Positions 1 to 64,000 of a stretch of 64,000 nt of DNA are shown one piece after another; position 1 is the first letter of the stretch; each line of letters begins with the position of its first letter. Under the pieces are notes generated by a model, which saw nothing but the letters and a program-made list of their open reading frames with translations, had not been told where the DNA came from and ran no database searches. Where the stretch lies: positions 25,265 to 89,264 of IMG/VR virus record IMGVR_UViG_2811995239_000002, one strand, 5' to 3'. The DNA is from a virus (taxonomy: Duplodnaviria; Caudoviricetes). Position numbers and translations under genes: made by a program.

Positions 1-96
1 CCGCTTCATGACTTCACATCGCATGGCGCTGACAGCTTCCGTTATTTCGCAGTGACGAAGAACAACCGCAAGCAGGTCGGCACAGTATTCTTCTAA
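1..96 (+). CDS. Terminase large subunit, C-terminal fragment
   Basis: Frame 1 reads PLHDFTSHGADSFRYFAV...FF*, the P.HD..SH.AD.FRY TerL nuclease-end motif, directly before the portal. Confidence 0.8.
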   Translation, partial: PLHDFTSHGADSFRYFAVTKNNRKQVGTVFF

Positions 97-108
97 GGAG
101 CATCGCCA

Positions 109-1578
109 GTGAGCGAACAAGATAACGGCCTTCAACTGGCTGTGAACAACCTCGCCACTGAAATGAGGCGAGCGAATTACCTGAACGCAATCGGCATCGG
201 TGGCGGGAACACGAAGCGCCCAACGCTTTACCAGGAATTTGGCTACCCGCGCACGATCACCTTCAACGACTTCTACAACATGTACCGCCGCAATGCCGCT
301 GGCTTCGCTGTGGTTCATCGTCTGCTGGATGGTTGCTGGCAGGATTACCCGGTCATAGTAGACGGTGATGAAGCGCAGGAAGCGGAGAAAACAAACGCCT
401 GGGAAAAGAAAGTCACCAAGTTCATGAAGAAGCTGTGGCCGAAGGTGAAGGATGCCGATCGCCGCAATATGGTTGGGCGTTACTCAGCGCTCCTGCTACA
501 GGTGAAAGACAATCGGAACTGGGATCAGGAAGTCGACACGGCTTTAGTAAAACGACTCGGCGAGTCAGCACTGGTAAAGCTTATCCCGGTATGGGAGCCG
601 CAGTTAACTGTCGCCGAATGGGATAACGACCGTCAGTCTGAAACGTTCAGCCAGCCGAAGATGTTCAACTTCAACGAGCAGCCGGTTGGTGATGAGCCTT
701 TTGTCGGTCCGATGCGCGGCGAACCGGTGCACCCGAGCCGCGTCATCCTGTTCTGTGAAGGATCTGAAGACGACAACGTCCTGTCTGGCATCCCGTTGCT
801 GGAGGCTGGCTACAACAAGGGCCTCGACCTTGAGAAAGTATCTGGCGGTGGCGCTGAGGGCTTCCTGAAGAACGCCAGCCGTCAGATTGCCGTCGAATTT
901 AGCAAAGAAACCGACATGGATACGCTTGCAGACCAGGCAAAAAAGGCAGGCTATGCCGATCTCGGCGAAGCGATGGGCGATAAGGTCAACAAGCTTAACC
1001 GTGGTACCGATGCGGCGGCAGTAATGCAGGCCGGGCAGATGCGCGTTCTGAGCGTTACGCCCGGCGACCCGGGGCCGACGTGGGAAGTCACCGCGAACGA
1101 ACTGGCCGCCTCCGTACAGATACCATTCACCATCTTGTTCGGTCAGCAGACCGGGCGACTGGCGAGCGATGAGGACAAAGCTGACTGGGCTATCCGTCGC
1201 AACACGCGTCGTAATGGCTTCCTGACAGACCGGATCACTGCGCTGCTGGAACGCTTCTGGACGCTTGGGATTATCGACCCACCGACAAAAGGCGAGGTCA
1301 CCATCTCGTGGAGCGACCTGCTGGCACCCGGCGAGAAAGAGAAAATCGAAAACGCTTCGAAACTTGCCGACATCGTCCAGAAAACCACGCCTTACTATGG
1401 CGGCGACGCGCCGTTTACGGCAAATGAGCTGCGCGAAGTTGTTGGGCTTGACCCGCTACCGGAGCCAAAAGAACCACCAAAACCGGACGATAAGGTGACT
1501 ACCGATGATCCACTGGCCGATGACACCAGAACAGACGGCAAAGGTGGGGCTGCCGATCGTTCCGCGCAGCAAGGTTGA
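109..1578 (+). CDS. Portal protein (DUF1073-like)
   Basis: 489 aa after TerL, GTG start with AAGGAG RBS, VHPSRVI and IPFTILFGQQTG motifs. Confidence 0.85.
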   Translation: MSEQDNGLQLAVNNLATEMRRANYLNAIGIGGGNTKRPTLYQEFGYPRTITFNDFYNMYRRNAAGFAVVHRLLDGCWQDYPVIVDGDEAQEAEKTNAWEKKVTKFMKKLWPKVKDADRRNMVGRYSALLLQVKDNRNWDQEVDTALVKRLGESALVKLIPVWEPQLTVAEWDNDRQSETFSQPKMFNFNEQPVGDEPFVGPMRGEPVHPSRVILFCEGSEDDNVLSGIPLLEAGYNKGLDLEKVSGGGAEGFLKNASRQIAVEFSKETDMDTLADQAKKAGYADLGEAMGDKVNKLNRGTDAAAVMQAGQMRVLSVTPGDPGPTWEVTANELAASVQIPFTILFGQQTGRLASDEDKADWAIRRNTRRNGFLTDRITALLERFWTLGIIDPPTKGEVTISWSDLLAPGEKEKIENASKLADIVQKTTPYYGGDAPFTANELREVVGLDPLPEPKEPPKPDDKVTTDDPLADDTRTDGKGGAADRSAQQG

Positions 1579-2512
1579 CCCGACCCGATCGGCAAAGCAG
1601 GTCACCGCGATGTACCGGGATATCGAGGAGCGGTATCTCGGCATCAAGCGCGCGCTGAAAACTCTGTTCGACCAGCGCCTGACCGGACGAGATCGAGAGG
1701 TAAACAGCCATAACTGGCACTTCCTTTGCCACGACCACGGCGCGGACATGCGGCTCTACCAGGTCAACGCCGGCAAGTTCATCTACGACATGTCCGCGCT
1801 GGAACTGGCTGACCTGCTGGAGGCGGTGCAGTCGATTCTGGATGATTACCTGCTTGATGGTGGCGAGCAAAACCTCTGGGCGATGGATTACGTCGTCGCA
1901 GAAGCGCAGCGCGGCACGCTGGAGGCATTCAACAACCTCTCACAGCAGTCGCAGGTGTATGCCAGCCAGACGACGCTACAGCAGCTTTTAAGCAGTCCCG
2001 GACATCTTAACCAGGTGGCGTCGGCCAGGCTGACCACGTTCAGCGACTGGAAGGTTATCAGCGACACCGTCCGCGGCGATTTAACCAATATCATCACTGA
2101 CGCAGTAGCGCGCGGGGTTAATCCTCGCGAGACGGCCAGCGTTATCAGCAAGCGCCTAGATGTGTCGATGTCGAAGGCAAAGACCATCGCTCAGACTGAG
2201 CAGGTCGGCGCGCTGCGGCAGGCACAATGGAACGAAACCGACTGGGCCGCTGATCGGCTGGGGCTTAACACTGGACTGCTGTGGCTGTCAGCGCTCAAGC
2301 CTACGACGCGCACCTGGCACGCCAGCCGACACGGCAAGGTCTACACCACCGAAGAGGTGCGGTACTTCTACGCTGAGAACGGTAACCGGTACAACTGCTA
2401 CTGCAGCCAGATTCCAGTCCTGCTCAACGACGACGGCAGCATCTTCAATGAGGGGTTGGCGGATAAGCTGAAAAAAGAGCGTCAGCAGTGGGCAACCAAG
2501 GAGGCTGCGTGA
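1520..2512 (+). CDS. Head morphogenesis protein (SPP1 gp7 / Mu gpF-like)
   Basis: IAQTEQ, TR.WH..RHG and NCYC motifs; position after portal; start chosen at ATG 1520. Confidence 0.8.
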   Translation: MTPEQTAKVGLPIVPRSKVDPTRSAKQVTAMYRDIEERYLGIKRALKTLFDQRLTGRDREVNSHNWHFLCHDHGADMRLYQVNAGKFIYDMSALELADLLEAVQSILDDYLLDGGEQNLWAMDYVVAEAQRGTLEAFNNLSQQSQVYASQTTLQQLLSSPGHLNQVASARLTTFSDWKVISDTVRGDLTNIITDAVARGVNPRETASVISKRLDVSMSKAKTIAQTEQVGALRQAQWNETDWAADRLGLNTGLLWLSALKPTTRTWHASRHGKVYTTEEVRYFYAENGNRYNCYCSQIPVLLNDDGSIFNEGLADKLKKERQQWATKEAA

Positions 2513-2619
2513 CTATTTATTGGCGCTGTTGTTGCGGACGTACCGTGAGCTACCAGTGCGTAACTGCACTGGACTATTTCCCCTGGTGCTGTAGAGCGCC
2601 AATGTTACGAAAAATCTAA
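2509..2619 (+). CDS. Small Cys-rich protein, 36 aa (MTIYWRCCCGRTVSYQCVTALDYFPWCCRAPMLRKI)
   Basis: GTGA start/stop overlap with the upstream gene, AAGGAGG RBS, fills the intergenic gap; below the ORF-track cutoff. Confidence 0.55.
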   Translation: MTIYWRCCCGRTVSYQCVTALDYFPWCCRAPMLRKI

Positions 2620-2633
2620 ACAGAGGACGCAAC

Positions 2634-4004
2634 GTGAAGCTATCCAGCATCCACGTTAAATCCCTCGCCATCAACGCCTCCAACATCTCAACGACCACCA
2701 TCAACGGCCAGGAACACTACGTCATTCGTGGTGCAGTCCCGATCGTCGATGACATCGTGATGAATGGTGGCCTGTACCCGGCGGAGGAGATTAACAACAG
2801 CTACCAGACGATGGAAGGCAAGCTGATGCCTCTCCCGCATCCGATGGTAGATGGCAAATATGTCAGCGCCAATGACCCTCGAGCTATTAACGCATTCCAC
2901 GTAGGCGCATGGGCTCAGAACGTCAGTAAGGCTGGTGATAGGACGGTAACTGACGTCTATATCAACAAAGCGGTTGCAGAGACAAAGCCAGACGGCAAGC
3001 GCCTGATTAATCGCCTAGATGAGATGATCGACGGCACCAACACAGACCCGATTCACCTGTCTACCGGGTTGCTCACCAACAAAGAGAAGAAGTCTGGTGA
3101 ATCGAAGGGCAAGAAGTACTCATGGATTGCCCGCAACATGCAGTTCGACCACATCGCCATTCTGCTGGACGAGCCGGGGGCCGGGACGCCGGAAGAGGGT
3201 GTCGGCATGTTCGTGAACGCTGACGGTCAGGAGGGAGAAGTCGAAACCGCCAGTCTCATCGACGCGGCAAACAGCATGAAAGACGGCTGGTGGAACAAAG
3301 TGAAGTTCTTCATCAGCAACGCTTCAGAGATGTCATTCGACGACATCTACCAGGCGCTGCGCATGTCCATCAAGCAGGACGACAAAAAGTGGCGATACGT
3401 CGTCAGCGTCTGGCCTGACCATTTCGTTTACGAAGAGGATGGTGAAAACGCCAAGCCGAAGCTCTTCGACCAGAAGTACCTCATCTCTGACAAGGTAGTA
3501 ACGCTTGTTGGCGATCCAGTAGAAGTCGTGCGCAAACCAACTGAGTACGAAGTCAAAACCAACGGAGAAGAAAACCCGATGAAAGAGAAGATGATCGCCG
3601 CGCTCAATGCCGCAGGCGTTAAAACCGAGGGGCTGACCGACGATCAGGTCTGGGATGCCTACAACCAGCAGATGCAGAAGAAAGATGGCGGCGGCGACCC
3701 GGGCCAGGCTCAGATTAACTCTGACGCGATTACTGCTGCAGTAAATCAGGCGCTGAAGCCGCTTACCGATGAAATCAGCACGCTGAAATCTCAGCTGCAG
3801 GCGAACGCTGAAAGCGACCTGAAAACCAAACGTGACGCGGTTAAAGCGAAATTCTCGTTCATGACCGAAGCGGCGATCAACTCGCTGGCTGGCGATGCGC
3901 TGAACGACTTGTACTCACAGTGCCAGACCAGCACCGGTCTGAACCCTGCATTCCAGGGGAATGGCGCTCAGAGTGAAATCCTTAACATGGAGGCACCTGA
4001 ATAA
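2634..4004 (+). CDS. Prohead protease/scaffold (DUF2213-like)
   Basis: HP and DHIAILLDEPGAG motifs, helical scaffold-like C-terminus, position before decoration and capsid genes. Confidence 0.8.
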   Translation: MKLSSIHVKSLAINASNISTTTINGQEHYVIRGAVPIVDDIVMNGGLYPAEEINNSYQTMEGKLMPLPHPMVDGKYVSANDPRAINAFHVGAWAQNVSKAGDRTVTDVYINKAVAETKPDGKRLINRLDEMIDGTNTDPIHLSTGLLTNKEKKSGESKGKKYSWIARNMQFDHIAILLDEPGAGTPEEGVGMFVNADGQEGEVETASLIDAANSMKDGWWNKVKFFISNASEMSFDDIYQALRMSIKQDDKKWRYVVSVWPDHFVYEEDGENAKPKLFDQKYLISDKVVTLVGDPVEVVRKPTEYEVKTNGEENPMKEKMIAALNAAGVKTEGLTDDQVWDAYNQQMQKKDGGGDPGQAQINSDAITAAVNQALKPLTDEISTLKSQLQANAESDLKTKRDAVKAKFSFMTEAAINSLAGDALNDLYSQCQTSTGLNPAFQGNGAQSEILNMEAPE

Positions 4005-4465
4005 TGGCTCTCGCTCCTCGTTTCCATACCGTAATCGCGGGTCCGGCCCGTAAGAATGACCCGCAGGTCATTGAAGCAATCATGGCGGCGGCCGTGAAAC
4101 CCGGCTCACTGGTGATGCTAGACAGCACCGGGAAACTGGCGGTTCACAATGTCGCTGGTGGTGCAGGCGTTGCTCTGGCTCTTCAGCACAACTATATCGG
4201 CGGTGGTGACATTCGCGACTCGGTTCCAGCAGGTGATACCGGCGCGGCCATCATGTGCGAAGACGATGTGGATTACCACATGCTGGTCAAAGCAGGCGAA
4301 GTGTTGCTGGAAAACGAAGGTCTGGTTTCTGCCGGTGACGGCACGCTGGCCAAGTCAACCACGCCAGCCACCGACCAGGTCCTCTTTTATTCACGCGAAA
4401 AAATCACCGTTGGCGCTGAAGCTCAGCTCGTGAAAGTTCGCAAATCAGGGAAAGCAACCGCATGA
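4004..4465 (+). CDS. Head decoration/cement protein
   Basis: 153 aa Gly/Ala-rich beta protein between protease and capsid. Confidence 0.65.
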   Translation: MALAPRFHTVIAGPARKNDPQVIEAIMAAAVKPGSLVMLDSTGKLAVHNVAGGAGVALALQHNYIGGGDIRDSVPAGDTGAAIMCEDDVDYHMLVKAGEVLLENEGLVSAGDGTLAKSTTPATDQVLFYSREKITVGAEAQLVKVRKSGKATA

Positions 4466-5517
4466 GCATGATCGTATTCAACAAAAAGCTGGTTACTGAA
4501 TATAACCAGGTAAAGCAGGCGTGGAATCAGCTGCTGATGCAGCGTGAGTCCTTCAACATCAACCAGAACACTATTTCCGCCCAGTATGGCGGCGCGCTGG
4601 AAGTTAACCAGGCAGCGCTGATCTCCAAAGACTACTGGCGTGAAGTGGACAACATCACCACCCGAGTCTTCCGTAATGACGAAGGCAACGGCCTGTTGGA
4701 TGATTTGCTCGGTCTCGGCACGCCGATCTCTATCGGCAAGACAGCGGCGCTGTACCGCGTTTCCAGTGACGCTGGCAAGGTTCATCGCTCACTGACGGGC
4801 CACGTACCGGAAGAGCTGGATAAAGTCATCTACGACGAAGCTGGTGACCCAATCCCGATCTTCAACACTGGCTACAGCCGCGAGTGGCGCGAGTGGAACG
4901 GCATGCAGTCGGAAAACCTCGATGCTATGGCCGACGACCAGGAAGCGCACGTTGCCGCTATCCGCGAGGATATGGCCGACTATATGCTCTCCGGTGACGC
5001 CAAAGTGAAAGTGAAGGGCTACGTCGGCGCTGGTATTACCAACCACGCCAACACCAACCAGGTGGATCTGAGTGCGTCTGGTCTGAATATCGACCTGACA
5101 ACCTCTACTCCAGATGAGTCAGTAGCGTTCTTCACTGGCCCGTTCGCGAAACTGCTGGACGATAACTTCGTGCAGGAAAAGGTCAAACTGTGGGCATCCC
5201 CAGCCATCATGCGCAACCTGAACCGACCATATTCCAATGCGGCCGGCTTCAAGGAAGGTACCGTGCTGGAATACATCCTGCGCTACGGCCGCATTGAGTC
5301 GTTTAACCAGACCTTTAAGCTGACCGGTAACCATTTCATCGCGTACGTGCGCAACTCACAGTACATCAAGACGCGCATCGCCGCGCCGGTGGGAACCTTC
5401 ATGATCCAGCGCCAGAATCCGTTCGACAACTACAACACCCTGGTCTGGAGTGCTGTCGGTCTGCAGATTAAGCGCGACTTCAACGGTCGTTCAAAAGTGT
5501 TCAACGCACAGGGTTAA
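4462..5517 (+). CDS. Major capsid protein
   Basis: 351 aa, highly biased codons, followed by a terminator, canonical position. Confidence 0.85.
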   Translation: MSMIVFNKKLVTEYNQVKQAWNQLLMQRESFNINQNTISAQYGGALEVNQAALISKDYWREVDNITTRVFRNDEGNGLLDDLLGLGTPISIGKTAALYRVSSDAGKVHRSLTGHVPEELDKVIYDEAGDPIPIFNTGYSREWREWNGMQSENLDAMADDQEAHVAAIREDMADYMLSGDAKVKVKGYVGAGITNHANTNQVDLSASGLNIDLTTSTPDESVAFFTGPFAKLLDDNFVQEKVKLWASPAIMRNLNRPYSNAAGFKEGTVLEYILRYGRIESFNQTFKLTGNHFIAYVRNSQYIKTRIAAPVGTFMIQRQNPFDNYNTLVWSAVGLQIKRDFNGRSKVFNAQG

Positions 5518-5538
5518 GGGGCTTCGGCCCCTTTTCTT
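5517..5538 (+). terminator. Intrinsic terminator after the capsid gene
   Basis: AGGGGC-TTCG-GCCCCT hairpin followed by TTTCTT. Confidence 0.8.
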
Positions 5539-5549
5539 CAGGAGAGAGC

Positions 5550-5822
5550 ATGAAAAAGTTAAAAGTCGAGAAAACCGGATGCTGGGGCACGATTGATGGT
5601 GTGTTCCAGCAACTGCCGGTAGGCCATGAGTTCGTTGCTGTGGATATCCCTCCAGCGTTCTCTGGCCGGGTGTCAGTCGTCGGTGAAGTCGATAAGCAGG
5701 CGCTTGAAGTTGCCACTCCGGGCAATACTCCTGCAGAGCAGGCAGAGCAGGCAGAGCAGGCAGAGCAGGCAGAGCAGGCAGAGCAGGCAGACACCTCCGC
5801 TAAATCGAAAAAGGCGAAATAA
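5550..5822 (+). CDS. Small head-associated protein with (AEQ)6 tract
   Basis: AGGAGAG RBS, position after the capsid gene. Confidence 0.7.
   Translation: MKKLKVEKTGCWGTIDGVFQQLPVGHEFVAVDIPPAFSGRVSVVGEVDKQALEVATPGNTPAEQAEQAEQAEQAEQAEQADTSAKSKKAK
5733..5791 (+). repeat. 9-bp in-frame tandem repeat (GCAGAGCAG) x6 plus a partial copy
   Basis: Direct reading of the sequence. Confidence 0.95.
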
Positions 5823-5824
5823 CC

Positions 5825-6205
5825 ATGGCTGACCCAATCACAGCGGCAGACGTGCAGGCGTTCCTCGGTGAATTGGGTTACTCCATCCCGGGCGCGCTGC
5901 TGGATCCGATTCTCTGCGTGGTGAACAAGATTATCCCGTGTCTCGATGGCGCGGGGTATGACGAGTGCACCTCGAAGCTGATCCTGATGTACGCCGCCGC
6001 GCTTATGGCTACGTCGTCCGGGGCTCGCCGCATCAAATCACAGGGTGCGCCGTCTGGCGCGTCCCGCTCGTTTGAATATGGCGACGACAGCATCACCTGG
6101 CTGCGCGACTCGCTGGCCAGGCTCGATACCAACGGATGCACCAGTGAGTTACCGATTAGCGCTGGTAACAGTGTCGGCCTGTTCATGGTGGTGGGAGGTT
6201 GCTAA
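5825..6205 (+). CDS. Putative head-tail adaptor
   Basis: 126 aa, synteny, GASRSFEY motif. Confidence 0.6.
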   Translation: MADPITAADVQAFLGELGYSIPGALLDPILCVVNKIIPCLDGAGYDECTSKLILMYAAALMATSSGARRIKSQGAPSGASRSFEYGDDSITWLRDSLARLDTNGCTSELPISAGNSVGLFMVVGGC

Positions 6206-6480
6206 TGCTTGAAGCAAAACAAATTGCCGATCTGCTGAACCAGTTATTCGAGATAGACCCAGCGGCGGCGGCTGACCTAGCCAATCACCGGGTGGTATGC
6301 AACGACGCATTTCTCGGTAGCGACATTCCCTTTGTCTGCTCGCAGTCACGAGATGGCGTTATCACCATGGGGCTGGTCGGGTTCGTGAATGCCATGGCTA
6401 AGCCAGGAACAGGCTACGCAGCAGCCATGTATGACGATGCCAATCATCTCACTGGTTTTACCGTCGTAGGTGCTGAGTGA
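6205..6480 (+). CDS. Hypothetical phage protein
   Basis: TAATG overlap with the upstream gene, GGAGG RBS. Confidence 0.6.
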   Translation: MLEAKQIADLLNQLFEIDPAAAADLANHRVVCNDAFLGSDIPFVCSQSRDGVITMGLVGFVNAMAKPGTGYAAAMYDDANHLTGFTVVGAE

Positions 6481-6650
6481 TGACGTACAAATCAGTTAAG
6501 CACGGCCTGCCGCGTTCGTTCACCCGCGTCTGGGTGATGACCGACACCGGGCGTGAGACAACCGGCTACGTGAAATCGAATGGTGAATGGCATATCAACT
6601 GTGAGCGTATCCGGGCGACCGGCGCGAAAGTGCTGAGGTGGAAGGAGTGA
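6480..6650 (+). CDS. Small phage protein, 56 aa (MTYKSVKHGLPRSFTRVWV...VLRWKE), DUF551-like
   Basis: TGATG overlap; LP..vwv..W motif pattern; below the ORF-track cutoff. Confidence 0.6.
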   Translation: MTYKSVKHGLPRSFTRVWVMTDTGRETTGYVKSNGEWHINCERIRATGAKVLRWKE

Positions 6651-6753
6651 GAGTTGGTGTATAAAAAGCCAGCAAATGGTAAAATTAACGAGCCGGGGAA
6701 TGCGTCAACATTGCCACCGGCTCTAACCATCATTACCTATTGCGGAGGTAACT

Positions 6754-7422
6754 ATGGCTCATCAAATCTTAAGCCATCAGCACCATAATGCGCCATCTTA
6801 TAATGGCGTTGCAGGCGTCTATCAGATTACCAACACCATCACTGGTGAGGCGTATATCGGCTCTACGGTTAACATTTCAGGACGGTGGGCGAGTCATCGC
6901 TATAAGCTGCGGAAAGGCACGCATGGAAACAGAAACCTTCAGGAGTCATGGAATAAACATGGCAAAGGGGTCTTTGATTTCTCCGTTCTGGAAGTAGTGA
7001 GTAATAAGTCAGAGCTTATTGCCGCCGAGCAGCGATTCTTTCGCGAATTAAACCCGACTTTCAACATCGCGCCAAACGCAGGAAGCTGTCTCGGAGTTAT
7101 TCATACCGAAGAATCAAAGGCGAATATGGCGGAAAGCCGCAGGGGAGAAAAGAACTGCTGGTTCGGAAAAGTACCGACCTGTGCAGGTATGAGCAGCCAG
7201 CCTGAAGTCAAAGCTAAAATATCAGCCAAGAATTCAGGCGCTGGCAACCCTATGTTCGGTGTTACCCCGCCACACGCCAAGTTTACCGATGAGCAGGTGC
7301 GCGAAATTCGTCGCGCCATTTCAGATGGTGATTCTCTTACCACTATCGCCAAAAGATATGGCGTCTCAAAGGCTAATATTGCCCATATCCGGCAGGGTCG
7401 GTCATATGCGAGGGTAATCTAA
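6754..7422 (+). CDS. Free-standing GIY-YIG homing endonuclease with NUMOD3-like repeats and C-terminal HTH
   Basis: GVYQI...YIGS motif, HTEESKANMAES and KISAKNSG..NPMFG repeats, GGAGG RBS. Confidence 0.85.
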   Translation: MAHQILSHQHHNAPSYNGVAGVYQITNTITGEAYIGSTVNISGRWASHRYKLRKGTHGNRNLQESWNKHGKGVFDFSVLEVVSNKSELIAAEQRFFRELNPTFNIAPNAGSCLGVIHTEESKANMAESRRGEKNCWFGKVPTCAGMSSQPEVKAKISAKNSGAGNPMFGVTPPHAKFTDEQVREIRRAISDGDSLTTIAKRYGVSKANIAHIRQGRSYARVI

Positions 7423-7772
7423 TGTCGGCAACAGCTTCGTGGTCATACACCGCCACGGCGACCATCTGGCGAAAGCTGGAAGGTAATGACGAATACGGCG
7501 ATCCGCTGGGCTATGCCGAACCTGAGCAAATCCTCTGCGATTACGAGGGCGGGCTCAGTAAGAAGTTAGCCAGCCTGGGCGCTGAAATCGTCGTTAAGAA
7601 CACCGTCTGGACAGAGTTCGCGCTGGCGGCCACGGGTGATTACCTGCTGATTGGCGTGTCAGCCGAAGCTGACCCGGTTGTGGCCGGTGCCGACGAGGTG
7701 CGTCAGGTTATTCGCTATGCCGACACGTTCGAGCGCCTAGTGGATGATTACGCAATCCTGACGGGAGTGTAG
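7422..7772 (+). CDS. Putative head closure protein
   Basis: Synteny; DEYGDP motif. Confidence 0.6.
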   Translation: MSATASWSYTATATIWRKLEGNDEYGDPLGYAEPEQILCDYEGGLSKKLASLGAEIVVKNTVWTEFALAATGDYLLIGVSAEADPVVAGADEVRQVIRYADTFERLVDDYAILTGV

Positions 7773-7774
7773 CC

Positions 7775-8143
7775 ATGGGCATTAAAGTGAAGGGCATTAG
7801 CCAGGCGAAGAAAAACCTTAATGCTCTGGTTGGTGATATTCAGGGGAGAAAGGTCGTTAGAGCCATGCAATCAGCTTTGATTATCGGCGGATCTCAGGCG
7901 GCGCTCTATACCCCGATCGATACATCAACCCTCATAAATAGCCAGTTCCGCGAGATTACTGTAAATGGCAATCGCGTGACGGGCCGGGTGGGCTATTCAG
8001 CTAACTATGCTGCATACGTCCATGACCCAAGCGTACCTCAGAACTTCCGCCGGGCGACGGCCAGGAAGGAGTTTTTAACCAAAGGGTTTGAAGACACGCA
8101 GCGACAGATTGATGCTGTGATCGCCAAGGAAATGTCTTTATGA
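7775..8143 (+). CDS. HK97 gp10-like tail completion/neck protein
   Basis: TPIDTSTL..S and YAAYVHD motifs. Confidence 0.75.
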   Translation: MGIKVKGISQAKKNLNALVGDIQGRKVVRAMQSALIIGGSQAALYTPIDTSTLINSQFREITVNGNRVTGRVGYSANYAAYVHDPSVPQNFRRATARKEFLTKGFEDTQRQIDAVIAKEMSL

Positions 8144-8523
8144 ATCCTCCTATGTATCAGCGAGTCAGGAACATGTTTGGCGATGCCGGTCTTACTAACG
8201 GTTTCCTGGTTCAGCTTCTTAATTTCAATGACCCGAATGACCTTTCGAAAGCGATTATGGTGTTCAGACCAAATGGCGGAACCCCCATCAGAAATGACCT
8301 CGGGAACGATAATTATGTCCTGGTCGATGTGATTGGTGCAAAGGACAAAAACCAGGCGGCGGCAACGGCAGCTCAGTCAATCCTTGATTACGTTCAGGCA
8401 AATCCTCACGCAGACGAATGCGTGGGTAAGATCGAAAACATGGGCGCTTACCCAACTCCGGTGACGACGGAGGAGGGGAGGATTGTCCTGAGATTACAGT
8501 TTTCCTGCACTTTCGGGGACTGA
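8140..8523 (+). CDS. Putative tail terminator
   Basis: 127 aa immediately before the major tail gene. Confidence 0.6.
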   Translation: MNPPMYQRVRNMFGDAGLTNGFLVQLLNFNDPNDLSKAIMVFRPNGGTPIRNDLGNDNYVLVDVIGAKDKNQAAATAAQSILDYVQANPHADECVGKIENMGAYPTPVTTEEGRIVLRLQFSCTFGD

Positions 8524-8540
8524 AGAAAAATCATCAACAC

Positions 8541-8568
8541 AAGGTCGCCATCTGGCGGCCTTTTTTTA
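8541..8568 (+). terminator. Intrinsic terminator
   Basis: AAGGTCGCCA-TC-TGGCGGCCTT hairpin followed by a T run. Confidence 0.75.
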
Positions 8569-8587
8569 TACATAAAAGAGGTCAAAG

Positions 8588-9367
8588 ATGGCTAATTGCC
8601 AAAACTCCAACGAAAGGGTATTCGGCTCGGCAACAGTGCTGGAGCTGGCCTATGGTTGCCCAGATGCGCGGCCTACAGAAGACGACTGGAAGGCTCTCGG
8701 TGCGGGAACCAGTAAGGGCCTGGATTTCGCTCCAAACTCGGTCACTTCTGACGCAGACGATACTGCTGGATGGGTAGAAAACATCATCACGAACGCAGAC
8801 GCGACAATCAGTTTTGATGGTGAAGTGCGTAAGCACGACAAGCTGGACCAGTTCGGCTATGGCAATCTGGTGAAGTACTTTACTGATGAGATCAATGCCA
8901 AGCGCCAGCCGACGCTGTGGGCACGTATCGCTATCGGTCCAATCGAATTCTCGGGCTATATGGTGATTTCTAACCTTACGCCAGCAGATGGCGGAAGTAA
9001 CGACATCATCACGTTTACCGTTGAGTTCAAAGTATCTGATGGCACTACTGTTCAGGTTGTAAATACGGACGCTACGCCTTCAACTCCTTTGGCATTCTCC
9101 AAAGATCTGCCAGCGACTAAAGCTGCCGATGCAGACAACGACGTCGTTCTTGATGTTGATGTAACAGGCGGTCGCCCTACATACAGCTACAAATGGTTCC
9201 TTGGCAGTACTCAGATCGACTCAACTGCAAACCCTACGGCGGCAACAGCCACGCTCTTGCTGCTTGGTGTTACAACCGCATCGAGTGGTAGCTATCGCTG
9301 TGAGGCCACGGATAGCGACGGAAATAAAATCACCTCAACAACCTGCGTGCTCACTGTTACTGCATAG
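8588..9367 (+). CDS. Major tail tube protein with C-terminal Ig-like domain
   Basis: Tail-tube-like N-terminus; YSYKW...SGSYRCEATD Ig motif. Confidence 0.8.
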   Translation: MANCQNSNERVFGSATVLELAYGCPDARPTEDDWKALGAGTSKGLDFAPNSVTSDADDTAGWVENIITNADATISFDGEVRKHDKLDQFGYGNLVKYFTDEINAKRQPTLWARIAIGPIEFSGYMVISNLTPADGGSNDIITFTVEFKVSDGTTVQVVNTDATPSTPLAFSKDLPATKAADADNDVVLDVDVTGGRPTYSYKWFLGSTQIDSTANPTAATATLLLLGVTTASSGSYRCEATDSDGNKITSTTCVLTVTA

Positions 9368-9427
9368 CGAACATTACAAAGGCTGTCGGCTGGCAGCCTT
9401 GATAATGACCGTTTATCAGGAAACACC

Positions 9428-10099
9428 ATGACTGCTTTGAGAGAGATTGGCGAAATAGGCATAAGTGACAGCCGTGAAGGCGGGAAAGATTACTTGTTAC
9501 GACCGTCTTTCGAGGCAATGACAAGGATCGGTGAGCCGCATGAAATTGTTGAGATATACGCTGATATCCATGGTCGCGAGGCGGAAAAATTAATCTCTGT
9601 CTGTGCAGATGCTTTTGGCGGTTTGCCTGACTGGATGGGGCCAGCGATGCGCAGGGTTTCAGATCGTCTGCTAGCAAAAGCCATGGATGTTTTACAGGCG
9701 TGCTCAGACGAAGATTTAACGCCGATTGTTGGCCAATGGGATGAGGTTGAAGGAAAGCTTTCTTATTCGCCCGGTCTCATGCCTCAGTCAGATATTGTCA
9801 TCTTTGCTCAGCATCTTTTACAGCATGGCGTAACAGGGAAAGCCAGGACGCGAAAACTCCAGCGCCATGAATCATCAGGCGGTACTACAGAATTTAACGC
9901 CATTGAATACATCAACGCAGCAAGGATCCACTTCAGTATAAGCCTGGATGAAGCGCGTTGTTTGACCATGACTGAATTTCAGGCGTTGCTGTCAGAGAAA
10001 TATCCAGACCAAAAAGGGCTAACAAAAGAAGAATACAGCGCAGTTGCTGATGATTTTCTGGCTAAGCAGGCGGCAAGAAGGGCCGCAGCGAAGAAATAA
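9428..10099 (+). CDS. Tail assembly chaperone (DUF6246-like)
   Basis: LRPSFEAMTRIG and LTMTEF motifs; between tail tube and tape measure. Confidence 0.7.
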   Translation: MTALREIGEIGISDSREGGKDYLLRPSFEAMTRIGEPHEIVEIYADIHGREAEKLISVCADAFGGLPDWMGPAMRRVSDRLLAKAMDVLQACSDEDLTPIVGQWDEVEGKLSYSPGLMPQSDIVIFAQHLLQHGVTGKARTRKLQRHESSGGTTEFNAIEYINAARIHFSISLDEARCLTMTEFQALLSEKYPDQKGLTKEEYSAVADDFLAKQAARRAAAKK

Positions 10100-10140
10100 C
10101 TCCCGGCTATTGCGTGGGATAATCCACAGGAGAAAGATCA

Positions 10141-12480
10141 ATGGCTGGTGAGGAACAAGTAGGCAATATCGTCTATCAGGTGCAGATGGATGTTGCGAAT
10201 CTGATTGAGGCCCAGCGCAAAGTAAATGAGCGCCTTGAGAAGATGAGTGGCGGAGCGTCAAAAGCGGCCAGTAAGTTTGACCAACTCCAGACCAGCATAA
10301 ACAAAGTCGCCGGGGCCATAGCTGCATCGATAGTGGTTGACTGGGGGCGTGCATTCCTCGTTGCTGCTGACAACATGAGCCAGCTCAACGCTCGTATAGA
10401 GAGACTTACTGGTAGCGCAGCGACAGCCTCGCAAACTATGCAGAATCTGATGCGCATCAGTTCAGCAACGGGTGGTTCGCTACAGGATACAGCGAAGCTG
10501 TGGGAGACTCTCAGCACGGCGTTACGCGATACCGGCGCGACAAACGGCCAGATCATCCAGCTCACCGAAACACTTCAGAAAATAGGTCGCATTGGCGGAT
10601 CCTCGGCAGAAGAAATGGCGAATGCTCTTCGTCAGTTCGGTCAATCAATTTCCTCCGGCACTGTCCGGGCCGAGGAGTTCAACTCCATTCTTGAACAGAT
10701 GCCTGAACTGGCGCGCCAGATTGCTGCCGGAATGGGCGTTAGCATTGGCGAATTACGACAGAGGATGCTGGAAGGTAAGTTGACTGCTGAAGATGCCTTA
10801 AATGCTATACAGAAGCAGACATCCTCTGTAAACGCAGAGTTCGACAAACTTCCACGGACGCTTTCGCAGGCCAATACTGCTTTCACTAACTCAGTGTTGA
10901 GCATGGTTGATTCAATTAACCAGGCGACAGGTGCAAGTACCGGGCTTGTTGCGGTTATTGATTCCGTCACTGCTGCGTTGGATCGTTTGATCGGAAAGTC
11001 TGCATCCGCTGCATCACAAATTTCAGACCTTACCAGCACAGCAGAAATGTTTGAACGCCGGGCCCGCACATGGGGATGGCTTGGTCTTGATGGATGGGAG
11101 GCGCAGAGTAAGGCGCTGTCCGGACTGAGCAACAGGGCAGCAATGCTGGTTAGCGATCTGGATGCTGTTACAAAAGCATCAGAGCAGGCCGCTAATACCA
11201 AACCTATTGAGATAAAAGCAACCGGAACTGGAAATAAGCCAAAAGGTGGTAAATCTCAGGCTCAAAAAGATGCCGAACAATACGCCAGGTCGCAGGAAGA
11301 GATAACTCAGAAGCTAGAGGCAATGCGACAGAAAGCTGACTTGTCAGCAACAAGTGTTGGCGAATTGTCCCGCGCTCAGGCTGTGCTTAATGCCCAGCAA
11401 TCGCTGGGTAAATCTGCGACTGAGCAGCAAATTGCTCTTGCAGGTGAATACGCCGCTAAAGCCTGGGATAACGCGAATGCACTTCGTGAACAGGCTAAAG
11501 CGGAAAAGGAAAGAGCCGAAGCCAGCAACAAATTCAATGCAATTCAGGGGCGCACCAGCAAAACAGCAGGTCTCGATAGTCAGTACCAGCAGGACATGGC
11601 AGACCTTAACCAATACGCTTTGCTTTACCCTCAGAAAATTGCAGAAGCTGAAGCGGCACGGGCAGCCATCGAACTGCAATATCGACAGCAGCGTTCTGCT
11701 GCGATGTTTGAAGAGTGGACACAACTTAACCTCGCTACGCAAATGGCTGGCGCTGCTTTTACGTCGTTTGGCAATAATGCCAGCAATGCGTTTACCGGCA
11801 TTCTTGCTGGCAGCATGACTGCGCAGGAAGCTATTAATTCCCTTGTCAGCAATGCGTTGAACAGTGCAATCAATGCGGTTGTGCAGTGGGGGATAGACTG
11901 GGCCAAATCTGCTCTTATGGGGCAGACGGCTACTGTTGCAGCGGTATCAGCTTCGACTGCTGCGCAGACAGCGGGGCTTGCCACTACGACATCAGCCAGT
12001 ACTGCGTCCGCCGCAACAACAACAGCGGCCTGGACTCCGGCTGCTCTCGTCGCATCTATCGGGTCTTTCGGTGGTGCGGTCGCGATTGGTCTCGGTGCTC
12101 TGGTTGCTGCGCTGGCGGTTGGCAAAGGCCTGGCGGGGAAACGTAAGAACGGTGGGCCAGTATCTGCTGGCTCGATGTACCAGGTAGGCGAGGGTGGCAT
12201 GCCTGAAATCTACCGGGCCAGCACCGGCAAGCAGTACATGATCCCCGGTGATAACGGGAAAGTCATCAGCAATAAGGATATGACGTCAGGAGGTGGTTCC
12301 GGCGGCGTTGTGGTTAATGTAAATAACTACACGTCAGCAGATGTGCAGACGCAAAGCAGAAACGAAAACGGAACTCAGTATGTTGATGTGTTCATTCAGG
12401 ATATGGAAACAGGCGGGCCGATGTCTTCTGCAATGCAAAGTACATTTGGCTTATCGCGACAGGCAAACGGAGATCTGTAA
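10141..12480 (+). CDS. Tape measure protein
   Basis: 779 aa Ala-rich helical protein, EEFNSILEQMP and GGPV...YQVGEGG.PE motifs. Confidence 0.9.
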   Translation: MAGEEQVGNIVYQVQMDVANLIEAQRKVNERLEKMSGGASKAASKFDQLQTSINKVAGAIAASIVVDWGRAFLVAADNMSQLNARIERLTGSAATASQTMQNLMRISSATGGSLQDTAKLWETLSTALRDTGATNGQIIQLTETLQKIGRIGGSSAEEMANALRQFGQSISSGTVRAEEFNSILEQMPELARQIAAGMGVSIGELRQRMLEGKLTAEDALNAIQKQTSSVNAEFDKLPRTLSQANTAFTNSVLSMVDSINQATGASTGLVAVIDSVTAALDRLIGKSASAASQISDLTSTAEMFERRARTWGWLGLDGWEAQSKALSGLSNRAAMLVSDLDAVTKASEQAANTKPIEIKATGTGNKPKGGKSQAQKDAEQYARSQEEITQKLEAMRQKADLSATSVGELSRAQAVLNAQQSLGKSATEQQIALAGEYAAKAWDNANALREQAKAEKERAEASNKFNAIQGRTSKTAGLDSQYQQDMADLNQYALLYPQKIAEAEAARAAIELQYRQQRSAAMFEEWTQLNLATQMAGAAFTSFGNNASNAFTGILAGSMTAQEAINSLVSNALNSAINAVVQWGIDWAKSALMGQTATVAAVSASTAAQTAGLATTTSASTASAATTTAAWTPAALVASIGSFGGAVAIGLGALVAALAVGKGLAGKRKNGGPVSAGSMYQVGEGGMPEIYRASTGKQYMIPGDNGKVISNKDMTSGGGSGGVVVNVNNYTSADVQTQSRNENGTQYVDVFIQDMETGGPMSSAMQSTFGLSRQANGDL

Positions 12481-12962
12481 TGGCTGATGTTAAATACCCT
12501 CCGTTTCTTCCCCTTCCGCAGCGCGCGAACATGAACATGACGCAGGATACCAGCTTCCGGCAAAGTAATCCGGCTGTTGGTCCTGCTGTGTTCACGCCTG
12601 TCACTACTGACCTGAAAACGACATGGAGTCTTAACTGGATTTTCACTCTTGCAGAAGCAGAGCGATTCAAGTCCTGGCTGCGATCGCCAAACTACTGCAA
12701 TCGTGGTCAGGAATGGTTTGATATTCCGGTTGATTTGGGTGACACGCAGGGCGTGCAGGTTCAGGAAGTTCACTTCATAACTATGCCGGTACAGACCAGT
12801 AAAAACGGAAATACCGTTACCTGGTCTGCCGACATTATCTGCAATGAAATGTCCGATATCACGGAAGATTACGATGACTGGATCGTCAATGCTCAGCCGG
12901 GAATGGGCTGGTGGTACGACTTACTTGTGACGGAGATTCTGCCAGATGCCAACGTTACGTGA
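12480..12962 (+). CDS. Distal tail protein
   Basis: YP..LPLP start; follows the tape measure gene. Confidence 0.65.
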   Translation: MADVKYPPFLPLPQRANMNMTQDTSFRQSNPAVGPAVFTPVTTDLKTTWSLNWIFTLAEAERFKSWLRSPNYCNRGQEWFDIPVDLGDTQGVQVQEVHFITMPVQTSKNGNTVTWSADIICNEMSDITEDYDDWIVNAQPGMGWWYDLLVTEILPDANVT

Positions 12963-13416
12963 ATGGAAGGAGAGGCGCCCGGCGTCTGACCTTAAGCAGA
13001 CAGTGACGTTCAGTCATTCTGCTTTTGGCACCGATCGGCTGGTGAATAATCTCTTTCAGTCAGCTCAGTTTGGTGGAAATTCATATCAGCCAACCCGCTT
13101 TGCGTTCACAGAACCTGCTCAGGATGGCACGACGACGCTTAACGCTACAATCACCTTCGCTGCTTTGTCTCAGGATATCAAGTCTCGACTTAAGTCATGG
13201 CGTGGAGCGGCAAGAATGGAACCGATACTGTTCCGGTATGATATCTGGGACAATATTGGCGACATGACTCCTCTAAAAACGTACTCAATGTACGTTCGTG
13301 ACGTCGCCGCTGCGGCTGAAAACGTCTCTGTTACTGTCGGCATGACAAATCCGTTAAGTGTTGCCACGCCGATTATCTACACCGTTCAGGATTACCCAGG
13401 GCTGAGCAATATCTGA
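12946..13416 (+). CDS. Tail tip protein (DUF1833-like)
   Basis: FSHSAF motif, YT..DYPGL end, synteny. Confidence 0.65.
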   Translation: MPTLREWKERRPASDLKQTVTFSHSAFGTDRLVNNLFQSAQFGGNSYQPTRFAFTEPAQDGTTTLNATITFAALSQDIKSRLKSWRGAARMEPILFRYDIWDNIGDMTPLKTYSMYVRDVAAAAENVSVTVGMTNPLSVATPIIYTVQDYPGLSNI

Positions 13417-13808
13417 TGAATGCAACCGATTTTATTCTGAAGGTTAACCGCCTGCCGTGGATTGACCGCGCCTGTAGTTTCGATGCGGTGGATTGTTGGG
13501 GGCTGGTGGTTCTCTACTATCGCCATGTTCTCGGTGTTGAGATACATCAGACGCCGGACTACGAAGCCGGTAAAGACTTCATTACCTGCTATGAAGGTGA
13601 TCGTGTGTTCTGGCATCCGGGATTGCGTGCTTCAGGAAATATCGCTGTTTTCTACCGTGGTGATAATCCCGATCACATTGGCATAGTCATTGACGGTAAT
13701 CGTTGCCTGCACTCTCGTGGTATGGGCGAAGGAGTACGCATCGACCCGCTACCGGTACTTGAAAGGGTATTCACCAGAACGGAGTTTCTTCAGTATGGCG
13801 ACATTTGA
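13416..13808 (+). CDS. NlpC/P60 tail tip peptidase
   Basis: DCWGLV, HIGI and LHS motifs. Confidence 0.85.
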   Translation: MNATDFILKVNRLPWIDRACSFDAVDCWGLVVLYYRHVLGVEIHQTPDYEAGKDFITCYEGDRVFWHPGLRASGNIAVFYRGDNPDHIGIVIDGNRCLHSRGMGEGVRIDPLPVLERVFTRTEFLQYGDI

Positions 13809-16302
13809 AATTCAGCGTCTGCCTGGTGCGCCTAAGCAGCGCGGCCGCCTTGAGCCAGGTCAACGCATGATCGACTGGCTTGATAGTCAGAAATTGCACA
13901 GCAATGTGATTGTTAAGCTGAACGGAAAGGAGCTGAATGACGAATTTGATATCGGATACCGGTTTAAAGTCGACGATCACCTGTCTGTGTTCGATCAGCC
14001 CCAAAACATGGGCGGACTGAAAGATATCATTAAATTGTCTGCACCGTGGGAGGCACTTAACCCGATCCGCCTGACCAAGAAAGGTATGGCGGCGTTGCAG
14101 AAATTCCTGGTTGGTGATGTTAAAAAATCACCGTCAGTTGCAACGGGTGAGTCACCAAATAACGATTTAACCGGTCAGACGAACGTCGCTCGCCTGTACA
14201 AAGGGCGCCCGAATATTTACGGCCAGGTTCGCGCATATCCTGACCTGATTCAGGAGTCACTGTTCGAGTACATCGATAACAAGAAATATGTCACCGAGTT
14301 CATGGAAATTGGGTATGGGCGTTATGATATATCATCCGTCCGCTACTCAGAATCGTCGCTTATTGCAATGGCCGGAGCCAGTTACCAGATTTATCAGCCA
14401 GGTGAGGTAATTGGCACGATTAACGAGGGATATGCTTTCGATGATGTTGACGGTCAGGAACTTGACGGGCCGGATAAAGCGACCGGTGAAATAGTTCAGC
14501 AGGCAACGACAAACAGCATTGTTGAAGGTATTTATGCCGGCGGCCAGATCTCTGTCAGATTAGTAAAAAACAACGATTTTGATTATTTTTTCGATGCAGT
14601 TAAGCCACTTGATGTGACGTTTATTCTTAACGTAACGTACAACACCGCATCGGGAGCAGTCACAAAAAACATTACTGTAAATGGCACGCTCATCAGTGCA
14701 ACGCTCACAGACGACGGCGCGATTATAGATCCGGTGCAATGGTACACATTTGTCTTTAATGACCTTACCGGCGCAGACATCAATGAAACGCCAGCCACAG
14801 CGACGATTAACACCACATACTTTCAGATAACGCAGTACGAAAGCCTTGCCGTAGGCCCGTTCTTTGCGGCTGTAGAGTCAACCTATCTCTGGATCCATAT
14901 GTCCGCAAACCAGGCGAACGGGAAAAAGGGACCTGTGTTGCTCACATGGTGGAAAGTCGATGACGATAACAACATCATCCCCGGCACGCAGCAGTCAATG
15001 CAAGTGAATGTTAATAACAACACCGGGTACTACGACTATGTGTATTACACATACAAAATTCAGCCAACAGCAGGAAAAGGACGGTATGCGTTTACTGCAA
15101 GGCGACTGAATAATGCCGCCAACGATAACACCGTTTATCTGCTTGCGGCCCATTCGATAAATATCAGACAGAACGTTGTTTATCCGGCTGACACGCTCGT
15201 TAAGCTAACAGTAATGGAGACGGAAAACGCCTCCGGCATCAAAGAGCGCAAATACAACCTGCTGGCCCAGCGCCGGGTCATTTCATACAACCGCACCACA
15301 GGTGAAGTGGATTACACACTGCGCGCGTCACGGTCGTTCGCTGATGCTGTTTTGCATGAGTGGGTGATGGTTGCTAAGCAGGACGTTAACCGGCTTGACC
15401 TGCCGACGCTGTACGCAATTGCAGACAGCCTTGATGACGAGCGGTTAGGGTATTTCGATTACACCTTCTCTGATGCGAAACAGTCCCTCGGTGAGCGCAT
15501 TCAGACAATCTGCAACGCTGCCCGTGTGGACATCAACTGGATAGGAGACATGCTGACGTTCTGGCGAGACGAGAAAGTGGATGTTCCGGCGGCGGTATTT
15601 GGGCGTAGTAATATGTTCTGGGATGAGTTCAGAATGGGGTACTCAATGAGTCTCCCGAATGGATATGATGGAATAACCCTGGACTACACAGACCCGCGCA
15701 CAAACAAGAAGGCCTACATCTACCTCTCTGTTTCAACTGATGGGATAAGTGAAGTTCCGGCATCAACAGAGAACGCGATGACGATAAGCCTGGCCGGATG
15801 CCGCAATGAGTTGCAGGCGCTCAACCGGGCGTATCTGGAAGCAAATCGTCTTGTACATTCACGCCTGAGTATGACTGTGAAAGTTTTCGAAACCACACAG
15901 GTTGTGCGCGGCGCCGTGATCCAGTGCCCTGATATGTACGACAACGAACAGCAGACAGGATATCTGAAGGGAAGAGACGGAAATGTTTTCCTCACATCTG
16001 AGCGACTGTCATTCCCCGGAGATATGTGGGTGGTTATGACGGACAGTCTGGGGAATTATCAGGGACGTTACCGGGCTTATCCTGTCGACGGAAATCCTAA
16101 AGCATTCTCGGCAGCGGCCGAGGCGTTCGACCTGAATATCTATGACGGGAGAACCGTGCAGACCCCATCGCGCTACTTTCTGGCAAGCAGCGAAGAGCTT
16201 AATTCAACGCTCTGGCGGGTGGAGTCGTCGAAACCCAATGGCGATGACACCCAAACTCTTTCTGTCGTTGAGTACGGCGACAGTATTTATCTGAACGACT
16301 AA
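13795..16302 (+). CDS. Tail tip/central hub protein (TipJ-like)
   Basis: RPNIYGQVRAYPDL motif, size and position; start at ATG 13795. Confidence 0.8.
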   Translation: MATFEIQRLPGAPKQRGRLEPGQRMIDWLDSQKLHSNVIVKLNGKELNDEFDIGYRFKVDDHLSVFDQPQNMGGLKDIIKLSAPWEALNPIRLTKKGMAALQKFLVGDVKKSPSVATGESPNNDLTGQTNVARLYKGRPNIYGQVRAYPDLIQESLFEYIDNKKYVTEFMEIGYGRYDISSVRYSESSLIAMAGASYQIYQPGEVIGTINEGYAFDDVDGQELDGPDKATGEIVQQATTNSIVEGIYAGGQISVRLVKNNDFDYFFDAVKPLDVTFILNVTYNTASGAVTKNITVNGTLISATLTDDGAIIDPVQWYTFVFNDLTGADINETPATATINTTYFQITQYESLAVGPFFAAVESTYLWIHMSANQANGKKGPVLLTWWKVDDDNNIIPGTQQSMQVNVNNNTGYYDYVYYTYKIQPTAGKGRYAFTARRLNNAANDNTVYLLAAHSINIRQNVVYPADTLVKLTVMETENASGIKERKYNLLAQRRVISYNRTTGEVDYTLRASRSFADAVLHEWVMVAKQDVNRLDLPTLYAIADSLDDERLGYFDYTFSDAKQSLGERIQTICNAARVDINWIGDMLTFWRDEKVDVPAAVFGRSNMFWDEFRMGYSMSLPNGYDGITLDYTDPRTNKKAYIYLSVSTDGISEVPASTENAMTISLAGCRNELQALNRAYLEANRLVHSRLSMTVKVFETTQVVRGAVIQCPDMYDNEQQTGYLKGRDGNVFLTSERLSFPGDMWVVMTDSLGNYQGRYRAYPVDGNPKAFSAAAEAFDLNIYDGRTVQTPSRYFLASSEELNSTLWRVESSKPNGDDTQTLSVVEYGDSIYLND

Positions 16303-16366
16303 CCAGTATTTAACAATCCTGCTTCGGGTATATCCCGTGGCACCCTTGCGCCTGTAAGAGAGAAAT

Positions 16367-18625
16367 ATGGCTAATTCATATCAGAATATCCCTGTTCCTA
16401 CCCCAACACAGAACCCCGTACCGAGTGCAGACATCCGCGACCATGTGTTTGCCGGTTCTAAACTTGATGAGTTCGTGACATCAATGGGGTGGACATACAC
16501 AGATCGGTTTGGTGGTAAACACTACACAATTGAGGGGCTGCGGTGGCTGGCACAGCAAGCCATCTCACAGTACGGCTATATAACACTGGATTCGTTTGAA
16601 ACTGGTAACACCATTACGCTTCCCAATCAAGTGCTTCGACTTGAAACAACTGGTGAATATTACCGTTGGGACGGGGCTCTACCGAAAGAAGTACCTGCTG
16701 GCTCAACTCCAGAATCAACGGGGGGAGTAGGGACCGGTGCGTGGATAGGCGTTGGTGATGCAGCACTTCGTGGCCAATTAGCATCTTCTGAAGGTGCTTC
16801 TATTGTTAGGGCTTCAGATGGCCGCACGGTTGAGCAGTGGCTTGTCGCGTCTGATTCAGCTTCGTATCGTGCCAAGAATATAGCCAAATTGGCATGGGTG
16901 GATTACCAGGTCCATAACCGTGGTGATATTGGGGTTTGCTTCCTGGGTGACTCTATCACGGCCGGCTATGACCAGACATCTTCTGATGTAATTCCACCGC
17001 AGGATGGTGATTGGGCAACCAGGGCAACAATGAACTATCCATATCGGTTTGCAGATTTTCTAAAAGAAAAATCAGGATGTGGTGTAAGTCCTTTTGTTAT
17101 GCGGGCAATTTCCGGGTACACCGCTAAAAATGCATACGAAAAGCCAGAGTGGGAATCAAACCCTAACTGTGATGTTGTGATTATCAATTACGGCATTAAC
17201 GACTCCGGTAGCGCTGGAACTGGCATAGAAGATTATATGTCATATATGGAAAAGTTAATTCGCCGATATATCGACTTTGGCGCTGCGGTTATTATCTGCA
17301 CTCCTTATTGTGGGTTGAATGGAGCCTGGAGCCCAACGTGGTTGCAGTGGGGTCGACGCATGCGGATGATGGCTACTATCTACGGTTGCCCTTGCTTTGA
17401 TTCCTTCGAAACCAACCTGCATAGATATGGTGGGGCGGTTCAATCTGATCAACATCATATGAATTCGATGGGATACTCCATCATGGGGGAAAAGATCGCT
17501 TCTATGATGATGGCTGGAGGTCTTCTGGATTCATACAAACCATTAGTCAATGAGTATACTGTTTGGCCGGGGATGTTCTGTGATTCAGTTGGGTGGTGTG
17601 ACGCATTTGGGAATATATCAACTGGAATGGTTGATGGCGCTTATGTGCGACATAAAATTTCAGGGGCTATGCCAGAAGGGCAGAAGTCATTAGTATCCTT
17701 TAGTTTTTATCTGGATGCTGAAGCAGCACATATATATTCAAAGTTAACTGGAGTCATCGCAACAAACTATACAAACGGTACGGAATGGAATAATAACGCG
17801 CAGCCGTATTATATCCATTCGTCAGACCAGACCATGTCATATGGCATGGAAATTGAACGTTCCCCTAAGTCGGCAGTAGACTATAGAGGAGCGCCCGGTA
17901 CAAACAAATTTATTGGTCGTGTAATTGGTCGAGGATGGCATACTATCTCTTTCTCAAAGGGGATTGATGACCCTATTGCGTATATTCAGTCCTTAACAAT
18001 TCAGCCTATACCGGTTGGATTGTCTACCGAACAGATGTGGGGGCAGGCAGAAGAACGCAGATACAAAGTTGTGCAATGTAAGAAAATTCCATCGCCTTCC
18101 GGTCAGAATGGCTCCTTACCTTCAGCAGTTGCATTGAACAATTTTTACATGAAAGCTCCACAGTCTATTCTGGGGACTGGCAGTAACTTCTATAATCTGC
18201 CAGTGCCGAATCACTACAACTCATCCCATGCCAAATTGATAATTACCAATGCGGCTGGAATGTATATTGAAGCGCTGGTTGTAAAAACAACAAACAGTGG
18301 CGGCATGCTTAACGTACGCATACTGAACTCAACACTTGATAGTGGAGACACCCCCGGCATAACTTGCCAATTTGCAACATCAAAACGCAATATTGTCTAC
18401 GGCGCTGGGGCTGTTGACGATAATCAACCGTGGGTCGCAATTGATGACTACAACGGCGGCATGCAGTTACAAAACATTAACTCGTCAGATATGGCTTGGG
18501 TTGGTGGGGTTTACCTCGCATTCAACCTAACATGGCCTGGAACAGCCCCAACTGGTTACTGGAATATTGAACTTTGTGGATCGGACTGGTTCGGTAATTC
18601 AGAGTCGGCATTTGGCGCGTACTAG
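16367..18625 (+). CDS. Tailspike with SGNH/GDSL esterase domain
   Basis: Tailspike N-terminus ([25 protein letters not shown]) plus SGNH blocks GDSIT, G, GIND, DQHH. Confidence 0.85.
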
Positions 18626-18636
18626 TGTAAAACTAT

Positions 18637-18670
18637 TGCACCCAAGCATACTTTTAATGTCTGGGTGCAA
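18637..18670. terminator. Hairpin between convergent tailspike and acyltransferase genes
   Basis: TTGCACCCA...TGGGTGCAA inverted repeat. Confidence 0.5.
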
Positions 18671-18674
18671 TTTA

Positions 18675-19802
18675 CTAGTTGGCTGTAAGTTTCCTTGCGA
18701 GTTTTATTGTAGGTTTCTCGATGTATTTATAAGTTATGAAAGATATCAACAAGCATATAAAAACAAACAAAGTCAAACCGCCAAATCCATGCATTTTATC
18801 CCATAAGTCTGGGTAATGCTTTTGTATCACTCTAATAACGATCCAGTGAACCAAATAAAGAGAATAAGATATATCACCTAAAAATGATAAAGGTTTAATT
18901 TCTTTTTTTATTACGTCCTCTGAAATTAGCGCAGCAATAACAAGTATAACTGAGGGCCAAAGCATTCCTGTTACACCCTGCCTTATCCACCCATGAAAGA
19001 ACATTAAGTAAACAAAAGACGACAGTAACACCAAGGAAACACATGCTTTAATTTTTGTGTTTGTATTTTTAAGTGCGTGTCTATACTTCATAAATAAGAA
19101 TGCAATAAATATCCCGAATGCGAATTCCCAAAACATAGTATTTGATAGTATTTTAAGAGGTGATTCAGACACCGATGTAAGTATGAACTCAGCCTTTGCA
19201 TTTGAAATAATTAAGAAAGACCCGTTAAAGTAGTACTGTATTATAATAGGGAGTAAAATAAGACAAATCCCGGAAAGCAACCCTCTGAATGTATGCGATA
19301 TGCAGCCGCAAACACAGAATATTAAGTAAAAATATATTTCATATGTCAGCGTCCATGCTGGTCCAACAAAATTATACTTATAAGTAGGCGCATTAGCATT
19401 ATAATCGATATGGAAAAGAAAATAAGACTTTACCATATCAATAACTCTAGGGTTGTTATAGTAAAAAACAAAGACAGCAATCCACGCAAATGTGAATACG
19501 GGGTAGATCCTTAGGAATCTTTTTATTATAAATGTTTTTACGTTTAGTTCTTTTTTATTATGCGTTATGTAGTATATAATAAATCCGCTCATTATAAAGA
19601 ATATATCAACACCAATAAATCCATTTACTACAAACTTATTCCACGCATTTCCCATTAGGTCTTTAGAGTGATAAAGAACAACAAACAGCGCTGCAAACCC
19701 TCTCAAATACTGAATTGAGTAAATTTTATCAGAAATTGTTTTATCTCTAAATACATAAGTATCATTAGAATAGACAGCATTCTGGTTATTAAATATTGAC
19801 AT
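18675..19802 (-). CDS. Acyltransferase-3 family membrane O-acyltransferase (Oac/OafA-like) moron
   Basis: LRGFAALFVVLYH, GVDIFFIMSG, RFLRIYP, WTLTYEIYFY, GDISYSLYLVH motifs; many TM segments; very AT-rich. Confidence 0.9.
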   Translation of the reverse strand: MSIFNNQNAVYSNDTYVFRDKTISDKIYSIQYLRGFAALFVVLYHSKDLMGNAWNKFVVNGFIGVDIFFIMSGFIIYYITHNKKELNVKTFIIKRFLRIYPVFTFAWIAVFVFYYNNPRVIDMVKSYFLFHIDYNANAPTYKYNFVGPAWTLTYEIYFYLIFCVCGCISHTFRGLLSGICLILLPIIIQYYFNGSFLIISNAKAEFILTSVSESPLKILSNTMFWEFAFGIFIAFLFMKYRHALKNTNTKIKACVSLVLLSSFVYLMFFHGWIRQGVTGMLWPSVILVIAALISEDVIKKEIKPLSFLGDISYSLYLVHWIVIRVIQKHYPDLWDKMHGFGGLTLFVFICLLISFITYKYIEKPTIKLARKLTAN

Positions 19803-20040
19803 TTTAAGCCTTTTATTTTGCTTATAATACTTTAGACATCAAACTCTACCATAGTTGCACTTTCTACAACAGCAATCAAAGTATATCTATATAGGGCGCG
19901 GCCTGTTTACCTGTAAGATATAGTCAGGATTCTGACCGCCGCACCTCCTATCCTCACGCCGCTACTCGTTTTTCTCGCAGGGAGTTCGGCATGGGAGGTG
20001 ACGTGTAATTTTTGTTCAGTAATGCCAGAGTATGGCGGAG

Positions 20041-20137
20041 ACTGTGATTTAAGTTGCCGCATCAGAGCGTATGCAAGACACTTATGCGGCCAGCTGGCGA
20101 TCGTTCGATAGTGCGAATATAGAATGGTTGGCAACTG
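20041..20137 (+). repeat. Conserved two-hairpin element, copy 1 (candidate ncRNA)
   Basis: 83/90 nt identical to 63635-63724; two stem-loops with GNRA loops. Confidence 0.85.
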
Positions 20138-20200
20138 CTGCGACGATACAACGACGCATGGGCTGGTGAGTTTGATGATTGTCCGGCGATGTATGTGGCA

Positions 20201-21370
20201 CTATTCCACCTTTTCATCTAACCAATCAGCCCACCATTGCATCATCTCCCGTCGCGTGTCGAGATAAGCCGCGTGATTGTACACTGACCGAGTACCACCG
20301 CTAACGTGCGCCAGTTGCATTTCTATCGCGTCTCTGTTCCAGTGCTTCTCGTTGAGAACGGTACTGAACTGGTGACGGAATCCGTGCCCGCTTGCCTGGC
20401 CTTCATATCCAATATTGCGGATCACGCCTAACACTGCGTTTTCGCTGATCGGTTTCTTCCTGTCGCTGCGTCCAGGGAAACACAATTCATACTGGCCGGT
20501 TATCTGTTGCAGAAACCTGAACAACTCCATGACCTGATCTGACATCGGGACAACATGCAACTTTCTCCCTTTCATGACGGAAGGATCAACGCTGATTAAC
20601 CTGTTTTCATAGTCAATTCCCGTCCATACCAACGATCGAAGCTCAACTGTACGCATGGCCGTATAGTGAAGAATCTGTGTTGCTATCTTAGAGATAACCC
20701 ATCCACCGTAACCGTTAAGAGCCTTCTGGAACTCGTGTATGCGGTGCATGGGAAGGAATGGGTAGTTTTTCTTCCTGTATCCTCGCATGGCTCCTGCCAG
20801 GTCTCTGGATGGATTGTATTTAGCCCTGCCAGTTACGATCGCATAACTGAACACTTCCCCGCATCTTCGCCTCGCCTTATCAGCGCGCTCCATTGCGCCT
20901 CTGTCTTCGAACAGCCTGATGATCTTCAGTAGCACCATAGGCTCAACATCTTCCATTTTCAGATGACCGATGACCGGCAGTATGTCGTCGGTGAACATGC
21001 TCATCATCTCGTCAGCATATCCCTTCGACCACACCTTTGATTTGTGCGCATGCCACTCACGGAAGATATCTCCGAACGAATCAGCCGCAGCTTCCTTCTC
21101 TTTCTTCTTTATGGCCTGTTTCTGCTCTGCCGGGTCCACACCTGCCAGCAACTTCATTTTTGCTTCTGACTGTTTTGCCCGTGCTTCAGTGAGGGAAATT
21201 TCAGGATAGGGGCCAATGACCAGCGTCTTTTCCTTGCCATCGAACCGGTAACGCATGCGCCACACCTTTTTACCTGATGGTGGAACGAACAGGAAAAGGC
21301 CTCCGGCATCTGCGAGGCGATATGATTTTTCCGCAGGCCTGGCTGCGTCTATTTGCTTTACCGTAAGCAT
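20201..21370 (-). CDS. intS: Tyrosine integrase, IntS (KplE1/HK620/Sf6)-like
   Basis: MLTVKQI start, GAMERA.KARRRCGEVF, HGFRH, QLAH, YNHA.YL and C-terminal REMMQWWADWLDEKVE; next to argW. Confidence 0.9.
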   Translation of the reverse strand: MLTVKQIDAARPAEKSYRLADAGGLFLFVPPSGKKVWRMRYRFDGKEKTLVIGPYPEISLTEARAKQSEAKMKLLAGVDPAEQKQAIKKKEKEAAADSFGDIFREWHAHKSKVWSKGYADEMMSMFTDDILPVIGHLKMEDVEPMVLLKIIRLFEDRGAMERADKARRRCGEVFSYAIVTGRAKYNPSRDLAGAMRGYRKKNYPFLPMHRIHEFQKALNGYGGWVISKIATQILHYTAMRTVELRSLVWTGIDYENRLISVDPSVMKGRKLHVVPMSDQVMELFRFLQQITGQYELCFPGRSDRKKPISENAVLGVIRNIGYEGQASGHGFRHQFSTVLNEKHWNRDAIEMQLAHVSGGTRSVYNHAAYLDTRREMMQWWADWLDEKVE

Positions 21371-21533
21371 GTGGGCATAAATCCGTGGTCATTTTGCTGT
21401 GTGCCCACAATATGCCCGCAAAAGTTTGGCGTAGTCAATTCTCTTTGGTTCGCTTCGGTTGTATAAGAACTTTGAATTATTAAGGTGTGATGGGCGTTAC
21501 GTTCTGGTGTGGAGTGGTGGGTTCGTTTTGAAA

Positions 21534-21608
21534 TGGTGTCCCCTGCAGGAATCGAACCTGCAACTAGCCCTTAGGAGGGGCTCGTTATATCCATTTAACT
21601 AAGGAGAC
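21534..21608 (-). tRNA. argW: tRNA-Arg(CCT)
   Basis: GTCTCCTTAGTTAAATGGATATAACGAGCCCCTCCTAAGGGCTAGTTGCAGGTTCGATTCCTGCAGGGGACACCA: full cloverleaf with encoded CCA. Confidence 0.97.
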
Positions 21609-21748
21609 GTAGAACTAACTGATTTTTAAGTGTTCTGCTTGCTTCGCATGTTATCCTATCAGCCCACGCCCCATCAAGCATTTCATTCCTTTTATTTCCC
21701 TTCCTTTCTTATCCATTCGTCTAAAAAATCACTTCGTTCACTTGCCAT

Positions 21749-21792
21749 TGCGTACAGATTGAGTACAGAATGCTGAAATTCAGTGTGTACAG
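21749..21792 (+). promoter_or_regulatory. Putative integrase arm-type sites (TGNGTACAG x3)
   Basis: Direct repeats at 21749, 21760 and 21784 just upstream of the int start. Confidence 0.5.
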
Positions 21793-21803
21793 GATACAAA
21801 GCC

Positions 21804-22973
21804 GTGGCCCTCAGTGATACCAAACTTCGCAGCATCAACGCCAAGCCTTATAACGGCGCCCCCGAAGTCACAGATGGTGACGGACTGAGTGTACGTATTA
21901 CCCCAACCGGAACGATTACGTTTCAGTACCGTTACCGCTGGAACGGTAAGCCTGTCCGTCTTTCTGTTGGCAGATACCCTGCAACGTCTCTCAAAGAGGC
22001 TCGCGTGATTGTCGGTGAAATGCGCGAATTGTACATCAAGGGGCTGAACCCTAAAAATTATTTTGCCAAAGAAGATGGTGAGTTAACGCTGAAGGAATGT
22101 CTTGATCAGTGGTGGACTAAATACGTTGAGACACTCAAGCCCAACACGCAGACGCTGTATAAGTCAGTTGTGTACAACACCATGTACAAAGAATTCCAGG
22201 ATGCACCGGTAGTCAATATCCCCGTTTCATCCTGGGTCAGGTTCTTCGATAAGCAGGAAAAGAAGAACGGCAAGAAAGCCAGAGTATTACTTCTCCAGCT
22301 ACGATCAGTGATGAACTGGTGCATCAGCCGTCAGTTGATCACATCATGTGAAGTATTGAAACTCAGCGTAAAAACCATTGGGAAAAAGCCAGATGTTGGT
22401 AGCCGGGTTCTCACCTATACCGAGCTTGCAAAGGTCTGGCTGGCGCTGGAAAACAGCAAGATCGTTACATCCAACAAAGTTCTTCATCAGTTGTTGTTGC
22501 TATGGGGGGCTCGACTGTCAGAGTTGCGACTGGCTACCGCAAGCGAGTTCAACATGGATGATCTGATTTGGACTACGCCGGAAGATCATTCCAAGATGGG
22601 TAATGTCATCCGCAGGCCTGTATTCGATCAGGTAAAGCCCTATATTGAAAGGCTGCTAAACGCAGGTAATGACGTTATTTTTCCAGGACAAAAGCTGGAC
22701 AAGGCAATAGACCGATCGTCGGCAAATCTCTACATGAAAAAGTTAAGGGAAAAAATAGACATACCGGAGTGGCGAACACATGACTTTCGGCGTTCACTGG
22801 TAACAAATTTGTCAGGGGAGGGAGTTATGCCCCACGTTCTGGAAAAGATGCTGGGGCATGAGCTTGGGGGAGTGATGGCGGTTTATAACAAACACGACTG
22901 GCTGGTGGAGCAGAAAGATGCTTATGAACTGTATGCCGATAAAATATTCTGGCATATTAAACAGCTCGGTTAA
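21804..22973 (+). CDS. Tyrosine integrase with arm-binding domain
   Basis: GTG start (ALSDTKLR); DGDGL, R..E, HDFRR, LGH, VYN catalytic motifs. Confidence 0.92.
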   Translation: MALSDTKLRSINAKPYNGAPEVTDGDGLSVRITPTGTITFQYRYRWNGKPVRLSVGRYPATSLKEARVIVGEMRELYIKGLNPKNYFAKEDGELTLKECLDQWWTKYVETLKPNTQTLYKSVVYNTMYKEFQDAPVVNIPVSSWVRFFDKQEKKNGKKARVLLLQLRSVMNWCISRQLITSCEVLKLSVKTIGKKPDVGSRVLTYTELAKVWLALENSKIVTSNKVLHQLLLLWGARLSELRLATASEFNMDDLIWTTPEDHSKMGNVIRRPVFDQVKPYIERLLNAGNDVIFPGQKLDKAIDRSSANLYMKKLREKIDIPEWRTHDFRRSLVTNLSGEGVMPHVLEKMLGHELGGVMAVYNKHDWLVEQKDAYELYADKIFWHIKQLG

Positions 22974-23142
22974 CGCCGCCTTCATCTATCCATTTCATAA
23001 CTGCCTTTCGGCTATATCTGGATGGGTAGGTGAGAACAGGATCGGGAAAACCGTGTTCTTTACGTAAACGCCAGACAGCCGTCTTTTTCTTTTTGAGCAG
23101 GTCGAAAACTTCCTGCTCTTCCATAAAATCGGTAGTAGTCAT
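22957..23142 (-). CDS. Excisionase / AlpA-like recombination directionality factor
   Basis: 61 aa, GFPDP and V..WI motifs, convergent with int, GAGGTG RBS. Confidence 0.75.
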   Translation of the reverse strand: MTTTDFMEEQEVFDLLKKKKTAVWRLRKEHGFPDPVLTYPSRYSRKAVMKWIDEGGVNRAV

Positions 23143-23223
23143 AAGCACCTCATCAAAAATTACCGTTAAAAATACATGTTCCACATCCGCCGCGTGCGCC
23201 TTCAGTACAGACACCGCAACGAT

Positions 23224-24009
23224 CTACTTTTTTTGTGATGGATTAACCTCATACTGAGGTGCAGCAGCCAGCATCGCTGCCCAGCACAACTCAGCCCGGC
23301 GCGCTGCCTTGCGGCATCCGCTTAATGCTTCGTATTCCTCCCACTCTTTTTCATCGCTGAAGTGTGGATCTGGAACAGATTCGAAGCCGTTAACAATCAT
23401 GTCTTCTGTCGGGACGATAGGCACCAGTACGTAACCGGGTGGTGCAAAGTAGCGGACTTCTACCGTTCTGTCTGGCCCGGATGCCAGGTCAACGCCAATC
23501 ACCGGAGAGTTGCCAGCCTCCTTGATGTGAAGACGCGGCTCACCGTCTTTCGGTTCCGGCCACTGGCGTGCCATGTTCACCTTCAGCTTTTCTTCCATCG
23601 CTGCTGTTATTTCACCGTCACTGATACCGGCGCGGCGCTGGGCGTCCCATAACAGGAACTGCATATCAGCCCACTCGCTGAGGTCGTCAGGTTCGGCTGC
23701 GGCTTCCAGCGCTTCTTTGCTGAGGTGCTTAAGTGGCCCAATCGGGCCGACATTGCCGAACGTCTTATCTGACCATTCAGCGTGGCGTCGCCGAATTAAA
23801 TTGCGCAGTTGAAGCGATGAGCCTTTCTCCTCTGGCAACTCATCACGATTACTTACAGGCTCATCGTTATGAGCATCACGCAGAGCGTAAAAGACTTTAT
23901 TACGCAATTCGTTGAACTCGTCAGAGCGAATATCTTCAGCGCGGTACGGCGGCGCCATTAAGCTATAAACTATCGACAACTCACGCTGCGATAACTGGAT
24001 AGTTTTCAC
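23224..24009 (-). CDS. Eaa/DUF550-like early protein (MazG-like domain)
   Basis: HAEWSDKTFG...LKHLSKEALE...EWADMQFLLWDA; GYVLVP and WAAMLAAAP motifs. Confidence 0.8.
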   Translation of the reverse strand: MKTIQLSQRELSIVYSLMAPPYRAEDIRSDEFNELRNKVFYALRDAHNDEPVSNRDELPEEKGSSLQLRNLIRRRHAEWSDKTFGNVGPIGPLKHLSKEALEAAAEPDDLSEWADMQFLLWDAQRRAGISDGEITAAMEEKLKVNMARQWPEPKDGEPRLHIKEAGNSPVIGVDLASGPDRTVEVRYFAPPGYVLVPIVPTEDMIVNGFESVPDPHFSDEKEWEEYEALSGCRKAARRAELCWAAMLAAAPQYEVNPSQKK

Positions 24010-24164
24010 GATTTACCTCCCTGAAGCATGGCGGCTCTTAACTCACGCAGTTCACGTAAGGCGGAAATTATCTGTGAAAATTTCTCGTCAGGAGGTAATG
24101 GGCCAGAAGAATTAACCGCTGACTTAATCAGACTGTCTAACTGCTCATTGGTAATCTTATTCAT
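24006..24164 (-). CDS. Small hypothetical protein, 52 aa (MNKITNEQL...RAAMLQGGKS)
   Basis: 4-nt overlaps with both neighbours, AGGAGG RBS. Confidence 0.65.
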   Translation of the reverse strand: MNKITNEQLDSLIKSAVNSSGPLPPDEKFSQIISALRELRELRAAMLQGGKS

Positions 24165-24631
24165 ACACCCCTCCTGATTTCCCAGAGAACTCGAGGCACT
24201 CCACCATTGCCTACCGGGTCTCGCTTATCTTTCAGCGCAACGCTTGATGCAGCCCACCCTTTTCTAGATGGAAGCTCCTTAACCTGAACAAATCCAGCAG
24301 CACGCAGAGATGCACCTGATTCATCAGCCTGGGTGTAGGTAATACAGCGAACGTACCCCATTGCCTTCGCTGCACGCCATATAGCCCCGTAAAGAGCACT
24401 GTTAGCGTTGCGCTCGCCTGTCGTGCATGTACGGTTTACTTCAATCGTCAGACCGTCATCGAAGTGTCTGGCCACCGGCCTGCCAGCTGTAGCCACTCCA
24501 ATAAGTTCACCATCTTCATTTTTCAGCCCAATGCTGAACTTGTGGCCGCGTGGTGGCTTGTTGTGTCGGTGGTGCTGGGCAACAAACTCCTGAGCGGCGC
24601 GAAGAGTAATCGGTGATATCCGCATGCTCAC
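24161..24631 (-). CDS. XF1762-family protein (GNAT-like fold inferred)
   Basis: HHRH.KP, GRPVAR..DDG.T.EV.R, YT...E.GASLRAAGF motifs. Confidence 0.7.
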   Translation of the reverse strand: MSMRISPITLRAAQEFVAQHHRHNKPPRGHKFSIGLKNEDGELIGVATAGRPVARHFDDGLTIEVNRTCTTGERNANSALYGAIWRAAKAMGYVRCITYTQADESGASLRAAGFVQVKELPSRKGWAASSVALKDKRDPVGNGGVPRVLWEIRRGV

Positions 24632-25572
24632 TCCTTACCCTGAAGCATGGCGGCACGGCAGGCGTTATGGCCTTGCGCGAAGCTTTTCTGATAAAGGTTC
24701 ATGTCATCAGATATAGCCATTTCATCAGGCACAGCCACCGGCGCTGGCGCAGTCAGCGGAGGAACGCCCAGCATCTCACGCATTTCATTCACCCCGGCGT
24801 AATGCTCAGCGCGCTGTTCCGGCGTCATAGCGTCAATTTCAGCGTAATAGTCAGCGCGACGTTGCAGAGCAGTCAGCAAAGTTTCTGTTTTGCAGCCCTT
24901 GCCGATAATAAGACCTGGCTTTAACTCAACGGCGCACGGAAGAGTTGCAGGGACTACCGGCGCTGGCGGGGCGATGAATAACTCCGTTTTACCCATCGGC
25001 TTATGATTGCATTTCGGACAGACGTCGTTATCTCGCCAGTCCTCAATTGTTTCCCACCCACAGCAACCACAGTCGTAACGGATGTAATCAGGCTCCGACT
25101 TCCTCCCTGCTAACAATTCATCAATCGCTTTCACAGCGTCAGACATTGCGTAACCGATGTTACCGCCATCGCTTTGTGTTGCTGCTTTGCTCAGGATTTC
25201 ACGAATGCGGTGCAGGCGGTAATTTGAGAGAGGACCGTGCGCCGGGTGGTTGTCACTGCCAGCCTCAAGCGATGCCAGCGCGATTTTGAAGATAGCCGCA
25301 TCAAGTTCAGCCTCTTCTACGTCCGGGTATTTTGCAGCTACTGTAAGCCGGTGCTGAAGTTTTGCTATTAACTGCTCTTTGGTGAATGCATTATTTAAAC
25401 CTCCCACACCTTTCCACAGGACAGGCATACGGCTTTGCCGTCGTCGCAGCCCGCACTTTGCAGGCTCTGCGGTTAGCGATGCCAGCGCGATACGCGCCAG
25501 CTCTTTCTGTTCGCTGTTAGTGAGCGTTTTAACTTCGCCGTTAAGATATGCGGCGATAAGCTCTCTGTTCAT
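24628..25572 (-). CDS. Mosaic Eaa/Ea22-like early protein with a Zn ribbon
   Basis: Duplicated IALASL motif, CGCCG...CPKC, GHNACRAAML C-terminus. Confidence 0.65.
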   Translation of the reverse strand: MNRELIAAYLNGEVKTLTNSEQKELARIALASLTAEPAKCGLRRRQSRMPVLWKGVGGLNNAFTKEQLIAKLQHRLTVAAKYPDVEEAELDAAIFKIALASLEAGSDNHPAHGPLSNYRLHRIREILSKAATQSDGGNIGYAMSDAVKAIDELLAGRKSEPDYIRYDCGCCGWETIEDWRDNDVCPKCNHKPMGKTELFIAPPAPVVPATLPCAVELKPGLIIGKGCKTETLLTALQRRADYYAEIDAMTPEQRAEHYAGVNEMREMLGVPPLTAPAPVAVPDEMAISDDMNLYQKSFAQGHNACRAAMLQGKE

Positions 25573-25778
25573 AGTGAAATCTCCTGACATCCATCACCCT
25601 TACGGCACACTGAAGCGGCGCCGTTCCTCACGCTAGCTATAGTTACTGTTCCGTCATCGCACTGCGTGATGATGAGCGGATATTCTTTCTCGGTAACACA
25701 GTGAGGATTTTCACCCGCCATTGCAGCGGGTATGACAAACAGGGTGATGAGTGCTGCTATTCTGGTAATAGTGGTCAT
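25569..25778 (-). CDS. Small exported Cys-containing protein
   Basis: Signal-peptide-like N-terminus (..PAAMA), four Cys. Confidence 0.55.
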   Translation of the reverse strand: MTTITRIAALITLFVIPAAMAGENPHCVTEKEYPLIITQCDDGTVTIASVRNGAASVCRKGDGCQEISL

Positions 25779-25781
25779 GGG

Positions 25782-25940
25782 TTAGTCCTCCCCCGCGAGA
25801 CGCTCGTAAACGTCCTGCGCTTCCTGGTGCGTTAATCCAAGCTGGTTAACCATAAAATTAATCACTTCGCCGTATGGCCGGCCTTCTTCGATTTGACGGC
25901 GGAGGATTTTCACGTCGTCATCCAGTAATTTTTCTGTCAT
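25782..25940 (-). CDS. Small hypothetical protein, 52 aa (MTEKLLDDDV...LAGED)
   Basis: ATGA overlap, AGGAG RBS, fills the gap. Confidence 0.6.
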   Translation of the reverse strand: MTEKLLDDDVKILRRQIEEGRPYGEVINFMVNQLGLTHQEAQDVYERLAGED

Positions 25941-27039
25941 GCTGCTTTCTCCTGATTTGCAAATAGATCCATCTGCGCTGAATCGCTATTTCCGACAATA
26001 AACGCCTCGCAACTTTCCGTACAGGAACCCGGCTCCTCACCACCACCACCGCGCATAGTCGCCGCAATTTCATCGCGGGTCAGTGATGAATACGCCTCCT
26101 CAATGCTGTCCAGTGAATTCCCCTTCCTGTACATAATTTTGTTTTCCTGTTGGCGGCGTTCTACGACGCGAACATCAGGAGACATAACCGCTTCACGGAA
26201 TTTCTCCAGCATTTCAGGTTCATCACGCATAGCCAGTGCAACTTTGTTGATGCCTTTCTTGATGCAAAAAACACAGTTCCCCAGGTGCTCAGGAATACCC
26301 AAGTCGAACGGCTGCCTATTCCACCATTCCAAAACATCCTGTTTTTCGTCATCCATGATTTCAGCCATAAAGCGCTGTTTTGATTTAGCGATAGAAATAA
26401 CGCGATTAATAATCTCGTTTGCCACGTCACCGAAAATCATGAAATGAGTTTCCAGCGTTTCCTGCATTTGCTCTTGAGTTTGCGACTGAGATAAATCACG
26501 GTATAAATCAATCATCATGTAATTATCGAAATTCATACGACGCAATTTAGGGAAAAGCGCCTCACCCCAGATTCGCGCAGGTTCGTCGACACGCATTCCG
26601 AGCCACGATTGGTAATCGACGAAATTATCCTTGCAAAACCGCTCGCACACCTCAATTTTCATTGTCCGCGTACAGAACGCGCCGCCGAAATATGGAGTGC
26701 CGTATTTCGCCATAACGTCGATCCACGGTTGCAAATCGGGGCCAATTTCATCAATGGAAATGACCTTGTAGCTGTTTGCTTTACCAAGCTCAGGATTTAC
26801 CAGGACTCGGAGGCAAATGAGGTCAATACCCAGTTAGCGACAACCTCCCTGATGAATTTATAGGTTTCTGGGTGCTCTGCGCCTGTGTCCATGAACACGT
26901 AACGAACATCCCACCCCAACTTACGTTTATTTTCCATTTCCCTGACCAGTCGGCCTGACGTTCTGCCACCAGAAAAACTCACAATGTGCGTGATACCCAT
27001 CGCCGCTTCACGCTGCGTCTGTTTGTCGATGTTGCTCAT
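25937..27039 (-). pseudogene. PAPS-reductase / PP-loop superfamily protein, frameshifted at ~26829-26831
   Basis: SFSGGRTS and DTGAEHP in one frame, CT..MK and GNCVFCIKKG in another; adding one G to the GGG run joins them as ...NWGIDLICLRV... Confidence 0.8.
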
Positions 27040-27527
27040 GCTGCACGCTCCTGTTTTGATTTACGCAGCGCTTCTTTGTAGTTGGCCTTTGCTGCTTTTT
27101 TGGTGTCACACCATTCGCCTTCAATATCACGACGTGGGTAGCCATAAGCCGCGTCGTATGAGCAACGGAACATTCGGCATTTCCCATGACGGTTATATTC
27201 GACTTCTGGAAGCTGGTAGCCCAACAACCATTCACTGAATGACTGGCAACTATCAGCATCAAGATAATCCTCGTAACGGGTGCGCTTTTTTGGCTCTGGC
27301 AGCGCAGAAATTGCTGTTGCTTCGCCTTTTTCTGTGACGTGATAGAGCGTTCCGCCACCCGTAAAATCCGGCGCAGGCCGGGAAGTGGCAAAACCTTCAG
27401 CAACAAGCTCCTGCCACTTCGAGTTGTCCGTATGACCGTCACCAGCGAGGAAATAATTGCGGTACGGCGTCCTGTTGCGCTCGTTGATACCCAGCGCGTG
27501 CTGCATGAGTTCGATACCAGTGCTCAT
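27036..27527 (-). CDS. Hypothetical phage protein (winged-helix-like N-terminus)
   Basis: GGAGG RBS before ATG 27527; HALG, YRNYF, VTEKG motifs. Confidence 0.7.
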   Translation of the reverse strand: MSTGIELMQHALGINERNRTPYRNYFLAGDGHTDNSKWQELVAEGFATSRPAPDFTGGGTLYHVTEKGEATAISALPEPKKRTRYEDYLDADSCQSFSEWLLGYQLPEVEYNRHGKCRMFRCSYDAAYGYPRRDIEGEWCDTKKAAKANYKEALRKSKQERAA

Positions 27528-27808
27528 TGAGCGGCCTCCTGGGTTGGCATCAATGCGTTGCGAACGCATGGCTTGTAGTAGTGATGAAAAGCGAATGTCA
27601 GGCCGAGTTTTGTCGGTCGGTCGTGTTTGCCAAGCAATCCGAGACGAATACAGATAGTCGTTGCCGTGTATCCGGAGTGATAACCAGACGCGCGCTTGAG
27701 CACTGTTTCAGCGAGAATGGTGCGGAAATCAGTTCTCCCAAAGTTCGTTCCTTCGAAAGCGGCATTGACCACTTCGTCGGTCAGATGCGAATCGTCTACG
27801 ATGCTCAT
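27524..27808 (-). CDS. Hypothetical phage protein
   Basis: Coupled overlaps, AGGAG RBS. Confidence 0.65.
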   Translation of the reverse strand: MSIVDDSHLTDEVVNAAFEGTNFGRTDFRTILAETVLKRASGYHSGYTATTICIRLGLLGKHDRPTKLGLTFAFHHYYKPCVRNALMPTQEAAQ

Positions 27809-28269
27809 GACTGCACTCCTTTGCGTAACTGGGCGGCGAACGTATCAGCCGCGAGAGACATTCCACGATAGCGAGGGGATAGGTCGACATTCCCTTTAAC
27901 TGCCTCATCATCAGCAATCTTATTTTGCGCATTGGCAAACATCTCCACCCCCTGAGCCCGCACTTCAGCCAGGAAAGCGTCGGTCGCTGGGGTTTTGATT
28001 GCCTCAATCGCAGTATTTCCGCAATCATCGAGCAATTGCTCAGTTGGTCGATACTCGATACCAAAAGCACCCTTCACCGGATTAAACCCGAGTCGATAAA
28101 AGTTCGCGCAGTCAGCAAGCTTTGCATTCTCCGCAGCCAGCGCCTCAAATTTTGATTTAGCCAGCAGTACCGCGTCATTTGCTTCTTTCAGGACAGACAT
28201 AGCCTTTTCGTTGTCTGCCTCCAGTTGCTTTACCTTCGCTTCAAGTTCTTCATAGGTTGGCTTGCTCAT
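27805..28269 (-). CDS. Ead/Ea22-like protein
   Basis: ALAAENA.L and TPATDAFLAEVRAQGVEMFA motifs. Confidence 0.75.
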   Translation of the reverse strand: MSKPTYEELEAKVKQLEADNEKAMSVLKEANDAVLLAKSKFEALAAENAKLADCANFYRLGFNPVKGAFGIEYRPTEQLLDDCGNTAIEAIKTPATDAFLAEVRAQGVEMFANAQNKIADDEAVKGNVDLSPRYRGMSLAADTFAAQLRKGVQS

Positions 28270-28490
28270 TGTTCGGACTCCTGGTTAACCTTCTTGACTA
28301 ACTCAATCCATTGAGGGGCTAATATTTCTTCAGCTCGATTACGGGAACTGACTGGACTGTTAAGTTGCACCCGATGACAGTTGTAAGGACATTTCAGGCC
28401 GCCGCGACACATGCCCCAGTGATCAACTTTGAAGGCATATTCAGGCATATTTCCGCAATCAGGGCAGCGGGGTAAATCAGACTGCTTCAT
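28266..28490 (-). CDS. Small Zn-ribbon protein (Lar-like)
   Basis: LPRCPDCG...CPYNC. Confidence 0.6.
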   Translation of the reverse strand: MKQSDLPRCPDCGNMPEYAFKVDHWGMCRGGLKCPYNCHRVQLNSPVSSRNRAEEILAPQWIELVKKVNQESEQ

Positions 28491-29296
28491 GAGGTAACCT
28501 CATCTGACTCGTGGCGAAACTCCCGAAGAATGGAAATAATTTCAGCCTGCATTGCTGGTGGAATTTCAATAGTCAGCATTTCGCCGGAGTCCTCTGCACA
28601 CGACGAAATAAGCTCAAGAAACTTCCTGGCTTTTCCTGCATTAAACTGAGGGCTGGCAATGCTCTTGGTGACTTTTTTCTTACCCGCGTCCTCGGCTTTC
28701 TTCATCAGACGAGAAGCTTCGCGATCGGCGTACACACCATGTTCACGAGAGATGCCAATCGCGATGGCATAGTTCATTGATCCATCACGTACTAGCTTTT
28801 TGATATATGGTGTGCATTCGTGAAGCTGAAGGTGTTGCAGGATATCTGACTCTGAGCGCTTAACTTTTTTCGCTATCTCTGAAGGACTCCATCCCTGATT
28901 CTGAAGGCGATGATAGGCTGCACCGCGCTCAAGCGGAGTAAGCGCAAGCCCCTGAGAACTGGTCACCATAAAAGCGATTTTATCCGCTTCGCTACCGACG
29001 AAGTCCTTGCACTCCAGGCGCACAATGTCGTGCCCCATTTCGATAGCAGCCAGCGCACCGTGATAGCGATGGTGACCGTCGATCACCTTCACACCACGCT
29101 CAGTAACTTCTACGGCCAGCGGAGGAATATATTCACCGGCGATAAAAGCATCACGGAATTCTTCAACATGCGCCTGGTTAAGCTCACGAACGTTGTAGCC
29201 TTCTTCGGTGTAAATTTTATCCAGAGGGACGTTGTAGGTTTTGCGGGTTGTTAACCCGGCGTCTTTGTCATTGTAGAGCTGGCCTAAGCTGGGCAT
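28487..29296 (-). CDS. ParB/Srx-like domain DNA-binding protein
   Basis: VIDGHHR motif plus HTH (SEIAKKVKRS). Confidence 0.8.
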   Translation of the reverse strand: MPSLGQLYNDKDAGLTTRKTYNVPLDKIYTEEGYNVRELNQAHVEEFRDAFIAGEYIPPLAVEVTERGVKVIDGHHRYHGALAAIEMGHDIVRLECKDFVGSEADKIAFMVTSSQGLALTPLERGAAYHRLQNQGWSPSEIAKKVKRSESDILQHLQLHECTPYIKKLVRDGSMNYAIAIGISREHGVYADREASRLMKKAEDAGKKKVTKSIASPQFNAGKARKFLELISSCAEDSGEMLTIEIPPAMQAEIISILREFRHESDEVTS

Positions 29297-29371
29297 GGTT
29301 ACTCCTTAAGGTAGAGGGAGAGTGCTTTGCTATGCGCCCTCAGCGCAGGCGCATAAAACAACACGACGGGA

Positions 29372-30184
29372 TTAAACGGAGCCTTCGTAAATCGGGAGGT
29401 CTTCGCCGAGCTGGTTTTCCATATCGGTAACGATTTCCTGGAAGGCATGCTCAACGACTTTCTTCGGTTCGATCAGCTCATACCAGAGGATCAACTGACC
29501 ATCACGCAGTCGGTAACGGATGCGGGCGTCAACCTGATATGGCGAACCGTTATGGAATGGAGAAATTGCCAGGCTGATTTTTTCCGGCATTTTGGTATTA
29601 CCAGAACCGGATTTTTCATCGCTGAACTGGAACTGGCAGGTGCCATCCGAAAGGCGCTTAACTGACTTGAATTCAGATTTGCGTGTTTCCTGGAATTCGA
29701 GAACCATTTCCAGAAGTTCTGTACCCGACGGGCCCTGGTATGAATCACTAACCGGCGCAACATTCTGAATATTGTTTTCCAGAAATTCAGCAAAGTTGAT
29801 CTGGTCCATTTTGGTGCCATCGTTGGCTGTCCATGATTTCCATTCGTCGGAGAACGGGCAGTCATAAACAGCTTTATGTGCAGCCCAGCTAGGATTGTCA
29901 GCGTTCTGGTGGAAATCAAGCACGGCGACAATACGCGTTTTGGTTTTATCCGCGAAAACTACAGTACGTTCATCACGGAATCGCTGGATATAGGCGATCA
30001 GCGAACCGGGAGAAATCAGGTTTGCGGCCTGACGGATACGCGATGGAGCGAGTTGCAGACTCTCAAGAGATTTGACTTCAAAACCTTCTGGCACAACGAC
30101 AGACGGGATATCCGTTGAGGTCTTCAGCGTTGCAGAGACCAGATCACGGATATCGAGCACGGTAGAGCCTTCAATTTGAGACAT
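29372..30184 (-). CDS. yfdQ: YfdQ/DUF2303 family protein
   Basis: AVLDFH, Q..FAEFLE, ARIRYRL motifs. Confidence 0.75.
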   Translation of the reverse strand: MSQIEGSTVLDIRDLVSATLKTSTDIPSVVVPEGFEVKSLESLQLAPSRIRQAANLISPGSLIAYIQRFRDERTVVFADKTKTRIVAVLDFHQNADNPSWAAHKAVYDCPFSDEWKSWTANDGTKMDQINFAEFLENNIQNVAPVSDSYQGPSGTELLEMVLEFQETRKSEFKSVKRLSDGTCQFQFSDEKSGSGNTKMPEKISLAISPFHNGSPYQVDARIRYRLRDGQLILWYELIEPKKVVEHAFQEIVTDMENQLGEDLPIYEGSV

Positions 30185-30216
30185 TGAATATTTCCTTATC
30201 AGATTGGAACGGGGTA

Positions 30217-30576
30217 TTACTGGGCAAGCTTGATAGGCGCGGTCTGAGCGGTTGGCTCGATGACTTTCAAATCAAGCTGGGTTTGCGACGGGTCGTCGCG
30301 GAGCAGATCGCCATCAGAGGTTGAGAACATAATGGTGTCAGCGCGGTCAAGTTCAGGGATGGTGCGGCTTACTTTCGGCGTGACTTTCATAGTGTTTTCG
30401 TCACGGGTATTCAGCATCTGGCAGTTCAGCGTCAGTGTTACGGCACCTTTTTTACCCGTTTCCCGTACAGCCTTAATTACTTCAGCCAGCGCCTCAGTAA
30501 GTTCAGCATCCAGAGTGCCTTTATTGATATAAGCAAGGTGCTGGCTAAACGGCGTGGTATTTTTTGTTTCGGACAT
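30217..30576 (-). CDS. yfdP: YfdP-like protein
   Basis: V..TGKKG.VTL and DG.L.RDDP.Q motifs; paired with yfdQ. Confidence 0.65.
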   Translation of the reverse strand: MSETKNTTPFSQHLAYINKGTLDAELTEALAEVIKAVRETGKKGAVTLTLNCQMLNTRDENTMKVTPKVSRTIPELDRADTIMFSTSDGDLLRDDPSQTQLDLKVIEPTAQTAPIKLAQ

Positions 30577-30759
30577 AATTCTCTCCAGTTATAAACATGG
30601 ATCGCCTTTCTGGGTAAGTAGCCTGTACATCCAGCTACGGCGCCAGGCACGAGCGATGGTTTTTTGATTGCGAACAGCCTGCACACCTCGCGGGACGCGC
30701 ATCAGGTCGCCGTACTGAAAATTAACGTTACGGAAGGTCATATAAGTCACCGATGAATT

Positions 30760-30824
30760 TGGTGTCCGGCAGGAGTTGAACCTGCGCAGGGGAGGGAAGC
30801 CCAGCCGACACCGGAAGCGGACAC
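30760..30824 (-). ncRNA. tRNA-like element (acceptor stem plus T-arm, no D-stem)
   Basis: GTGTCCG/CGGACAC 7-bp stem stacked on GCAGG-TTCAACT-CCTGC, ending ...CACCA. Confidence 0.5.
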
Positions 30825-30913
30825 ATTGAATAAAAAGGGCGGTTACCCATCAGAACATTATCTTCTTCCTCCTTTGGAATGGTTGAAGACTGGATAACCG
30901 CCAAATGCTTAAT

Positions 30914-31798
30914 TCATTCCTCAGCTCTGACAAACTGCCCTTTATCATTCAGGCAATAAGGGACATTGGCCTCAATACCATTTTCACCAACATAAGCCAC
31001 CGCAAAGCGAGTGCGTTCTCCGTCATGCCACGGAACAGCTGCGCAACCACCCTCACCAAGAACAACGCGGCGCACACTGCCAGCACATGCCACTACTGAA
31101 TTCTTTCCTGATGCCGTGATTTGGGCGGAGTCACCGCTGCTACCGATTTGGGCGGAGTCACCGCTGCTACCGATTTGGGCGGAGTCACCGCTGCTACCGA
31201 TTTGGGCGGAGTCACCGCTGCTACCGATTTGGGCGGAGTCACCGCTGCTACCGATTCGGGCGTAGTCACCGCTGCTACCGATTCGGGCGTAGTCACCGCT
31301 GCTACCGATTCGGGCGTAGTAACCGCTGCTACCGATTCGGGCGTAGTCACCGCTGCTACCGATTTGGGCGGAGTCACCGCTGCTACCGATTTGGGCGGAG
31401 TCACCGCTGCTACCGATTCGGGCGTAGTCACCGCTGCTACCGATTCGGGCGTAGTCACCGCTGCTACCGATTCGGGCGTAGTAACCGCTGCTACCGATTC
31501 GGGCGTAGTCACCGCTGTTGTTTTCCCCATCCACCTGGTCGCCAGAGAATTCCATGCTGGTAAGTTCGCCAACCATCTTGTCGGTAGCAGCCGTTTCAGT
31601 TTTTATAAACTCGGGATTGTCCAGGAACGTGGAGTACATCTTATCGACCAGCCAGCGCGCATCATCGAAACGCTTATCCGCAACAAGGGCACCATGTACA
31701 TCTGCGTATGCGCCGCCCTGCGGGAATTTATCCAGAAACCAGCGGAAGCCATCAGTACATGCATGCCAGTTTTTTACTTGTTCTTTGGTTATTTGCAT
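30914..31798 (-). CDS. Nonapeptide-repeat protein (SSGD[Y/S]A[R/Q]IG x15), probable beta-solenoid
   Basis: AC.DG..WF N-terminus, VGENGI.A...Y.L...G.F C-terminus. Confidence 0.85.
   Translation of the reverse strand: MQITKEQVKNWHACTDGFRWFLDKFPQGGAYADVHGALVADKRFDDARWLVDKMYSTFLDNPEFIKTETAATDKMVGELTSMEFSGDQVDGENNSGDYARIGSSGYYARIGSSGDYARIGSSGDYARIGSSGDSAQIGSSGDSAQIGSSGDYARIGSSGYYARIGSSGDYARIGSSGDYARIGSSGDSAQIGSSGDSAQIGSSGDSAQIGSSGDSAQIGSSGDSAQITASGKNSVVACAGSVRRVVLGEGGCAAVPWHDGERTRFAVAYVGENGIEANVPYCLNDKGQFVRAEE
31118..31517. repeat. 27-bp tandem repeat, ~15 units of three variants
   Basis: Units GATT(T/C)GGGCG(G/T)AGT(C/A)ACCGCTGCTACC abut with no spacers. Confidence 0.97.
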
Positions 31799-31944
31799 TA
31801 AGCGACCCTCGAAATAAGAAGAATTAAAGTTATGGTCAGGGTTACGCCAATGAAGGTAGTGAACCCGGTATTTGAGCTGAAATGTTTACGGCGCCAGCGG
31901 AGCACATCACGCCCCGTCAACTGATAGATGTGTTCAGGTTTCAT
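31798..31944 (-). CDS. Small membrane protein, 48 aa (MKPEHIYQLTGRDVLRWRRK...)
   Basis: AAGGAG RBS, C-terminal TM segment, TAATG coupling to the repeat gene. Confidence 0.65.
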   Translation of the reverse strand: MKPEHIYQLTGRDVLRWRRKHFSSNTGFTTFIGVTLTITLILLISRVA

Positions 31945-32002
31945 CGTTGGTGCTCCTTTTCATATCGGGGAGTGCACTGCATCGAATGCACTTTCAGGCA
32001 TG

Positions 32003-32030
32003 AAAAAAAAGCCCGTCATGGGAGGCGGGC
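32003..32030 (-). terminator. Early-left terminator (tL)
   Basis: GCCCG...CGGGC hairpin followed by T8 on the minus strand. Confidence 0.8.
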
Positions 32031-32065
32031 AAAGACTACACACAGCAATGGTTGATTCAGGGGTG

Positions 32066-32275
32066 CTAATAGCCAAATGTGTTTAAGGCATCGACATGAG
32101 TTGGTTTTCTTGGGATTTCGCTTGCGGGGAAGGTTTTCTCCCAGTGCTTATATAGTCTGGCTGCTATGTTTGCCCGTTCAGCTGTAGTGAAGGTGCCAAG
32201 CGACTGGGTCGTCTTTAGTTGAGTGCTTCTCACACTAGCGGAAAAACCAAAATGACTTTTGTGCGTATATTTCAT
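32066..32275 (-). CDS. Hypothetical early protein
   Basis: ATGA overlap, GGAGG RBS. Confidence 0.55.
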   Translation of the reverse strand: MKYTHKSHFGFSASVRSTQLKTTQSLGTFTTAERANIAARLYKHWEKTFPASEIPRKPTHVDALNTFGY

Positions 32276-32361
32276 GAAAGTGCCTCCACGAATTCAGCAA
32301 AGCTAAGTGCTTCTTCGCCTTCAGCCAGACTTTCAAAATACTCTTCGTATGCTTTATCCAT
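32272..32361 (-). CDS. Small acidic protein, 29 aa (MDKAYEEYFESLAEGEEALSFAEFVEALS), first pL gene
   Basis: GGGGG RBS; start at 32361 rather than 32547. Confidence 0.6.
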   Translation of the reverse strand: MDKAYEEYFESLAEGEEALSFAEFVEALS

Positions 32362-32418
32362 CGTGTGACCCCCATTCAGTGGATTAGTAAAAGGCCCGAA
32401 GCCTTTGATTAATACACT

Positions 32419-32485
32419 AACCCGCATTGCCGACATCCTGTCCCGCCACGGTTCCGACGCATGGTTTAAAGTCGCGCCGTTCGAC
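32419..32485 (-). ncRNA. putL-like antiterminator RNA (HK022 type)
   Basis: GTCGAACGGCGCGACTTTAAACCATGCGTCGGAACCGTGGCGGGACAGGATGTCGGCAATGCGGGTT closely matches HK022 putL as I recall it; lies just downstream of pL and before a hairpin/U-rich site; no N gene seen. Confidence 0.75.
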
Positions 32486-32547
32486 CATCTCCAGCAAACC
32501 CGTCCGTAACGTTTACGGTTGGGTATCTTTCCGCTGTTGATGTGCAT

Positions 32548-32601
32548 AATGTAGGATATCCAACATTAGTGTGTCAAGAACGTATGTAGGATAACCAACA
32601 T
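32548..32601 (-). promoter_or_regulatory. pL with operators OL (32549-32566, 32584-32601)
   Basis: TTGACA-N18-TACATT on the minus strand; 18-bp quasi-palindromes ATGTAGGATA[T/A]CCAACAT. Confidence 0.8.
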
Positions 32602-32616
32602 ATTTTGTTTGGGCAC

Positions 32617-32642
32617 AAAAAAACCGAGCTGTTGCTCGGCTT
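32617..32642 (-). terminator. cI terminator
   Basis: CCGAGC-AACA-GCTCGG hairpin followed by T7 on the minus strand. Confidence 0.8.
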
Positions 32643-32659
32643 ATTGGAGGGGAAGGGGA

Positions 32660-33313
32660 TTAGAAATCCATTATGACTTGTTTAACCAAACCTACGATTG
32701 TGCAATTTTCACCACATTCTATAGCTTTGTAGTTTGGGTTTAGCGGTACTAGGTATCTATGAGGCCAGTCTTCGACAAATTTTTTCAAAGTTGCTTCATG
32801 TCCACCATCGAGATAGGCGACAACTATTTTTCCATTCAGAGCTTCAATGTCCATGATCTCTGGCTCTACGATGATCACCGAATCCTCTGGTATTGATGGA
32901 GCACCTGATGGGTTTGTCATTGAATCTCCACGCACCCTTAAAGCAAAGGCACCATCAGAAACTAACGCGGTGGTATACACCCATTCCTTTGCATCGTCAG
33001 CTCGAATTCCTGGATCGGTTCTTGTCCATGAACCAGCTTGTACCCATGAAATTAGCGGAACTTCTTTTACATTAAATATTTCAGGTTTCAGGTTGAGCTT
33101 AGGCTTTGGATCACCTTTGCCTGATACAAGCCAGAGTGGGTCGCATTGAAGCGCATTCGCTAATGACTGAAGGTTTGCGCCGTTTGGCTGATAGTCGTCC
33201 TTTTCCCATCCCGTAACCGTGACACGATTCACACCAGCCATCTCAGCTAGTGCCTGTTGCGTCAACTTAAGTTCTTTCCGCCTTTGGCGGATACGGTCGC
33301 TCATATTCATCAT
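32660..33313 (-). CDS. cI: CI repressor (HTH plus S24 autopeptidase)
   Basis: HTH, VQAG cleavage site, VRGDSM, TLKK; start is one of 33313, 33310 or 33304. Confidence 0.93.
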   Translation of the reverse strand: MMNMSDRIRQRRKELKLTQQALAEMAGVNRVTVTGWEKDDYQPNGANLQSLANALQCDPLWLVSGKGDPKPKLNLKPEIFNVKEVPLISWVQAGSWTRTDPGIRADDAKEWVYTTALVSDGAFALRVRGDSMTNPSGAPSIPEDSVIIVEPEIMDIEALNGKIVVAYLDGGHEATLKKFVEDWPHRYLVPLNPNYKAIECGENCTIVGLVKQVIMDF

Positions 33314-33378
33314 GTAGGCAATCCTACCATTTTTATTATGTAGGATTCTTGACATTGTTATGTTGGATATCCTACATT
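33312..33378 (+). promoter_or_regulatory. pR and operators OR (33312-33329, 33338-33355, 33360-33377)
   Basis: TTGACA(33349)-N18-TACATT; OR1 ATGTTGGATATCCTACAT is the reverse complement of OL1. Confidence 0.8.
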
Positions 33379-33408
33379 AAGTCTAAATTAAACCGTCGGA
33401 GAACAAAC

Positions 33409-33606
33409 ATGAGGAAATCCGAAGTTATTAATTATTTCGGAGGTGTCTGTAAAACCGCATTAGCTCTTGGGATTAAGCATCCGTCAGTATCCGAATGGCC
33501 TGAAATAATTCCAGAAGTTAGGGCATATCAGGTTGAAAAAATCACCAACGGGCGTTTGAAGTTTGACCAGTCGCTTTATCAAAATTCTACTGATTCAGCC
33601 GGGTAA
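33409..33606 (+). CDS. cro: Cro-like repressor
   Basis: V..YFGG..K.A.ALGI...SVSEW...IP motif, divergent from cI. Confidence 0.88.
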   Translation: MRKSEVINYFGGVCKTALALGIKHPSVSEWPEIIPEVRAYQVEKITNGRLKFDQSLYQNSTDSAG

Positions 33607-33631
33607 ACGTAACTACCAAAGGAAATTCAAT

Positions 33632-34102
33632 ATGGTAGAGCAAAGTCTCAAAGAAGTTGTGAAAGCGATGTGCAAGGCATATCCAGGCGGGCGTGAAGCT
33701 ATGGCTGGTGCTCTTGGTATGACGGTCACTCAGTTCAATAACAACCTGTATGAGAAAAACGGATGCAGGTTCTTTGAAGTCGCTGAGCTTGAGGCAATGG
33801 AAGATATTTCCGGCACAGCCGAACTGGCTGATTACTTTGCAAAGAGACGCGGCGCATTGCTGGTGGATGTTCCCAAATTCGAAGACCTTGATCGGGTCGA
33901 ACTATTCAACAAAGCCATGAAAACAGCCGCTATGCGTGGACATGTGGATCAGGTCATCAATCTCGCTCTGGAAGACGGGGTTATTGATGAAGCTGAAGCG
34001 GATGAAATCAGGCACTACCACAGGAAACACCTTGCAGCCAGAGAGGAAGAAGTGAAATCCATCCTTGCTGTCTTTGGTCGACGAAAGCCAAAGCGAGAGT
34101 AA
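33632..34102 (+). CDS. ymfL: YmfL-family (CII-position) regulator
   Basis: YPGGREAMAGALG...FNNNLYEKNGCRFF; DGVID..E motif. Confidence 0.75.
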   Translation: MVEQSLKEVVKAMCKAYPGGREAMAGALGMTVTQFNNNLYEKNGCRFFEVAELEAMEDISGTAELADYFAKRRGALLVDVPKFEDLDRVELFNKAMKTAAMRGHVDQVINLALEDGVIDEAEADEIRHYHRKHLAAREEEVKSILAVFGRRKPKRE

Positions 34103-34137
34103 CCCCTTACAGGCTCACCACGTAAGCAGGAGGGCCA

Positions 34138-34416
34138 ATGTATCAGGACGAAAATATCTACGTGACTATGCCCACGGTTTTTTCTCGTGAGGACGCCCCG
34201 TGGATTAAACAGCAGCTAGCAACACTCCCGGCAGGCATGCGGGAAAAAATCGCGATGGCGTATGCGCAGGCGTACCAGGAGGCGTTTGACGCTGAACCGG
34301 TGTCATTCCGGCAGCAGAACGCAGCACGGCGGAATGCTAACCGCCGATTGCGAGAGTTTTGCACGAGGTATACCCCGGCAGTCAGGGGCTATACGTCGCC
34401 CCCACCCAGGGCATGA
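34138..34416 (+). CDS. Conserved hypothetical phage protein
   Basis: AGGAGG RBS; NAARR.AN.RLR motif. Confidence 0.7.
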   Translation: MYQDENIYVTMPTVFSREDAPWIKQQLATLPAGMREKIAMAYAQAYQEAFDAEPVSFRQQNAARRNANRRLREFCTRYTPAVRGYTSPPPRA

Positions 34417-34576
34417 ATTTTTGAAACGGGTTTGGGGGAAAGGGGGCGGTGTTGGGTTTTAGCCCGAAGGGCTGGAACAGCTTTACCAGAAGAGATCGAT
34501 CTAACAGATAGATCACTGTATGGGGTTAAAACGTCGCATGGAAATCTGGACGTTTAGCCTTCCAAAAGGAGCCAAA

Positions 34577-34852
34577 ATGATTTATTCAGATGCTAACGAA
34601 AAATGGGCCCCGGTGCCGGTTGAGCCTTATTCCAGAGCTTACGAAGTCAGTAATCTGGGGCGGGTGCGCAGCATTCCACGCCTTGCTAACTCTGAATACT
34701 TTATTCGCCACATCCACGGCGGTTTTCTGAAAGGCCGGACACGAAAAGACGGAACCAAAACCGTTGTGTTGTCTGTTCAGCGTCAGCGCGCGAAGTTTGT
34801 GATAGCTGATCTGGTTGCTATGGCATTCGGGGAGGTGTCCGCCGATGCTTAA
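34577..34852 (+). CDS. NUMOD4-domain protein (no HNH nuclease domain)
   Basis: EKW.PV...YEVSNLGRVRS...LVA.AF. Confidence 0.75.
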   Translation: MIYSDANEKWAPVPVEPYSRAYEVSNLGRVRSIPRLANSEYFIRHIHGGFLKGRTRKDGTKTVVLSVQRQRAKFVIADLVAMAFGEVSADA

Positions 34853-36374
34853 CATCCAGCCGCGTGAAAAACAGATCGTCGCACTCAACATGCTGCGCAG
34901 TGCATGGAAGAAGAATAATTCGTTCATGCTCTACGCTCCGGTTGGTTTTGGTAAAACGGCTATTGCTGCACTGATCACTGATGGATTTGTCAGTCGTGAA
35001 ATGCGCGTAATGTTTGTGGCTCCGTACACCGTACTGCTGGATCAGACCGCATCCCGTTTCATTGAGTACGGTCTTCCTGGTGAAGAGATCAGTTACGTAT
35101 GGCGCGATCATCCGTCATACAACCCGAACGCACTCATTCAGATAGCCAGTGCTGATACGCTCATCCGTCGTGAATTCCCGGATAACATTGACTTACTGAT
35201 CGTTGATGAAGCGCACCTGAAGCGTAAAAAACTGCTGGAAGTTATCGACAATCTTACCCGCAACACTTCAACGAAGGTGATTGGCCTGTCCGGTACGCCG
35301 TTCGCTAAGTTCCTGGGCAATTACTATCAGCGCCTGATCAAGCCTACGACGATGAAGGAACTGATTGCCCTTGGCGCGTTGAGCAAATATGAGTTCTACG
35401 CGCCGTCGCATCCTGATCTGTCAGGTGTGGAAACGTCATATGTCGCGGGCTACGGCAGCGACTACAAAGAAGGCCAGCTCAGTAAGGTTATGAGTGAAGC
35501 CAAACTGGTTGGAGATATCGTTAAAAACTGGCTTGAGAACGGCGAGGACCGCCCGACGATTTGTTTCTGCGTCGATGTTGCCCACGCTAATTACGTCACG
35601 ATGGAATTTGCCCGCGCCGGGGTAACCGTTGAAGTTATGACGGCCAGCACCCCGCATGACGAACGTCAGCTGACGATCCGCCGTTTTGAGCAGGGCATTA
35701 CCAAAATCATCATTAACGTCGGCGTATTAGTCGCCGGGTTCGACAGTGATGTTCGCTGCATCATCTTTGCCCGCCCAACCAAAAGTGAAATGCGATGGAT
35801 TCAGACGCTTGGCCGTGGATTACGCGCGGCCCCTGGAAAAGATCACTGCCTCATCTTCGATCACAGCGGCACAGTGAACAAGCTGGGTTATCCCGATGAT
35901 ATTGAGTACGACTACCTCCCATCGTCATCTGACGGCATGGAAGAAGCCCCGCAGCGCGTCACTAAAACCGATGAGCCGGAGAAACTGCCGAAAGAGTGCA
36001 GCCAGTGCCATTACGTGAAACCAGCCGGAATTTATATCTGCCCGAAATGCGGTTTTAAACCGCTGGCCGGGGAGGATGTTGAAACAGACAAATCCCGCGG
36101 ACTGACAAAGGTCAGCAAAGCAGAAGTCAAATACACCGCAGAGCAGAAGCAATCCTGGTGGTCACAGATTCTTTTCTATCAGCGCACCCGTGCGGCACAG
36201 GGACGCCCTGTCAGTGACGGATGGTGTGCGCATACCTATCGACAAAAATTCGGTGTGTGGCCGAGAGGGTTACATAACACCCCGCAGCAAATCACACCTG
36301 AAGTAACGAATTTCATCAAATCAAAACTGATCGCCTTTGCGAAAAGGAAAGAGAAACAAGGGGAAGCCGCATGA
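34845..36374 (+). CDS. SF2 DEAH helicase with Zn ribbon (replication)
   Basis: APVGFGKT, DEAH, SGTP, Q..GRGLR, C..C...CPKC. Confidence 0.92.
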   Translation: MLNIQPREKQIVALNMLRSAWKKNNSFMLYAPVGFGKTAIAALITDGFVSREMRVMFVAPYTVLLDQTASRFIEYGLPGEEISYVWRDHPSYNPNALIQIASADTLIRREFPDNIDLLIVDEAHLKRKKLLEVIDNLTRNTSTKVIGLSGTPFAKFLGNYYQRLIKPTTMKELIALGALSKYEFYAPSHPDLSGVETSYVAGYGSDYKEGQLSKVMSEAKLVGDIVKNWLENGEDRPTICFCVDVAHANYVTMEFARAGVTVEVMTASTPHDERQLTIRRFEQGITKIIINVGVLVAGFDSDVRCIIFARPTKSEMRWIQTLGRGLRAAPGKDHCLIFDHSGTVNKLGYPDDIEYDYLPSSSDGMEEAPQRVTKTDEPEKLPKECSQCHYVKPAGIYICPKCGFKPLAGEDVETDKSRGLTKVSKAEVKYTAEQKQSWWSQILFYQRTRAAQGRPVSDGWCAHTYRQKFGVWPRGLHNTPQQITPEVTNFIKSKLIAFAKRKEKQGEAA

Positions 36375-37342
36375 ATACCAAACAAGCCGCAATTGGTCGC
36401 TGGGCTGAAATTTTTGAGCATTACGGCCTGCCTGGCATCACCGGGAAGAACCATTTCAAAGGGGAATGTCCGTTATGCGGACGCAAGGGGAAATACCGCT
36501 GCGACAACAAGAACGGCACCGGCTCATATATTTGCGTATGTGGTTCTGGAGATGGCTGGTCCCTGCTGTCTGGTTTTACTGGCAAAGAGTTTAAGGTACT
36601 GGCCGCTGAAGTGGATCAGATCATCGGCAACGAGTACACCGCTGACCGTACAAGAGTAAACCCTGTACGCACAACGCTGGCGCAACAGCGTGATCGGGTC
36701 AGCCGCAAGTTTGCAAAGCTCACTCCGCTGCGCGGCACCAGCGCAGACAGTTACCTGAAGGGAAGGGGAATTAACTCCCTGCCTTCTGAGAGCGTCAAAT
36801 ACTGTGACAAACAGCCAGTAGACGGTAAAAACCTCCAGGCGATATATGCGCTGGCTACAGATGACCGTGGAGAACTGTGTTACCTGCACCGCACTCTGCT
36901 TGATGGTGACAAGAAGGCCCATACAGGTGGCGCATCCAAGAAGATGATGAAATTGCAGGAAGACAGCTATTTAGAGTTTGCTAAATCTGTAGCCATCCGA
37001 ATGTTCCCGACTGCTTCAACGCTGGGCATCGCTGAAGGTATCGAAACAGCTTTGGCCTGCCATCAGATCACCAAATGTCATACCTGGGCAACGATGAACA
37101 CGGCCTTCATGAAAAAGTTCCGTGTTCCTGCCGGGGTAAAGAACCTGATTATTTTCGCTGATGCGGATTCTAACGCTGCCGGGCACGCTGCCGCATTTGA
37201 ATGTGCCGCCGCAAACCTGCATGCGAAGAACGATCTGGAGACTGTATCTGTACGCTGGCCTGCCCAGGGTGACTTCAACGATCTGCTTCTCAATGGCTCT
37301 GAGGTATTCGAATGGGTATTCCACAAGGGGACGAAGCAGTGA
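36371..37342 (+). CDS. Primase (Zn-binding plus TOPRIM)
   Basis: CPLCG...C.CG.GDG, AEGIETAL, ADAD, GDFND. Confidence 0.9.
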   Translation: MNTKQAAIGRWAEIFEHYGLPGITGKNHFKGECPLCGRKGKYRCDNKNGTGSYICVCGSGDGWSLLSGFTGKEFKVLAAEVDQIIGNEYTADRTRVNPVRTTLAQQRDRVSRKFAKLTPLRGTSADSYLKGRGINSLPSESVKYCDKQPVDGKNLQAIYALATDDRGELCYLHRTLLDGDKKAHTGGASKKMMKLQEDSYLEFAKSVAIRMFPTASTLGIAEGIETALACHQITKCHTWATMNTAFMKKFRVPAGVKNLIIFADADSNAAGHAAAFECAAANLHAKNDLETVSVRWPAQGDFNDLLLNGSEVFEWVFHKGTKQ

Positions 37343-37956
37343 AGAAACCAGCCAGGCAAAAAGTGAAGGTATACAAGCCGAAGAAATGCGCCCAGTGCGG
37401 TGAGACCTTCACACCGGATCGTAACCTTCAGAAGGTATGTGGTCCACGCTGTGCGATTGACTATAACCGCGCGCTGAAGGCTAAAAAGGCTGAAACAGAG
37501 AGAAAGGTCAGCCTTAAGATTCGCAAGAAGGCGCTCCAGCCCCGTGGATATTTTCTCAGTAAAGCTCAGTCTGCGTTCAACGCTTTTATCCGTGAGCGAG
37601 ACGAGGGCAAACCGTGCCCGTCATGCGGCACCTGCCATCCCCCGATGATTTTCGGCGGCCAGTGGGATTGCGGGCATTTCCTGAGTGTTGGATCGCGTCC
37701 TGAACTCAGGTTTGAAGAAAAGAACGCCTATCGCCAGTGCAAGGCCTGCAATGGTGGTGCTGGTCGGTTTACCGCTAAAAACAAAACGGTACACGAACGC
37801 TACAGAACGACGCTCATCGAGTGGTTTGGGCTTGCGCTGGTGGAATGGCTGGAAGGCCCACACGAAGCAAAGCATTACTCAAAAGAAGACCTGGAAGAAA
37901 TTGCGGCTAAATACCGCCGTAAAACCCGCGAACTGAAAAAGCAGAGGGCAGCATGA
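37339..37956 (+). CDS. ninG: NinG/Rap endonuclease
   Basis: FNAFIRERD..KPC.SCG, DCGHF, ELRF.E.N...QC..CN, VEWLEG. Confidence 0.9.
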   Translation: MKKPARQKVKVYKPKKCAQCGETFTPDRNLQKVCGPRCAIDYNRALKAKKAETERKVSLKIRKKALQPRGYFLSKAQSAFNAFIRERDEGKPCPSCGTCHPPMIFGGQWDCGHFLSVGSRPELRFEEKNAYRQCKACNGGAGRFTAKNKTVHERYRTTLIEWFGLALVEWLEGPHEAKHYSKEDLEEIAAKYRRKTRELKKQRAA

Positions 37957-38195
37957 CAAGACAATACGTTAAAAAAATCACCTATCCATGCCTGACAGCG
38001 GCAATTTTTCAGGATGTCATTTACGTCATGCGTCCTGCCAGCGCATCTGAATTACTTGCAGAAGCAGATAAGGCTAGTGAGTTCTATTTGAATTATTTCC
38101 CATTCGCGACGCTGGAGGATATCAGGGAAGACATTCTGTATAGCTTCGGTGGACTCTACCTGAACGATTTCCAGCTTATCAGGGAGGCTGCATGA
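37953..38195 (+). CDS. Hypothetical protein
   Basis: ATGA overlaps on both sides. Confidence 0.6.
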   Translation: MTRQYVKKITYPCLTAAIFQDVIYVMRPASASELLAEADKASEFYLNYFPFATLEDIREDILYSFGGLYLNDFQLIREAA

Positions 38196-38350
38196 TTACT
38201 GCGCTAATTATCATTTATTCGTTCATGGCTGGGATGACTGCCGAATATACGCACACTAGGTTAGAAAAAATATCATCACCAAGAAACTTCTATCTCACGG
38301 CCTTCATCTGCGGGGTGTGCTGGCCTTATGTAATCTGGAGAGCCAAATAA
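38192..38350 (+). CDS. Small membrane protein, 52 aa (MITALIIIYSFMAG...CWPYVIWRAK)
   Basis: GGAGG RBS, coupled at both ends. Confidence 0.6.
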   Translation: MITALIIIYSFMAGMTAEYTHTRLEKISSPRNFYLTAFICGVCWPYVIWRAK

Positions 38351-38991
38351 TGTATGACCTTATTTATTGCGATCCGCCGTGGGAATACGGCAACAGAATC
38401 AGCAACGGCGCCGCCTGTAACCATTACAGCACAATGAGCATGGAGGAGCTTAAACGCCTCCCGATATGGGAACTGGCTGCTGAAAACGCTGTACTGGCGA
38501 TGTGGTACACCGGGACACACAACCGGGAGGCTGTGGAACTGGCTGAATCCTGGGGATTCCGGGTCAGAACGATGAAAGGGTTTACGTGGGTAAAACTGAA
38601 CCAGAATGCCGCCGTTCGCTTCAATAAGGCATTAAGCACTGGAGAGCTGGTGGACTTCAATGATCTGCTGGAAATGCTGGACCGTGAAACCCGCATGAAC
38701 GGCGGTAACCATACCCGCAGCAACACTGAAGATGTTCTGATTGCGACGAAAGGAACGGGGCTACAACGCGCCAGCGCAGCAGTAAAACAGGTTGTTCATA
38801 CCTGCCTGGGCGAACATAGCGCAAAGCCGTGGGAGGTCAGGAACCGACTGGAACAATTATACGGCGATGTGAAAAGAATCGAAATATTCGCCCGGGAAGA
38901 GTGGAAAGGATGGGACCGATGGGGAAACGAATGCAATAACAGCATTGAAATGATTACGGGACAGATAAAAGGGGTGAACCATGCAGCGTGA
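38350..38991 (+). CDS. MT-A70 family adenine methyltransferase
   Basis: DPPW, HY.TM, F.WVK, HSAKP, EIFAR, WGNE motifs. Confidence 0.9.
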   Translation: MYDLIYCDPPWEYGNRISNGAACNHYSTMSMEELKRLPIWELAAENAVLAMWYTGTHNREAVELAESWGFRVRTMKGFTWVKLNQNAAVRFNKALSTGELVDFNDLLEMLDRETRMNGGNHTRSNTEDVLIATKGTGLQRASAAVKQVVHTCLGEHSAKPWEVRNRLEQLYGDVKRIEIFAREEWKGWDRWGNECNNSIEMITGQIKGVNHAA

Positions 38992-39385
38992 TATTCAACT
39001 TGTTCTTGAACGTTGGGGAACATGGGCAACGAGTGAAGGAACTCAGGTCAACTGGTCACCGATTGCCGCAGGCTTTAAAGGTTTGCTGGTAGATACCGGA
39101 AAGTCTCGTGATTCATGCAGCGACAATGACGGGTTGATCGTTGATACGGCTGTCGGGATGCTCAGACGAGCCGGGAGAGAAGATGAATTAAATCTGGTGA
39201 TGTTGCATTACATGTATAACGTTTCTAAATCGACAATTGCCCGCTGGCAGAAATGCTCTGAGGGAAAAATACGTAACAAGCTGATGATTGCAGAAACGTT
39301 TATTGATGCCTGCATCATCATGACGGGAACGCGATTAGAAATGGACGACTGGACCCATAAGTGCCAGACAGAAAAAGTTGCATAA
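38981..39385 (+). CDS. Q: Late antiterminator Q
   Basis: RDIQLVLERWG.W, AAGFKGLL, C.D.DG motifs; position before lysis. Confidence 0.9.
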   Translation: MQRDIQLVLERWGTWATSEGTQVNWSPIAAGFKGLLVDTGKSRDSCSDNDGLIVDTAVGMLRRAGREDELNLVMLHYMYNVSKSTIARWQKCSEGKIRNKLMIAETFIDACIIMTGTRLEMDDWTHKCQTEKVA

Positions 39386-39459
39386 AAGACTATTCGTTAC
39401 GAATTTTATCAATTAATGTGTTAAGAGTGGTCACTTAGACACGAACTTAAATATTACAG

Positions 39460-39485
39460 AACCTCGCCCTTGGGCGGGGTTTTTT
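39460..39485 (+). terminator. tR' late-leader terminator
   Basis: AACCTCGCCC-TT-GGGCGGGGTT hairpin followed by a T run. Confidence 0.85.
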
Positions 39486-39593
39486 CATTTCAGGCCCAGG
39501 CTAAAAATCGTAGATTAACCGTGAATGTATGAGCTTGCGGCCTGAATTCTTTCCCCTCGTACTGAGAGGATACACAGCAATAGAGGGGGCTAA

Positions 39594-39986
39594 ATGTCCG
39601 ATCCTGTAACTGGTTCCGGCGCGATGCTCGGAGGTGGGCTGGTGGGTTCCGTAATTTACGGAATCTTCACTCATACCGATTTTGGCGTTGTATTTGGTGC
39701 GTTTGGTGGCGCGGTTTTCTACGTCGCAACGGCTGCAAATCTTACCCGTGGTCGTCTGGCTGCATACTTCATGACATCGTTCATTGTTGGTGTGCTTGGG
39801 GCCGGATTATTAGGCTCAAAACTCTCAGCATGGACAGGCTACAGTGATCGCCCGCTTGATGCGCTCGGCGCCGTGATTGTATCGGCCATCACTATCAAGG
39901 TGCTGACATTCATCAACAGTCAGGATTTGAACAGTCTGTTCGGTATGCTTTCGCGGCTTCGCGGAGGAGGGGGCAATGTTAAATGA
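39594..39986 (+). CDS. Putative holin
   Basis: Several TM segments, first lysis gene, basic C-terminus. Confidence 0.75.
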   Translation: MSDPVTGSGAMLGGGLVGSVIYGIFTHTDFGVVFGAFGGAVFYVATAANLTRGRLAAYFMTSFIVGVLGAGLLGSKLSAWTGYSDRPLDALGAVIVSAITIKVLTFINSQDLNSLFGMLSRLRGGGGNVK

Positions 39987-40254
39987 TCCTTCTGCATTCT
40001 TTAATGCGTTAATTTGTGGGGTGATCGTGGTTGCGCTGATGTTTTACCAGCGCGGCAGCGCGAGACATCGCCCTCTGATATCGCTGGTGGCCTACTTCAC
40101 AGTGCTGGTATATGCCAGCGTCCCATTCCGGTATCTGTTCGGTCTCTATCAGGAATCGCACTGGATGGTAGTCATCGTTAATTTGATCATCTGCGCCGCC
40201 GTGCTTAGGTCACGAGGCAATGTGGCGCGTCTCATAGATACTCTGAGGCACTAA
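39976..40254 (+). CDS. Phage holin family protein (DUF754-like)
   Basis: Three TM segments, ARHRP and RGNVA motifs. Confidence 0.75.
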   Translation: MLNDPSAFFNALICGVIVVALMFYQRGSARHRPLISLVAYFTVLVYASVPFRYLFGLYQESHWMVVIVNLIICAAVLRSRGNVARLIDTLRH

Positions 40255-40868
40255 TGAACCAATCACAGTTTCAGCAGGCGGCTGGTATAAGCGCCGGATT
40301 AGCTGCGCGCTGGTTTCCGCACATCGACGCGGCAATGAAAGAATTTGGAATTACAGCAGTTAACGATCAGGCCATGTTCATTGCACAAGTTGGACATGAG
40401 TCTGCTGGCTTTACCTCACTGGCAGAGAGTTTTAACTACTCGGTAGACGGGCTGAAAAAAACCTTTGGTAAACGCCTGACGCCGTATCAGTGTGAAATGC
40501 TGGGGCGCGTCGATGGTAAACAGGTCGCCCACCAACCGCAAATAGCCAATCTGGTTTACGGTGACCGCATGGGTAATCACAGCCAGGGTGATGGCTGGAA
40601 ATATCGCGGTCGTGGTCTGCTTCAAATCACTGGTCGAGAGAACTATACCCGGTGCGGTACAGCGTTGAAACTTGACCTTGTCAGTACGCCGGAACTGCTA
40701 ACGCAAGAGCGACATGCGGCCCGTTCGGCAGCATGGTACTTCACGTTGCGCGGTTGCCTCCTGTATTCGGGTGATGTGGAACGCGTCACGCAGATCATCA
40801 ACGGTGGGCAGAACGGCATTAAAGACCGCCGTGAACGTTACGCCAAAGCAAAAGCCGCCCTGGTGTGA
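40254..40868 (+). CDS. Endolysin, glycoside hydrolase family 19
   Basis: FIAQVGHES, YRGRGLLQITG, INGG.NG..DR. Confidence 0.93.
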   Translation: MNQSQFQQAAGISAGLAARWFPHIDAAMKEFGITAVNDQAMFIAQVGHESAGFTSLAESFNYSVDGLKKTFGKRLTPYQCEMLGRVDGKQVAHQPQIANLVYGDRMGNHSQGDGWKYRGRGLLQITGRENYTRCGTALKLDLVSTPELLTQERHAARSAAWYFTLRGCLLYSGDVERVTQIINGGQNGIKDRRERYAKAKAALV

Positions 40869-40874
40869 GGTCAT

Positions 40875-41150
40875 ATGGGACTTGAAATGATTATCGGCCT
40901 GGCTGTTGCTGTGCTGGCCGCAATTGCAGGCGCTTTTGGTTTCGGTCACGCGCGCGGCACCGACAAAGCGGAAGCCAAAGCCGAAAGGCAGCGCACCGAA
41001 GAGAACGCCGCAGCAACGGTCGCAGCAGCAGAGCGACAGGCAGAAGTGACCAGAGAGGCCAGTGATGTGCAAGAAACTGTTAAGCGTATGCCTGATGACG
41101 ACGTTGATCGTGAGCTGCGCGAACAATTCACCCGCCCCGGTGGTGGTTGA
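40875..41150 (+). CDS. i-spanin (Rz-like)
   Basis: N-terminal TM segment plus coiled coil after the endolysin. Confidence 0.75.
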   Translation: MGLEMIIGLAVAVLAAIAGAFGFGHARGTDKAEAKAERQRTEENAAATVAAAERQAEVTREASDVQETVKRMPDDDVDRELREQFTRPGGG

Positions 41151-41304
41151 TACGGGCTGCATGTGGACTCGGATTATCTATCTGACAGACCACGACATCA
41201 ATGTGCTGGATAAGCAGACGAAGCGCGACATCCTGGCGCATAACAAATCAGTGCAGGCTAACTGCAAGAAGGAGTCTGCCCGTGAACGCAGAGAACCTAA
41301 GTGA
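41065..41304 (+). CDS. o-spanin lipoprotein (Rz1-like)
   Basis: Lipobox LIVSC, overlaps the i-spanin, ILAHN motif. Confidence 0.75.
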   Translation: MCKKLLSVCLMTTLIVSCANNSPAPVVVDTGCMWTRIIYLTDHDINVLDKQTKRDILAHNKSVQANCKKESARERREPK

Positions 41305-41512
41305 AGCGTATTACATCAATAACGAGATAAAAGAACTACAGCGACAGAAAAGCATTCTGGAGAGTGGTGCAGGGCTTGGGGTAACAATCCAATCTACCTA
41401 TCAGGATAATGCCTTTTTGGATGCTATACGCCCACATGCTGTGGCTGAGCTTGATCGTCGTATTGAGGAAAAAAGAGCCGTACTGGTTAATTTAGGCGTC
41501 TCCTTCTCTTAA
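41282..41512 (+). CDS. Hypothetical protein
   Basis: GTG start with AAGGAG RBS. Confidence 0.6.
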   Translation: MNAENLSEAYYINNEIKELQRQKSILESGAGLGVTIQSTYQDNAFLDAIRPHAVAELDRRIEEKRAVLVNLGVSFS

Positions 41513-41594
41513 TGTGACAGGCATTACAGCAACCAAATTCACTGCCATAGACCGGGTGGCAACCGGCGCTGGCCCGGCGAACAGGGCGACCAAT

Positions 41595-41618
41595 AGCCTC
41601 GCAATAGCGGGGCTTTTT
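41595..41618 (+). terminator. Intrinsic terminator
   Basis: AGCCTCGC-AATA-GCGGGGCT hairpin followed by TTTT. Confidence 0.8.
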
Positions 41619-41620
41619 AA

Positions 41621-41713
41621 TGCGCATCGCACGCGCACATCGAAGAAAGTCTTTCAGCTGTGAGCCTGGGCAAACCGTTAACTTTCGGCGGCTTTGCCGT
41701 GCGACAGGCTCAC
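41621..41713 (+). ncRNA. Structured leader RNA candidate
   Basis: GTGAGCCTG/CAGGCTCAC stem enclosing GGCAAA-CCG...CGG-C-TTTGCC; preceded by a TGCGC/GCGCA hairpin. Confidence 0.5.
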
Positions 41714-41732
41714 GTCTAAAAGGAAATATCAC

Positions 41733-41906
41733 ATGCAATTAGGCGGAAAATCGAAAAACGGACTCAGAGCCTTCCTTCGCAGTGACGCAATCGTTATTGC
41801 TGATAAAAAAGGCAAACCCAAAGTGGTTATCGGTGTTTTTAACGAAGACGATAACGGGTTACGCAGCGTCAAGCCTTCAGCATTCAACAAATTAGGTCGC
41901 GCTTAA
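41733..41906 (+). CDS. 57-aa protein resembling a gpJ C-terminal beta motif
   Basis: AAGGA RBS; IVIADKKGKPKVVIG. Confidence 0.55.
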   Translation: MQLGGKSKNGLRAFLRSDAIVIADKKGKPKVVIGVFNEDDNGLRSVKPSAFNKLGRA

Positions 41907-41919
41907 AAGGGAACAAATC

Positions 41920-42669
41920 ATGAGTCAGAAAATTATTACTTTGTCCGGTGCCGCGACAGATGTTCTGTATGCGCTGTTCTACCGTGGCGCGTTGCAGAGT
42001 GGCGATCTGCCATCTAAATCTGGTGCTGCTGAGCTTCGCGATCTGGGCTTTACTGAAACCCGCCATACCGCGACGCAATATCAGAAGGAAAACTATTTTA
42101 CTTTCCTGACTGCCGAAGGGCAGGCGTTTGCTGTTGAGCACCTGGTAAATACGAACTTTGGTGTGCCTGCTGGTGGTTACATCGGCAGCCCTTTAGATGC
42201 ACTGGATGAAATTGCAGATCAAGGTGGCTACACTCCAGACGAAATGCGTGATGCCGTGGAATACATTAAGCGAACCAGGCAGACGAAAGCTTTAGGAAAA
42301 GCGCTGGCAGAACTATCTCCGTTTGTCATGAAGGACGGACAGGTATTTATCAAAGATGCTTTCATTCAACCTGTCACCACCGCTGGTACAAAAGTTGACT
42401 CGAATTCCGGCGGCTCCGCTACGTACAACTGCAACATGCGTATCAAAGTTGATGGAGCGGATAAAACAATTCGCGAGAAAGTTCATGCTGTAGTTTCCAG
42501 TTATCTCACCCCTGAGGCAACGGAGTATACCGATGAGCTGGTGGATGAGGTGATGAACCTGTTTGATAAGCCAGAGGTCAGCCGGTTGATTGATCGTTGT
42601 GTTACGGAGTCAGTCAGGCTGAACTGCCGTCCGGGTGGGCTCATCTGGCAGACGTTACGCAGATTGTGA
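41920..42669 (+). CDS. Mosaic protein: wHTH-like N-terminus, gpJ (DUF1983)-like motif and tape-measure C-terminal motif
   Basis: PFVMKDGQVFIKDAF and RPGGLIW segments match this phage's own gpJ and tape measure. Confidence 0.75.
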   Translation: MSQKIITLSGAATDVLYALFYRGALQSGDLPSKSGAAELRDLGFTETRHTATQYQKENYFTFLTAEGQAFAVEHLVNTNFGVPAGGYIGSPLDALDEIADQGGYTPDEMRDAVEYIKRTRQTKALGKALAELSPFVMKDGQVFIKDAFIQPVTTAGTKVDSNSGGSATYNCNMRIKVDGADKTIREKVHAVVSSYLTPEATEYTDELVDEVMNLFDKPEVSRLIDRCVTESVRLNCRPGGLIWQTLRRL

Positions 42670-42699
42670 GTTGTAAATGATAACAATTGTCATTTGAAT

Positions 42700-42745
42700 G
42701 GGTCCTCCCGGCGGGGTGGCCTGCCACGGGGCGGCGGGCGCGCGG
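42700..42745 (+). other. cos site: cosQ GGGTCCT (42700-42706) and cosN with predicted 12-nt end GGGCGGCGGGCG (42729-42740)
   Basis: Same layout as lambda cosQ/cosN, upstream of terS. Confidence 0.8.
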
Positions 42746-42857
42746 AAAACGGCTGGTTTTTGCGATCCTGGGTCATCATCATCATTTGCGCAGGTCTTTG
42801 ATTTAATTAAAGGCCGTTTTGTCAGGATGTCGAATCGTTTAAAAAGTGTTCACCATC

Positions 42858-43346
42858 ATGGACCAGGAAGTAGCCTCTCTTAAACTGAATATTAATCAAC
42901 TGGCAGGTATCACTGGCGTACATCGACAAACCGTCGCAGCACGGCTGAAAAATATTGAACCTGCACCCGGCAGCAACAGTAAATTAAAGCTCTATCTCAT
43001 CACTGATATTCTTACCGAGCTGATGATCCCTACGGTTTCCGCCAGTATCGATGACATGCAGCCGTCTGACCGACTGGCGCACTGGAAAGCGGAAAACGAG
43101 CGGATCAAGTTCGAACAGGAAACCGGGCAACTTATCCCGGCAGATGAGGTGGCGCGGGAATTTTCTCTGATGGCAAAGGCCGTCGTCATGGTACTTGAAA
43201 CCCTTCCTGATGTACTTGAACGCGACTGCGCGCTCTCTCCCGCAGCAGTTACCCGCGTTCAGAGCGTTATTGATGATCTACGTGACCAGATGGCGCAGAA
43301 GGTACTGGAAGCCGAAACAGAGGAGGATGAGCCAGAGGAGGACTGA
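42858..43346 (+). CDS. Terminase small subunit (DUF1441/Nu1-like)
   Basis: wHTH LNINQLAGITGVHRQTV; after cos. Confidence 0.88.
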   Translation: MDQEVASLKLNINQLAGITGVHRQTVAARLKNIEPAPGSNSKLKLYLITDILTELMIPTVSASIDDMQPSDRLAHWKAENERIKFEQETGQLIPADEVAREFSLMAKAVVMVLETLPDVLERDCALSPAAVTRVQSVIDDLRDQMAQKVLEAETEEDEPEED

Positions 43347-45454
43347 TGGCAAAGCGAGCATCAGCCAGGGGGATTCGTCGTGATGTGTCCGGCATCTTAC
43401 GTGCTCCGCGACGCATGCTGGTGGCCGATGCGGTAAAAGATTATATGCGGGTGCCGATGGGCGCGGGAAACTCTGTTCCGTGGGACCCGAATCTTGCACC
43501 TTATGTCATTGAGCCGATGAACTGTCTTGCATCGCGTGAATATGATGCAGTTGTATTTGTTGGCCCGGCACGAACCGGTAAAACCATTGGCCTTATTGAC
43601 GGGTGGATTGTTTACAACGTCGTGTGTGATCCGGCGGATATGCTGGTTATTCAGGTTTCAGAGGAAAAAGCTCGCGAGCACTCTAAAAAGCGCCTGGATC
43701 ACACATTTCGTTGCAGCCCTGAGGTTAAATCCCGCCTCAGCCCCCGGCGCAATGATAACAACGTATATGACCGTACATTTCGCGCAGGTAACTATCTGAA
43801 GCTGGGCTGGCCTTCAGTCAATATCATGTCGTCCTCTGACTATAAAAGCGTGGCGCTGACCGACTATGACCGTTTTCCTGAGGACATTGACGGAGAAGGT
43901 GACGCCTTTTCGCTTGGTTCAAAGCGAACCACTACGTTTATGTCATCCGGTATGACGCTGGTGGAAAGTTCGCCCGGCAGAGATATCAAGGATACTAAAT
44001 GGCGTCGCAGCACACCGCATGAAGCACCGCCGACAACAGGTATTCTGTCACTGTATAACCGGGGTGATCGTCGGCGCCTTTACTGGCCATGTCCGCATTG
44101 CGGGGAATATTTTCAGCCAGAAATGGACAATATGACCGGTTATCGCGACAGCAAGGACCCGGTTCTGGCGGGTGAGGCTGCATTTCTTCAGTGTCCGGCC
44201 TGTAAAGGCAAAATCACTGCGGATATGAAGCGCGCTCTGAATATGAAGTGTGTCTGGCTGCGCGACGGGCAGAAGATTGACCGTCACGGAAATATCAGCG
44301 GAGAAGGGCGCCGCTCACGCATCGCGTCGTTCTGGATGGAAGGCCCGGCAGCGGCCTATCAGACGTGGGCACAGCTTATCTATAAATTCCTGACTGCTGA
44401 GCAGGAGTATGAAGCCACCCGTAGCGAGGAAACGCTCAAAACGGTGGTAAATACTGACTTCGGGCGGCCATATCTGCCACGCGCCAGTATGGAGCAGCGT
44501 AAAAGCGAATTGCTTGAACAGCGAGCGGAAAATATCCCGAAACGATCAGTGCCGGATGGTGTCGAGTTCCTTACGGCAACGGTCGATGTGCAGGCGGGCA
44601 GAAACCGACGTTTTGTGGTGCAGGTCACGGGTTACGGCAGTATGGGGGAGCGATGGCTGGTGGATCGCTACAACATTCGTCAGTCGCTTCGCTGTAATGG
44701 AAATGGCGAAAGTCTCCAGATAGACCCTGCAAGTTACCCTGAGGACTGGGACCTTTTGCTGACTGATGTTTTCCATAAAACCTGGCCGCTGGCTTCCGAT
44801 CCGGCGAAAGGCATGCGTCTGATGGCGATGGCTGTTGACTCCGGTGGTGAGGATGGCGTCACCGATAACGCCTATAAATTCTGGCGCAGGTGCAGGCGTG
44901 ATGGTCTCGGTAAACGCGTTTATCTCTTCAAAGGGGACAGTGCGCGGCGCGCGAAACTTATCACCCGGACATTCCCGGACAATACAGGCCGTTCAACCCG
45001 CCGGGCGAAGGCCGCAGGGGATGTACCCCTCTTTCTTCTCCAGACCGATTCCCTTAAAGACCGGATTAATAACGCCCTGTGGCGTGAATCGCCGGGGCCG
45101 GGCTATGTGCATTTTCCGGCATGGCTGGGGAGCTGGTTCTATGACGAACTGACCTATGAGGAGCGTTCTGTTGATGGGAAATGGACGAAACCCGGCCGCG
45201 GAGCCAACGAAGCATTCGACCTGCTGGTGTATGCCGATGCGCTGGCGATCCTCCACGGTTACGAAAAGATCAAATGGCCGGATGCACCAGAATGGGCACG
45301 GCGGGAAACGTGGCTTGAAAGTACGGAGACGGAAGCTGGCGAAACGCCACCCCCGCCGCCAGTACCGACAGCCAGACAGAAGACGAGGCGCAAAAAATCC
45401 GCAGACAAGCAGGTTAATCCCTGGACCAGTTCAACCTCAGGAGGATGGATATGA
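43346..45454 (+). CDS. Terminase large subunit (GpA family)
   Basis: GPARTGKT, CPHCGE, VDVQ, NEAFDLLVYA. Confidence 0.93.
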   Translation: MAKRASARGIRRDVSGILRAPRRMLVADAVKDYMRVPMGAGNSVPWDPNLAPYVIEPMNCLASREYDAVVFVGPARTGKTIGLIDGWIVYNVVCDPADMLVIQVSEEKAREHSKKRLDHTFRCSPEVKSRLSPRRNDNNVYDRTFRAGNYLKLGWPSVNIMSSSDYKSVALTDYDRFPEDIDGEGDAFSLGSKRTTTFMSSGMTLVESSPGRDIKDTKWRRSTPHEAPPTTGILSLYNRGDRRRLYWPCPHCGEYFQPEMDNMTGYRDSKDPVLAGEAAFLQCPACKGKITADMKRALNMKCVWLRDGQKIDRHGNISGEGRRSRIASFWMEGPAAAYQTWAQLIYKFLTAEQEYEATRSEETLKTVVNTDFGRPYLPRASMEQRKSELLEQRAENIPKRSVPDGVEFLTATVDVQAGRNRRFVVQVTGYGSMGERWLVDRYNIRQSLRCNGNGESLQIDPASYPEDWDLLLTDVFHKTWPLASDPAKGMRLMAMAVDSGGEDGVTDNAYKFWRRCRRDGLGKRVYLFKGDSARRAKLITRTFPDNTGRSTRRAKAAGDVPLFLLQTDSLKDRINNALWRESPGPGYVHFPAWLGSWFYDELTYEERSVDGKWTKPGRGANEAFDLLVYADALAILHGYEKIKWPDAPEWARRETWLESTETEAGETPPPPPVPTARQKTRRKKSADKQVNPWTSSTSGGWI

Positions 45455-45666
45455 CGAGAAGCGAAATAGAGACCATGATCCAGCGATACGCCGATGCGGA
45501 AATTGCAGTGCTGGCGGGTAAGTCCATCACCTTTAACGGCCAGCAGATGTCATATGAAAATCTGTCTGAAATCCGTAAAGGGCGACAGGAATGGGAGCAC
45601 CGCCTTACTGCCCTGAACAATCAGCGCCGGGGGCGCCCCGGCTACCGACTGGCGAGGTTTCAATGA
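45451..45666 (+). CDS. gpW-like head-tail joining protein
   Basis: Y..AE.AVL.GKS motif; between TerL and portal. Confidence 0.75.
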   Translation: MTRSEIETMIQRYADAEIAVLAGKSITFNGQQMSYENLSEIRKGRQEWEHRLTALNNQRRGRPGYRLARFQ

Positions 45667-47162
45667 GCCTGTTAGATGATGCGATTGGTGTTTTTTCGCC
45701 AGGCTGGAAAGCGGCCAGACTACGGGCAAGGGCGATGATACGGGCATATGAGGCGGTTAAACCCACCCGGACACATAAAGCCCGTCGTGAAAACCGTTCT
45801 GCGGATCAGCTCAGCCAGGCTGGGGCGGTTTCATTACGTGAACAGGCGCGCTGGCTCGATAACAACCACGATCTGGTGATTGGTGTATTCGATAAACTGG
45901 AAGAGAGGGTTGTGGGCAAACAGGGGATCATTGTTGAACCACATCCGAAGCTGACTAACGGAAAGATCGCCAAAAAACTGGCGACAGAGATTCGCCGTAA
46001 ATTTGGCGAATGGTCTGTCAGACCAGAAGTGACAACTCAGTTTACCCGGCCAATGCTGGAGCGCCTGATGCTGAGGACATGGCTTCGGGATGGTGAGGTG
46101 TTTGCACAACTTGTTCAGGGTACAGGAAACGGTCTGGTTCCTTCAGCCCGCATTCCTTTCTGGCTGGAAGCGCTGGAGTCTGATTTTGTGCCCATGACCA
46201 GCGATGAGTCGAAAAATCTCAACCAGGGCGTGTTCCTGGATAACTGGGGACGTCCTAAAAAATATCAGGTTTATAAAAGCCTTCCGGTTTCCGGGCGGCA
46301 GCCCGACACTAAAGAAATTGATGCAGAAAATATGCTGCATCTTAAATTTACCCGGCGTCTTCACCAGACCCGCGGTGTTTCCCTTTTATCTGGTGTTCTG
46401 ATGCGCCTGAGCGCACTGAAGGAATACGAGGATTCGGAACTCACCGCCGCCCGTATCGCGGCTGCGCTGGGGATGTACATCAAAAAGGGGGACGGGCAGA
46501 GTTTTGAGCCGGATTCTGTCAACGACGATCGCGAACTGATGATTGAACCGGGCATGCTGTATGACGATCTGCAGGCGGGCGAAGAAATAGGGATGATTAA
46601 GTCTGATCGGCCAAACCCTAACCTCGAAACATTCCGCAACGGGCAACTGAGGGCAGTGGCTGCCGGGAGCCGTCTCAGTTTCTCCAGCACCGCGCGTAAT
46701 TATAACGGTACTTACAGCGCCCAGAGACAGGAGCTTGTCGAATCAACCGACGGTTATCTCATTCTTCAGGACTGGTTTATCGGCTCAGTTACGCGCCCGA
46801 TGTACCGCGCATGGCTGAAAATGGCGATAGCGTCCGGTGAGATTAAGCCACCACGGGGGATCGATATGGATACCCTTTATAGTGCGGTTTATTCAGGACC
46901 GGTTATGCCGTGGATAGATCCGGTTAAAGAAGCTAACGCATGGAAAACCCAGATTCGTGGTGGCGCGGCTACCGAGTCTGACTGGGTGCGTGCCAGTGGC
47001 CGTAATCCTGATGATGTTAAATCGCGGCGCAAGGCCGAAATAGACGAAAACCGTGAACAGGGGCTGGTGTTTGACACTGACCCCGCGAATGATAAAGGAG
47101 GCACCAGTGCCGAAGTCAACGAACCGGGCGCGCCATCGTCCGAGAGCCAGCGCAAGAAGTAA
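45663..47162 (+). CDS. Portal protein, lambda family
   Basis: LR..AR.L..N, DGEVF, YSAQRQ, WIDP.KE. Confidence 0.93.
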   Translation: MSLLDDAIGVFSPGWKAARLRARAMIRAYEAVKPTRTHKARRENRSADQLSQAGAVSLREQARWLDNNHDLVIGVFDKLEERVVGKQGIIVEPHPKLTNGKIAKKLATEIRRKFGEWSVRPEVTTQFTRPMLERLMLRTWLRDGEVFAQLVQGTGNGLVPSARIPFWLEALESDFVPMTSDESKNLNQGVFLDNWGRPKKYQVYKSLPVSGRQPDTKEIDAENMLHLKFTRRLHQTRGVSLLSGVLMRLSALKEYEDSELTAARIAAALGMYIKKGDGQSFEPDSVNDDRELMIEPGMLYDDLQAGEEIGMIKSDRPNPNLETFRNGQLRAVAAGSRLSFSSTARNYNGTYSAQRQELVESTDGYLILQDWFIGSVTRPMYRAWLKMAIASGEIKPPRGIDMDTLYSAVYSGPVMPWIDPVKEANAWKTQIRGGAATESDWVRASGRNPDDVKSRRKAEIDENREQGLVFDTDPANDKGGTSAEVNEPGAPSSESQRKK

Positions 47163-49125
47163 TTCCTGGTTTCGCATGCAGGCCAGTAACGATAACGCCG
47201 CAGATATTTATATCTATGACGAAATTGGCTACTGGGGGGTGACAGCGCGCCAGTTCGTCAATGAGCTGAAAGCGCTGGGCGATGTAACCCACATTAATCT
47301 CTACATTAACTCGCCGGGTGGCGATGTCTTTGATGGCATCGCCATTTTTAATGCCCTGAAACACCACGGCGCGGCAATCACCGTTCATATCGATGGACTG
47401 GCGGCGTCAATGGCTTCTGTTATCGCTATGGTGGGAAATCCGGTCATTATGCCGGAAAACACCATGATGATGATCCATAAACCCTGGGGTTTTGCTGGTG
47501 GTGATGCCAACGACATGCGCGACTATGCCGATTTGCTGGATAAGGTTGAATCCGTCCTTATTCCGGCTTATGCGGAAAAAACGGGCAAATCAACCGAAGA
47601 AATTGCGGCAATGCTGGAGGACGAAACCTGGATGGACGGCAAAGAGTGCGTCGCGCTGGGTTTTGCCGATCAGGTTACGCCCTCCCTGCAGGCGATGGCC
47701 TGTATTCATTCGAAACGTATTGAGGAATTTGAAAAGATGCCAAACAGCATTCGTAATATGATCACCCCTCCGCGCAACAGCACTCAGCGTGAAGTGACTC
47801 CGCCAGTTTCACAGGCTAATGCCCCGGCGGTTCCGGCTACCGGCGCAGATGAATCAACCATTCGCGCACAGGTACTGGCAGAGCAGAAAGTGCGTGTAAA
47901 TGCCATCGGCGATCTCTTTGCCATGTTTGGCGGCAAGCATCAGGAACTGCAGGTTCAGTGCGTCGCAGATCCTGAGTGTTCCGTCGAGAAAGCGAAAGAC
48001 CTGCTGCTGGCTGAGCTTGGTAAATCCGCAACGCCATCCAACAAAACAACCCAGACGCATATTTACGCCGGTAACGGTAATTTCGTTGGCGATGGTATCC
48101 GTCAGGCGCTGATGGCGCGTGCTGGTTTTGACAACCGGCAAAACGATAATGCCTACAACGGCATGACCCTGCGTGAGTATGCCCGTATGGCGCTGACCGA
48201 GCGTGGTATTGGCGTATCCAGTTACAATCCGATGCAGATGGTCGGGTTAGCGCTGACCCACAGCGCTTCCGATTTTGGCAATATTCTGCTGGATGTCGCA
48301 AATAAGGCGCTGCTCCAGGGCTGGGAAGAATCAGAAGAGACGTTCCAGATCTGGACCAAAAAAGGCCAGTTGTCGGATTTCAAGACGGCACATCGCGTCG
48401 GCATGGGAGGCTTCCCGTCTCTGCGTAAGGTTCGTGAGGGAGCGGAGTATAAATATGTCACCACCGGGGATAAAGGCGAAACCATTGCGCTGGCCACCTA
48501 CGGTGAAATCTTTTCCGTCACCCGCCAGGCGATCATCAACGATGATCTGAACTCTCTGACCGATGTACCCATGAAAATGGGCCGCGCGGCAAAAGCGACC
48601 ATCGGCGATCTGGTCTATGCCATCCTGACCACAAATCAGAAACTGTCCGACGGTAAAGCGCTGTTCCATGCAGACCACAAAAACCTCTCGGCAGGGGCCA
48701 TTTCGGTAGCCAGCATTGATGAAGCACGTAAGCTGATGCGCCTGCAGAAAGAAGGTGAGCGTACTCTGAACATTCGTCCTGCTTATATGCTGGTGCCGGT
48801 CGGGCTGGAAACTCTGGCGAACCAGACCATTAAATCTGCAAGCGTCAAAGGGGCTGACATTAACTCCGGTATCAACAACCCGATCCAGAACTTCGCAGAT
48901 GTGATCTCTGAGCCGCGACTTGATGCCGCCGATCAGAACGCATGGTATCTGGCCGCAGCTCAGGGTTCTGACACCATCGAAGTTGCCTATCTGAACGGAG
49001 TTGATACGCCTTACATCGACCAGCAGGAAGGTTTTAGCACCGATGGTATCGCGACGAAAGTCCGCATTGATGCCGGTGTTGCGCCGCTCGATTATCGCGG
49101 TATGGTCAAATCCTCCGGCCAGTAA
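47107..49125 (+). CDS. ClpP-like prohead protease / major capsid fusion
   Basis: INSPGGDV, AASMAS, MIH.P, ETW; capsid part with SDF, EGAEY, VRIDAG...DYRG. Confidence 0.92.
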   Translation: MPKSTNRARHRPRASARSNSWFRMQASNDNAADIYIYDEIGYWGVTARQFVNELKALGDVTHINLYINSPGGDVFDGIAIFNALKHHGAAITVHIDGLAASMASVIAMVGNPVIMPENTMMMIHKPWGFAGGDANDMRDYADLLDKVESVLIPAYAEKTGKSTEEIAAMLEDETWMDGKECVALGFADQVTPSLQAMACIHSKRIEEFEKMPNSIRNMITPPRNSTQREVTPPVSQANAPAVPATGADESTIRAQVLAEQKVRVNAIGDLFAMFGGKHQELQVQCVADPECSVEKAKDLLLAELGKSATPSNKTTQTHIYAGNGNFVGDGIRQALMARAGFDNRQNDNAYNGMTLREYARMALTERGIGVSSYNPMQMVGLALTHSASDFGNILLDVANKALLQGWEESEETFQIWTKKGQLSDFKTAHRVGMGGFPSLRKVREGAEYKYVTTGDKGETIALATYGEIFSVTRQAIINDDLNSLTDVPMKMGRAAKATIGDLVYAILTTNQKLSDGKALFHADHKNLSAGAISVASIDEARKLMRLQKEGERTLNIRPAYMLVPVGLETLANQTIKSASVKGADINSGINNPIQNFADVISEPRLDAADQNAWYLAAAQGSDTIEVAYLNGVDTPYIDQQEGFSTDGIATKVRIDAGVAPLDYRGMVKSSGQ

Positions 49126-49144
49126 CCCCCATCATCACATCACC

Positions 49145-49164
49145 AGCCCGCCAGGGCTTTTTTT
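49145..49164 (+). terminator. Terminator after the capsid gene
   Basis: AGCCC-GCCA-GGGCT hairpin followed by a T run. Confidence 0.7.
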
Positions 49165-49206
49165 ATACCTGAAACCGGCCCCTGACGGGGCTGAACGGAG
49201 AATGTT

Positions 49207-49533
49207 ATGGCGAAGAATTATGTACAGGGCGGGAAAACCATTCCGCTCGTTAACAGTGGGCAGGGTGAAATTCTCAGCGGTGATCCCGTTGTTATTGGCT
49301 CGGTAATCGCCGTCGCTGTTACCGATATTCCGGCAGGACAGACGGGGGACGGTTTTGCCGAAGGCGTATTTCTCCTGCCTAAACTGCCAGCTGACGATAT
49401 TACAGCAGGTGCCCGCGTGTATCTCAAAGATGGTGAAATCCAGCTTGACGATACCGATGCCGTGGCGGCAGGTGTCGCATGGGATGTTGCAGGAACTGGC
49501 GTGACCGTCGTCGAAGTGAAGATCAATGCCTAA
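49207..49533 (+). CDS. DUF2190 capsid cement protein
   Basis: MAKNYVQ.G start, EGVF.LPK. Confidence 0.85.
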   Translation: MAKNYVQGGKTIPLVNSGQGEILSGDPVVIGSVIAVAVTDIPAGQTGDGFAEGVFLLPKLPADDITAGARVYLKDGEIQLDDTDAVAAGVAWDVAGTGVTVVEVKINA

Positions 49534-49801
49534 TCCCTTCTATGAAATGGCAGGCCGCATGGATGCGGCGACAATTCGCACAATGGGAAAGACGGCCGTT
49601 ATTAATGATATTCCGGTCGATGTGGTGCCCGCTGAGTTACTGATGGAAATGGGGGCGCTGTCTGGTTCTGGTATATCGCTGGTGGTCTTTACCGCCGGAT
49701 ACCGGGCGCGGCGGAATGATGCAGTTGAGTATGACGGTGAAATGTACTCAGTGACGCGACACGAACTTTTTAACGGCAAGCCACGCATCTTTATTGAATA
49801 G
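49526..49801 (+). CDS. Head-tail joining protein
   Basis: Synteny (gpFII position). Confidence 0.65.
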   Translation: MPNPFYEMAGRMDAATIRTMGKTAVINDIPVDVVPAELLMEMGALSGSGISLVVFTAGYRARRNDAVEYDGEMYSVTRHELFNGKPRIFIE

Positions 49802-49809
49802 GAGGGCGT

Positions 49810-50364
49810 ATGTCGATTAAAGGGCTTGAACAGGCTATTGCCAACCTGAACAGTATCAGCAAAACCGCTGTGCCCCGGGCGTCAGCGCAATCCGTTAACC
49901 GTATTGCCGGACAGGCTGTAAACCGTAGCGTCTCCGTAGTTGCAAAGGGAACCCGCGTTCCCCGGAAACTGGTGAAGCAACGTGCCCGGGTAAGGCGTGC
50001 GACCGTCAGTAAACCCCGGGCGCTTATTCGCATCAATCGGGGCAATCTCCCGGCGATAAAACTGGGGCCGGCCAGCGTTCGCCTGTCGCGCCGGAAAAGG
50101 GATAAAGCAGGCGTGAACAGTGTCCTGAGGGTTGGACGGTTCCGGTTTCCTGGCGCTTTTATACAGCAACTGTCGAATGGGCGCTGGCATGTTTTACGTC
50201 GTTCAACCCGTAGCCGATACCCTATCGAAGTGGTCAGCATCCCCCTTGCCACCCCCCTGACCGAAGCCTTCCGTTCAGAGTTACCCAGACTGATGGAAGA
50301 ACGTATGCCTGAATTTATGCGGCAGAACCTGAAAAACCAACTGAGGCTAATACTTACCCGATGA
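49810..50364 (+). CDS. Minor tail protein Z
   Basis: IKGLEQA..NL, NRGNLPAIKLG, RYPIEVV. Confidence 0.9.
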   Translation: MSIKGLEQAIANLNSISKTAVPRASAQSVNRIAGQAVNRSVSVVAKGTRVPRKLVKQRARVRRATVSKPRALIRINRGNLPAIKLGPASVRLSRRKRDKAGVNSVLRVGRFRFPGAFIQQLSNGRWHVLRRSTRSRYPIEVVSIPLATPLTEAFRSELPRLMEERMPEFMRQNLKNQLRLILTR

Positions 50365-50759
50365 AACATACCGATATCCGCGCTGCCACGCTGGCGGCGC
50401 TGAAACGTAATATCAGCGATCCGGTCTCCTGGTTCGACGGGCGGCCCGGTTTTATTGAAGAGCAGGATCTCCCGGCAGTCGCGGTGTACATGACTGACGC
50501 CCGGGCGACGCCCGACATCATCGATGAGGATATCTGGTCCGCCATTCTGCACATAGAAGTCTTTCTGAAAGCCTCGTCCCCGGATTCCGCTCTGGATGAA
50601 TGGATGGAAAGCAAGGTTTATCCCGTTTTAGAAGATATTCCAGAGCTTGCCGGACTAATCGAAACGATGAGTGCTTCCGGGTACGACTACCAAAGAGATG
50701 ACGAGGCCATGATGTGGGGCTCCGCCGATTTAAGCTATTCAATCAGATATGTAATGTGA
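50361..50759 (+). CDS. Tail terminator protein U
   Basis: [28 protein letters not shown]. Confidence 0.9.
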
Positions 50760-50766
50760 GGACATT

Positions 50767-51504
50767 ATGCCAACACCAAACCCTCTGGAACCTGTAAAAG
50801 GGGCCGGAACCACGCTCTGGATTTATACCGGAACAGGCGATCCGTTCGGGAACCCGGCGTCAGATGTGGACTGGACGCGCCTGGCGAAAATCAAGGATTT
50901 GACGCCAGGCGAAATGACGGCTGAGTCGTACGATGATACCTATCTCGACGATGAAGACGCTGACTGGAGCGCGACGGCGCAGGGCGAAAAGACTGCGGGT
51001 GATACCTCTTTCACACTGGCGTGGAAACCGGGTGAAGAAGGGCAGAAAGACCTGGTCTCCTGGTTCAATAATGGCGCTGTTCGTGCCTACAAGATCAAGT
51101 TTCCGAATGGCACAGTGGATGTGTTTAAAGGCTGGTGCAGTAGCCTCGGCAAGGCTATTCCGGCGAAAGAAGTGATCACCAGAACGGCGAAGATCGCAAA
51201 TACCGGGAAACCGAATCTGGCGGAAGAGGACAATACGCCGCCGATTGCGGTTACGGGTGTCACCCTGGATAAAACGACGGATACCGTTACGGTCAGCGAT
51301 ACCACAGTACTGACTGTCGCCGTGGTGCCTGCCAGCGCCTCAGACAAATCCTTCCGCGTTTCCACGTCCGATCCTGCTGTCGCAACGGTCACCGTCAGCG
51401 GCAACACGATTACCGTAACTGGCGTGGCCGCAGGTAGCTGCCAGATTATCGTCATGACCAATGATGGTCTTTTTGTCGCTGTCTGCGAAATCACTGTTTC
51501 GTGA
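50767..51504 (+). CDS. Major tail protein V with Ig-like domain
   Basis: [20 protein letters not shown]. Confidence 0.92.
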
Positions 51505-51541
51505 TAACCGGGGCTTTTAGCCCCGCTTTCCGGAGTAAATC

Positions 51542-51955
51542 ATGTTTTTAAAATCCGAGCTGTACGAGCGTAACGGCAAAAGCGTCACGCTCTTCGAATT
51601 GTCCGCACTACAGCGTATTGAACACCTCGAACACCTGAAAAAAATCGAAGCAATTGAAGAGGGAGATATTCAGGCCGCGATGACCACCACTGTTCGTGAG
51701 GGTGCGTTCATTGTGGCTATGTCGCTTTGGCATGGCCACGTCCTGAAAGGGACGCTGCCGGAGGGGGCAGGGCGGGAAGTCGAACAGATTCAGGAGGAGG
51801 TGCTTGCCACATGGCCGCTTGAAGCCGTTGCAGAAGCGGAATTCCGTATCAGGCTCCTGTCCGGCATGCTGCCACCTCCTGATGAAACCAGCGATCCTGA
51901 TGCAGGCGAAGAACCCGGCCCGGTCACGGCGGAAAAGCCCTCGCCAGCGAGCTGA
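51542..51955 (+). CDS. Tail assembly chaperone G
   Basis: MFLKSE, ELSALQRIEHL. Confidence 0.9.
   Translation: MFLKSELYERNGKSVTLFELSALQRIEHLEHLKKIEAIEEGDIQAAMTTTVREGAFIVAMSLWHGHVLKGTLPEGAGREVEQIQEEVLATWPLEAVAEAEFRIRLLSGMLPPPDETSDPDAGEEPGPVTAEKPSPAS
51931..51937 (+). other. -1 frameshift site G GAA AAG for the G-T fusion
   Basis: The -1 frame reads AEKALASELTFVMKLAREFGRPDW, continuous with the gpT ORF, as in lambda G/T. Confidence 0.75.
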
Positions 51956-51963
51956 CATTTGTC

Positions 51964-52296
51964 ATGAAGCTGGCGCGTGAGTTCGGTCGTCCCGACTGGC
52001 GCTCCATGCTCGCTGGCATGTCCTCAACGGAATATGGCGACTGGCATATTTTCTACCGGGACAATTTTTTTCATGACGTACAGCTTGACGCTCATTTCTC
52101 GGGGTTGCTCTACACCATTTCATCATTATTTTCCCTTAATCCGGATTTGACTCCTGACAGCTTCAGCATACTGACACCGGCTCCCGGCGATTTGCCGGAG
52201 GAAGAGCCGGATGACGACATGCTGATGGCGAAGGCGTCAGGAATGTCAGGAGGCGTTCGCTATGGCCCAGACGGCAGTGGGGGATCTGGTTGTTAA
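51964..52296 (+). CDS. Tail assembly protein T (C-terminal part of G-T)
   Basis: LAREFGRPDWR.MLAGMSS.EY. Confidence 0.88.
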   Translation: MKLAREFGRPDWRSMLAGMSSTEYGDWHIFYRDNFFHDVQLDAHFSGLLYTISSLFSLNPDLTPDSFSILTPAPGDLPEEEPDDDMLMAKASGMSGGVRYGPDGSGGSGC

Positions 52297-54820
52297 TCTT
52301 GACGTTAACTCGTCAAAATTTAACGAGCAGATCACTCATATTAACCGGCAGTTTAAACGAACAGGTGATGCGGCTAATGATACTGAGTTACGTATCCGGC
52401 AGGCGTTCTCACGTCAGGAAATTGCGGCAAAAAAAGCTGGTCTTTCTGTGGGGCAGTACTCGAATGCGATGCGTATGCTGCCTGCACAGTTTACGGATGT
52501 CGCGACGCAGCTGGCGGGCGGGCAGAGTCCGTGGCTTATCCTTCTGCAACAGGGCGGGCAGGTTAAGGACTCATTTGGCGGGATTATTCCCACGTTCCGT
52601 GCGTTGCTGGGGGCCGTATCGCCTTTGATGGTTGGTGTTGGCGCGCTGTCCGCTGCTACCGGCGCACTTTTTTACGCGTGGTATCAGGGATCATCCACAC
52701 TTTCAGATTTCAACAAAACACTTGTTCTTTCCGGTAATTCGGCAGGGCTTACCGCTGACCGGATGCTGGTGCTGGCAAGGAACGGACAGAGCGCCGGGCT
52801 GACGTTTAACCAGACGAACGAGGCGCTGACGGAACTGATCAACGCAGGAGTGCGCGCCGGGGCGAATTTCGATGACATGAGTCAGTCCGTTGCCCGGTTT
52901 ACCCAGGCGTCTGGCGTTCCTGTTGATAAAGTGGCGGCGGCATTCGGCAAACTGACAAGTGACCCGACGTCCGGCCTCATCGCGATGGCGCAGCAGTTCC
53001 ACAACGTTACAGCAGAGCAGATTGCGTATGTCGCGCAGTTGCAGCGCGCCGGGGATGAAGCCGCTGCGTTGCAGGCGGCAAACGATGCGGCAACCAACGG
53101 TTTTAATGAGCAGACAAAATCCCTGCGCGACAATATGGGGACGATTGAGTCGGCTGCCGATTCACTTAAGCGTGCTTTTAAATCGATGTGGGACGCGGCA
53201 CTGGATATCGGGCGCCCGGATACCGCACAGGAGATGGTCCGTAAGGCAGAGGCTGCGTTTAAACGCGCGGATGAGATCTGGAATCTGCGAAAAAATGATG
53301 GCTACGTTAATGATGAGGCGCGCGCCCGGTACTGGACTGACAGGGAGACAGCCCGGCTGGCGCTGGACATGGCGCAACAGCAGGCGGGCATTGCAAAAGC
53401 GAATGAGGAAAATGCTTCCCGTGAAGCTGCTGCGGAATCTGATCGGCAGAAATACGCCGCGCAGGCGCAGTCAAATTACGCCAGAACGCAGTCCGCGCTT
53501 GAGAAGTACACGGCCAGGCAGAACGAGCTTAATAAGGCGCTGAAAGAAGGGCGTATCCTCCAGGCTGACTACAACATCAATATGTCAGCAGCGAAAAAGG
53601 AGTACGAAGATTCCCTGAAAAAACCGCCAAAAACACCGGCGGTCAGAACACAGTCCGGAGTAAGGGCAACAGATACAGGCAATGCCCTGACGCTTGAGTT
53701 GCAGTCGCAACTAAAGACCTTGCAGGATCACAAGGGAATAAATGACACAATCAGCCAGCAGCGGCAGGATCTCTGGAAGCAGCAGTCACGTTTTGCTGTG
53801 CTTGAGGAAGCATCCCGTCAACGCGCCCTCACTGTTGAGGAAAAATCCCTGCTTGCAAGCAAAGATGAAGTGCTGGCCCGTGCAGAAATTAACGCACGGC
53901 TTGGCGATCAGATTGTTGCCCAGCAGCGCCTTAATACCCTTGCGGATCAGGCTGAAAAATTTTCTCAGCAACAGGCGGCACGGCAGGCAGGGATCGCCGC
54001 TCAGTCTCAGGGGCTCTCTGCACGTCAGGCCGAACGTGAGGTGGCGTTACAAAAACTGCGTGAGGCATACGGTACAAATCCGCAGGCTCTGCAGCAGGTG
54101 CTTACAGCGCAACAGGCCACTTATGATGCTGAAGATGCCCTGCGTTCAGACTGGCTTGCCGGGGCCAGGCAAGGCTGGGCAGAGTATCAGGATGCGGCCA
54201 CGAACGTCTTTTCCTCAGTGCAACAGATATCCCAGTCCACCTTTGGCGGGCTTGCGAATCAGCTGACACAATGGCAGACCACCGGGAAAGCGAGCATGAA
54301 AGAATTCACGTCATCGACGCTGAAAATGATTGCATCAGTCATTAATCAACTGATGGTGGCTTATGTCATTCAGAGTGCTATGGGCTGGGTTGGTGGTGGA
54401 ACAAAAGCCCCCGCGTCAGGGCAGTCGTTCGCCGTACCTTCCTATCGTCCCGCGACTTTTGATGGCGGTGGATTTACCGGGCATGGCGGTAAATATGATC
54501 CCGCCGGCATTGTGCATCGTGGTGAATTCGTCTTCACCAAGGAGTCAACCAGCCGCATTGGCGTTGCCAACCTTTATCGTCTTATGCGTGGATACGCCGC
54601 AGGCGGGCTCGTTGGTTCCGGTAATGTGCCGGTTCCTGTTCCAGGCGGCATCAGTGTTTATGCCCCGGTCAGTATCAGCCAGCAGAACGCTGGTGGAGAG
54701 GTCAGTCAGGCCAGTACCGCCGGAACGGCACGCCAGCTTCAGGGAATTATCCAGCAGGCCATCACTGATCGCCTGAAAAAGGAGGTGAGTCCGGGTGGAT
54801 TACTTTACTCCAGGGGGTAA
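52262..54820 (+). CDS. Tape measure protein H, lambda family
   Basis: LPAQFTDVATQLAGGQSP, GG.TG.GGKY.PAG.VHRGEFV, PGGLL end. Confidence 0.93.
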   Translation: MAQTAVGDLVVNLDVNSSKFNEQITHINRQFKRTGDAANDTELRIRQAFSRQEIAAKKAGLSVGQYSNAMRMLPAQFTDVATQLAGGQSPWLILLQQGGQVKDSFGGIIPTFRALLGAVSPLMVGVGALSAATGALFYAWYQGSSTLSDFNKTLVLSGNSAGLTADRMLVLARNGQSAGLTFNQTNEALTELINAGVRAGANFDDMSQSVARFTQASGVPVDKVAAAFGKLTSDPTSGLIAMAQQFHNVTAEQIAYVAQLQRAGDEAAALQAANDAATNGFNEQTKSLRDNMGTIESAADSLKRAFKSMWDAALDIGRPDTAQEMVRKAEAAFKRADEIWNLRKNDGYVNDEARARYWTDRETARLALDMAQQQAGIAKANEENASREAAAESDRQKYAAQAQSNYARTQSALEKYTARQNELNKALKEGRILQADYNINMSAAKKEYEDSLKKPPKTPAVRTQSGVRATDTGNALTLELQSQLKTLQDHKGINDTISQQRQDLWKQQSRFAVLEEASRQRALTVEEKSLLASKDEVLARAEINARLGDQIVAQQRLNTLADQAEKFSQQQAARQAGIAAQSQGLSARQAEREVALQKLREAYGTNPQALQQVLTAQQATYDAEDALRSDWLAGARQGWAEYQDAATNVFSSVQQISQSTFGGLANQLTQWQTTGKASMKEFTSSTLKMIASVINQLMVAYVIQSAMGWVGGGTKAPASGQSFAVPSYRPATFDGGGFTGHGGKYDPAGIVHRGEFVFTKESTSRIGVANLYRLMRGYAAGGLVGSGNVPVPVPGGISVYAPVSISQQNAGGEVSQASTAGTARQLQGIIQQAITDRLKKEVSPGGLLYSRG

Positions 54821-54822
54821 CG

Positions 54823-55161
54823 GTGACAGATACGTTTAACTGGCGTACGCGCAAAACGGCTCAGGGGACTGAAAATGTCCGTACGCTTCAGGCTCAGTTC
54901 GGCGACGGATATAAACAGATCGCCGGGATGGGGATCAATGATAAGTCCGAAACATGGAATCTTGACTGGACGGGTACGCGAAGTGATGCCGCGGTGCTGC
55001 GTACGTTTCTTATGTCCCACGTCACAACGTCTTTCTGGTGGACCAATCCATGGGGAGAGAAAAAGCTCTACCGGGTGAAAGCTGATTCATTCAGTGTTTC
55101 GTTCCCTTCCGGGAAAAAAGCGACAGTGGCATTCACTTTCGAGCAGGCGTTTGCGCCTTAA
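54823..55161 (+). CDS. Minor tail protein M
   Basis: FGDGY.Q....GIN, F.W..P, FEQ. Confidence 0.88.
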   Translation: MTDTFNWRTRKTAQGTENVRTLQAQFGDGYKQIAGMGINDKSETWNLDWTGTRSDAAVLRTFLMSHVTTSFWWTNPWGEKKLYRVKADSFSVSFPSGKKATVAFTFEQAFAP

Positions 55162-55181
55162 TTTCTCCTCCTCCGGTTAAC

Positions 55182-55205
55182 AGCTGCCTCAGGGCAGCTT
55201 TTTTT
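55182..55205 (+). terminator. Intrinsic terminator between M and L
   Basis: AGCTGCC-TCAG-GGCAGCT hairpin followed by a T run. Confidence 0.7.
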
Positions 55206-55216
55206 GTGGTGAATTT

Positions 55217-55954
55217 ATGAGCTTTACCAGTGACATACAACAGCTTGAGCCCGGAAGTCTCATCCAGCTTATTGAGATTGACGGGACTGATTTTGGTATG
55301 GACGAAATCCTTCGCTTTCATGCTCACAATATCCAGGAAGAGGGCTGGGCGTCGTTCGCGGCTGATAATCTTCCTGCCATCATCTGGCAGGGTAAGCAAT
55401 ATGACCCGTATCCGTATGAGCTTAAAGGTATGGAGCTTTCGAGTACGGGATCGCAGCCGACACCCACGCTTTCAGTCGGCAACGTCGGAAACTATGTGAC
55501 AGCACTGTGCCTTGAGTATGACGACATGGTTAAGGCGAAAGTGAAGATCCACACCACGCTGGCAAAATACCTTGATGCGGCTAACTGGATTAACGGCAAC
55601 CCGAATGCGAGCCCGGCTGACGAGCGGGTACAGCTTTTCTATGTGAATGCGAAAGCGGCCGAAACACGCGTTCAGGTTGATTTTGAGTTGTGTTCACCTT
55701 TCGACATTCAGAGCCTTCAGCTACCCACCAGGCAGATCACTCCGGTCTGCACCTGGTGTCTTCGTGGCTGGTATCGCAGCGGGACTGGTTGTGACTACAA
55801 CGGGACGAAGTATTTTACCAAAGATGGTACGCCAACCGACGATCCGTCGAAAGATGTCTGCGGCGGACGGCGGCGGGATTGTCAGGATCGGCATGGTCCA
55901 GATGCCCCTTTGCCGTTCGGTGGCTTTCCGGCGGCTAACCTGCAGGGGAAATAA
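55217..55954 (+). CDS. Minor tail protein L
   Basis: C.W..RG.YR...C.Y, D.C......C, FGGFP. Confidence 0.92.
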   Translation: MSFTSDIQQLEPGSLIQLIEIDGTDFGMDEILRFHAHNIQEEGWASFAADNLPAIIWQGKQYDPYPYELKGMELSSTGSQPTPTLSVGNVGNYVTALCLEYDDMVKAKVKIHTTLAKYLDAANWINGNPNASPADERVQLFYVNAKAAETRVQVDFELCSPFDIQSLQLPTRQITPVCTWCLRGWYRSGTGCDYNGTKYFTKDGTPTDDPSKDVCGGRRRDCQDRHGPDAPLPFGGFPAANLQGK

Positions 55955-56691
55955 TGATGCGTGGAAAACTGATGGATGCCATCCGGCAGCATGTCGCTGC
56001 GGAATATCCGAAAGAAGCCTGCGGGGTGATTATTCAGTCTGGTCGTACACAGACGTTCATTCCCTGTCGCAATATCGCCGACAACCCGGAAGAAATGTTT
56101 ACGCTTTCTCCTGAAGACAGAATGGCCGCCGGGGAACTGGGCGACATCATTATGATTGTTCACTCACATCCTGACGTGGTGCAACTGGTGCCGTCAGAAA
56201 TGGACCGCATTCAGTGTGACTGGTCCGGTATTGAATGGGGGATCATGTCGTGGCCGGACGGTGATTTTTGCACAATCTCTCCGCGGGAAGAGCGGGATTA
56301 CGTCGGGCGTCAGTGGGTGCTCGGCTATGCGGACTGCTGGTCGCTGATCCGGGAGTATTATCAGCGTGAGTTTACTCTCTCGCTGGGGGATTACTCGGTG
56401 CCCTACGCGTGGTGGGAAGGTGGAAAAGAACACCTGTACGACGATAACTGGCAGCAGGAGGGTTTTGTCGAGGTTGAGCCCCGTGATATGCGACCCGGCG
56501 ATATTATCATGATGCGCGTTCAGGCGCCGGTCACTAACCACGCTGCGGTATATCTTGGCGACAACATTATTCTCCATCATATGTTCGGGCATCTGTCATC
56601 GCGTACGCCATATGGCAAATATTACCGTGACAGAACGGTGCGGGTGGTAAGGCATAAGGAGCTTACGGATGCTGAAAACGCTGATTCTTGA
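55954..56691 (+). CDS. Tail assembly protein K (JAB plus NlpC/P60)
   Basis: EACG, HSHP, DCWSL, NHAAVY. Confidence 0.92.
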   Translation: MMRGKLMDAIRQHVAAEYPKEACGVIIQSGRTQTFIPCRNIADNPEEMFTLSPEDRMAAGELGDIIMIVHSHPDVVQLVPSEMDRIQCDWSGIEWGIMSWPDGDFCTISPREERDYVGRQWVLGYADCWSLIREYYQREFTLSLGDYSVPYAWWEGGKEHLYDDNWQQEGFVEVEPRDMRPGDIIMMRVQAPVTNHAAVYLGDNIILHHMFGHLSSRTPYGKYYRDRTVRVVRHKELTDAENADS

Positions 56692-57286
56692 CGGCAGGAT
56701 GGCGAAGAAATTTGGCAAACGGCATCAGTATCACGTCGCTGATATTCGCGAAATGCTGAGGGCGATGTGTTCACAGGTGCCGGGTTTTAAAAAGTACATG
56801 TCAGAAGCGCATATGAAGGGGATTCGCTTCGCCTTTTTCAACGGGAAAAGCAATATCGGGCTTGAAGAGTTCGATATGACGCGGGGCGGCGATACCTACC
56901 GCATCATGCCCATCATTGAGGGGGCAAAAAATGCCGGGGTGCTTCAGATAGTCATCGGCGCCGTAGCGCTGGTCGCTGCCTTTTTCACTGCTGGCGGCAG
57001 TCTTGCTTTGTGGGGGGCGGCAATGAGTGCCAGCGCAATAACCGCCACAACGGTACTGACCGGCATTGGCGTTTCAATGATGCTGGGTGGAGTGGTTCAG
57101 TTACTCACCCCGCAGCCATCGTTTAATACTGGTGCTTCTTCCAGTACGGATAATAAACCCAACTATGCGTTTGGAGCGCCGGTCAATACGGTGGCTATGG
57201 GTTATCCCGTTCCTGTTCTCTACGGGGAGCGCGAAATTGGCGGGGCCATTATCAGCGCCGGCATGTACTCGAGTGACCAGCAATAA
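56669..57286 (+). CDS. Tail assembly protein I
   Basis: GGVVQLL.PQ, NT...G.PVPVLYG. Confidence 0.92.
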   Translation: MLKTLILDGRMAKKFGKRHQYHVADIREMLRAMCSQVPGFKKYMSEAHMKGIRFAFFNGKSNIGLEEFDMTRGGDTYRIMPIIEGAKNAGVLQIVIGAVALVAAFFTAGGSLALWGAAMSASAITATTVLTGIGVSMMLGGVVQLLTPQPSFNTGASSSTDNKPNYAFGAPVNTVAMGYPVPVLYGEREIGGAIISAGMYSSDQQ

Positions 57287-57370
57287 ATCATAAAATTTAA
57301 CCGAAACAAGATGATCGTTACATTTCTATCATCCCTAGCTATCATGTGTAAAGCAATGCTAATCAAGGGG

Positions 57371-57853
57371 ATGATAGTGAAAAAATACGGTTTGGTCTTA
57401 TTGGGTGCGCTGCTTGTTTCAGGGTGCGCCATCCAAAATCAGAATGGCAATTTACAGAAGCAATATGCTGACTTAGCAAAATGTGAAGATAATATTACTA
57501 TGCCACAACAAATGCCGCATAGTAAAAAGGAGTTTGCGGAGTTTTTATCCAGGGCGGCGCTTAGTGCCTCTGCAGATCAGTTTGTTATCCAGAGGCGGAT
57601 AGAGATCTTGCAATTGGTTGGATGGGATAATTCAGTAGCTGATGCAATAACGACATGTGGTGCCACTAGAAAGAGCAAGCTGAAAGAAATTGGATCTAAT
57701 GTGTTTGAAGCAATGAAAGCCAGCACCAAGGATACAGGAGAGCGTCGCGCTCTTGTTGAAGCTTACAGTTCGTGGGAGGCTTATGTAACAAGCCAAACAC
57801 CGCTCGCAAAACAGGACTTCGACTCTAAAGTTAGCTATTACAAAAACATGTAA
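57371..57853 (+). CDS. Lipoprotein moron
   Basis: Lipobox LVSGC; lower GC; own terminator; start at 57371 or 57377. Confidence 0.75.
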   Translation: MIVKKYGLVLLGALLVSGCAIQNQNGNLQKQYADLAKCEDNITMPQQMPHSKKEFAEFLSRAALSASADQFVIQRRIEILQLVGWDNSVADAITTCGATRKSKLKEIGSNVFEAMKASTKDTGERRALVEAYSSWEAYVTSQTPLAKQDFDSKVSYYKNM

Positions 57854-57881
57854 CAAAACGGCACCATTAATACCGACAATC

Positions 57882-57905
57882 AACCCAGCTCAGGCTGGGT
57901 TTTTT
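57882..57905 (+). terminator. Moron terminator
   Basis: AACCCAGC-TCAG-GCTGGGTT hairpin followed by a T run. Confidence 0.8.
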
Positions 57906-57917
57906 AATGGAGTAAAT

Positions 57918-60900
57918 ATGCAACTTCTTCATGGTGAAACCATTATTCACGGTGCCAAAGGTGGCGGCGGTAAAGCGCATACGCCAGTAGAGCAACCTGA
58001 CGATCTGCTATCGGTGGCAAAACTGAAAATGCTGGTGGCACTGTCAGAAGGTGAAATTCAGGGTGACCTGACTGCCCAGCAGATTTTCCTCAATGACACA
58101 CCGCTGGCAAATGACAGCGGTGAATACAATTTCAAAGGTGTGAAATGGGAGTACCGTAAAGGCACTCAGGATCAGACCTACATCGCCGGCATGCCGGAAG
58201 TGGATAACGAGCTTGCCGTGGGCGTAACGGTCACCACCACTGCACCGTGGACGAGGCAATTTACTAATCTGTCCCTTGATGCGATCCGCATAAAGCTGAG
58301 TCTCCCCGTTCAGTATCTGTATAAAGATAATGGCGATATGGTAGGAACAGTCACGGAATACGCTATCGACTTATCAACGGACGGCGCGGCCTGGCAGACG
58401 GTCGTGAACGGCAAATTCGATGGTAAAACCACAACAGAATACCAGCGTGATCACCGCATAGACTTACCGGGCGCTGTAACCGGCTGGTCTGTTCGGGTAA
58501 GACGTATCACGGCAGATGCCAGCGGCTCTAACTCAAAACTGGTTAATGCCTTTAAAGTCTTTTCTTTTGCAGAGGTGATAGACAGTAAACTTCGCTATCC
58601 CAATACAGCGCTGTTATATGTTGAAGTGGACAGCAGCCAGTTTAACGGCAGCGCGCCGAAAGTCACCTGCAGGCCAAAGGGTAAGCTGATTAAGGTCCCC
58701 GATAATTATGATCCGGTAACGCGCACGTATTCAGGATCATGGTCTGGTGGCTTCAAAATGACCTACTCGAACAATCCGGCATGGGTTTTCTATGATCTGG
58801 TGCTGGATGAAATCTATGGTATGGGTACGCGCGTTGACGCATCCATGGTGGATAAGTGGGAACTGTATTCTATTGCTCAGTATTGCGATGAAAAAGTTTC
58901 AGACGGAGCAGGGGGAACAGAGCCACGGTTTACCTGTAACGTGTTCATCCAGAACCAGCAGGATGCTTATCAGGTCCTGCGCGATCTGGCCGCTGTGTTT
59001 CGCGGGATCACCTTCTGGGGTAATGAAAAAGTTTACGTTCAGGCTGATGTCCCGCAAACCGATGTTGACTGGGTTTATAACGCCTCCAATGTCATTGATG
59101 GCCTGTTCACTTATGCTGGTGGGTCTTATAAGAACCGCTACAGCTCCTGCCTTGTTTCCTGGTCCGATCCGCAGAATCACTACAGCGATACTGTAGAAGG
59201 TGTCTACGATTCAGAGCTTGTTGAGCGGTATGATGTGCGGCAGACAACGCTGACCGCAATTGGCTGCACTTCACAGAGCGAAGCACACCGGCGCGGGCGC
59301 TGGGTTCTGCTTTCAAACGCGAAGGATGGCACGGTGTCGTTTGGCGTAGGACTCGACGGGTACATTCCGTTGCCTGCGGAAATCATTGGTGTGGCTGACC
59401 CGTTCCGCGCCGGTAAGCAAAATGGTGGTCGCATCAGTGCGGTGAATGATCGCCAGGTAACACTTGATCGCGCAATTGACTATGCAGTAAACGATCGGCT
59501 GGTTGTTAACCTGCCAGACGGTAAAGCACAGACCCGGACAATCAGTGCCGTGAGCGCGGATAAAAAGACAGTAACAGTTGCCACTGCATTCAGCCAGCCG
59601 CCTGCTGCTGGTGCTGTCTGGGCAATTGACAGCGATAACCTGGCTATCCAGTATTTTCGGGTCACATCGATCGCAGCCAATGACGACAGCAACGGTGGTT
59701 TCACCATCACTGCCGTACAGCACGACCCCAATAAATACCGTTACATTGACGATGGTGTGCGCATTGAATCGCCGCCGGTTACGGTCACCCCGATTAATGT
59801 ACTGGAAGCCCCGAAAAATATCGTGATTACCGAGAGTGATCATGTGTCTCAGGGGCTGTCTGTTGCAAGCCTGGATGTCTCATGGGGCAAAGTGGATGGC
59901 GCCATTCGATACATGGCGCAGTGGCGTAAGGATAATGGTGACTGGATTAATGTTCCGGTCACCAGCGCACAGGGATTCTCCGTTCAGGGAATTTATACGG
60001 GCAGTTATGATGTGCGTGTGCGGGCGCTGAATGCGCAGGAAACGTCCTCTCCATGGGGTTATGCTGATACAACATACCTTTCCGGTAAAGCCGGTAAGCC
60101 AGGAACACCGACTAACCTGATTGCATCCGATGATGTTGTCTGGAACATCGATCTGACCTGGGCTTTCCCGGACGGCTCCGGGGATACGGCGTACACCGAG
60201 CTTCAGCGCTCAACGACCGACGACCACGCCAATCCAGAACTGCTCACGCTGGTTCCTTATCCCGCTGCGCGCTATCAGCATGGGCCAATGCCTGCCGGGG
60301 TGCGCCAGTGGTATCGTGCGCGTCTTGTCGATCGCATCGGTAACACTGGTGACTGGACGGAATGGGTCATGGGGACATCCTCCATTGATGTCAGCGACAT
60401 AGCCAATGACATTCTTGAGGACATGAAGGAATCTGACACGTTCAAAGACCTGATCGAGAGTGCCGTGGACAGCAATGAAAAAATTGCTGGCATGGCTGAT
60501 GACATTCAACAGCAGGCCGATGAACTGGAGCGGCAGGCGATGGAGATTCAGGAGAATGCCGACGGGCTGGCGCAGGCTGCGGTGAAAATCGATGAGATGT
60601 CGGTATCTATGGACGGTATTACCGGCGGCGTCAAAAACTCATCCATCGCCGTTATACAGAACAGCATTGCACAGGTAACAAGCAGACGTTCACAGACAGT
60701 GACGAATGCCGGTAACAGCGCCAGCATTGATCGTGTGGATACGACAATTGCCGACGCCAGCCAGGCCGTTGCCCGCGCTTTGACGACGCTGGATTCATCT
60801 GCCGGGGGTAACGTATCCAATGTGACAGATCTGGCCGAAACGCTGGCGGATTTTTCGCAGGCGTCAGCAACGAAGATCAACTCCCTGACTGTGACAGTTA

Positions 60901-61415
60901 ACGGGCAGACTGCGGCAATTAACCAGACCGCTCAGGCGGTAGCTGATGTAAATGGCAATCTTAGTGCGATGTATAACATTAAAGTTGCTGTTGATTCCAA
61001 TGGCCGCCAGTACGCAGCGGGAATGGGGATCGGGGTTGAAAACACGCCTTCCGGCATGCAGTCACAGGTACTATTCCTTGCAGATCGGTTTGCTGTAATG
61101 ACTCAGGCGGGAGGAACGGTATCGCTACCTTTCGTTATTCAGAATGGGCAGGCATTTTTCAATGATGCCTTTTTCCGTAATGCAAGTATTGAGTTCGGCA
61201 AAATCACTGACTCATTGCAGTCATCAAATTTCCTTGCCGGGGTTCGTGGATGGAGTTTACCTAAAAATGCCAGCCCGGAATTCCACGGGAAACTGTATGC
61301 AGACAGCGGGAATTTTGCATTTAACGGCGTAAATAACAAAGTTGTTCTCGATGGAAAAGGAGTCACTGTCAATTTATCTGGTGGCGGAAAGGTTGTTGTC
61401 GGAGAGTGGAGTTAA
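57918..61415 (+). CDS. Central tail fibre / host specificity protein J
   Basis: SEGEI.G, YPNTAL, NNPAW, EPRFTCN, FN3 repeats, DUF1983-like region. Confidence 0.95.
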   Translation: MQLLHGETIIHGAKGGGGKAHTPVEQPDDLLSVAKLKMLVALSEGEIQGDLTAQQIFLNDTPLANDSGEYNFKGVKWEYRKGTQDQTYIAGMPEVDNELAVGVTVTTTAPWTRQFTNLSLDAIRIKLSLPVQYLYKDNGDMVGTVTEYAIDLSTDGAAWQTVVNGKFDGKTTTEYQRDHRIDLPGAVTGWSVRVRRITADASGSNSKLVNAFKVFSFAEVIDSKLRYPNTALLYVEVDSSQFNGSAPKVTCRPKGKLIKVPDNYDPVTRTYSGSWSGGFKMTYSNNPAWVFYDLVLDEIYGMGTRVDASMVDKWELYSIAQYCDEKVSDGAGGTEPRFTCNVFIQNQQDAYQVLRDLAAVFRGITFWGNEKVYVQADVPQTDVDWVYNASNVIDGLFTYAGGSYKNRYSSCLVSWSDPQNHYSDTVEGVYDSELVERYDVRQTTLTAIGCTSQSEAHRRGRWVLLSNAKDGTVSFGVGLDGYIPLPAEIIGVADPFRAGKQNGGRISAVNDRQVTLDRAIDYAVNDRLVVNLPDGKAQTRTISAVSADKKTVTVATAFSQPPAAGAVWAIDSDNLAIQYFRVTSIAANDDSNGGFTITAVQHDPNKYRYIDDGVRIESPPVTVTPINVLEAPKNIVITESDHVSQGLSVASLDVSWGKVDGAIRYMAQWRKDNGDWINVPVTSAQGFSVQGIYTGSYDVRVRALNAQETSSPWGYADTTYLSGKAGKPGTPTNLIASDDVVWNIDLTWAFPDGSGDTAYTELQRSTTDDHANPELLTLVPYPAARYQHGPMPAGVRQWYRARLVDRIGNTGDWTEWVMGTSSIDVSDIANDILEDMKESDTFKDLIESAVDSNEKIAGMADDIQQQADELERQAMEIQENADGLAQAAVKIDEMSVSMDGITGGVKNSSIAVIQNSIAQVTSRRSQTVTNAGNSASIDRVDTTIADASQAVARALTTLDSSAGGNVSNVTDLAETLADFSQASATKINSLTVTVNGQTAAINQTAQAVADVNGNLSAMYNIKVAVDSNGRQYAAGMGIGVENTPSGMQSQVLFLADRFAVMTQAGGTVSLPFVIQNGQAFFNDAFFRNASIEFGKITDSLQSSNFLAGVRGWSLPKNASPEFHGKLYADSGNFAFNGVNNKVVLDGKGVTVNLSGGGKVVVGEWS

Positions 61416-61417
61416 AA

Positions 61418-62371
61418 ATGCCGGAAGGTATTCTGATTGATTATAATGATGGTCGTCCCGTCATGGAAATAACTGCGGGGCTTCGCGCCCCCAGTTTTTG
61501 CACTTCGTTTTCAGGCGAGTCGCCGCAAACGTCGCAAACAAATCAATATTATGAAGTTAACACACCGTTGATACCTGATTCTCAGGTCATCGTGGTGCCA
61601 ACAAATCCGATTTATATTTATGACTTTGCATATTACGCCATTGCAACGATGGGGAGTGTTACAAGAAATGGAAATTCAGGTATCAGGATCTCTATAGAGG
61701 TAATTAATGATAGCTGGATGATCCCAAACTGGTCTGGTTACGTTATGGAAATATTGCCAGCACAGACATATAAAGAGGGGCTGTTTGTATCAAGCTCGAC
61801 TGATTTTACTGCTATATCAAATAGCTCAAAATTAATGACATGTGCATATACAGGGCGCATTACAGTAAATGGCAGCGCACCTCTTCCGGTCAGCGGCATT
61901 CCTTTTGGGAAATGGGATAACCCGAATGTGTCGGTGGGGTTTGATGGCACCAACATCATTGTCCGCGACATTTCCTACACCGGGCGGGACGACGTTGCCG
62001 GAACGGCGACGATTGATCTGGTGATATTCAATCAGACAGCACCGGTTGGCGGCGATGGTATCACCATGACCAACGCTGCGGGTCAGGTGACGTTCTCCAC
62101 TCTGAAACGGCCTTTTGTATACGACCGGCAAATCCAGATCACCGACGCCTTCCAGAATATTGGCGGCGGGTACTGCCAGATAGTTTATACCGGGGCTCAG
62201 GTTCGGATGAATGGTGGTTACGCAAACCTCAGAACCAAAGGGGTGGTTATGTCAAGCGGCAGCGTCAGGTCTGCGTACAACAGAGTCGTGGGAAATTACA
62301 ACACCAGCCTGAACATGACAAAGAACAGAAACATCACCATGCCGATTCTTATTCTCCCGAGCATGTACTGA
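61418..62371 (+). CDS. Tail tip accessory protein (DUF6453-like)
   Basis: MPEGILIDYNDGRP start; follows J. Confidence 0.65.
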   Translation: MPEGILIDYNDGRPVMEITAGLRAPSFCTSFSGESPQTSQTNQYYEVNTPLIPDSQVIVVPTNPIYIYDFAYYAIATMGSVTRNGNSGIRISIEVINDSWMIPNWSGYVMEILPAQTYKEGLFVSSSTDFTAISNSSKLMTCAYTGRITVNGSAPLPVSGIPFGKWDNPNVSVGFDGTNIIVRDISYTGRDDVAGTATIDLVIFNQTAPVGGDGITMTNAAGQVTFSTLKRPFVYDRQIQITDAFQNIGGGYCQIVYTGAQVRMNGGYANLRTKGVVMSSGSVRSAYNRVVGNYNTSLNMTKNRNITMPILILPSMY

Positions 62372-62471
62372 CCCTGCAAAAAGCATAGTTAAAACCGATA
62401 TCAGAACATTTCATCAATGAGCGTCCAACATGACGCTTTTAGTTTTCTGTCGCCTGAATTCAGGAGCTACC

Positions 62472-63632
62472 ATGATTTATAACACCGGCACAATCGCCAT
62501 TAACGGAAATGCCGCCATCGGCACAGGCACGAACTGGACCGCGCCAGCCAGCCAGATTCGCGTGGGTCAGACTATCATTGTGCTGTCTAACCCTGTCCAG
62601 ATGTTCCAGATTACGACAATCAATAGCGCCACTTCCCTGACGGTTACGCCAGCTGCGTCACCGGCACTCAGTGGGCAGAAATACGGTATTCTGGTATCAG
62701 ACAATCTGTCTGTTGACGGGCTGGCGCAGAGTATTTCCCAACTGATTAACGAATATGATGAGAATATCAGCGCATGGGAGACTTTTGCTTTAACGAGCGC
62801 TAACCAGACGATCAATGTCACCATAAACGGCACACCAGTTTCTATTCCTGCCCTGGGTAAACTTGTACAGAAAGGGGTAAACGGTGCAGTACCCATTAAC
62901 CAGGGGGGCACTGGTTCAACTTCTGCATCCGGCGCTCGCACCAGTCTGGGGCTTGGTGACGTTGCAGTCATGAACTACGACACTCATGTCAGAGGTGGGA
63001 TTGCCAATAAATCATTAGAAAACGAAGGGGACTTTAATTCTGCGCCACAGGGTTGGTCTCGGTTTACGTCGCCAAATGGCGCCCCGGCTTCTTCCCCGGA
63101 AGGAACAACTTGGGGAAACCTTTTCACAATCTGCTCTAACGGGTTACAGGCGGGTAATGCAAGTACATCTTTTGGTGGTTGGTACTGGAAACAACTGTAT
63201 TACAGCAACAACAATGTAATATTTCATCGCACTAAAGTGAGCGAGAGCTCATGGAGTATTTGGTATCAGTTAACCCAGTCATCAGTTTCCGATGAGGCTT
63301 TAAAAAACAAAGGAGAAACGCTCGACCCGGAAGAAGCGCTCAGTAATGTGAATGCTATGGATTTCCTGCATTTCACTTATAAATTTGACGAGAAAAACAC
63401 ACCACGCAGAGGTGTCATCTCTCAGCAAATCATGGGGATTGATCCGCAATATGTTAAGAAAGTCGGGGAGTATTACCATCTTGACGAGACACCAATGCTT
63501 CTTGACGGGCTGGCAGCAATAAAAGCATTGCGGAAGCGGGACGAAGATAACAAGTTACGCATTCAGGAGCTTGAAAGCGGTATTGAAGAATTAAAGAGAG
63601 TTGTCCGTGAGCTTGCAGATAGTGCTTCTTAA
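62472..63632 (+). CDS. Side tail fibre with C-terminal S74-type intramolecular chaperone
   Basis: MIYNTGTI N-terminus, GGTG...AR..LGLG, SD..LK, RRGVI.QQ...IDP.YV, terminal coiled coil. Confidence 0.85.
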   Translation: MIYNTGTIAINGNAAIGTGTNWTAPASQIRVGQTIIVLSNPVQMFQITTINSATSLTVTPAASPALSGQKYGILVSDNLSVDGLAQSISQLINEYDENISAWETFALTSANQTINVTINGTPVSIPALGKLVQKGVNGAVPINQGGTGSTSASGARTSLGLGDVAVMNYDTHVRGGIANKSLENEGDFNSAPQGWSRFTSPNGAPASSPEGTTWGNLFTICSNGLQAGNASTSFGGWYWKQLYYSNNNVIFHRTKVSESSWSIWYQLTQSSVSDEALKNKGETLDPEEALSNVNAMDFLHFTYKFDEKNTPRRGVISQQIMGIDPQYVKKVGEYYHLDETPMLLDGLAAIKALRKRDEDNKLRIQELESGIEELKRVVRELADSAS

Positions 63633-63634
63633 GC

Positions 63635-63731
63635 ACTGTGATTTAAGTTGCCGCACCAGAGCGTATGCAAGACCCGGGTGCGGCTGGCTGGCGATCGTTC
63701 GATAGTGCGAATATAGAATGGTTGCCAGCCG
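63635..63731 (+). repeat. Conserved two-hairpin element, copy 2 (candidate ncRNA)
   Basis: Direct repeat of 20041-20137. Confidence 0.85.
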
Positions 63732-63751
63732 ATGGCGAGTCTACATGCTGA

Positions 63752-64000
63752 TTACCGAACAAACCAGTCGTCCGCATTCTCCCAGGCATCCTGCAAAGTT
63801 TCCTGTACAAATACTTTTGCATCGTCTTTGTCAGCGACCCGGAAAACAGACAGGCCGTCGTTGCTTGCCGATTTAACGATGACCTCTACCTCGTCATAAC
63901 GTTTACTGACCCGCCGCGTCATTTCCTGTTTTAATGCCTCTACTGACCCTTTGGGCATTTTGCCTATTTTTTCTTTCGCAATGCTGATTTCGATACGCAT
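63752..64000 (-). CDS. dinI: DinI/MsgA family protein
   Basis: [30 protein letters not shown]. Confidence 0.88.

Follow-up and report, generated by a model that had tools for sequence, protein, structure and literature searches.

Two published defences that block phage tail assembly act on the C-terminal regions of the central fibre protein J (Tai; PMC11364771) and of the tape measure (Tab; PMC10884400). That such defences exist had been noted in our preliminary description of the locus analysed here. Mutations that escape Tai are located in the C-terminal part of J and the specificity of Tai turns on single residues (PMC11364771), and sensitivity to Tab maps to the tape-measure C-terminus (PMC10884400). 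The central fibre is moreover tagged by a ubiquitin-like system, as cited in PMC11364771. In phi80 the genes of the region matching our locus are Q-dependent. PMC11364771 reports that phi80 without ati alone has a reduced titre (Tai autoimmunity) despite the presence of orf66, and that among the single deletions of orf62, orf64, orf65 and orf66, for which the own titre of the phage was tested, only that of orf64 is defective. phi80 Orf66 does not replace Ati. We found nothing relevant on a central-fibre decoy in the literature as judged by titles and abstracts.

The end of the tape measure has a described partner in the tail tip. Residues 818-849 of the 853 residues of lambda gpH are bound, in three copies, to residues 134-222 of gpI (PMC12617516), the C-terminal coiled coil of gpH interacts with gpI (PMC11101478), and the tape-measure end of an F-type pyocin likewise docks on a gpI-type protein (PMC13455828).

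Here we analysed a stretch of 64,000 nucleotides of a tailed phage, a lambda-like prophage (positions 25,265 to 89,264 of IMG/VR record IMGVR_UViG_2811995239_000002), called the window below. It encodes ORF 41920, which is a chimera of a winged-helix head, a stalk of gpJ fibre blocks and a peptide of the tape-measure-end type. The features discussed are listed in Table 1.

Table 1. Features of the locus and of the related tail genes, in window coordinates
Feature	Position	Strand	Evidence
Terminator-like hairpin followed by a T run, 5' of the cassette	41595..41614	+	consensus scan
Conserved structured leader	41615..41732	+	94-97% identity in HK639, mEp237, mEp043, mEp213 and others
ORF 41733, basic protein of 57 aa; optional cassette between leader and family gene	41733..41906	+	
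ORF 41920, member of the phi80 Orf66 / N15 gp59 family, 249 aa	41920..42669	+	PHROG profiles, BLASTP
Winged-helix N-terminal domain (residues 1-80)	41920..42159	+	AF2, Foldseek
Segment like the gpJ central fibre (residues 134-184)	42319..42471	+	Pfam, BLASTP, hhalign
Tape-measure-type C-terminal helix and PGGLIW motif (residues 214-247)	42559..42660	+	hhalign with controls
Fur-box-like sequence in the cosQ region, directly 3' of the ORF 41920 stop codon	42673..42691	+	14/19 against the consensus
Probable cosN (cohesive-end site)	42729..42741	+	LLS alignment
Tape measure protein; last ~33 residues are the model for the ORF 41920 C-terminus	52262..54820	+	Pfam TMP_2 and Tape_meas_lam_C
gpI-type tail-tip assembly protein; inferred docking partner of the C-terminal motif	56669..57286	+	Pfam Lambda_tail_I
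gpJ central tail fibre	57918..61415	+	PF09327 over residues 1000-1126; motif at 61128-61178

Genomic position and gene family

Both ORFs have the coordinates and letters given in the preliminary description, which had also placed them correctly between the lysis genes and cos, outside the tail operon, co-oriented with the late operon and behind a terminator. The gene order in the window is Rz/Rz1, ORF 41201, terminator, leader, ORF 41733 with ORF 41920, cos and nu1. ORF 41920 is a late-operon accessory protein, encoded behind the terminator and a conserved leader by the last gene before cos. The stretch containing the terminator hairpin is annotated as 'terminator' in phage HK639 (97.5% identity). 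In the predicted fold, a leader hairpin at 41650-41723 pairs a portion of the ORF 41733 ribosome-binding site. The leader fold has an MFE of -41.2 kcal/mol (z -1.93), and equally good folds were obtained in 10 of 200 shuffles. Rfam returned nothing at E <= 1 over the leader or either ORF, with four weak matches elsewhere in the 4.5 kb searched. Because the consensus scan gave no promoter-like site between the terminator and ORF 41920, and because the matching region of phi80 is Q-dependent, we infer that ORF 41920 is expressed late. RNA-library runs contained small parts of it alone, in contigs of genome length.

A Fur-regulated promoter for ORF 41920 was considered and dropped, as the sole Fur-box-like site is in cosQ, 3' of the gene, both here and in phi80. 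The score of 14 was reached by 9 of 300 shuffles, and the phi80 equivalent (15/19) is found in the same place within the annotated cosQ. Base 1 of phage LLS, its annotated cohesive end, aligns to window position 42729.

By sequence, ORF 41920 belongs to the uncharacterised phi80 Orf66 / N15 gp59 family. It aligns with phi80 Orf66 over the full length (42% identity, BLASTP E 5e-55) and matches phrog_16910 (E 2.3e-58) and phrog_17079 (E 6.8e-47). It has 626 homologues at E <= 0.001, phi80 and N15 are among the carriers, and few accessory genes of temperate enterobacterial phages are as common. The gene is always located between the lysis genes and cos, and the order is the same in related loci and in phi80. 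Of 80 viral loci, 25 had an Rz homologue upstream and 24 had a terL homologue downstream, and the reverse was never seen. Searching the literature by the family names resulted in no paper, and the accessible text of an accessory-gene screen (preprint 10.1101/2023.04.06.535777) contains no mention of phi80, N15 or mEp phages. NCBIfam and PADLOC scans gave nothing useful, and no longer proteins carrying residues 95-249 in fused form were found, which is weak evidence. The family profile had only a weak match among PDB sequences (F2-pyocin fibre, E 0.11), with tetanus toxin fragments among the chance rows. The AF2 model of the whole protein was poor (pLDDT 61.8, pTM 0.30), and a Foldseek search of the PDB with this model yielded nothing at E <= 0.001.

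ORF 41733 is a real conserved small gene and, judging from its occurrence, an optional partner of the family gene. In 4 of the 80 viral loci the family gene is immediately preceded by a full-length homologue of ORF 41733 (53-61% identity), and a related contig joins position 41727 to 41915 and thus lacks the ORF. We detected no match in Pfam, PHROG, PADLOC or phage tblastn, nothing in the ESM Atlas and no alignment to phi80 AtiEcA at E <= 100. The weak resemblance to the gpJ end, proposed in the preliminary description, could not be built upon. BLASTP did not find the alignment, and the profile comparison with the gpJ end gave P 0.0012 and a probability of 19.5% over 23 columns. In the shuffling control of this comparison the real score was above 57 of 57 valid shuffles, and an artefactual score near 130 appeared in 3 of 60.

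The three parts of ORF 41920

The N-terminal 80 residues had been suspected to be wHTH-like, and the structural searches agree. The AF2 model, built on 57 sequences (pLDDT 81.0, pTM 0.70), has a predicted winged-helix (MarR-like) topology with three helices (H-H-H) and a beta-hairpin wing. Foldseek matched it to MarR-type regulators in the PDB (E 2e-3 to 3e-2, probability 1.00, TMq 0.60-0.67). No part of the family is more conserved than this domain, whose P[SAT]KSG core is present in ORF 41920 and in 106 of the 120 homologues listed. The domain is carried by 94 representative clusters and in some it forms a stand-alone protein. A Pfam scan of ten distant proteins with this domain revealed no informative partner domains, and its BFVD neighbours are uncharacterised throughout.

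The gpJ motif noticed at first reading (9/15 identities over nt 42319-42363) was recovered by BLASTP as 9 identities over 17 positions between residues 134-150 (nt 42319-42369) and gpJ 1071-1087 (nt 61128-61178), with E 9e-4. PF09327 (Phage_Tail_Tip) matched residues 133-165 with E 2.3e-4 and 21.4 bits, the gathering cut-off being 22, and it scored 22.2 bits when ORF 41920 was read with its frame neighbours. Across the whole provirus record this profile matched only J and ORF 41920 (E 1.1e-5). It also matched 42 of 51 aligned family members at E <= 0.01 (best E 6e-12) and was present as a precomputed domain in 37 of the 120 homologues listed. The link was repeated by the ESM Atlas for the C-terminal part of ORF 41920 (score 0.90). 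The segment consists of the strand motif GQVFIKDAFI and a block like the YNIKV...GMGIGVE of J. For residues 154-184, hhalign of the family against the C-terminus of the window J resulted in P 2.1e-4, and one family member (P0109) aligned with the same C-terminus over 96 residues (E 3e-9). Conservation in the family reaches at least 90% at G140, A147 and I149. The middle region of the family is highly mosaic and made of shuffled gpJ central-fibre blocks.

The likeness of the C-terminus to the tape-measure end, also pointed out initially, proved to be homology. In pairwise comparison the two ends are only weakly similar (6/21 identities, E 0.032). Comparing the profiles of the family C-terminus and the tape-measure end, hhalign gave a probability of 97% and P 8.4e-11 over 33 columns, while the best of thirty column shuffles reached P 0.027 and the reversed alignment a probability of 6.7%. 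All 120 tape-measure homologues examined end with [PA]GG[LIVM][LIVM][WYF]. Among the 120 family members listed, GGx[LIVM][WYFH] ends 109 and the strict tape-measure form fits 42. In the six-frame translation of the window the end motif occurs twice, at these two C-termini (200 shuffles: mean 0.395, maximum 3). Family members show at least 90% conservation at P238, G239 and G240, and AF2 predicts residues 181-249 as helices with block-mean pLDDT of 78-90. A tape-measure tail used as a query matched the family gene itself in one record (G020, E 3.2e-4). The last 50 residues of ORF 41920 searched against PDB sequences gave nothing meaningful. Both motifs of the preliminary description are conserved and significant in profile searches, as homologues of parts of J and of the tape measure.

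The window encodes the presumed partner as well. Its tape measure matches the lambda gpH chain 8iyk_H (E 5e-20) and its gpI matches 8iyk_I (E 1.9e-32) and the F-pyocin chain 25vf_9 (E 1.8e-43). A PDB search with the 45-residue tail of the tape measure did not retrieve the lambda gpH end, so the probable counterpart of gpH 818-849 was assigned by position and by the F-pyocin sequence, not by the letters of lambda. The F-pyocin tape-measure end (25vf_5, residues 572-607) aligns to that of the window with E 0.2. Across the phages examined, the end motif of the tape measure goes with the presence of gpI: 27 of 27 gpI-bearing records with a readable tape-measure end have an end of the type PG[GST]x[LI][WY], against 0 of 6 whole records that lack gpI. 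This coupling should be useful in annotating the tail tips of siphophages.

Independence from the carrier's tail and possible targets

We rejected the idea that the family segments are copied from the J or the tape measure of the carrier, as they track neither. When the J-like parts of 30 records were compared with J proteins, the cognate J came first in one record, and for ORF 41920 the J of the window took rank 28 of 30. Match scores averaged 25.0 bits for cognate and 22.6 bits for non-cognate pairs, with a permutation p of 0.0078 that is inflated by related records. One family allele was found alongside different tape-measure ends, and the C-terminal allele does not follow the tape-measure allele. 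The family gene behaves as a cassette that is exchanged among phages with little other difference. In one relative terL is 100%, nu1 99%, gpI 98% and the tape-measure tail 98% identical, and the family allele 47%. Of the near-complete carriers 20 out of 27 have gpI, and six carriers have neither gpI nor a motif-bearing tape measure. Regarding tail type, G005, G007 and G013 showed no J hub (PF13550), sheath (PF04984) or P22 head-binding domain (PF09008). G005 has gpI and its record starts just beyond that gene, and G007 ends right after its tape measure.

We propose, with a rough probability of 0.35, that ORF 41920 is a trimeric tape-measure/fibre mimic which would bind gpI-type tip proteins in trans. 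A trimer of the protein would imitate the tip-proximal end of the tape measure and dock on gpI-type proteins, so that a short stalk with a globular head would occupy the place of the tape measure. Such a mimic would be a competitor of the genuine tape measure and would upset tail-tip assembly. Its target would more likely be a foreign lambda-type tail, made by a superinfecting phage or by a prophage induced in the same cell, than the tail of the carrier, because some carriers have neither gpI nor the motif in their tape measure and the alleles are independent of the tail genes around them. However, an inhibitor would need self-immunity in the 20 of 27 near-complete carriers with gpI, where it is co-expressed with their own tail genes, and a defence would have to be expressed in lysogens.

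A bolder extension, which we regard as rather unlikely, would make the protein a 'fake tape measure', a portable weapon of phage against phage. The trimer, with its gpI-docking peptide, fibre stub and globular head, might cap the tail-tip initiator of any co-resident lambda-type rival and leave tailless heads. HK97-type tails would give their carriers a natural immunity, and carriers of the lambda type would be protected through mismatch or timing. ORF 41733, which faintly resembles the J end, could be a second mimic or the immunity factor.

The alternative that comes closest, in our view only slightly less probable than the proposed mimic, is that the borrowed modules are scaffold only. In this case the winged-helix head would be the functional part, acting on DNA, RNA or a host protein, and the tail-like pieces would be mere trimerisation modules gained by recombination. 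The modules may be scaffold because all of them are trimerisation elements: AHS, the central straight fibre and the tape-measure end all form trimers. The high conservation of the N-domain, its occurrence alone or with other partners, jumbo phages included, and the strong mosaicism of the middle agree with this, as do the independence of the alleles from the carrier's tail genes and the retention of the motif by the family protein in phages without gpI. Yet the strict association of the tape-measure end motif with gpI (27/27 against 0/6) singles it out as a peptide for docking, not a cap for coiled coils in general. Moreover, the donors are two separate tail-tip proteins, and the PGG triplet stays conserved while the middle of the family varies freely.

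The preliminary description had favoured a decoy for the carrier's own tail, in which the late mimic would absorb binders of the J fibre or the tape-measure end (Tai-like and Tab-like blockers, or ubiquitin-like tagging) and spare the real tail. We now consider this unlikely. The known targets fit, as Tai escape lies in the C-terminal region of J, Tab sensitivity at the tape-measure C-terminus and ubiquitin-like tagging on the central fibre (as cited in PMC11364771). The slot is also that of tai/ati, with a Tai homologue upstream in 16 and Ati in 14 of the 80 viral loci, and late co-expression, mosaic build and dispensability would suit an arms-race gene. However, the alleles match neither the J nor the tape measure of their carriers, whereas the specificity of Tai rests on single residues, and the six carriers without a motif-bearing tape measure have none to protect. 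In the phi80 experiments, as far as described in the accessible text, loss of ati alone caused Tai autoimmunity with orf66 intact, and no defect was reported upon deletion of orf66. The known counter-defences Ati and anti-Tab are small and bind the defence protein (PMC11364771, PMC10884400). Identity with an already described Tai/anti-Tai family, which had been raised from the start, was not found: neither ORF is Tai or Ati by sequence. For ORF 41920 the best BLASTP E was 69 against TaiEcA and 1.7 against AtiEcA. In the whole provirus no TaiEcA homologue was detected at E <= 1, which is a weak negative. The second option of the preliminary description, action on the tails of rival phages, would fit these facts better than the own-tail decoy.

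That the protein is a helper or passenger of its own virion, docking on the carrier's gpI as a chaperone or placeholder, or riding the tail tip to be delivered with the DNA, is very unlikely. It would explain the homology of the motif to the gpI-docking end, expression with the tail genes and the presence of gpI in 20 of 27 near-complete carriers, but not the absence of gpI from six carriers, the allele swaps regardless of tail genes, the distance from the tail operon or the lack of a reported defect of the phi80 orf66 deletion in the available text, and we found no virion proteomics.

Since ORF 41920 is built from the two tail parts targeted by known tail-blocking defences, it offers a concrete hypothesis for K-12 phages, and so does the recognition of its C-terminal part as the gpI-docking end of the tape measure. 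Should the protein indeed bind gpI, mimicry of an assembly interface would join the known modes of interference with tail assembly, and the free movement of the cassette among phages would be explained.

Comparison with known systems

The Tai/Ati system of phi80 (He et al. 2024, PMC11364771) occupies the same genomic slot as ORF 41920 and, like it, concerns the assembly of J-type tails in our reading. Ati, like ORF 41920, is made from the late operon, whereas Tai is constitutive and encoded on the opposite strand, and Ati works by binding Tai. In Tab/anti-Tab of Pseudomonas prophages (Patel et al. 2024, PMC10884400), the region to which Tab sensitivity maps is the part imitated by ORF 41920. 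The host is different, however, and that locus lies between the terminase genes, whereas ORF 41920 is upstream of cos and nu1 (the two were compared by position only).

The strand motif and the adjacent block of ORF 41920 are homologous to the gpJ central tail fibre (PF09327, the lambda central straight fibre), but the protein has no hub, FNIII or receptor-binding domains, its ~250 aa contrast with 1165 in gpJ, the order of blocks differs, and the gene is outside the tail operon, 15 kb upstream of J. Pfam matches to Phage-tail_3 or FNIII-A_GpJ were not found. The end of the lambda-type tape measure shares 33 columns with it (amphipathic helix, PGG, two aliphatics, an aromatic and a basic tail). 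Only these last columns are common, the body of the tape measure is missing, and TMP_2 and Tape_meas_lam_C had no Pfam match. MarR-type regulators have a fold like that of residues 1-80, but ORF 41920 has the wHTH core alone, without the MarR dimerisation helices, with 12-23% sequence identity and no Pfam match.

The nearest relatives are phi80 Orf66 (PHI80_66, 'ORF x171.28') and its kin N15 gp59 and phiKO2 Gp59 (PHROG 16910 / 17079), the last with 31% identity to ORF 41920. Database entries for the family frequently carry the names 'Fur-regulated protein' or 'phage tail tip fiber protein'. ORF 41920 differs from phi80 Orf66 and N15 gp59 by another mosaic in the middle and by the additional small ORF 41733 inserted upstream. 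With phi80 Orf66, N15 gp59 and phiKO2 Gp59 it has in common the N-domain, the strand motif, the C-terminal PGG motif and the position as the last gene before cos.

Identity and build of the ORF 41920 protein

ORF 41920 adds a member to the family of phi80 Orf66 and N15 gp59, which is known but uncharacterised. It aligns over its whole length with phi80 Orf66 (= ORF x171.28, 'similar to N15 gp59') at 42 % identity and matches PHROGs 16910 and 17079, neither with an assigned function. A search of a large protein collection returned 626 homologues at E ≤ 0.001, and the gene order in 80 related viral loci is lysis genes, family gene, terminase, wherever lysis and terminase genes are recognisable. 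The preliminary description had placed the cassette between lysis and cos, behind a terminator, and its sequence letters and coordinates proved correct on re-checking: Rz/Rz1 lie upstream, the cohesive-end site downstream, and a terminator-like hairpin precedes the cassette.

A lambda-like prophage makes up the right half of the window, which belongs to an 89-kb provirus record; the tape measure, gpI and gpJ lie 10-15 kb downstream of ORFs 41733 and 41920. The DUF6453 and Peptidase_S74 genes after J (61406-63632) are probably side-fibre genes. The left third (1-22973) holds a second, distinct set of phage structural and tail-size ORFs (e.g. 10141-12480, 13690-16302 and 16367-18625), followed by three ORFs of 375-396 aa each (18675-22973); this set and the lambda-like prophage look like two elements in tandem.

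Features of the lambda-like part of the window
Feature	Position	Remarks
Holin, endolysin, Rz/Rz1	39594-41304	
Small ORF	ends 41512	3' of lysis genes
Terminator-like hairpin	41595-41614	downstream of small ORF
Non-coding stretch	after hairpin	~120 bases; 94-97 % identity in HK639 and several mEp phages
ORF 41733	41733-41906	57 aa
ORF 41920	41920-42669	249 aa; directly after ORF 41733
Cohesive-end site	near 42729	placed by aligning base 1 of phage LLS
Small terminase	start 42846	DUF1441-type
Large terminase	start 43346	
Tape measure	52262-54820	
Tape-measure end motif	54716-54811	also in related loci L164-L180, L234-L245
gpI	56669-57286	
gpJ	57918-61415	
DUF6453 protein	61406-62371	3' of J
Peptidase_S74 protein	62430-63632	3' of J; 400 aa, intramolecular-chaperone domain

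The protein has a three-part build. The head (residues 1-80), strongly conserved in the family, gave a confident fold when modelled from a diverse alignment (pLDDT 81.0, pTM 0.70), and the wHTH-like N-terminus noticed earlier is a predicted winged helix whose nearest solved folds in a structure search are MarR-type regulators. Elsewhere this domain stands by itself or is joined to other partners (94 representative clusters, jumbo phages included), and a few family members carry other N-termini in its place. The middle is a mosaic in which the combinations of J-like blocks differ between members, and the C-terminus retains a tape-measure-like end even in distant members. Outside the N-domain, the only positions conserved at 90 % or more in the family alignment are G140, A147 and I149, in a J-type strand, and P238, G239 and G240. 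The two patches coincide exactly with the two places picked in the preliminary description.

Homology to gpJ and to the tape-measure end

The proposed gpJ motif was recovered by BLASTP (E 9e-4), and PF09327 (J fibre) covers these residues too, with 21.4 bits where the cut-off is 22; across the whole provirus record PF09327 matches at J and ORF 41920 only. Family-wide, the domain is found in 42 of 51 aligned homologues and, as precomputed, in 37/120 of the homologues listed, some of which NCBI names 'phage tail tip fiber protein'; public annotation has thus already flagged the J domain in some members. The family member P0109 aligns with the window's J over 96 residues (E 3e-9), and profile comparison aligns residues 154-184 to the J block YNIKV...GMGIGVE.

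Regarding the tape-measure end, the pairwise match of ORF 41920 was weak (E 0.032), but hhalign bore out the likeness with P 8.4e-11 over 33 columns (best P among 30 column shuffles, 0.027; reversed alignment, 6.7 % probability). The motif is present in 120/120 tape-measure homologues, and a relaxed form ends 109/120 family members, among those listed. Both the J and the tape-measure motifs are conserved and significant in profile searches.

The fibre part of lambda J is built from FNIII domains, a three-helix shaft, a beta-sheet prism and a receptor-binding domain, and the C-terminal part of gpH is a coiled coil interacting with gpI (PMC11101478). Three copies of gpH residues 818-849 (of 853) lie on three copies of gpI 134-222 (PMC12617516). 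The same arrangement is described for an F-type pyocin (PMC13455828), whose tape-measure end aligns to that of the window. We surveyed 50 records with the family gene, 31 of which have a gpI homologue. All 27 gpI-bearing records with a readable tape-measure end show a helix, a PG[GST]x[LI][WY]-type motif (variants PGGLLY, AGGVLY, PGGLIW, PGGIIW, PGGDIW, PGSPLW and PGTPLW) and a basic tail, whereas none of six whole records without gpI has the motif on its tape-measure-sized ORFs, which end differently. A seventh record (G007) was set aside, as its sequence stops right after the tape measure. In tape measures the motif therefore behaves as a gpI-docking peptide. In the six gpI-less records the family protein is the only one that carries it.

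Leader, ORF 41733 and a Fur-box-like site

The leader (41615-41732) is conserved at 94-97 % identity across many lambdoid phages, where different accessory genes stand 3' of it. It is structured, with hairpin arms GTGAGCCTG / CAGGCTCAC and a partly paired ribosome-binding site; Rfam gave no match. A 166-nt contig from the RNA-library run X19 carries the leader element alone, with different flanks.

ORF 41733 is a real gene, with homologues of 53-61 % identity at the same place in four other loci. A related contig lacks exactly the 187-base insert that carries it, which makes it an optional cassette. The ribosome-binding sequences before ORFs 41733 and 41920 are alike (TAAAAGGAAAT / TAAAAGGGAAC), a likeness that would fit a duplication of the start region by the insert. 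Searches for known relatives of ORF 41733 gave no match, and its suggested likeness to the gpJ end is unproven: BLASTP found nothing, and profile comparison gave P 0.0012 and a probability of 19.5 %.

Just 3' of the family gene, inside cosQ, lies a Fur-box-like sequence (42673-42691, 14/19 consensus matches); phi80 has one at the corresponding place (L001 3733-3757, 15/19). In both it is downstream of the gene, not upstream. It may be the reason for the family name 'Fur-regulated protein'.

Possible roles and relation to tail-blocking defences

The family protein appears independent of its carrier's tail. The cognate J is the best match of the J-like part in only 1/30 records and is no closer than the J of other phages; the window's own ranks 28th of 30. 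One and the same family allele accompanies two or three distinct tape-measure ends. Cassette exchange at this slot is seen cleanly in the provirus relative G002 (loci L007, L084 and L164), whose packaging and tail genes are 98-100 % identical to the window's (terL 100 %, gpI 98 %, tape-measure tail 98 %), whereas its family allele is only 47 % identical and ORF 41733 is missing.

This independence, the homology to a gpI-coupled docking peptide and the trimer-forming stalk modules lead us to a tentative reading, to which we give a probability of about 0.35. As a trimer, the ORF 41920 protein would imitate the tip-proximal end of a tape measure and would engage gpI-type proteins, the most plausible targets being those of other lambda-type phages that share the cell; we infer binding, oligomeric state, timing and phenotype alike. 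The main rival, in which the winged helix has a function that does not concern tails and the pieces taken from tail proteins serve only as its trimerisation scaffold, is just slightly less probable. The preliminary description had favoured a decoy, which now seems unlikely. Several results count against a mimic fitted to its carrier's own tail: the family protein follows neither the J nor the tape measure of its carrier, six carriers have neither gpI nor any tape-measure motif, and phi80 without ati is harmed by its own Tai despite an intact orf66 (PMC11364771). That the protein is an own-tail helper or virion passenger is more improbable still.

In phi80, orf63 encodes TaiEcA and orf64 its antidote AtiEcA, both neighbours of orf66; Tai escape mutations fall within J's C-terminal region, and of the single deletions of orf62, 64, 65 and 66 a defect is reported for orf64 only (PMC11364771). 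For Tab, sensitivity has been mapped to the C-terminus of the tape measure (PMC10884400). phi80 TaiEcA (L001 2014-2628, minus strand) weakly matches CARF-HEPN models of PADLOC (E 0.004 and 0.012), which hints at a possible HEPN-like fold of Tai. The limited set of literature searched makes no mention of the C-terminus being homologous to the tape-measure end, of the coupling of the end motif to gpI, or of a tape-measure-mimic reading. ORFs 41733 and 41920 have no sequence likeness to TaiEcA or AtiEcA, no TaiEcA homologue was found in the whole provirus, and upstream of the family gene Tai is present in only 16/80 loci and Ati in 14/80; the cassette is therefore not a described Tai/anti-Tai gene. 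Although unlike in sequence, ORF 41920 and Tai/Ati have their genomic slot in common.
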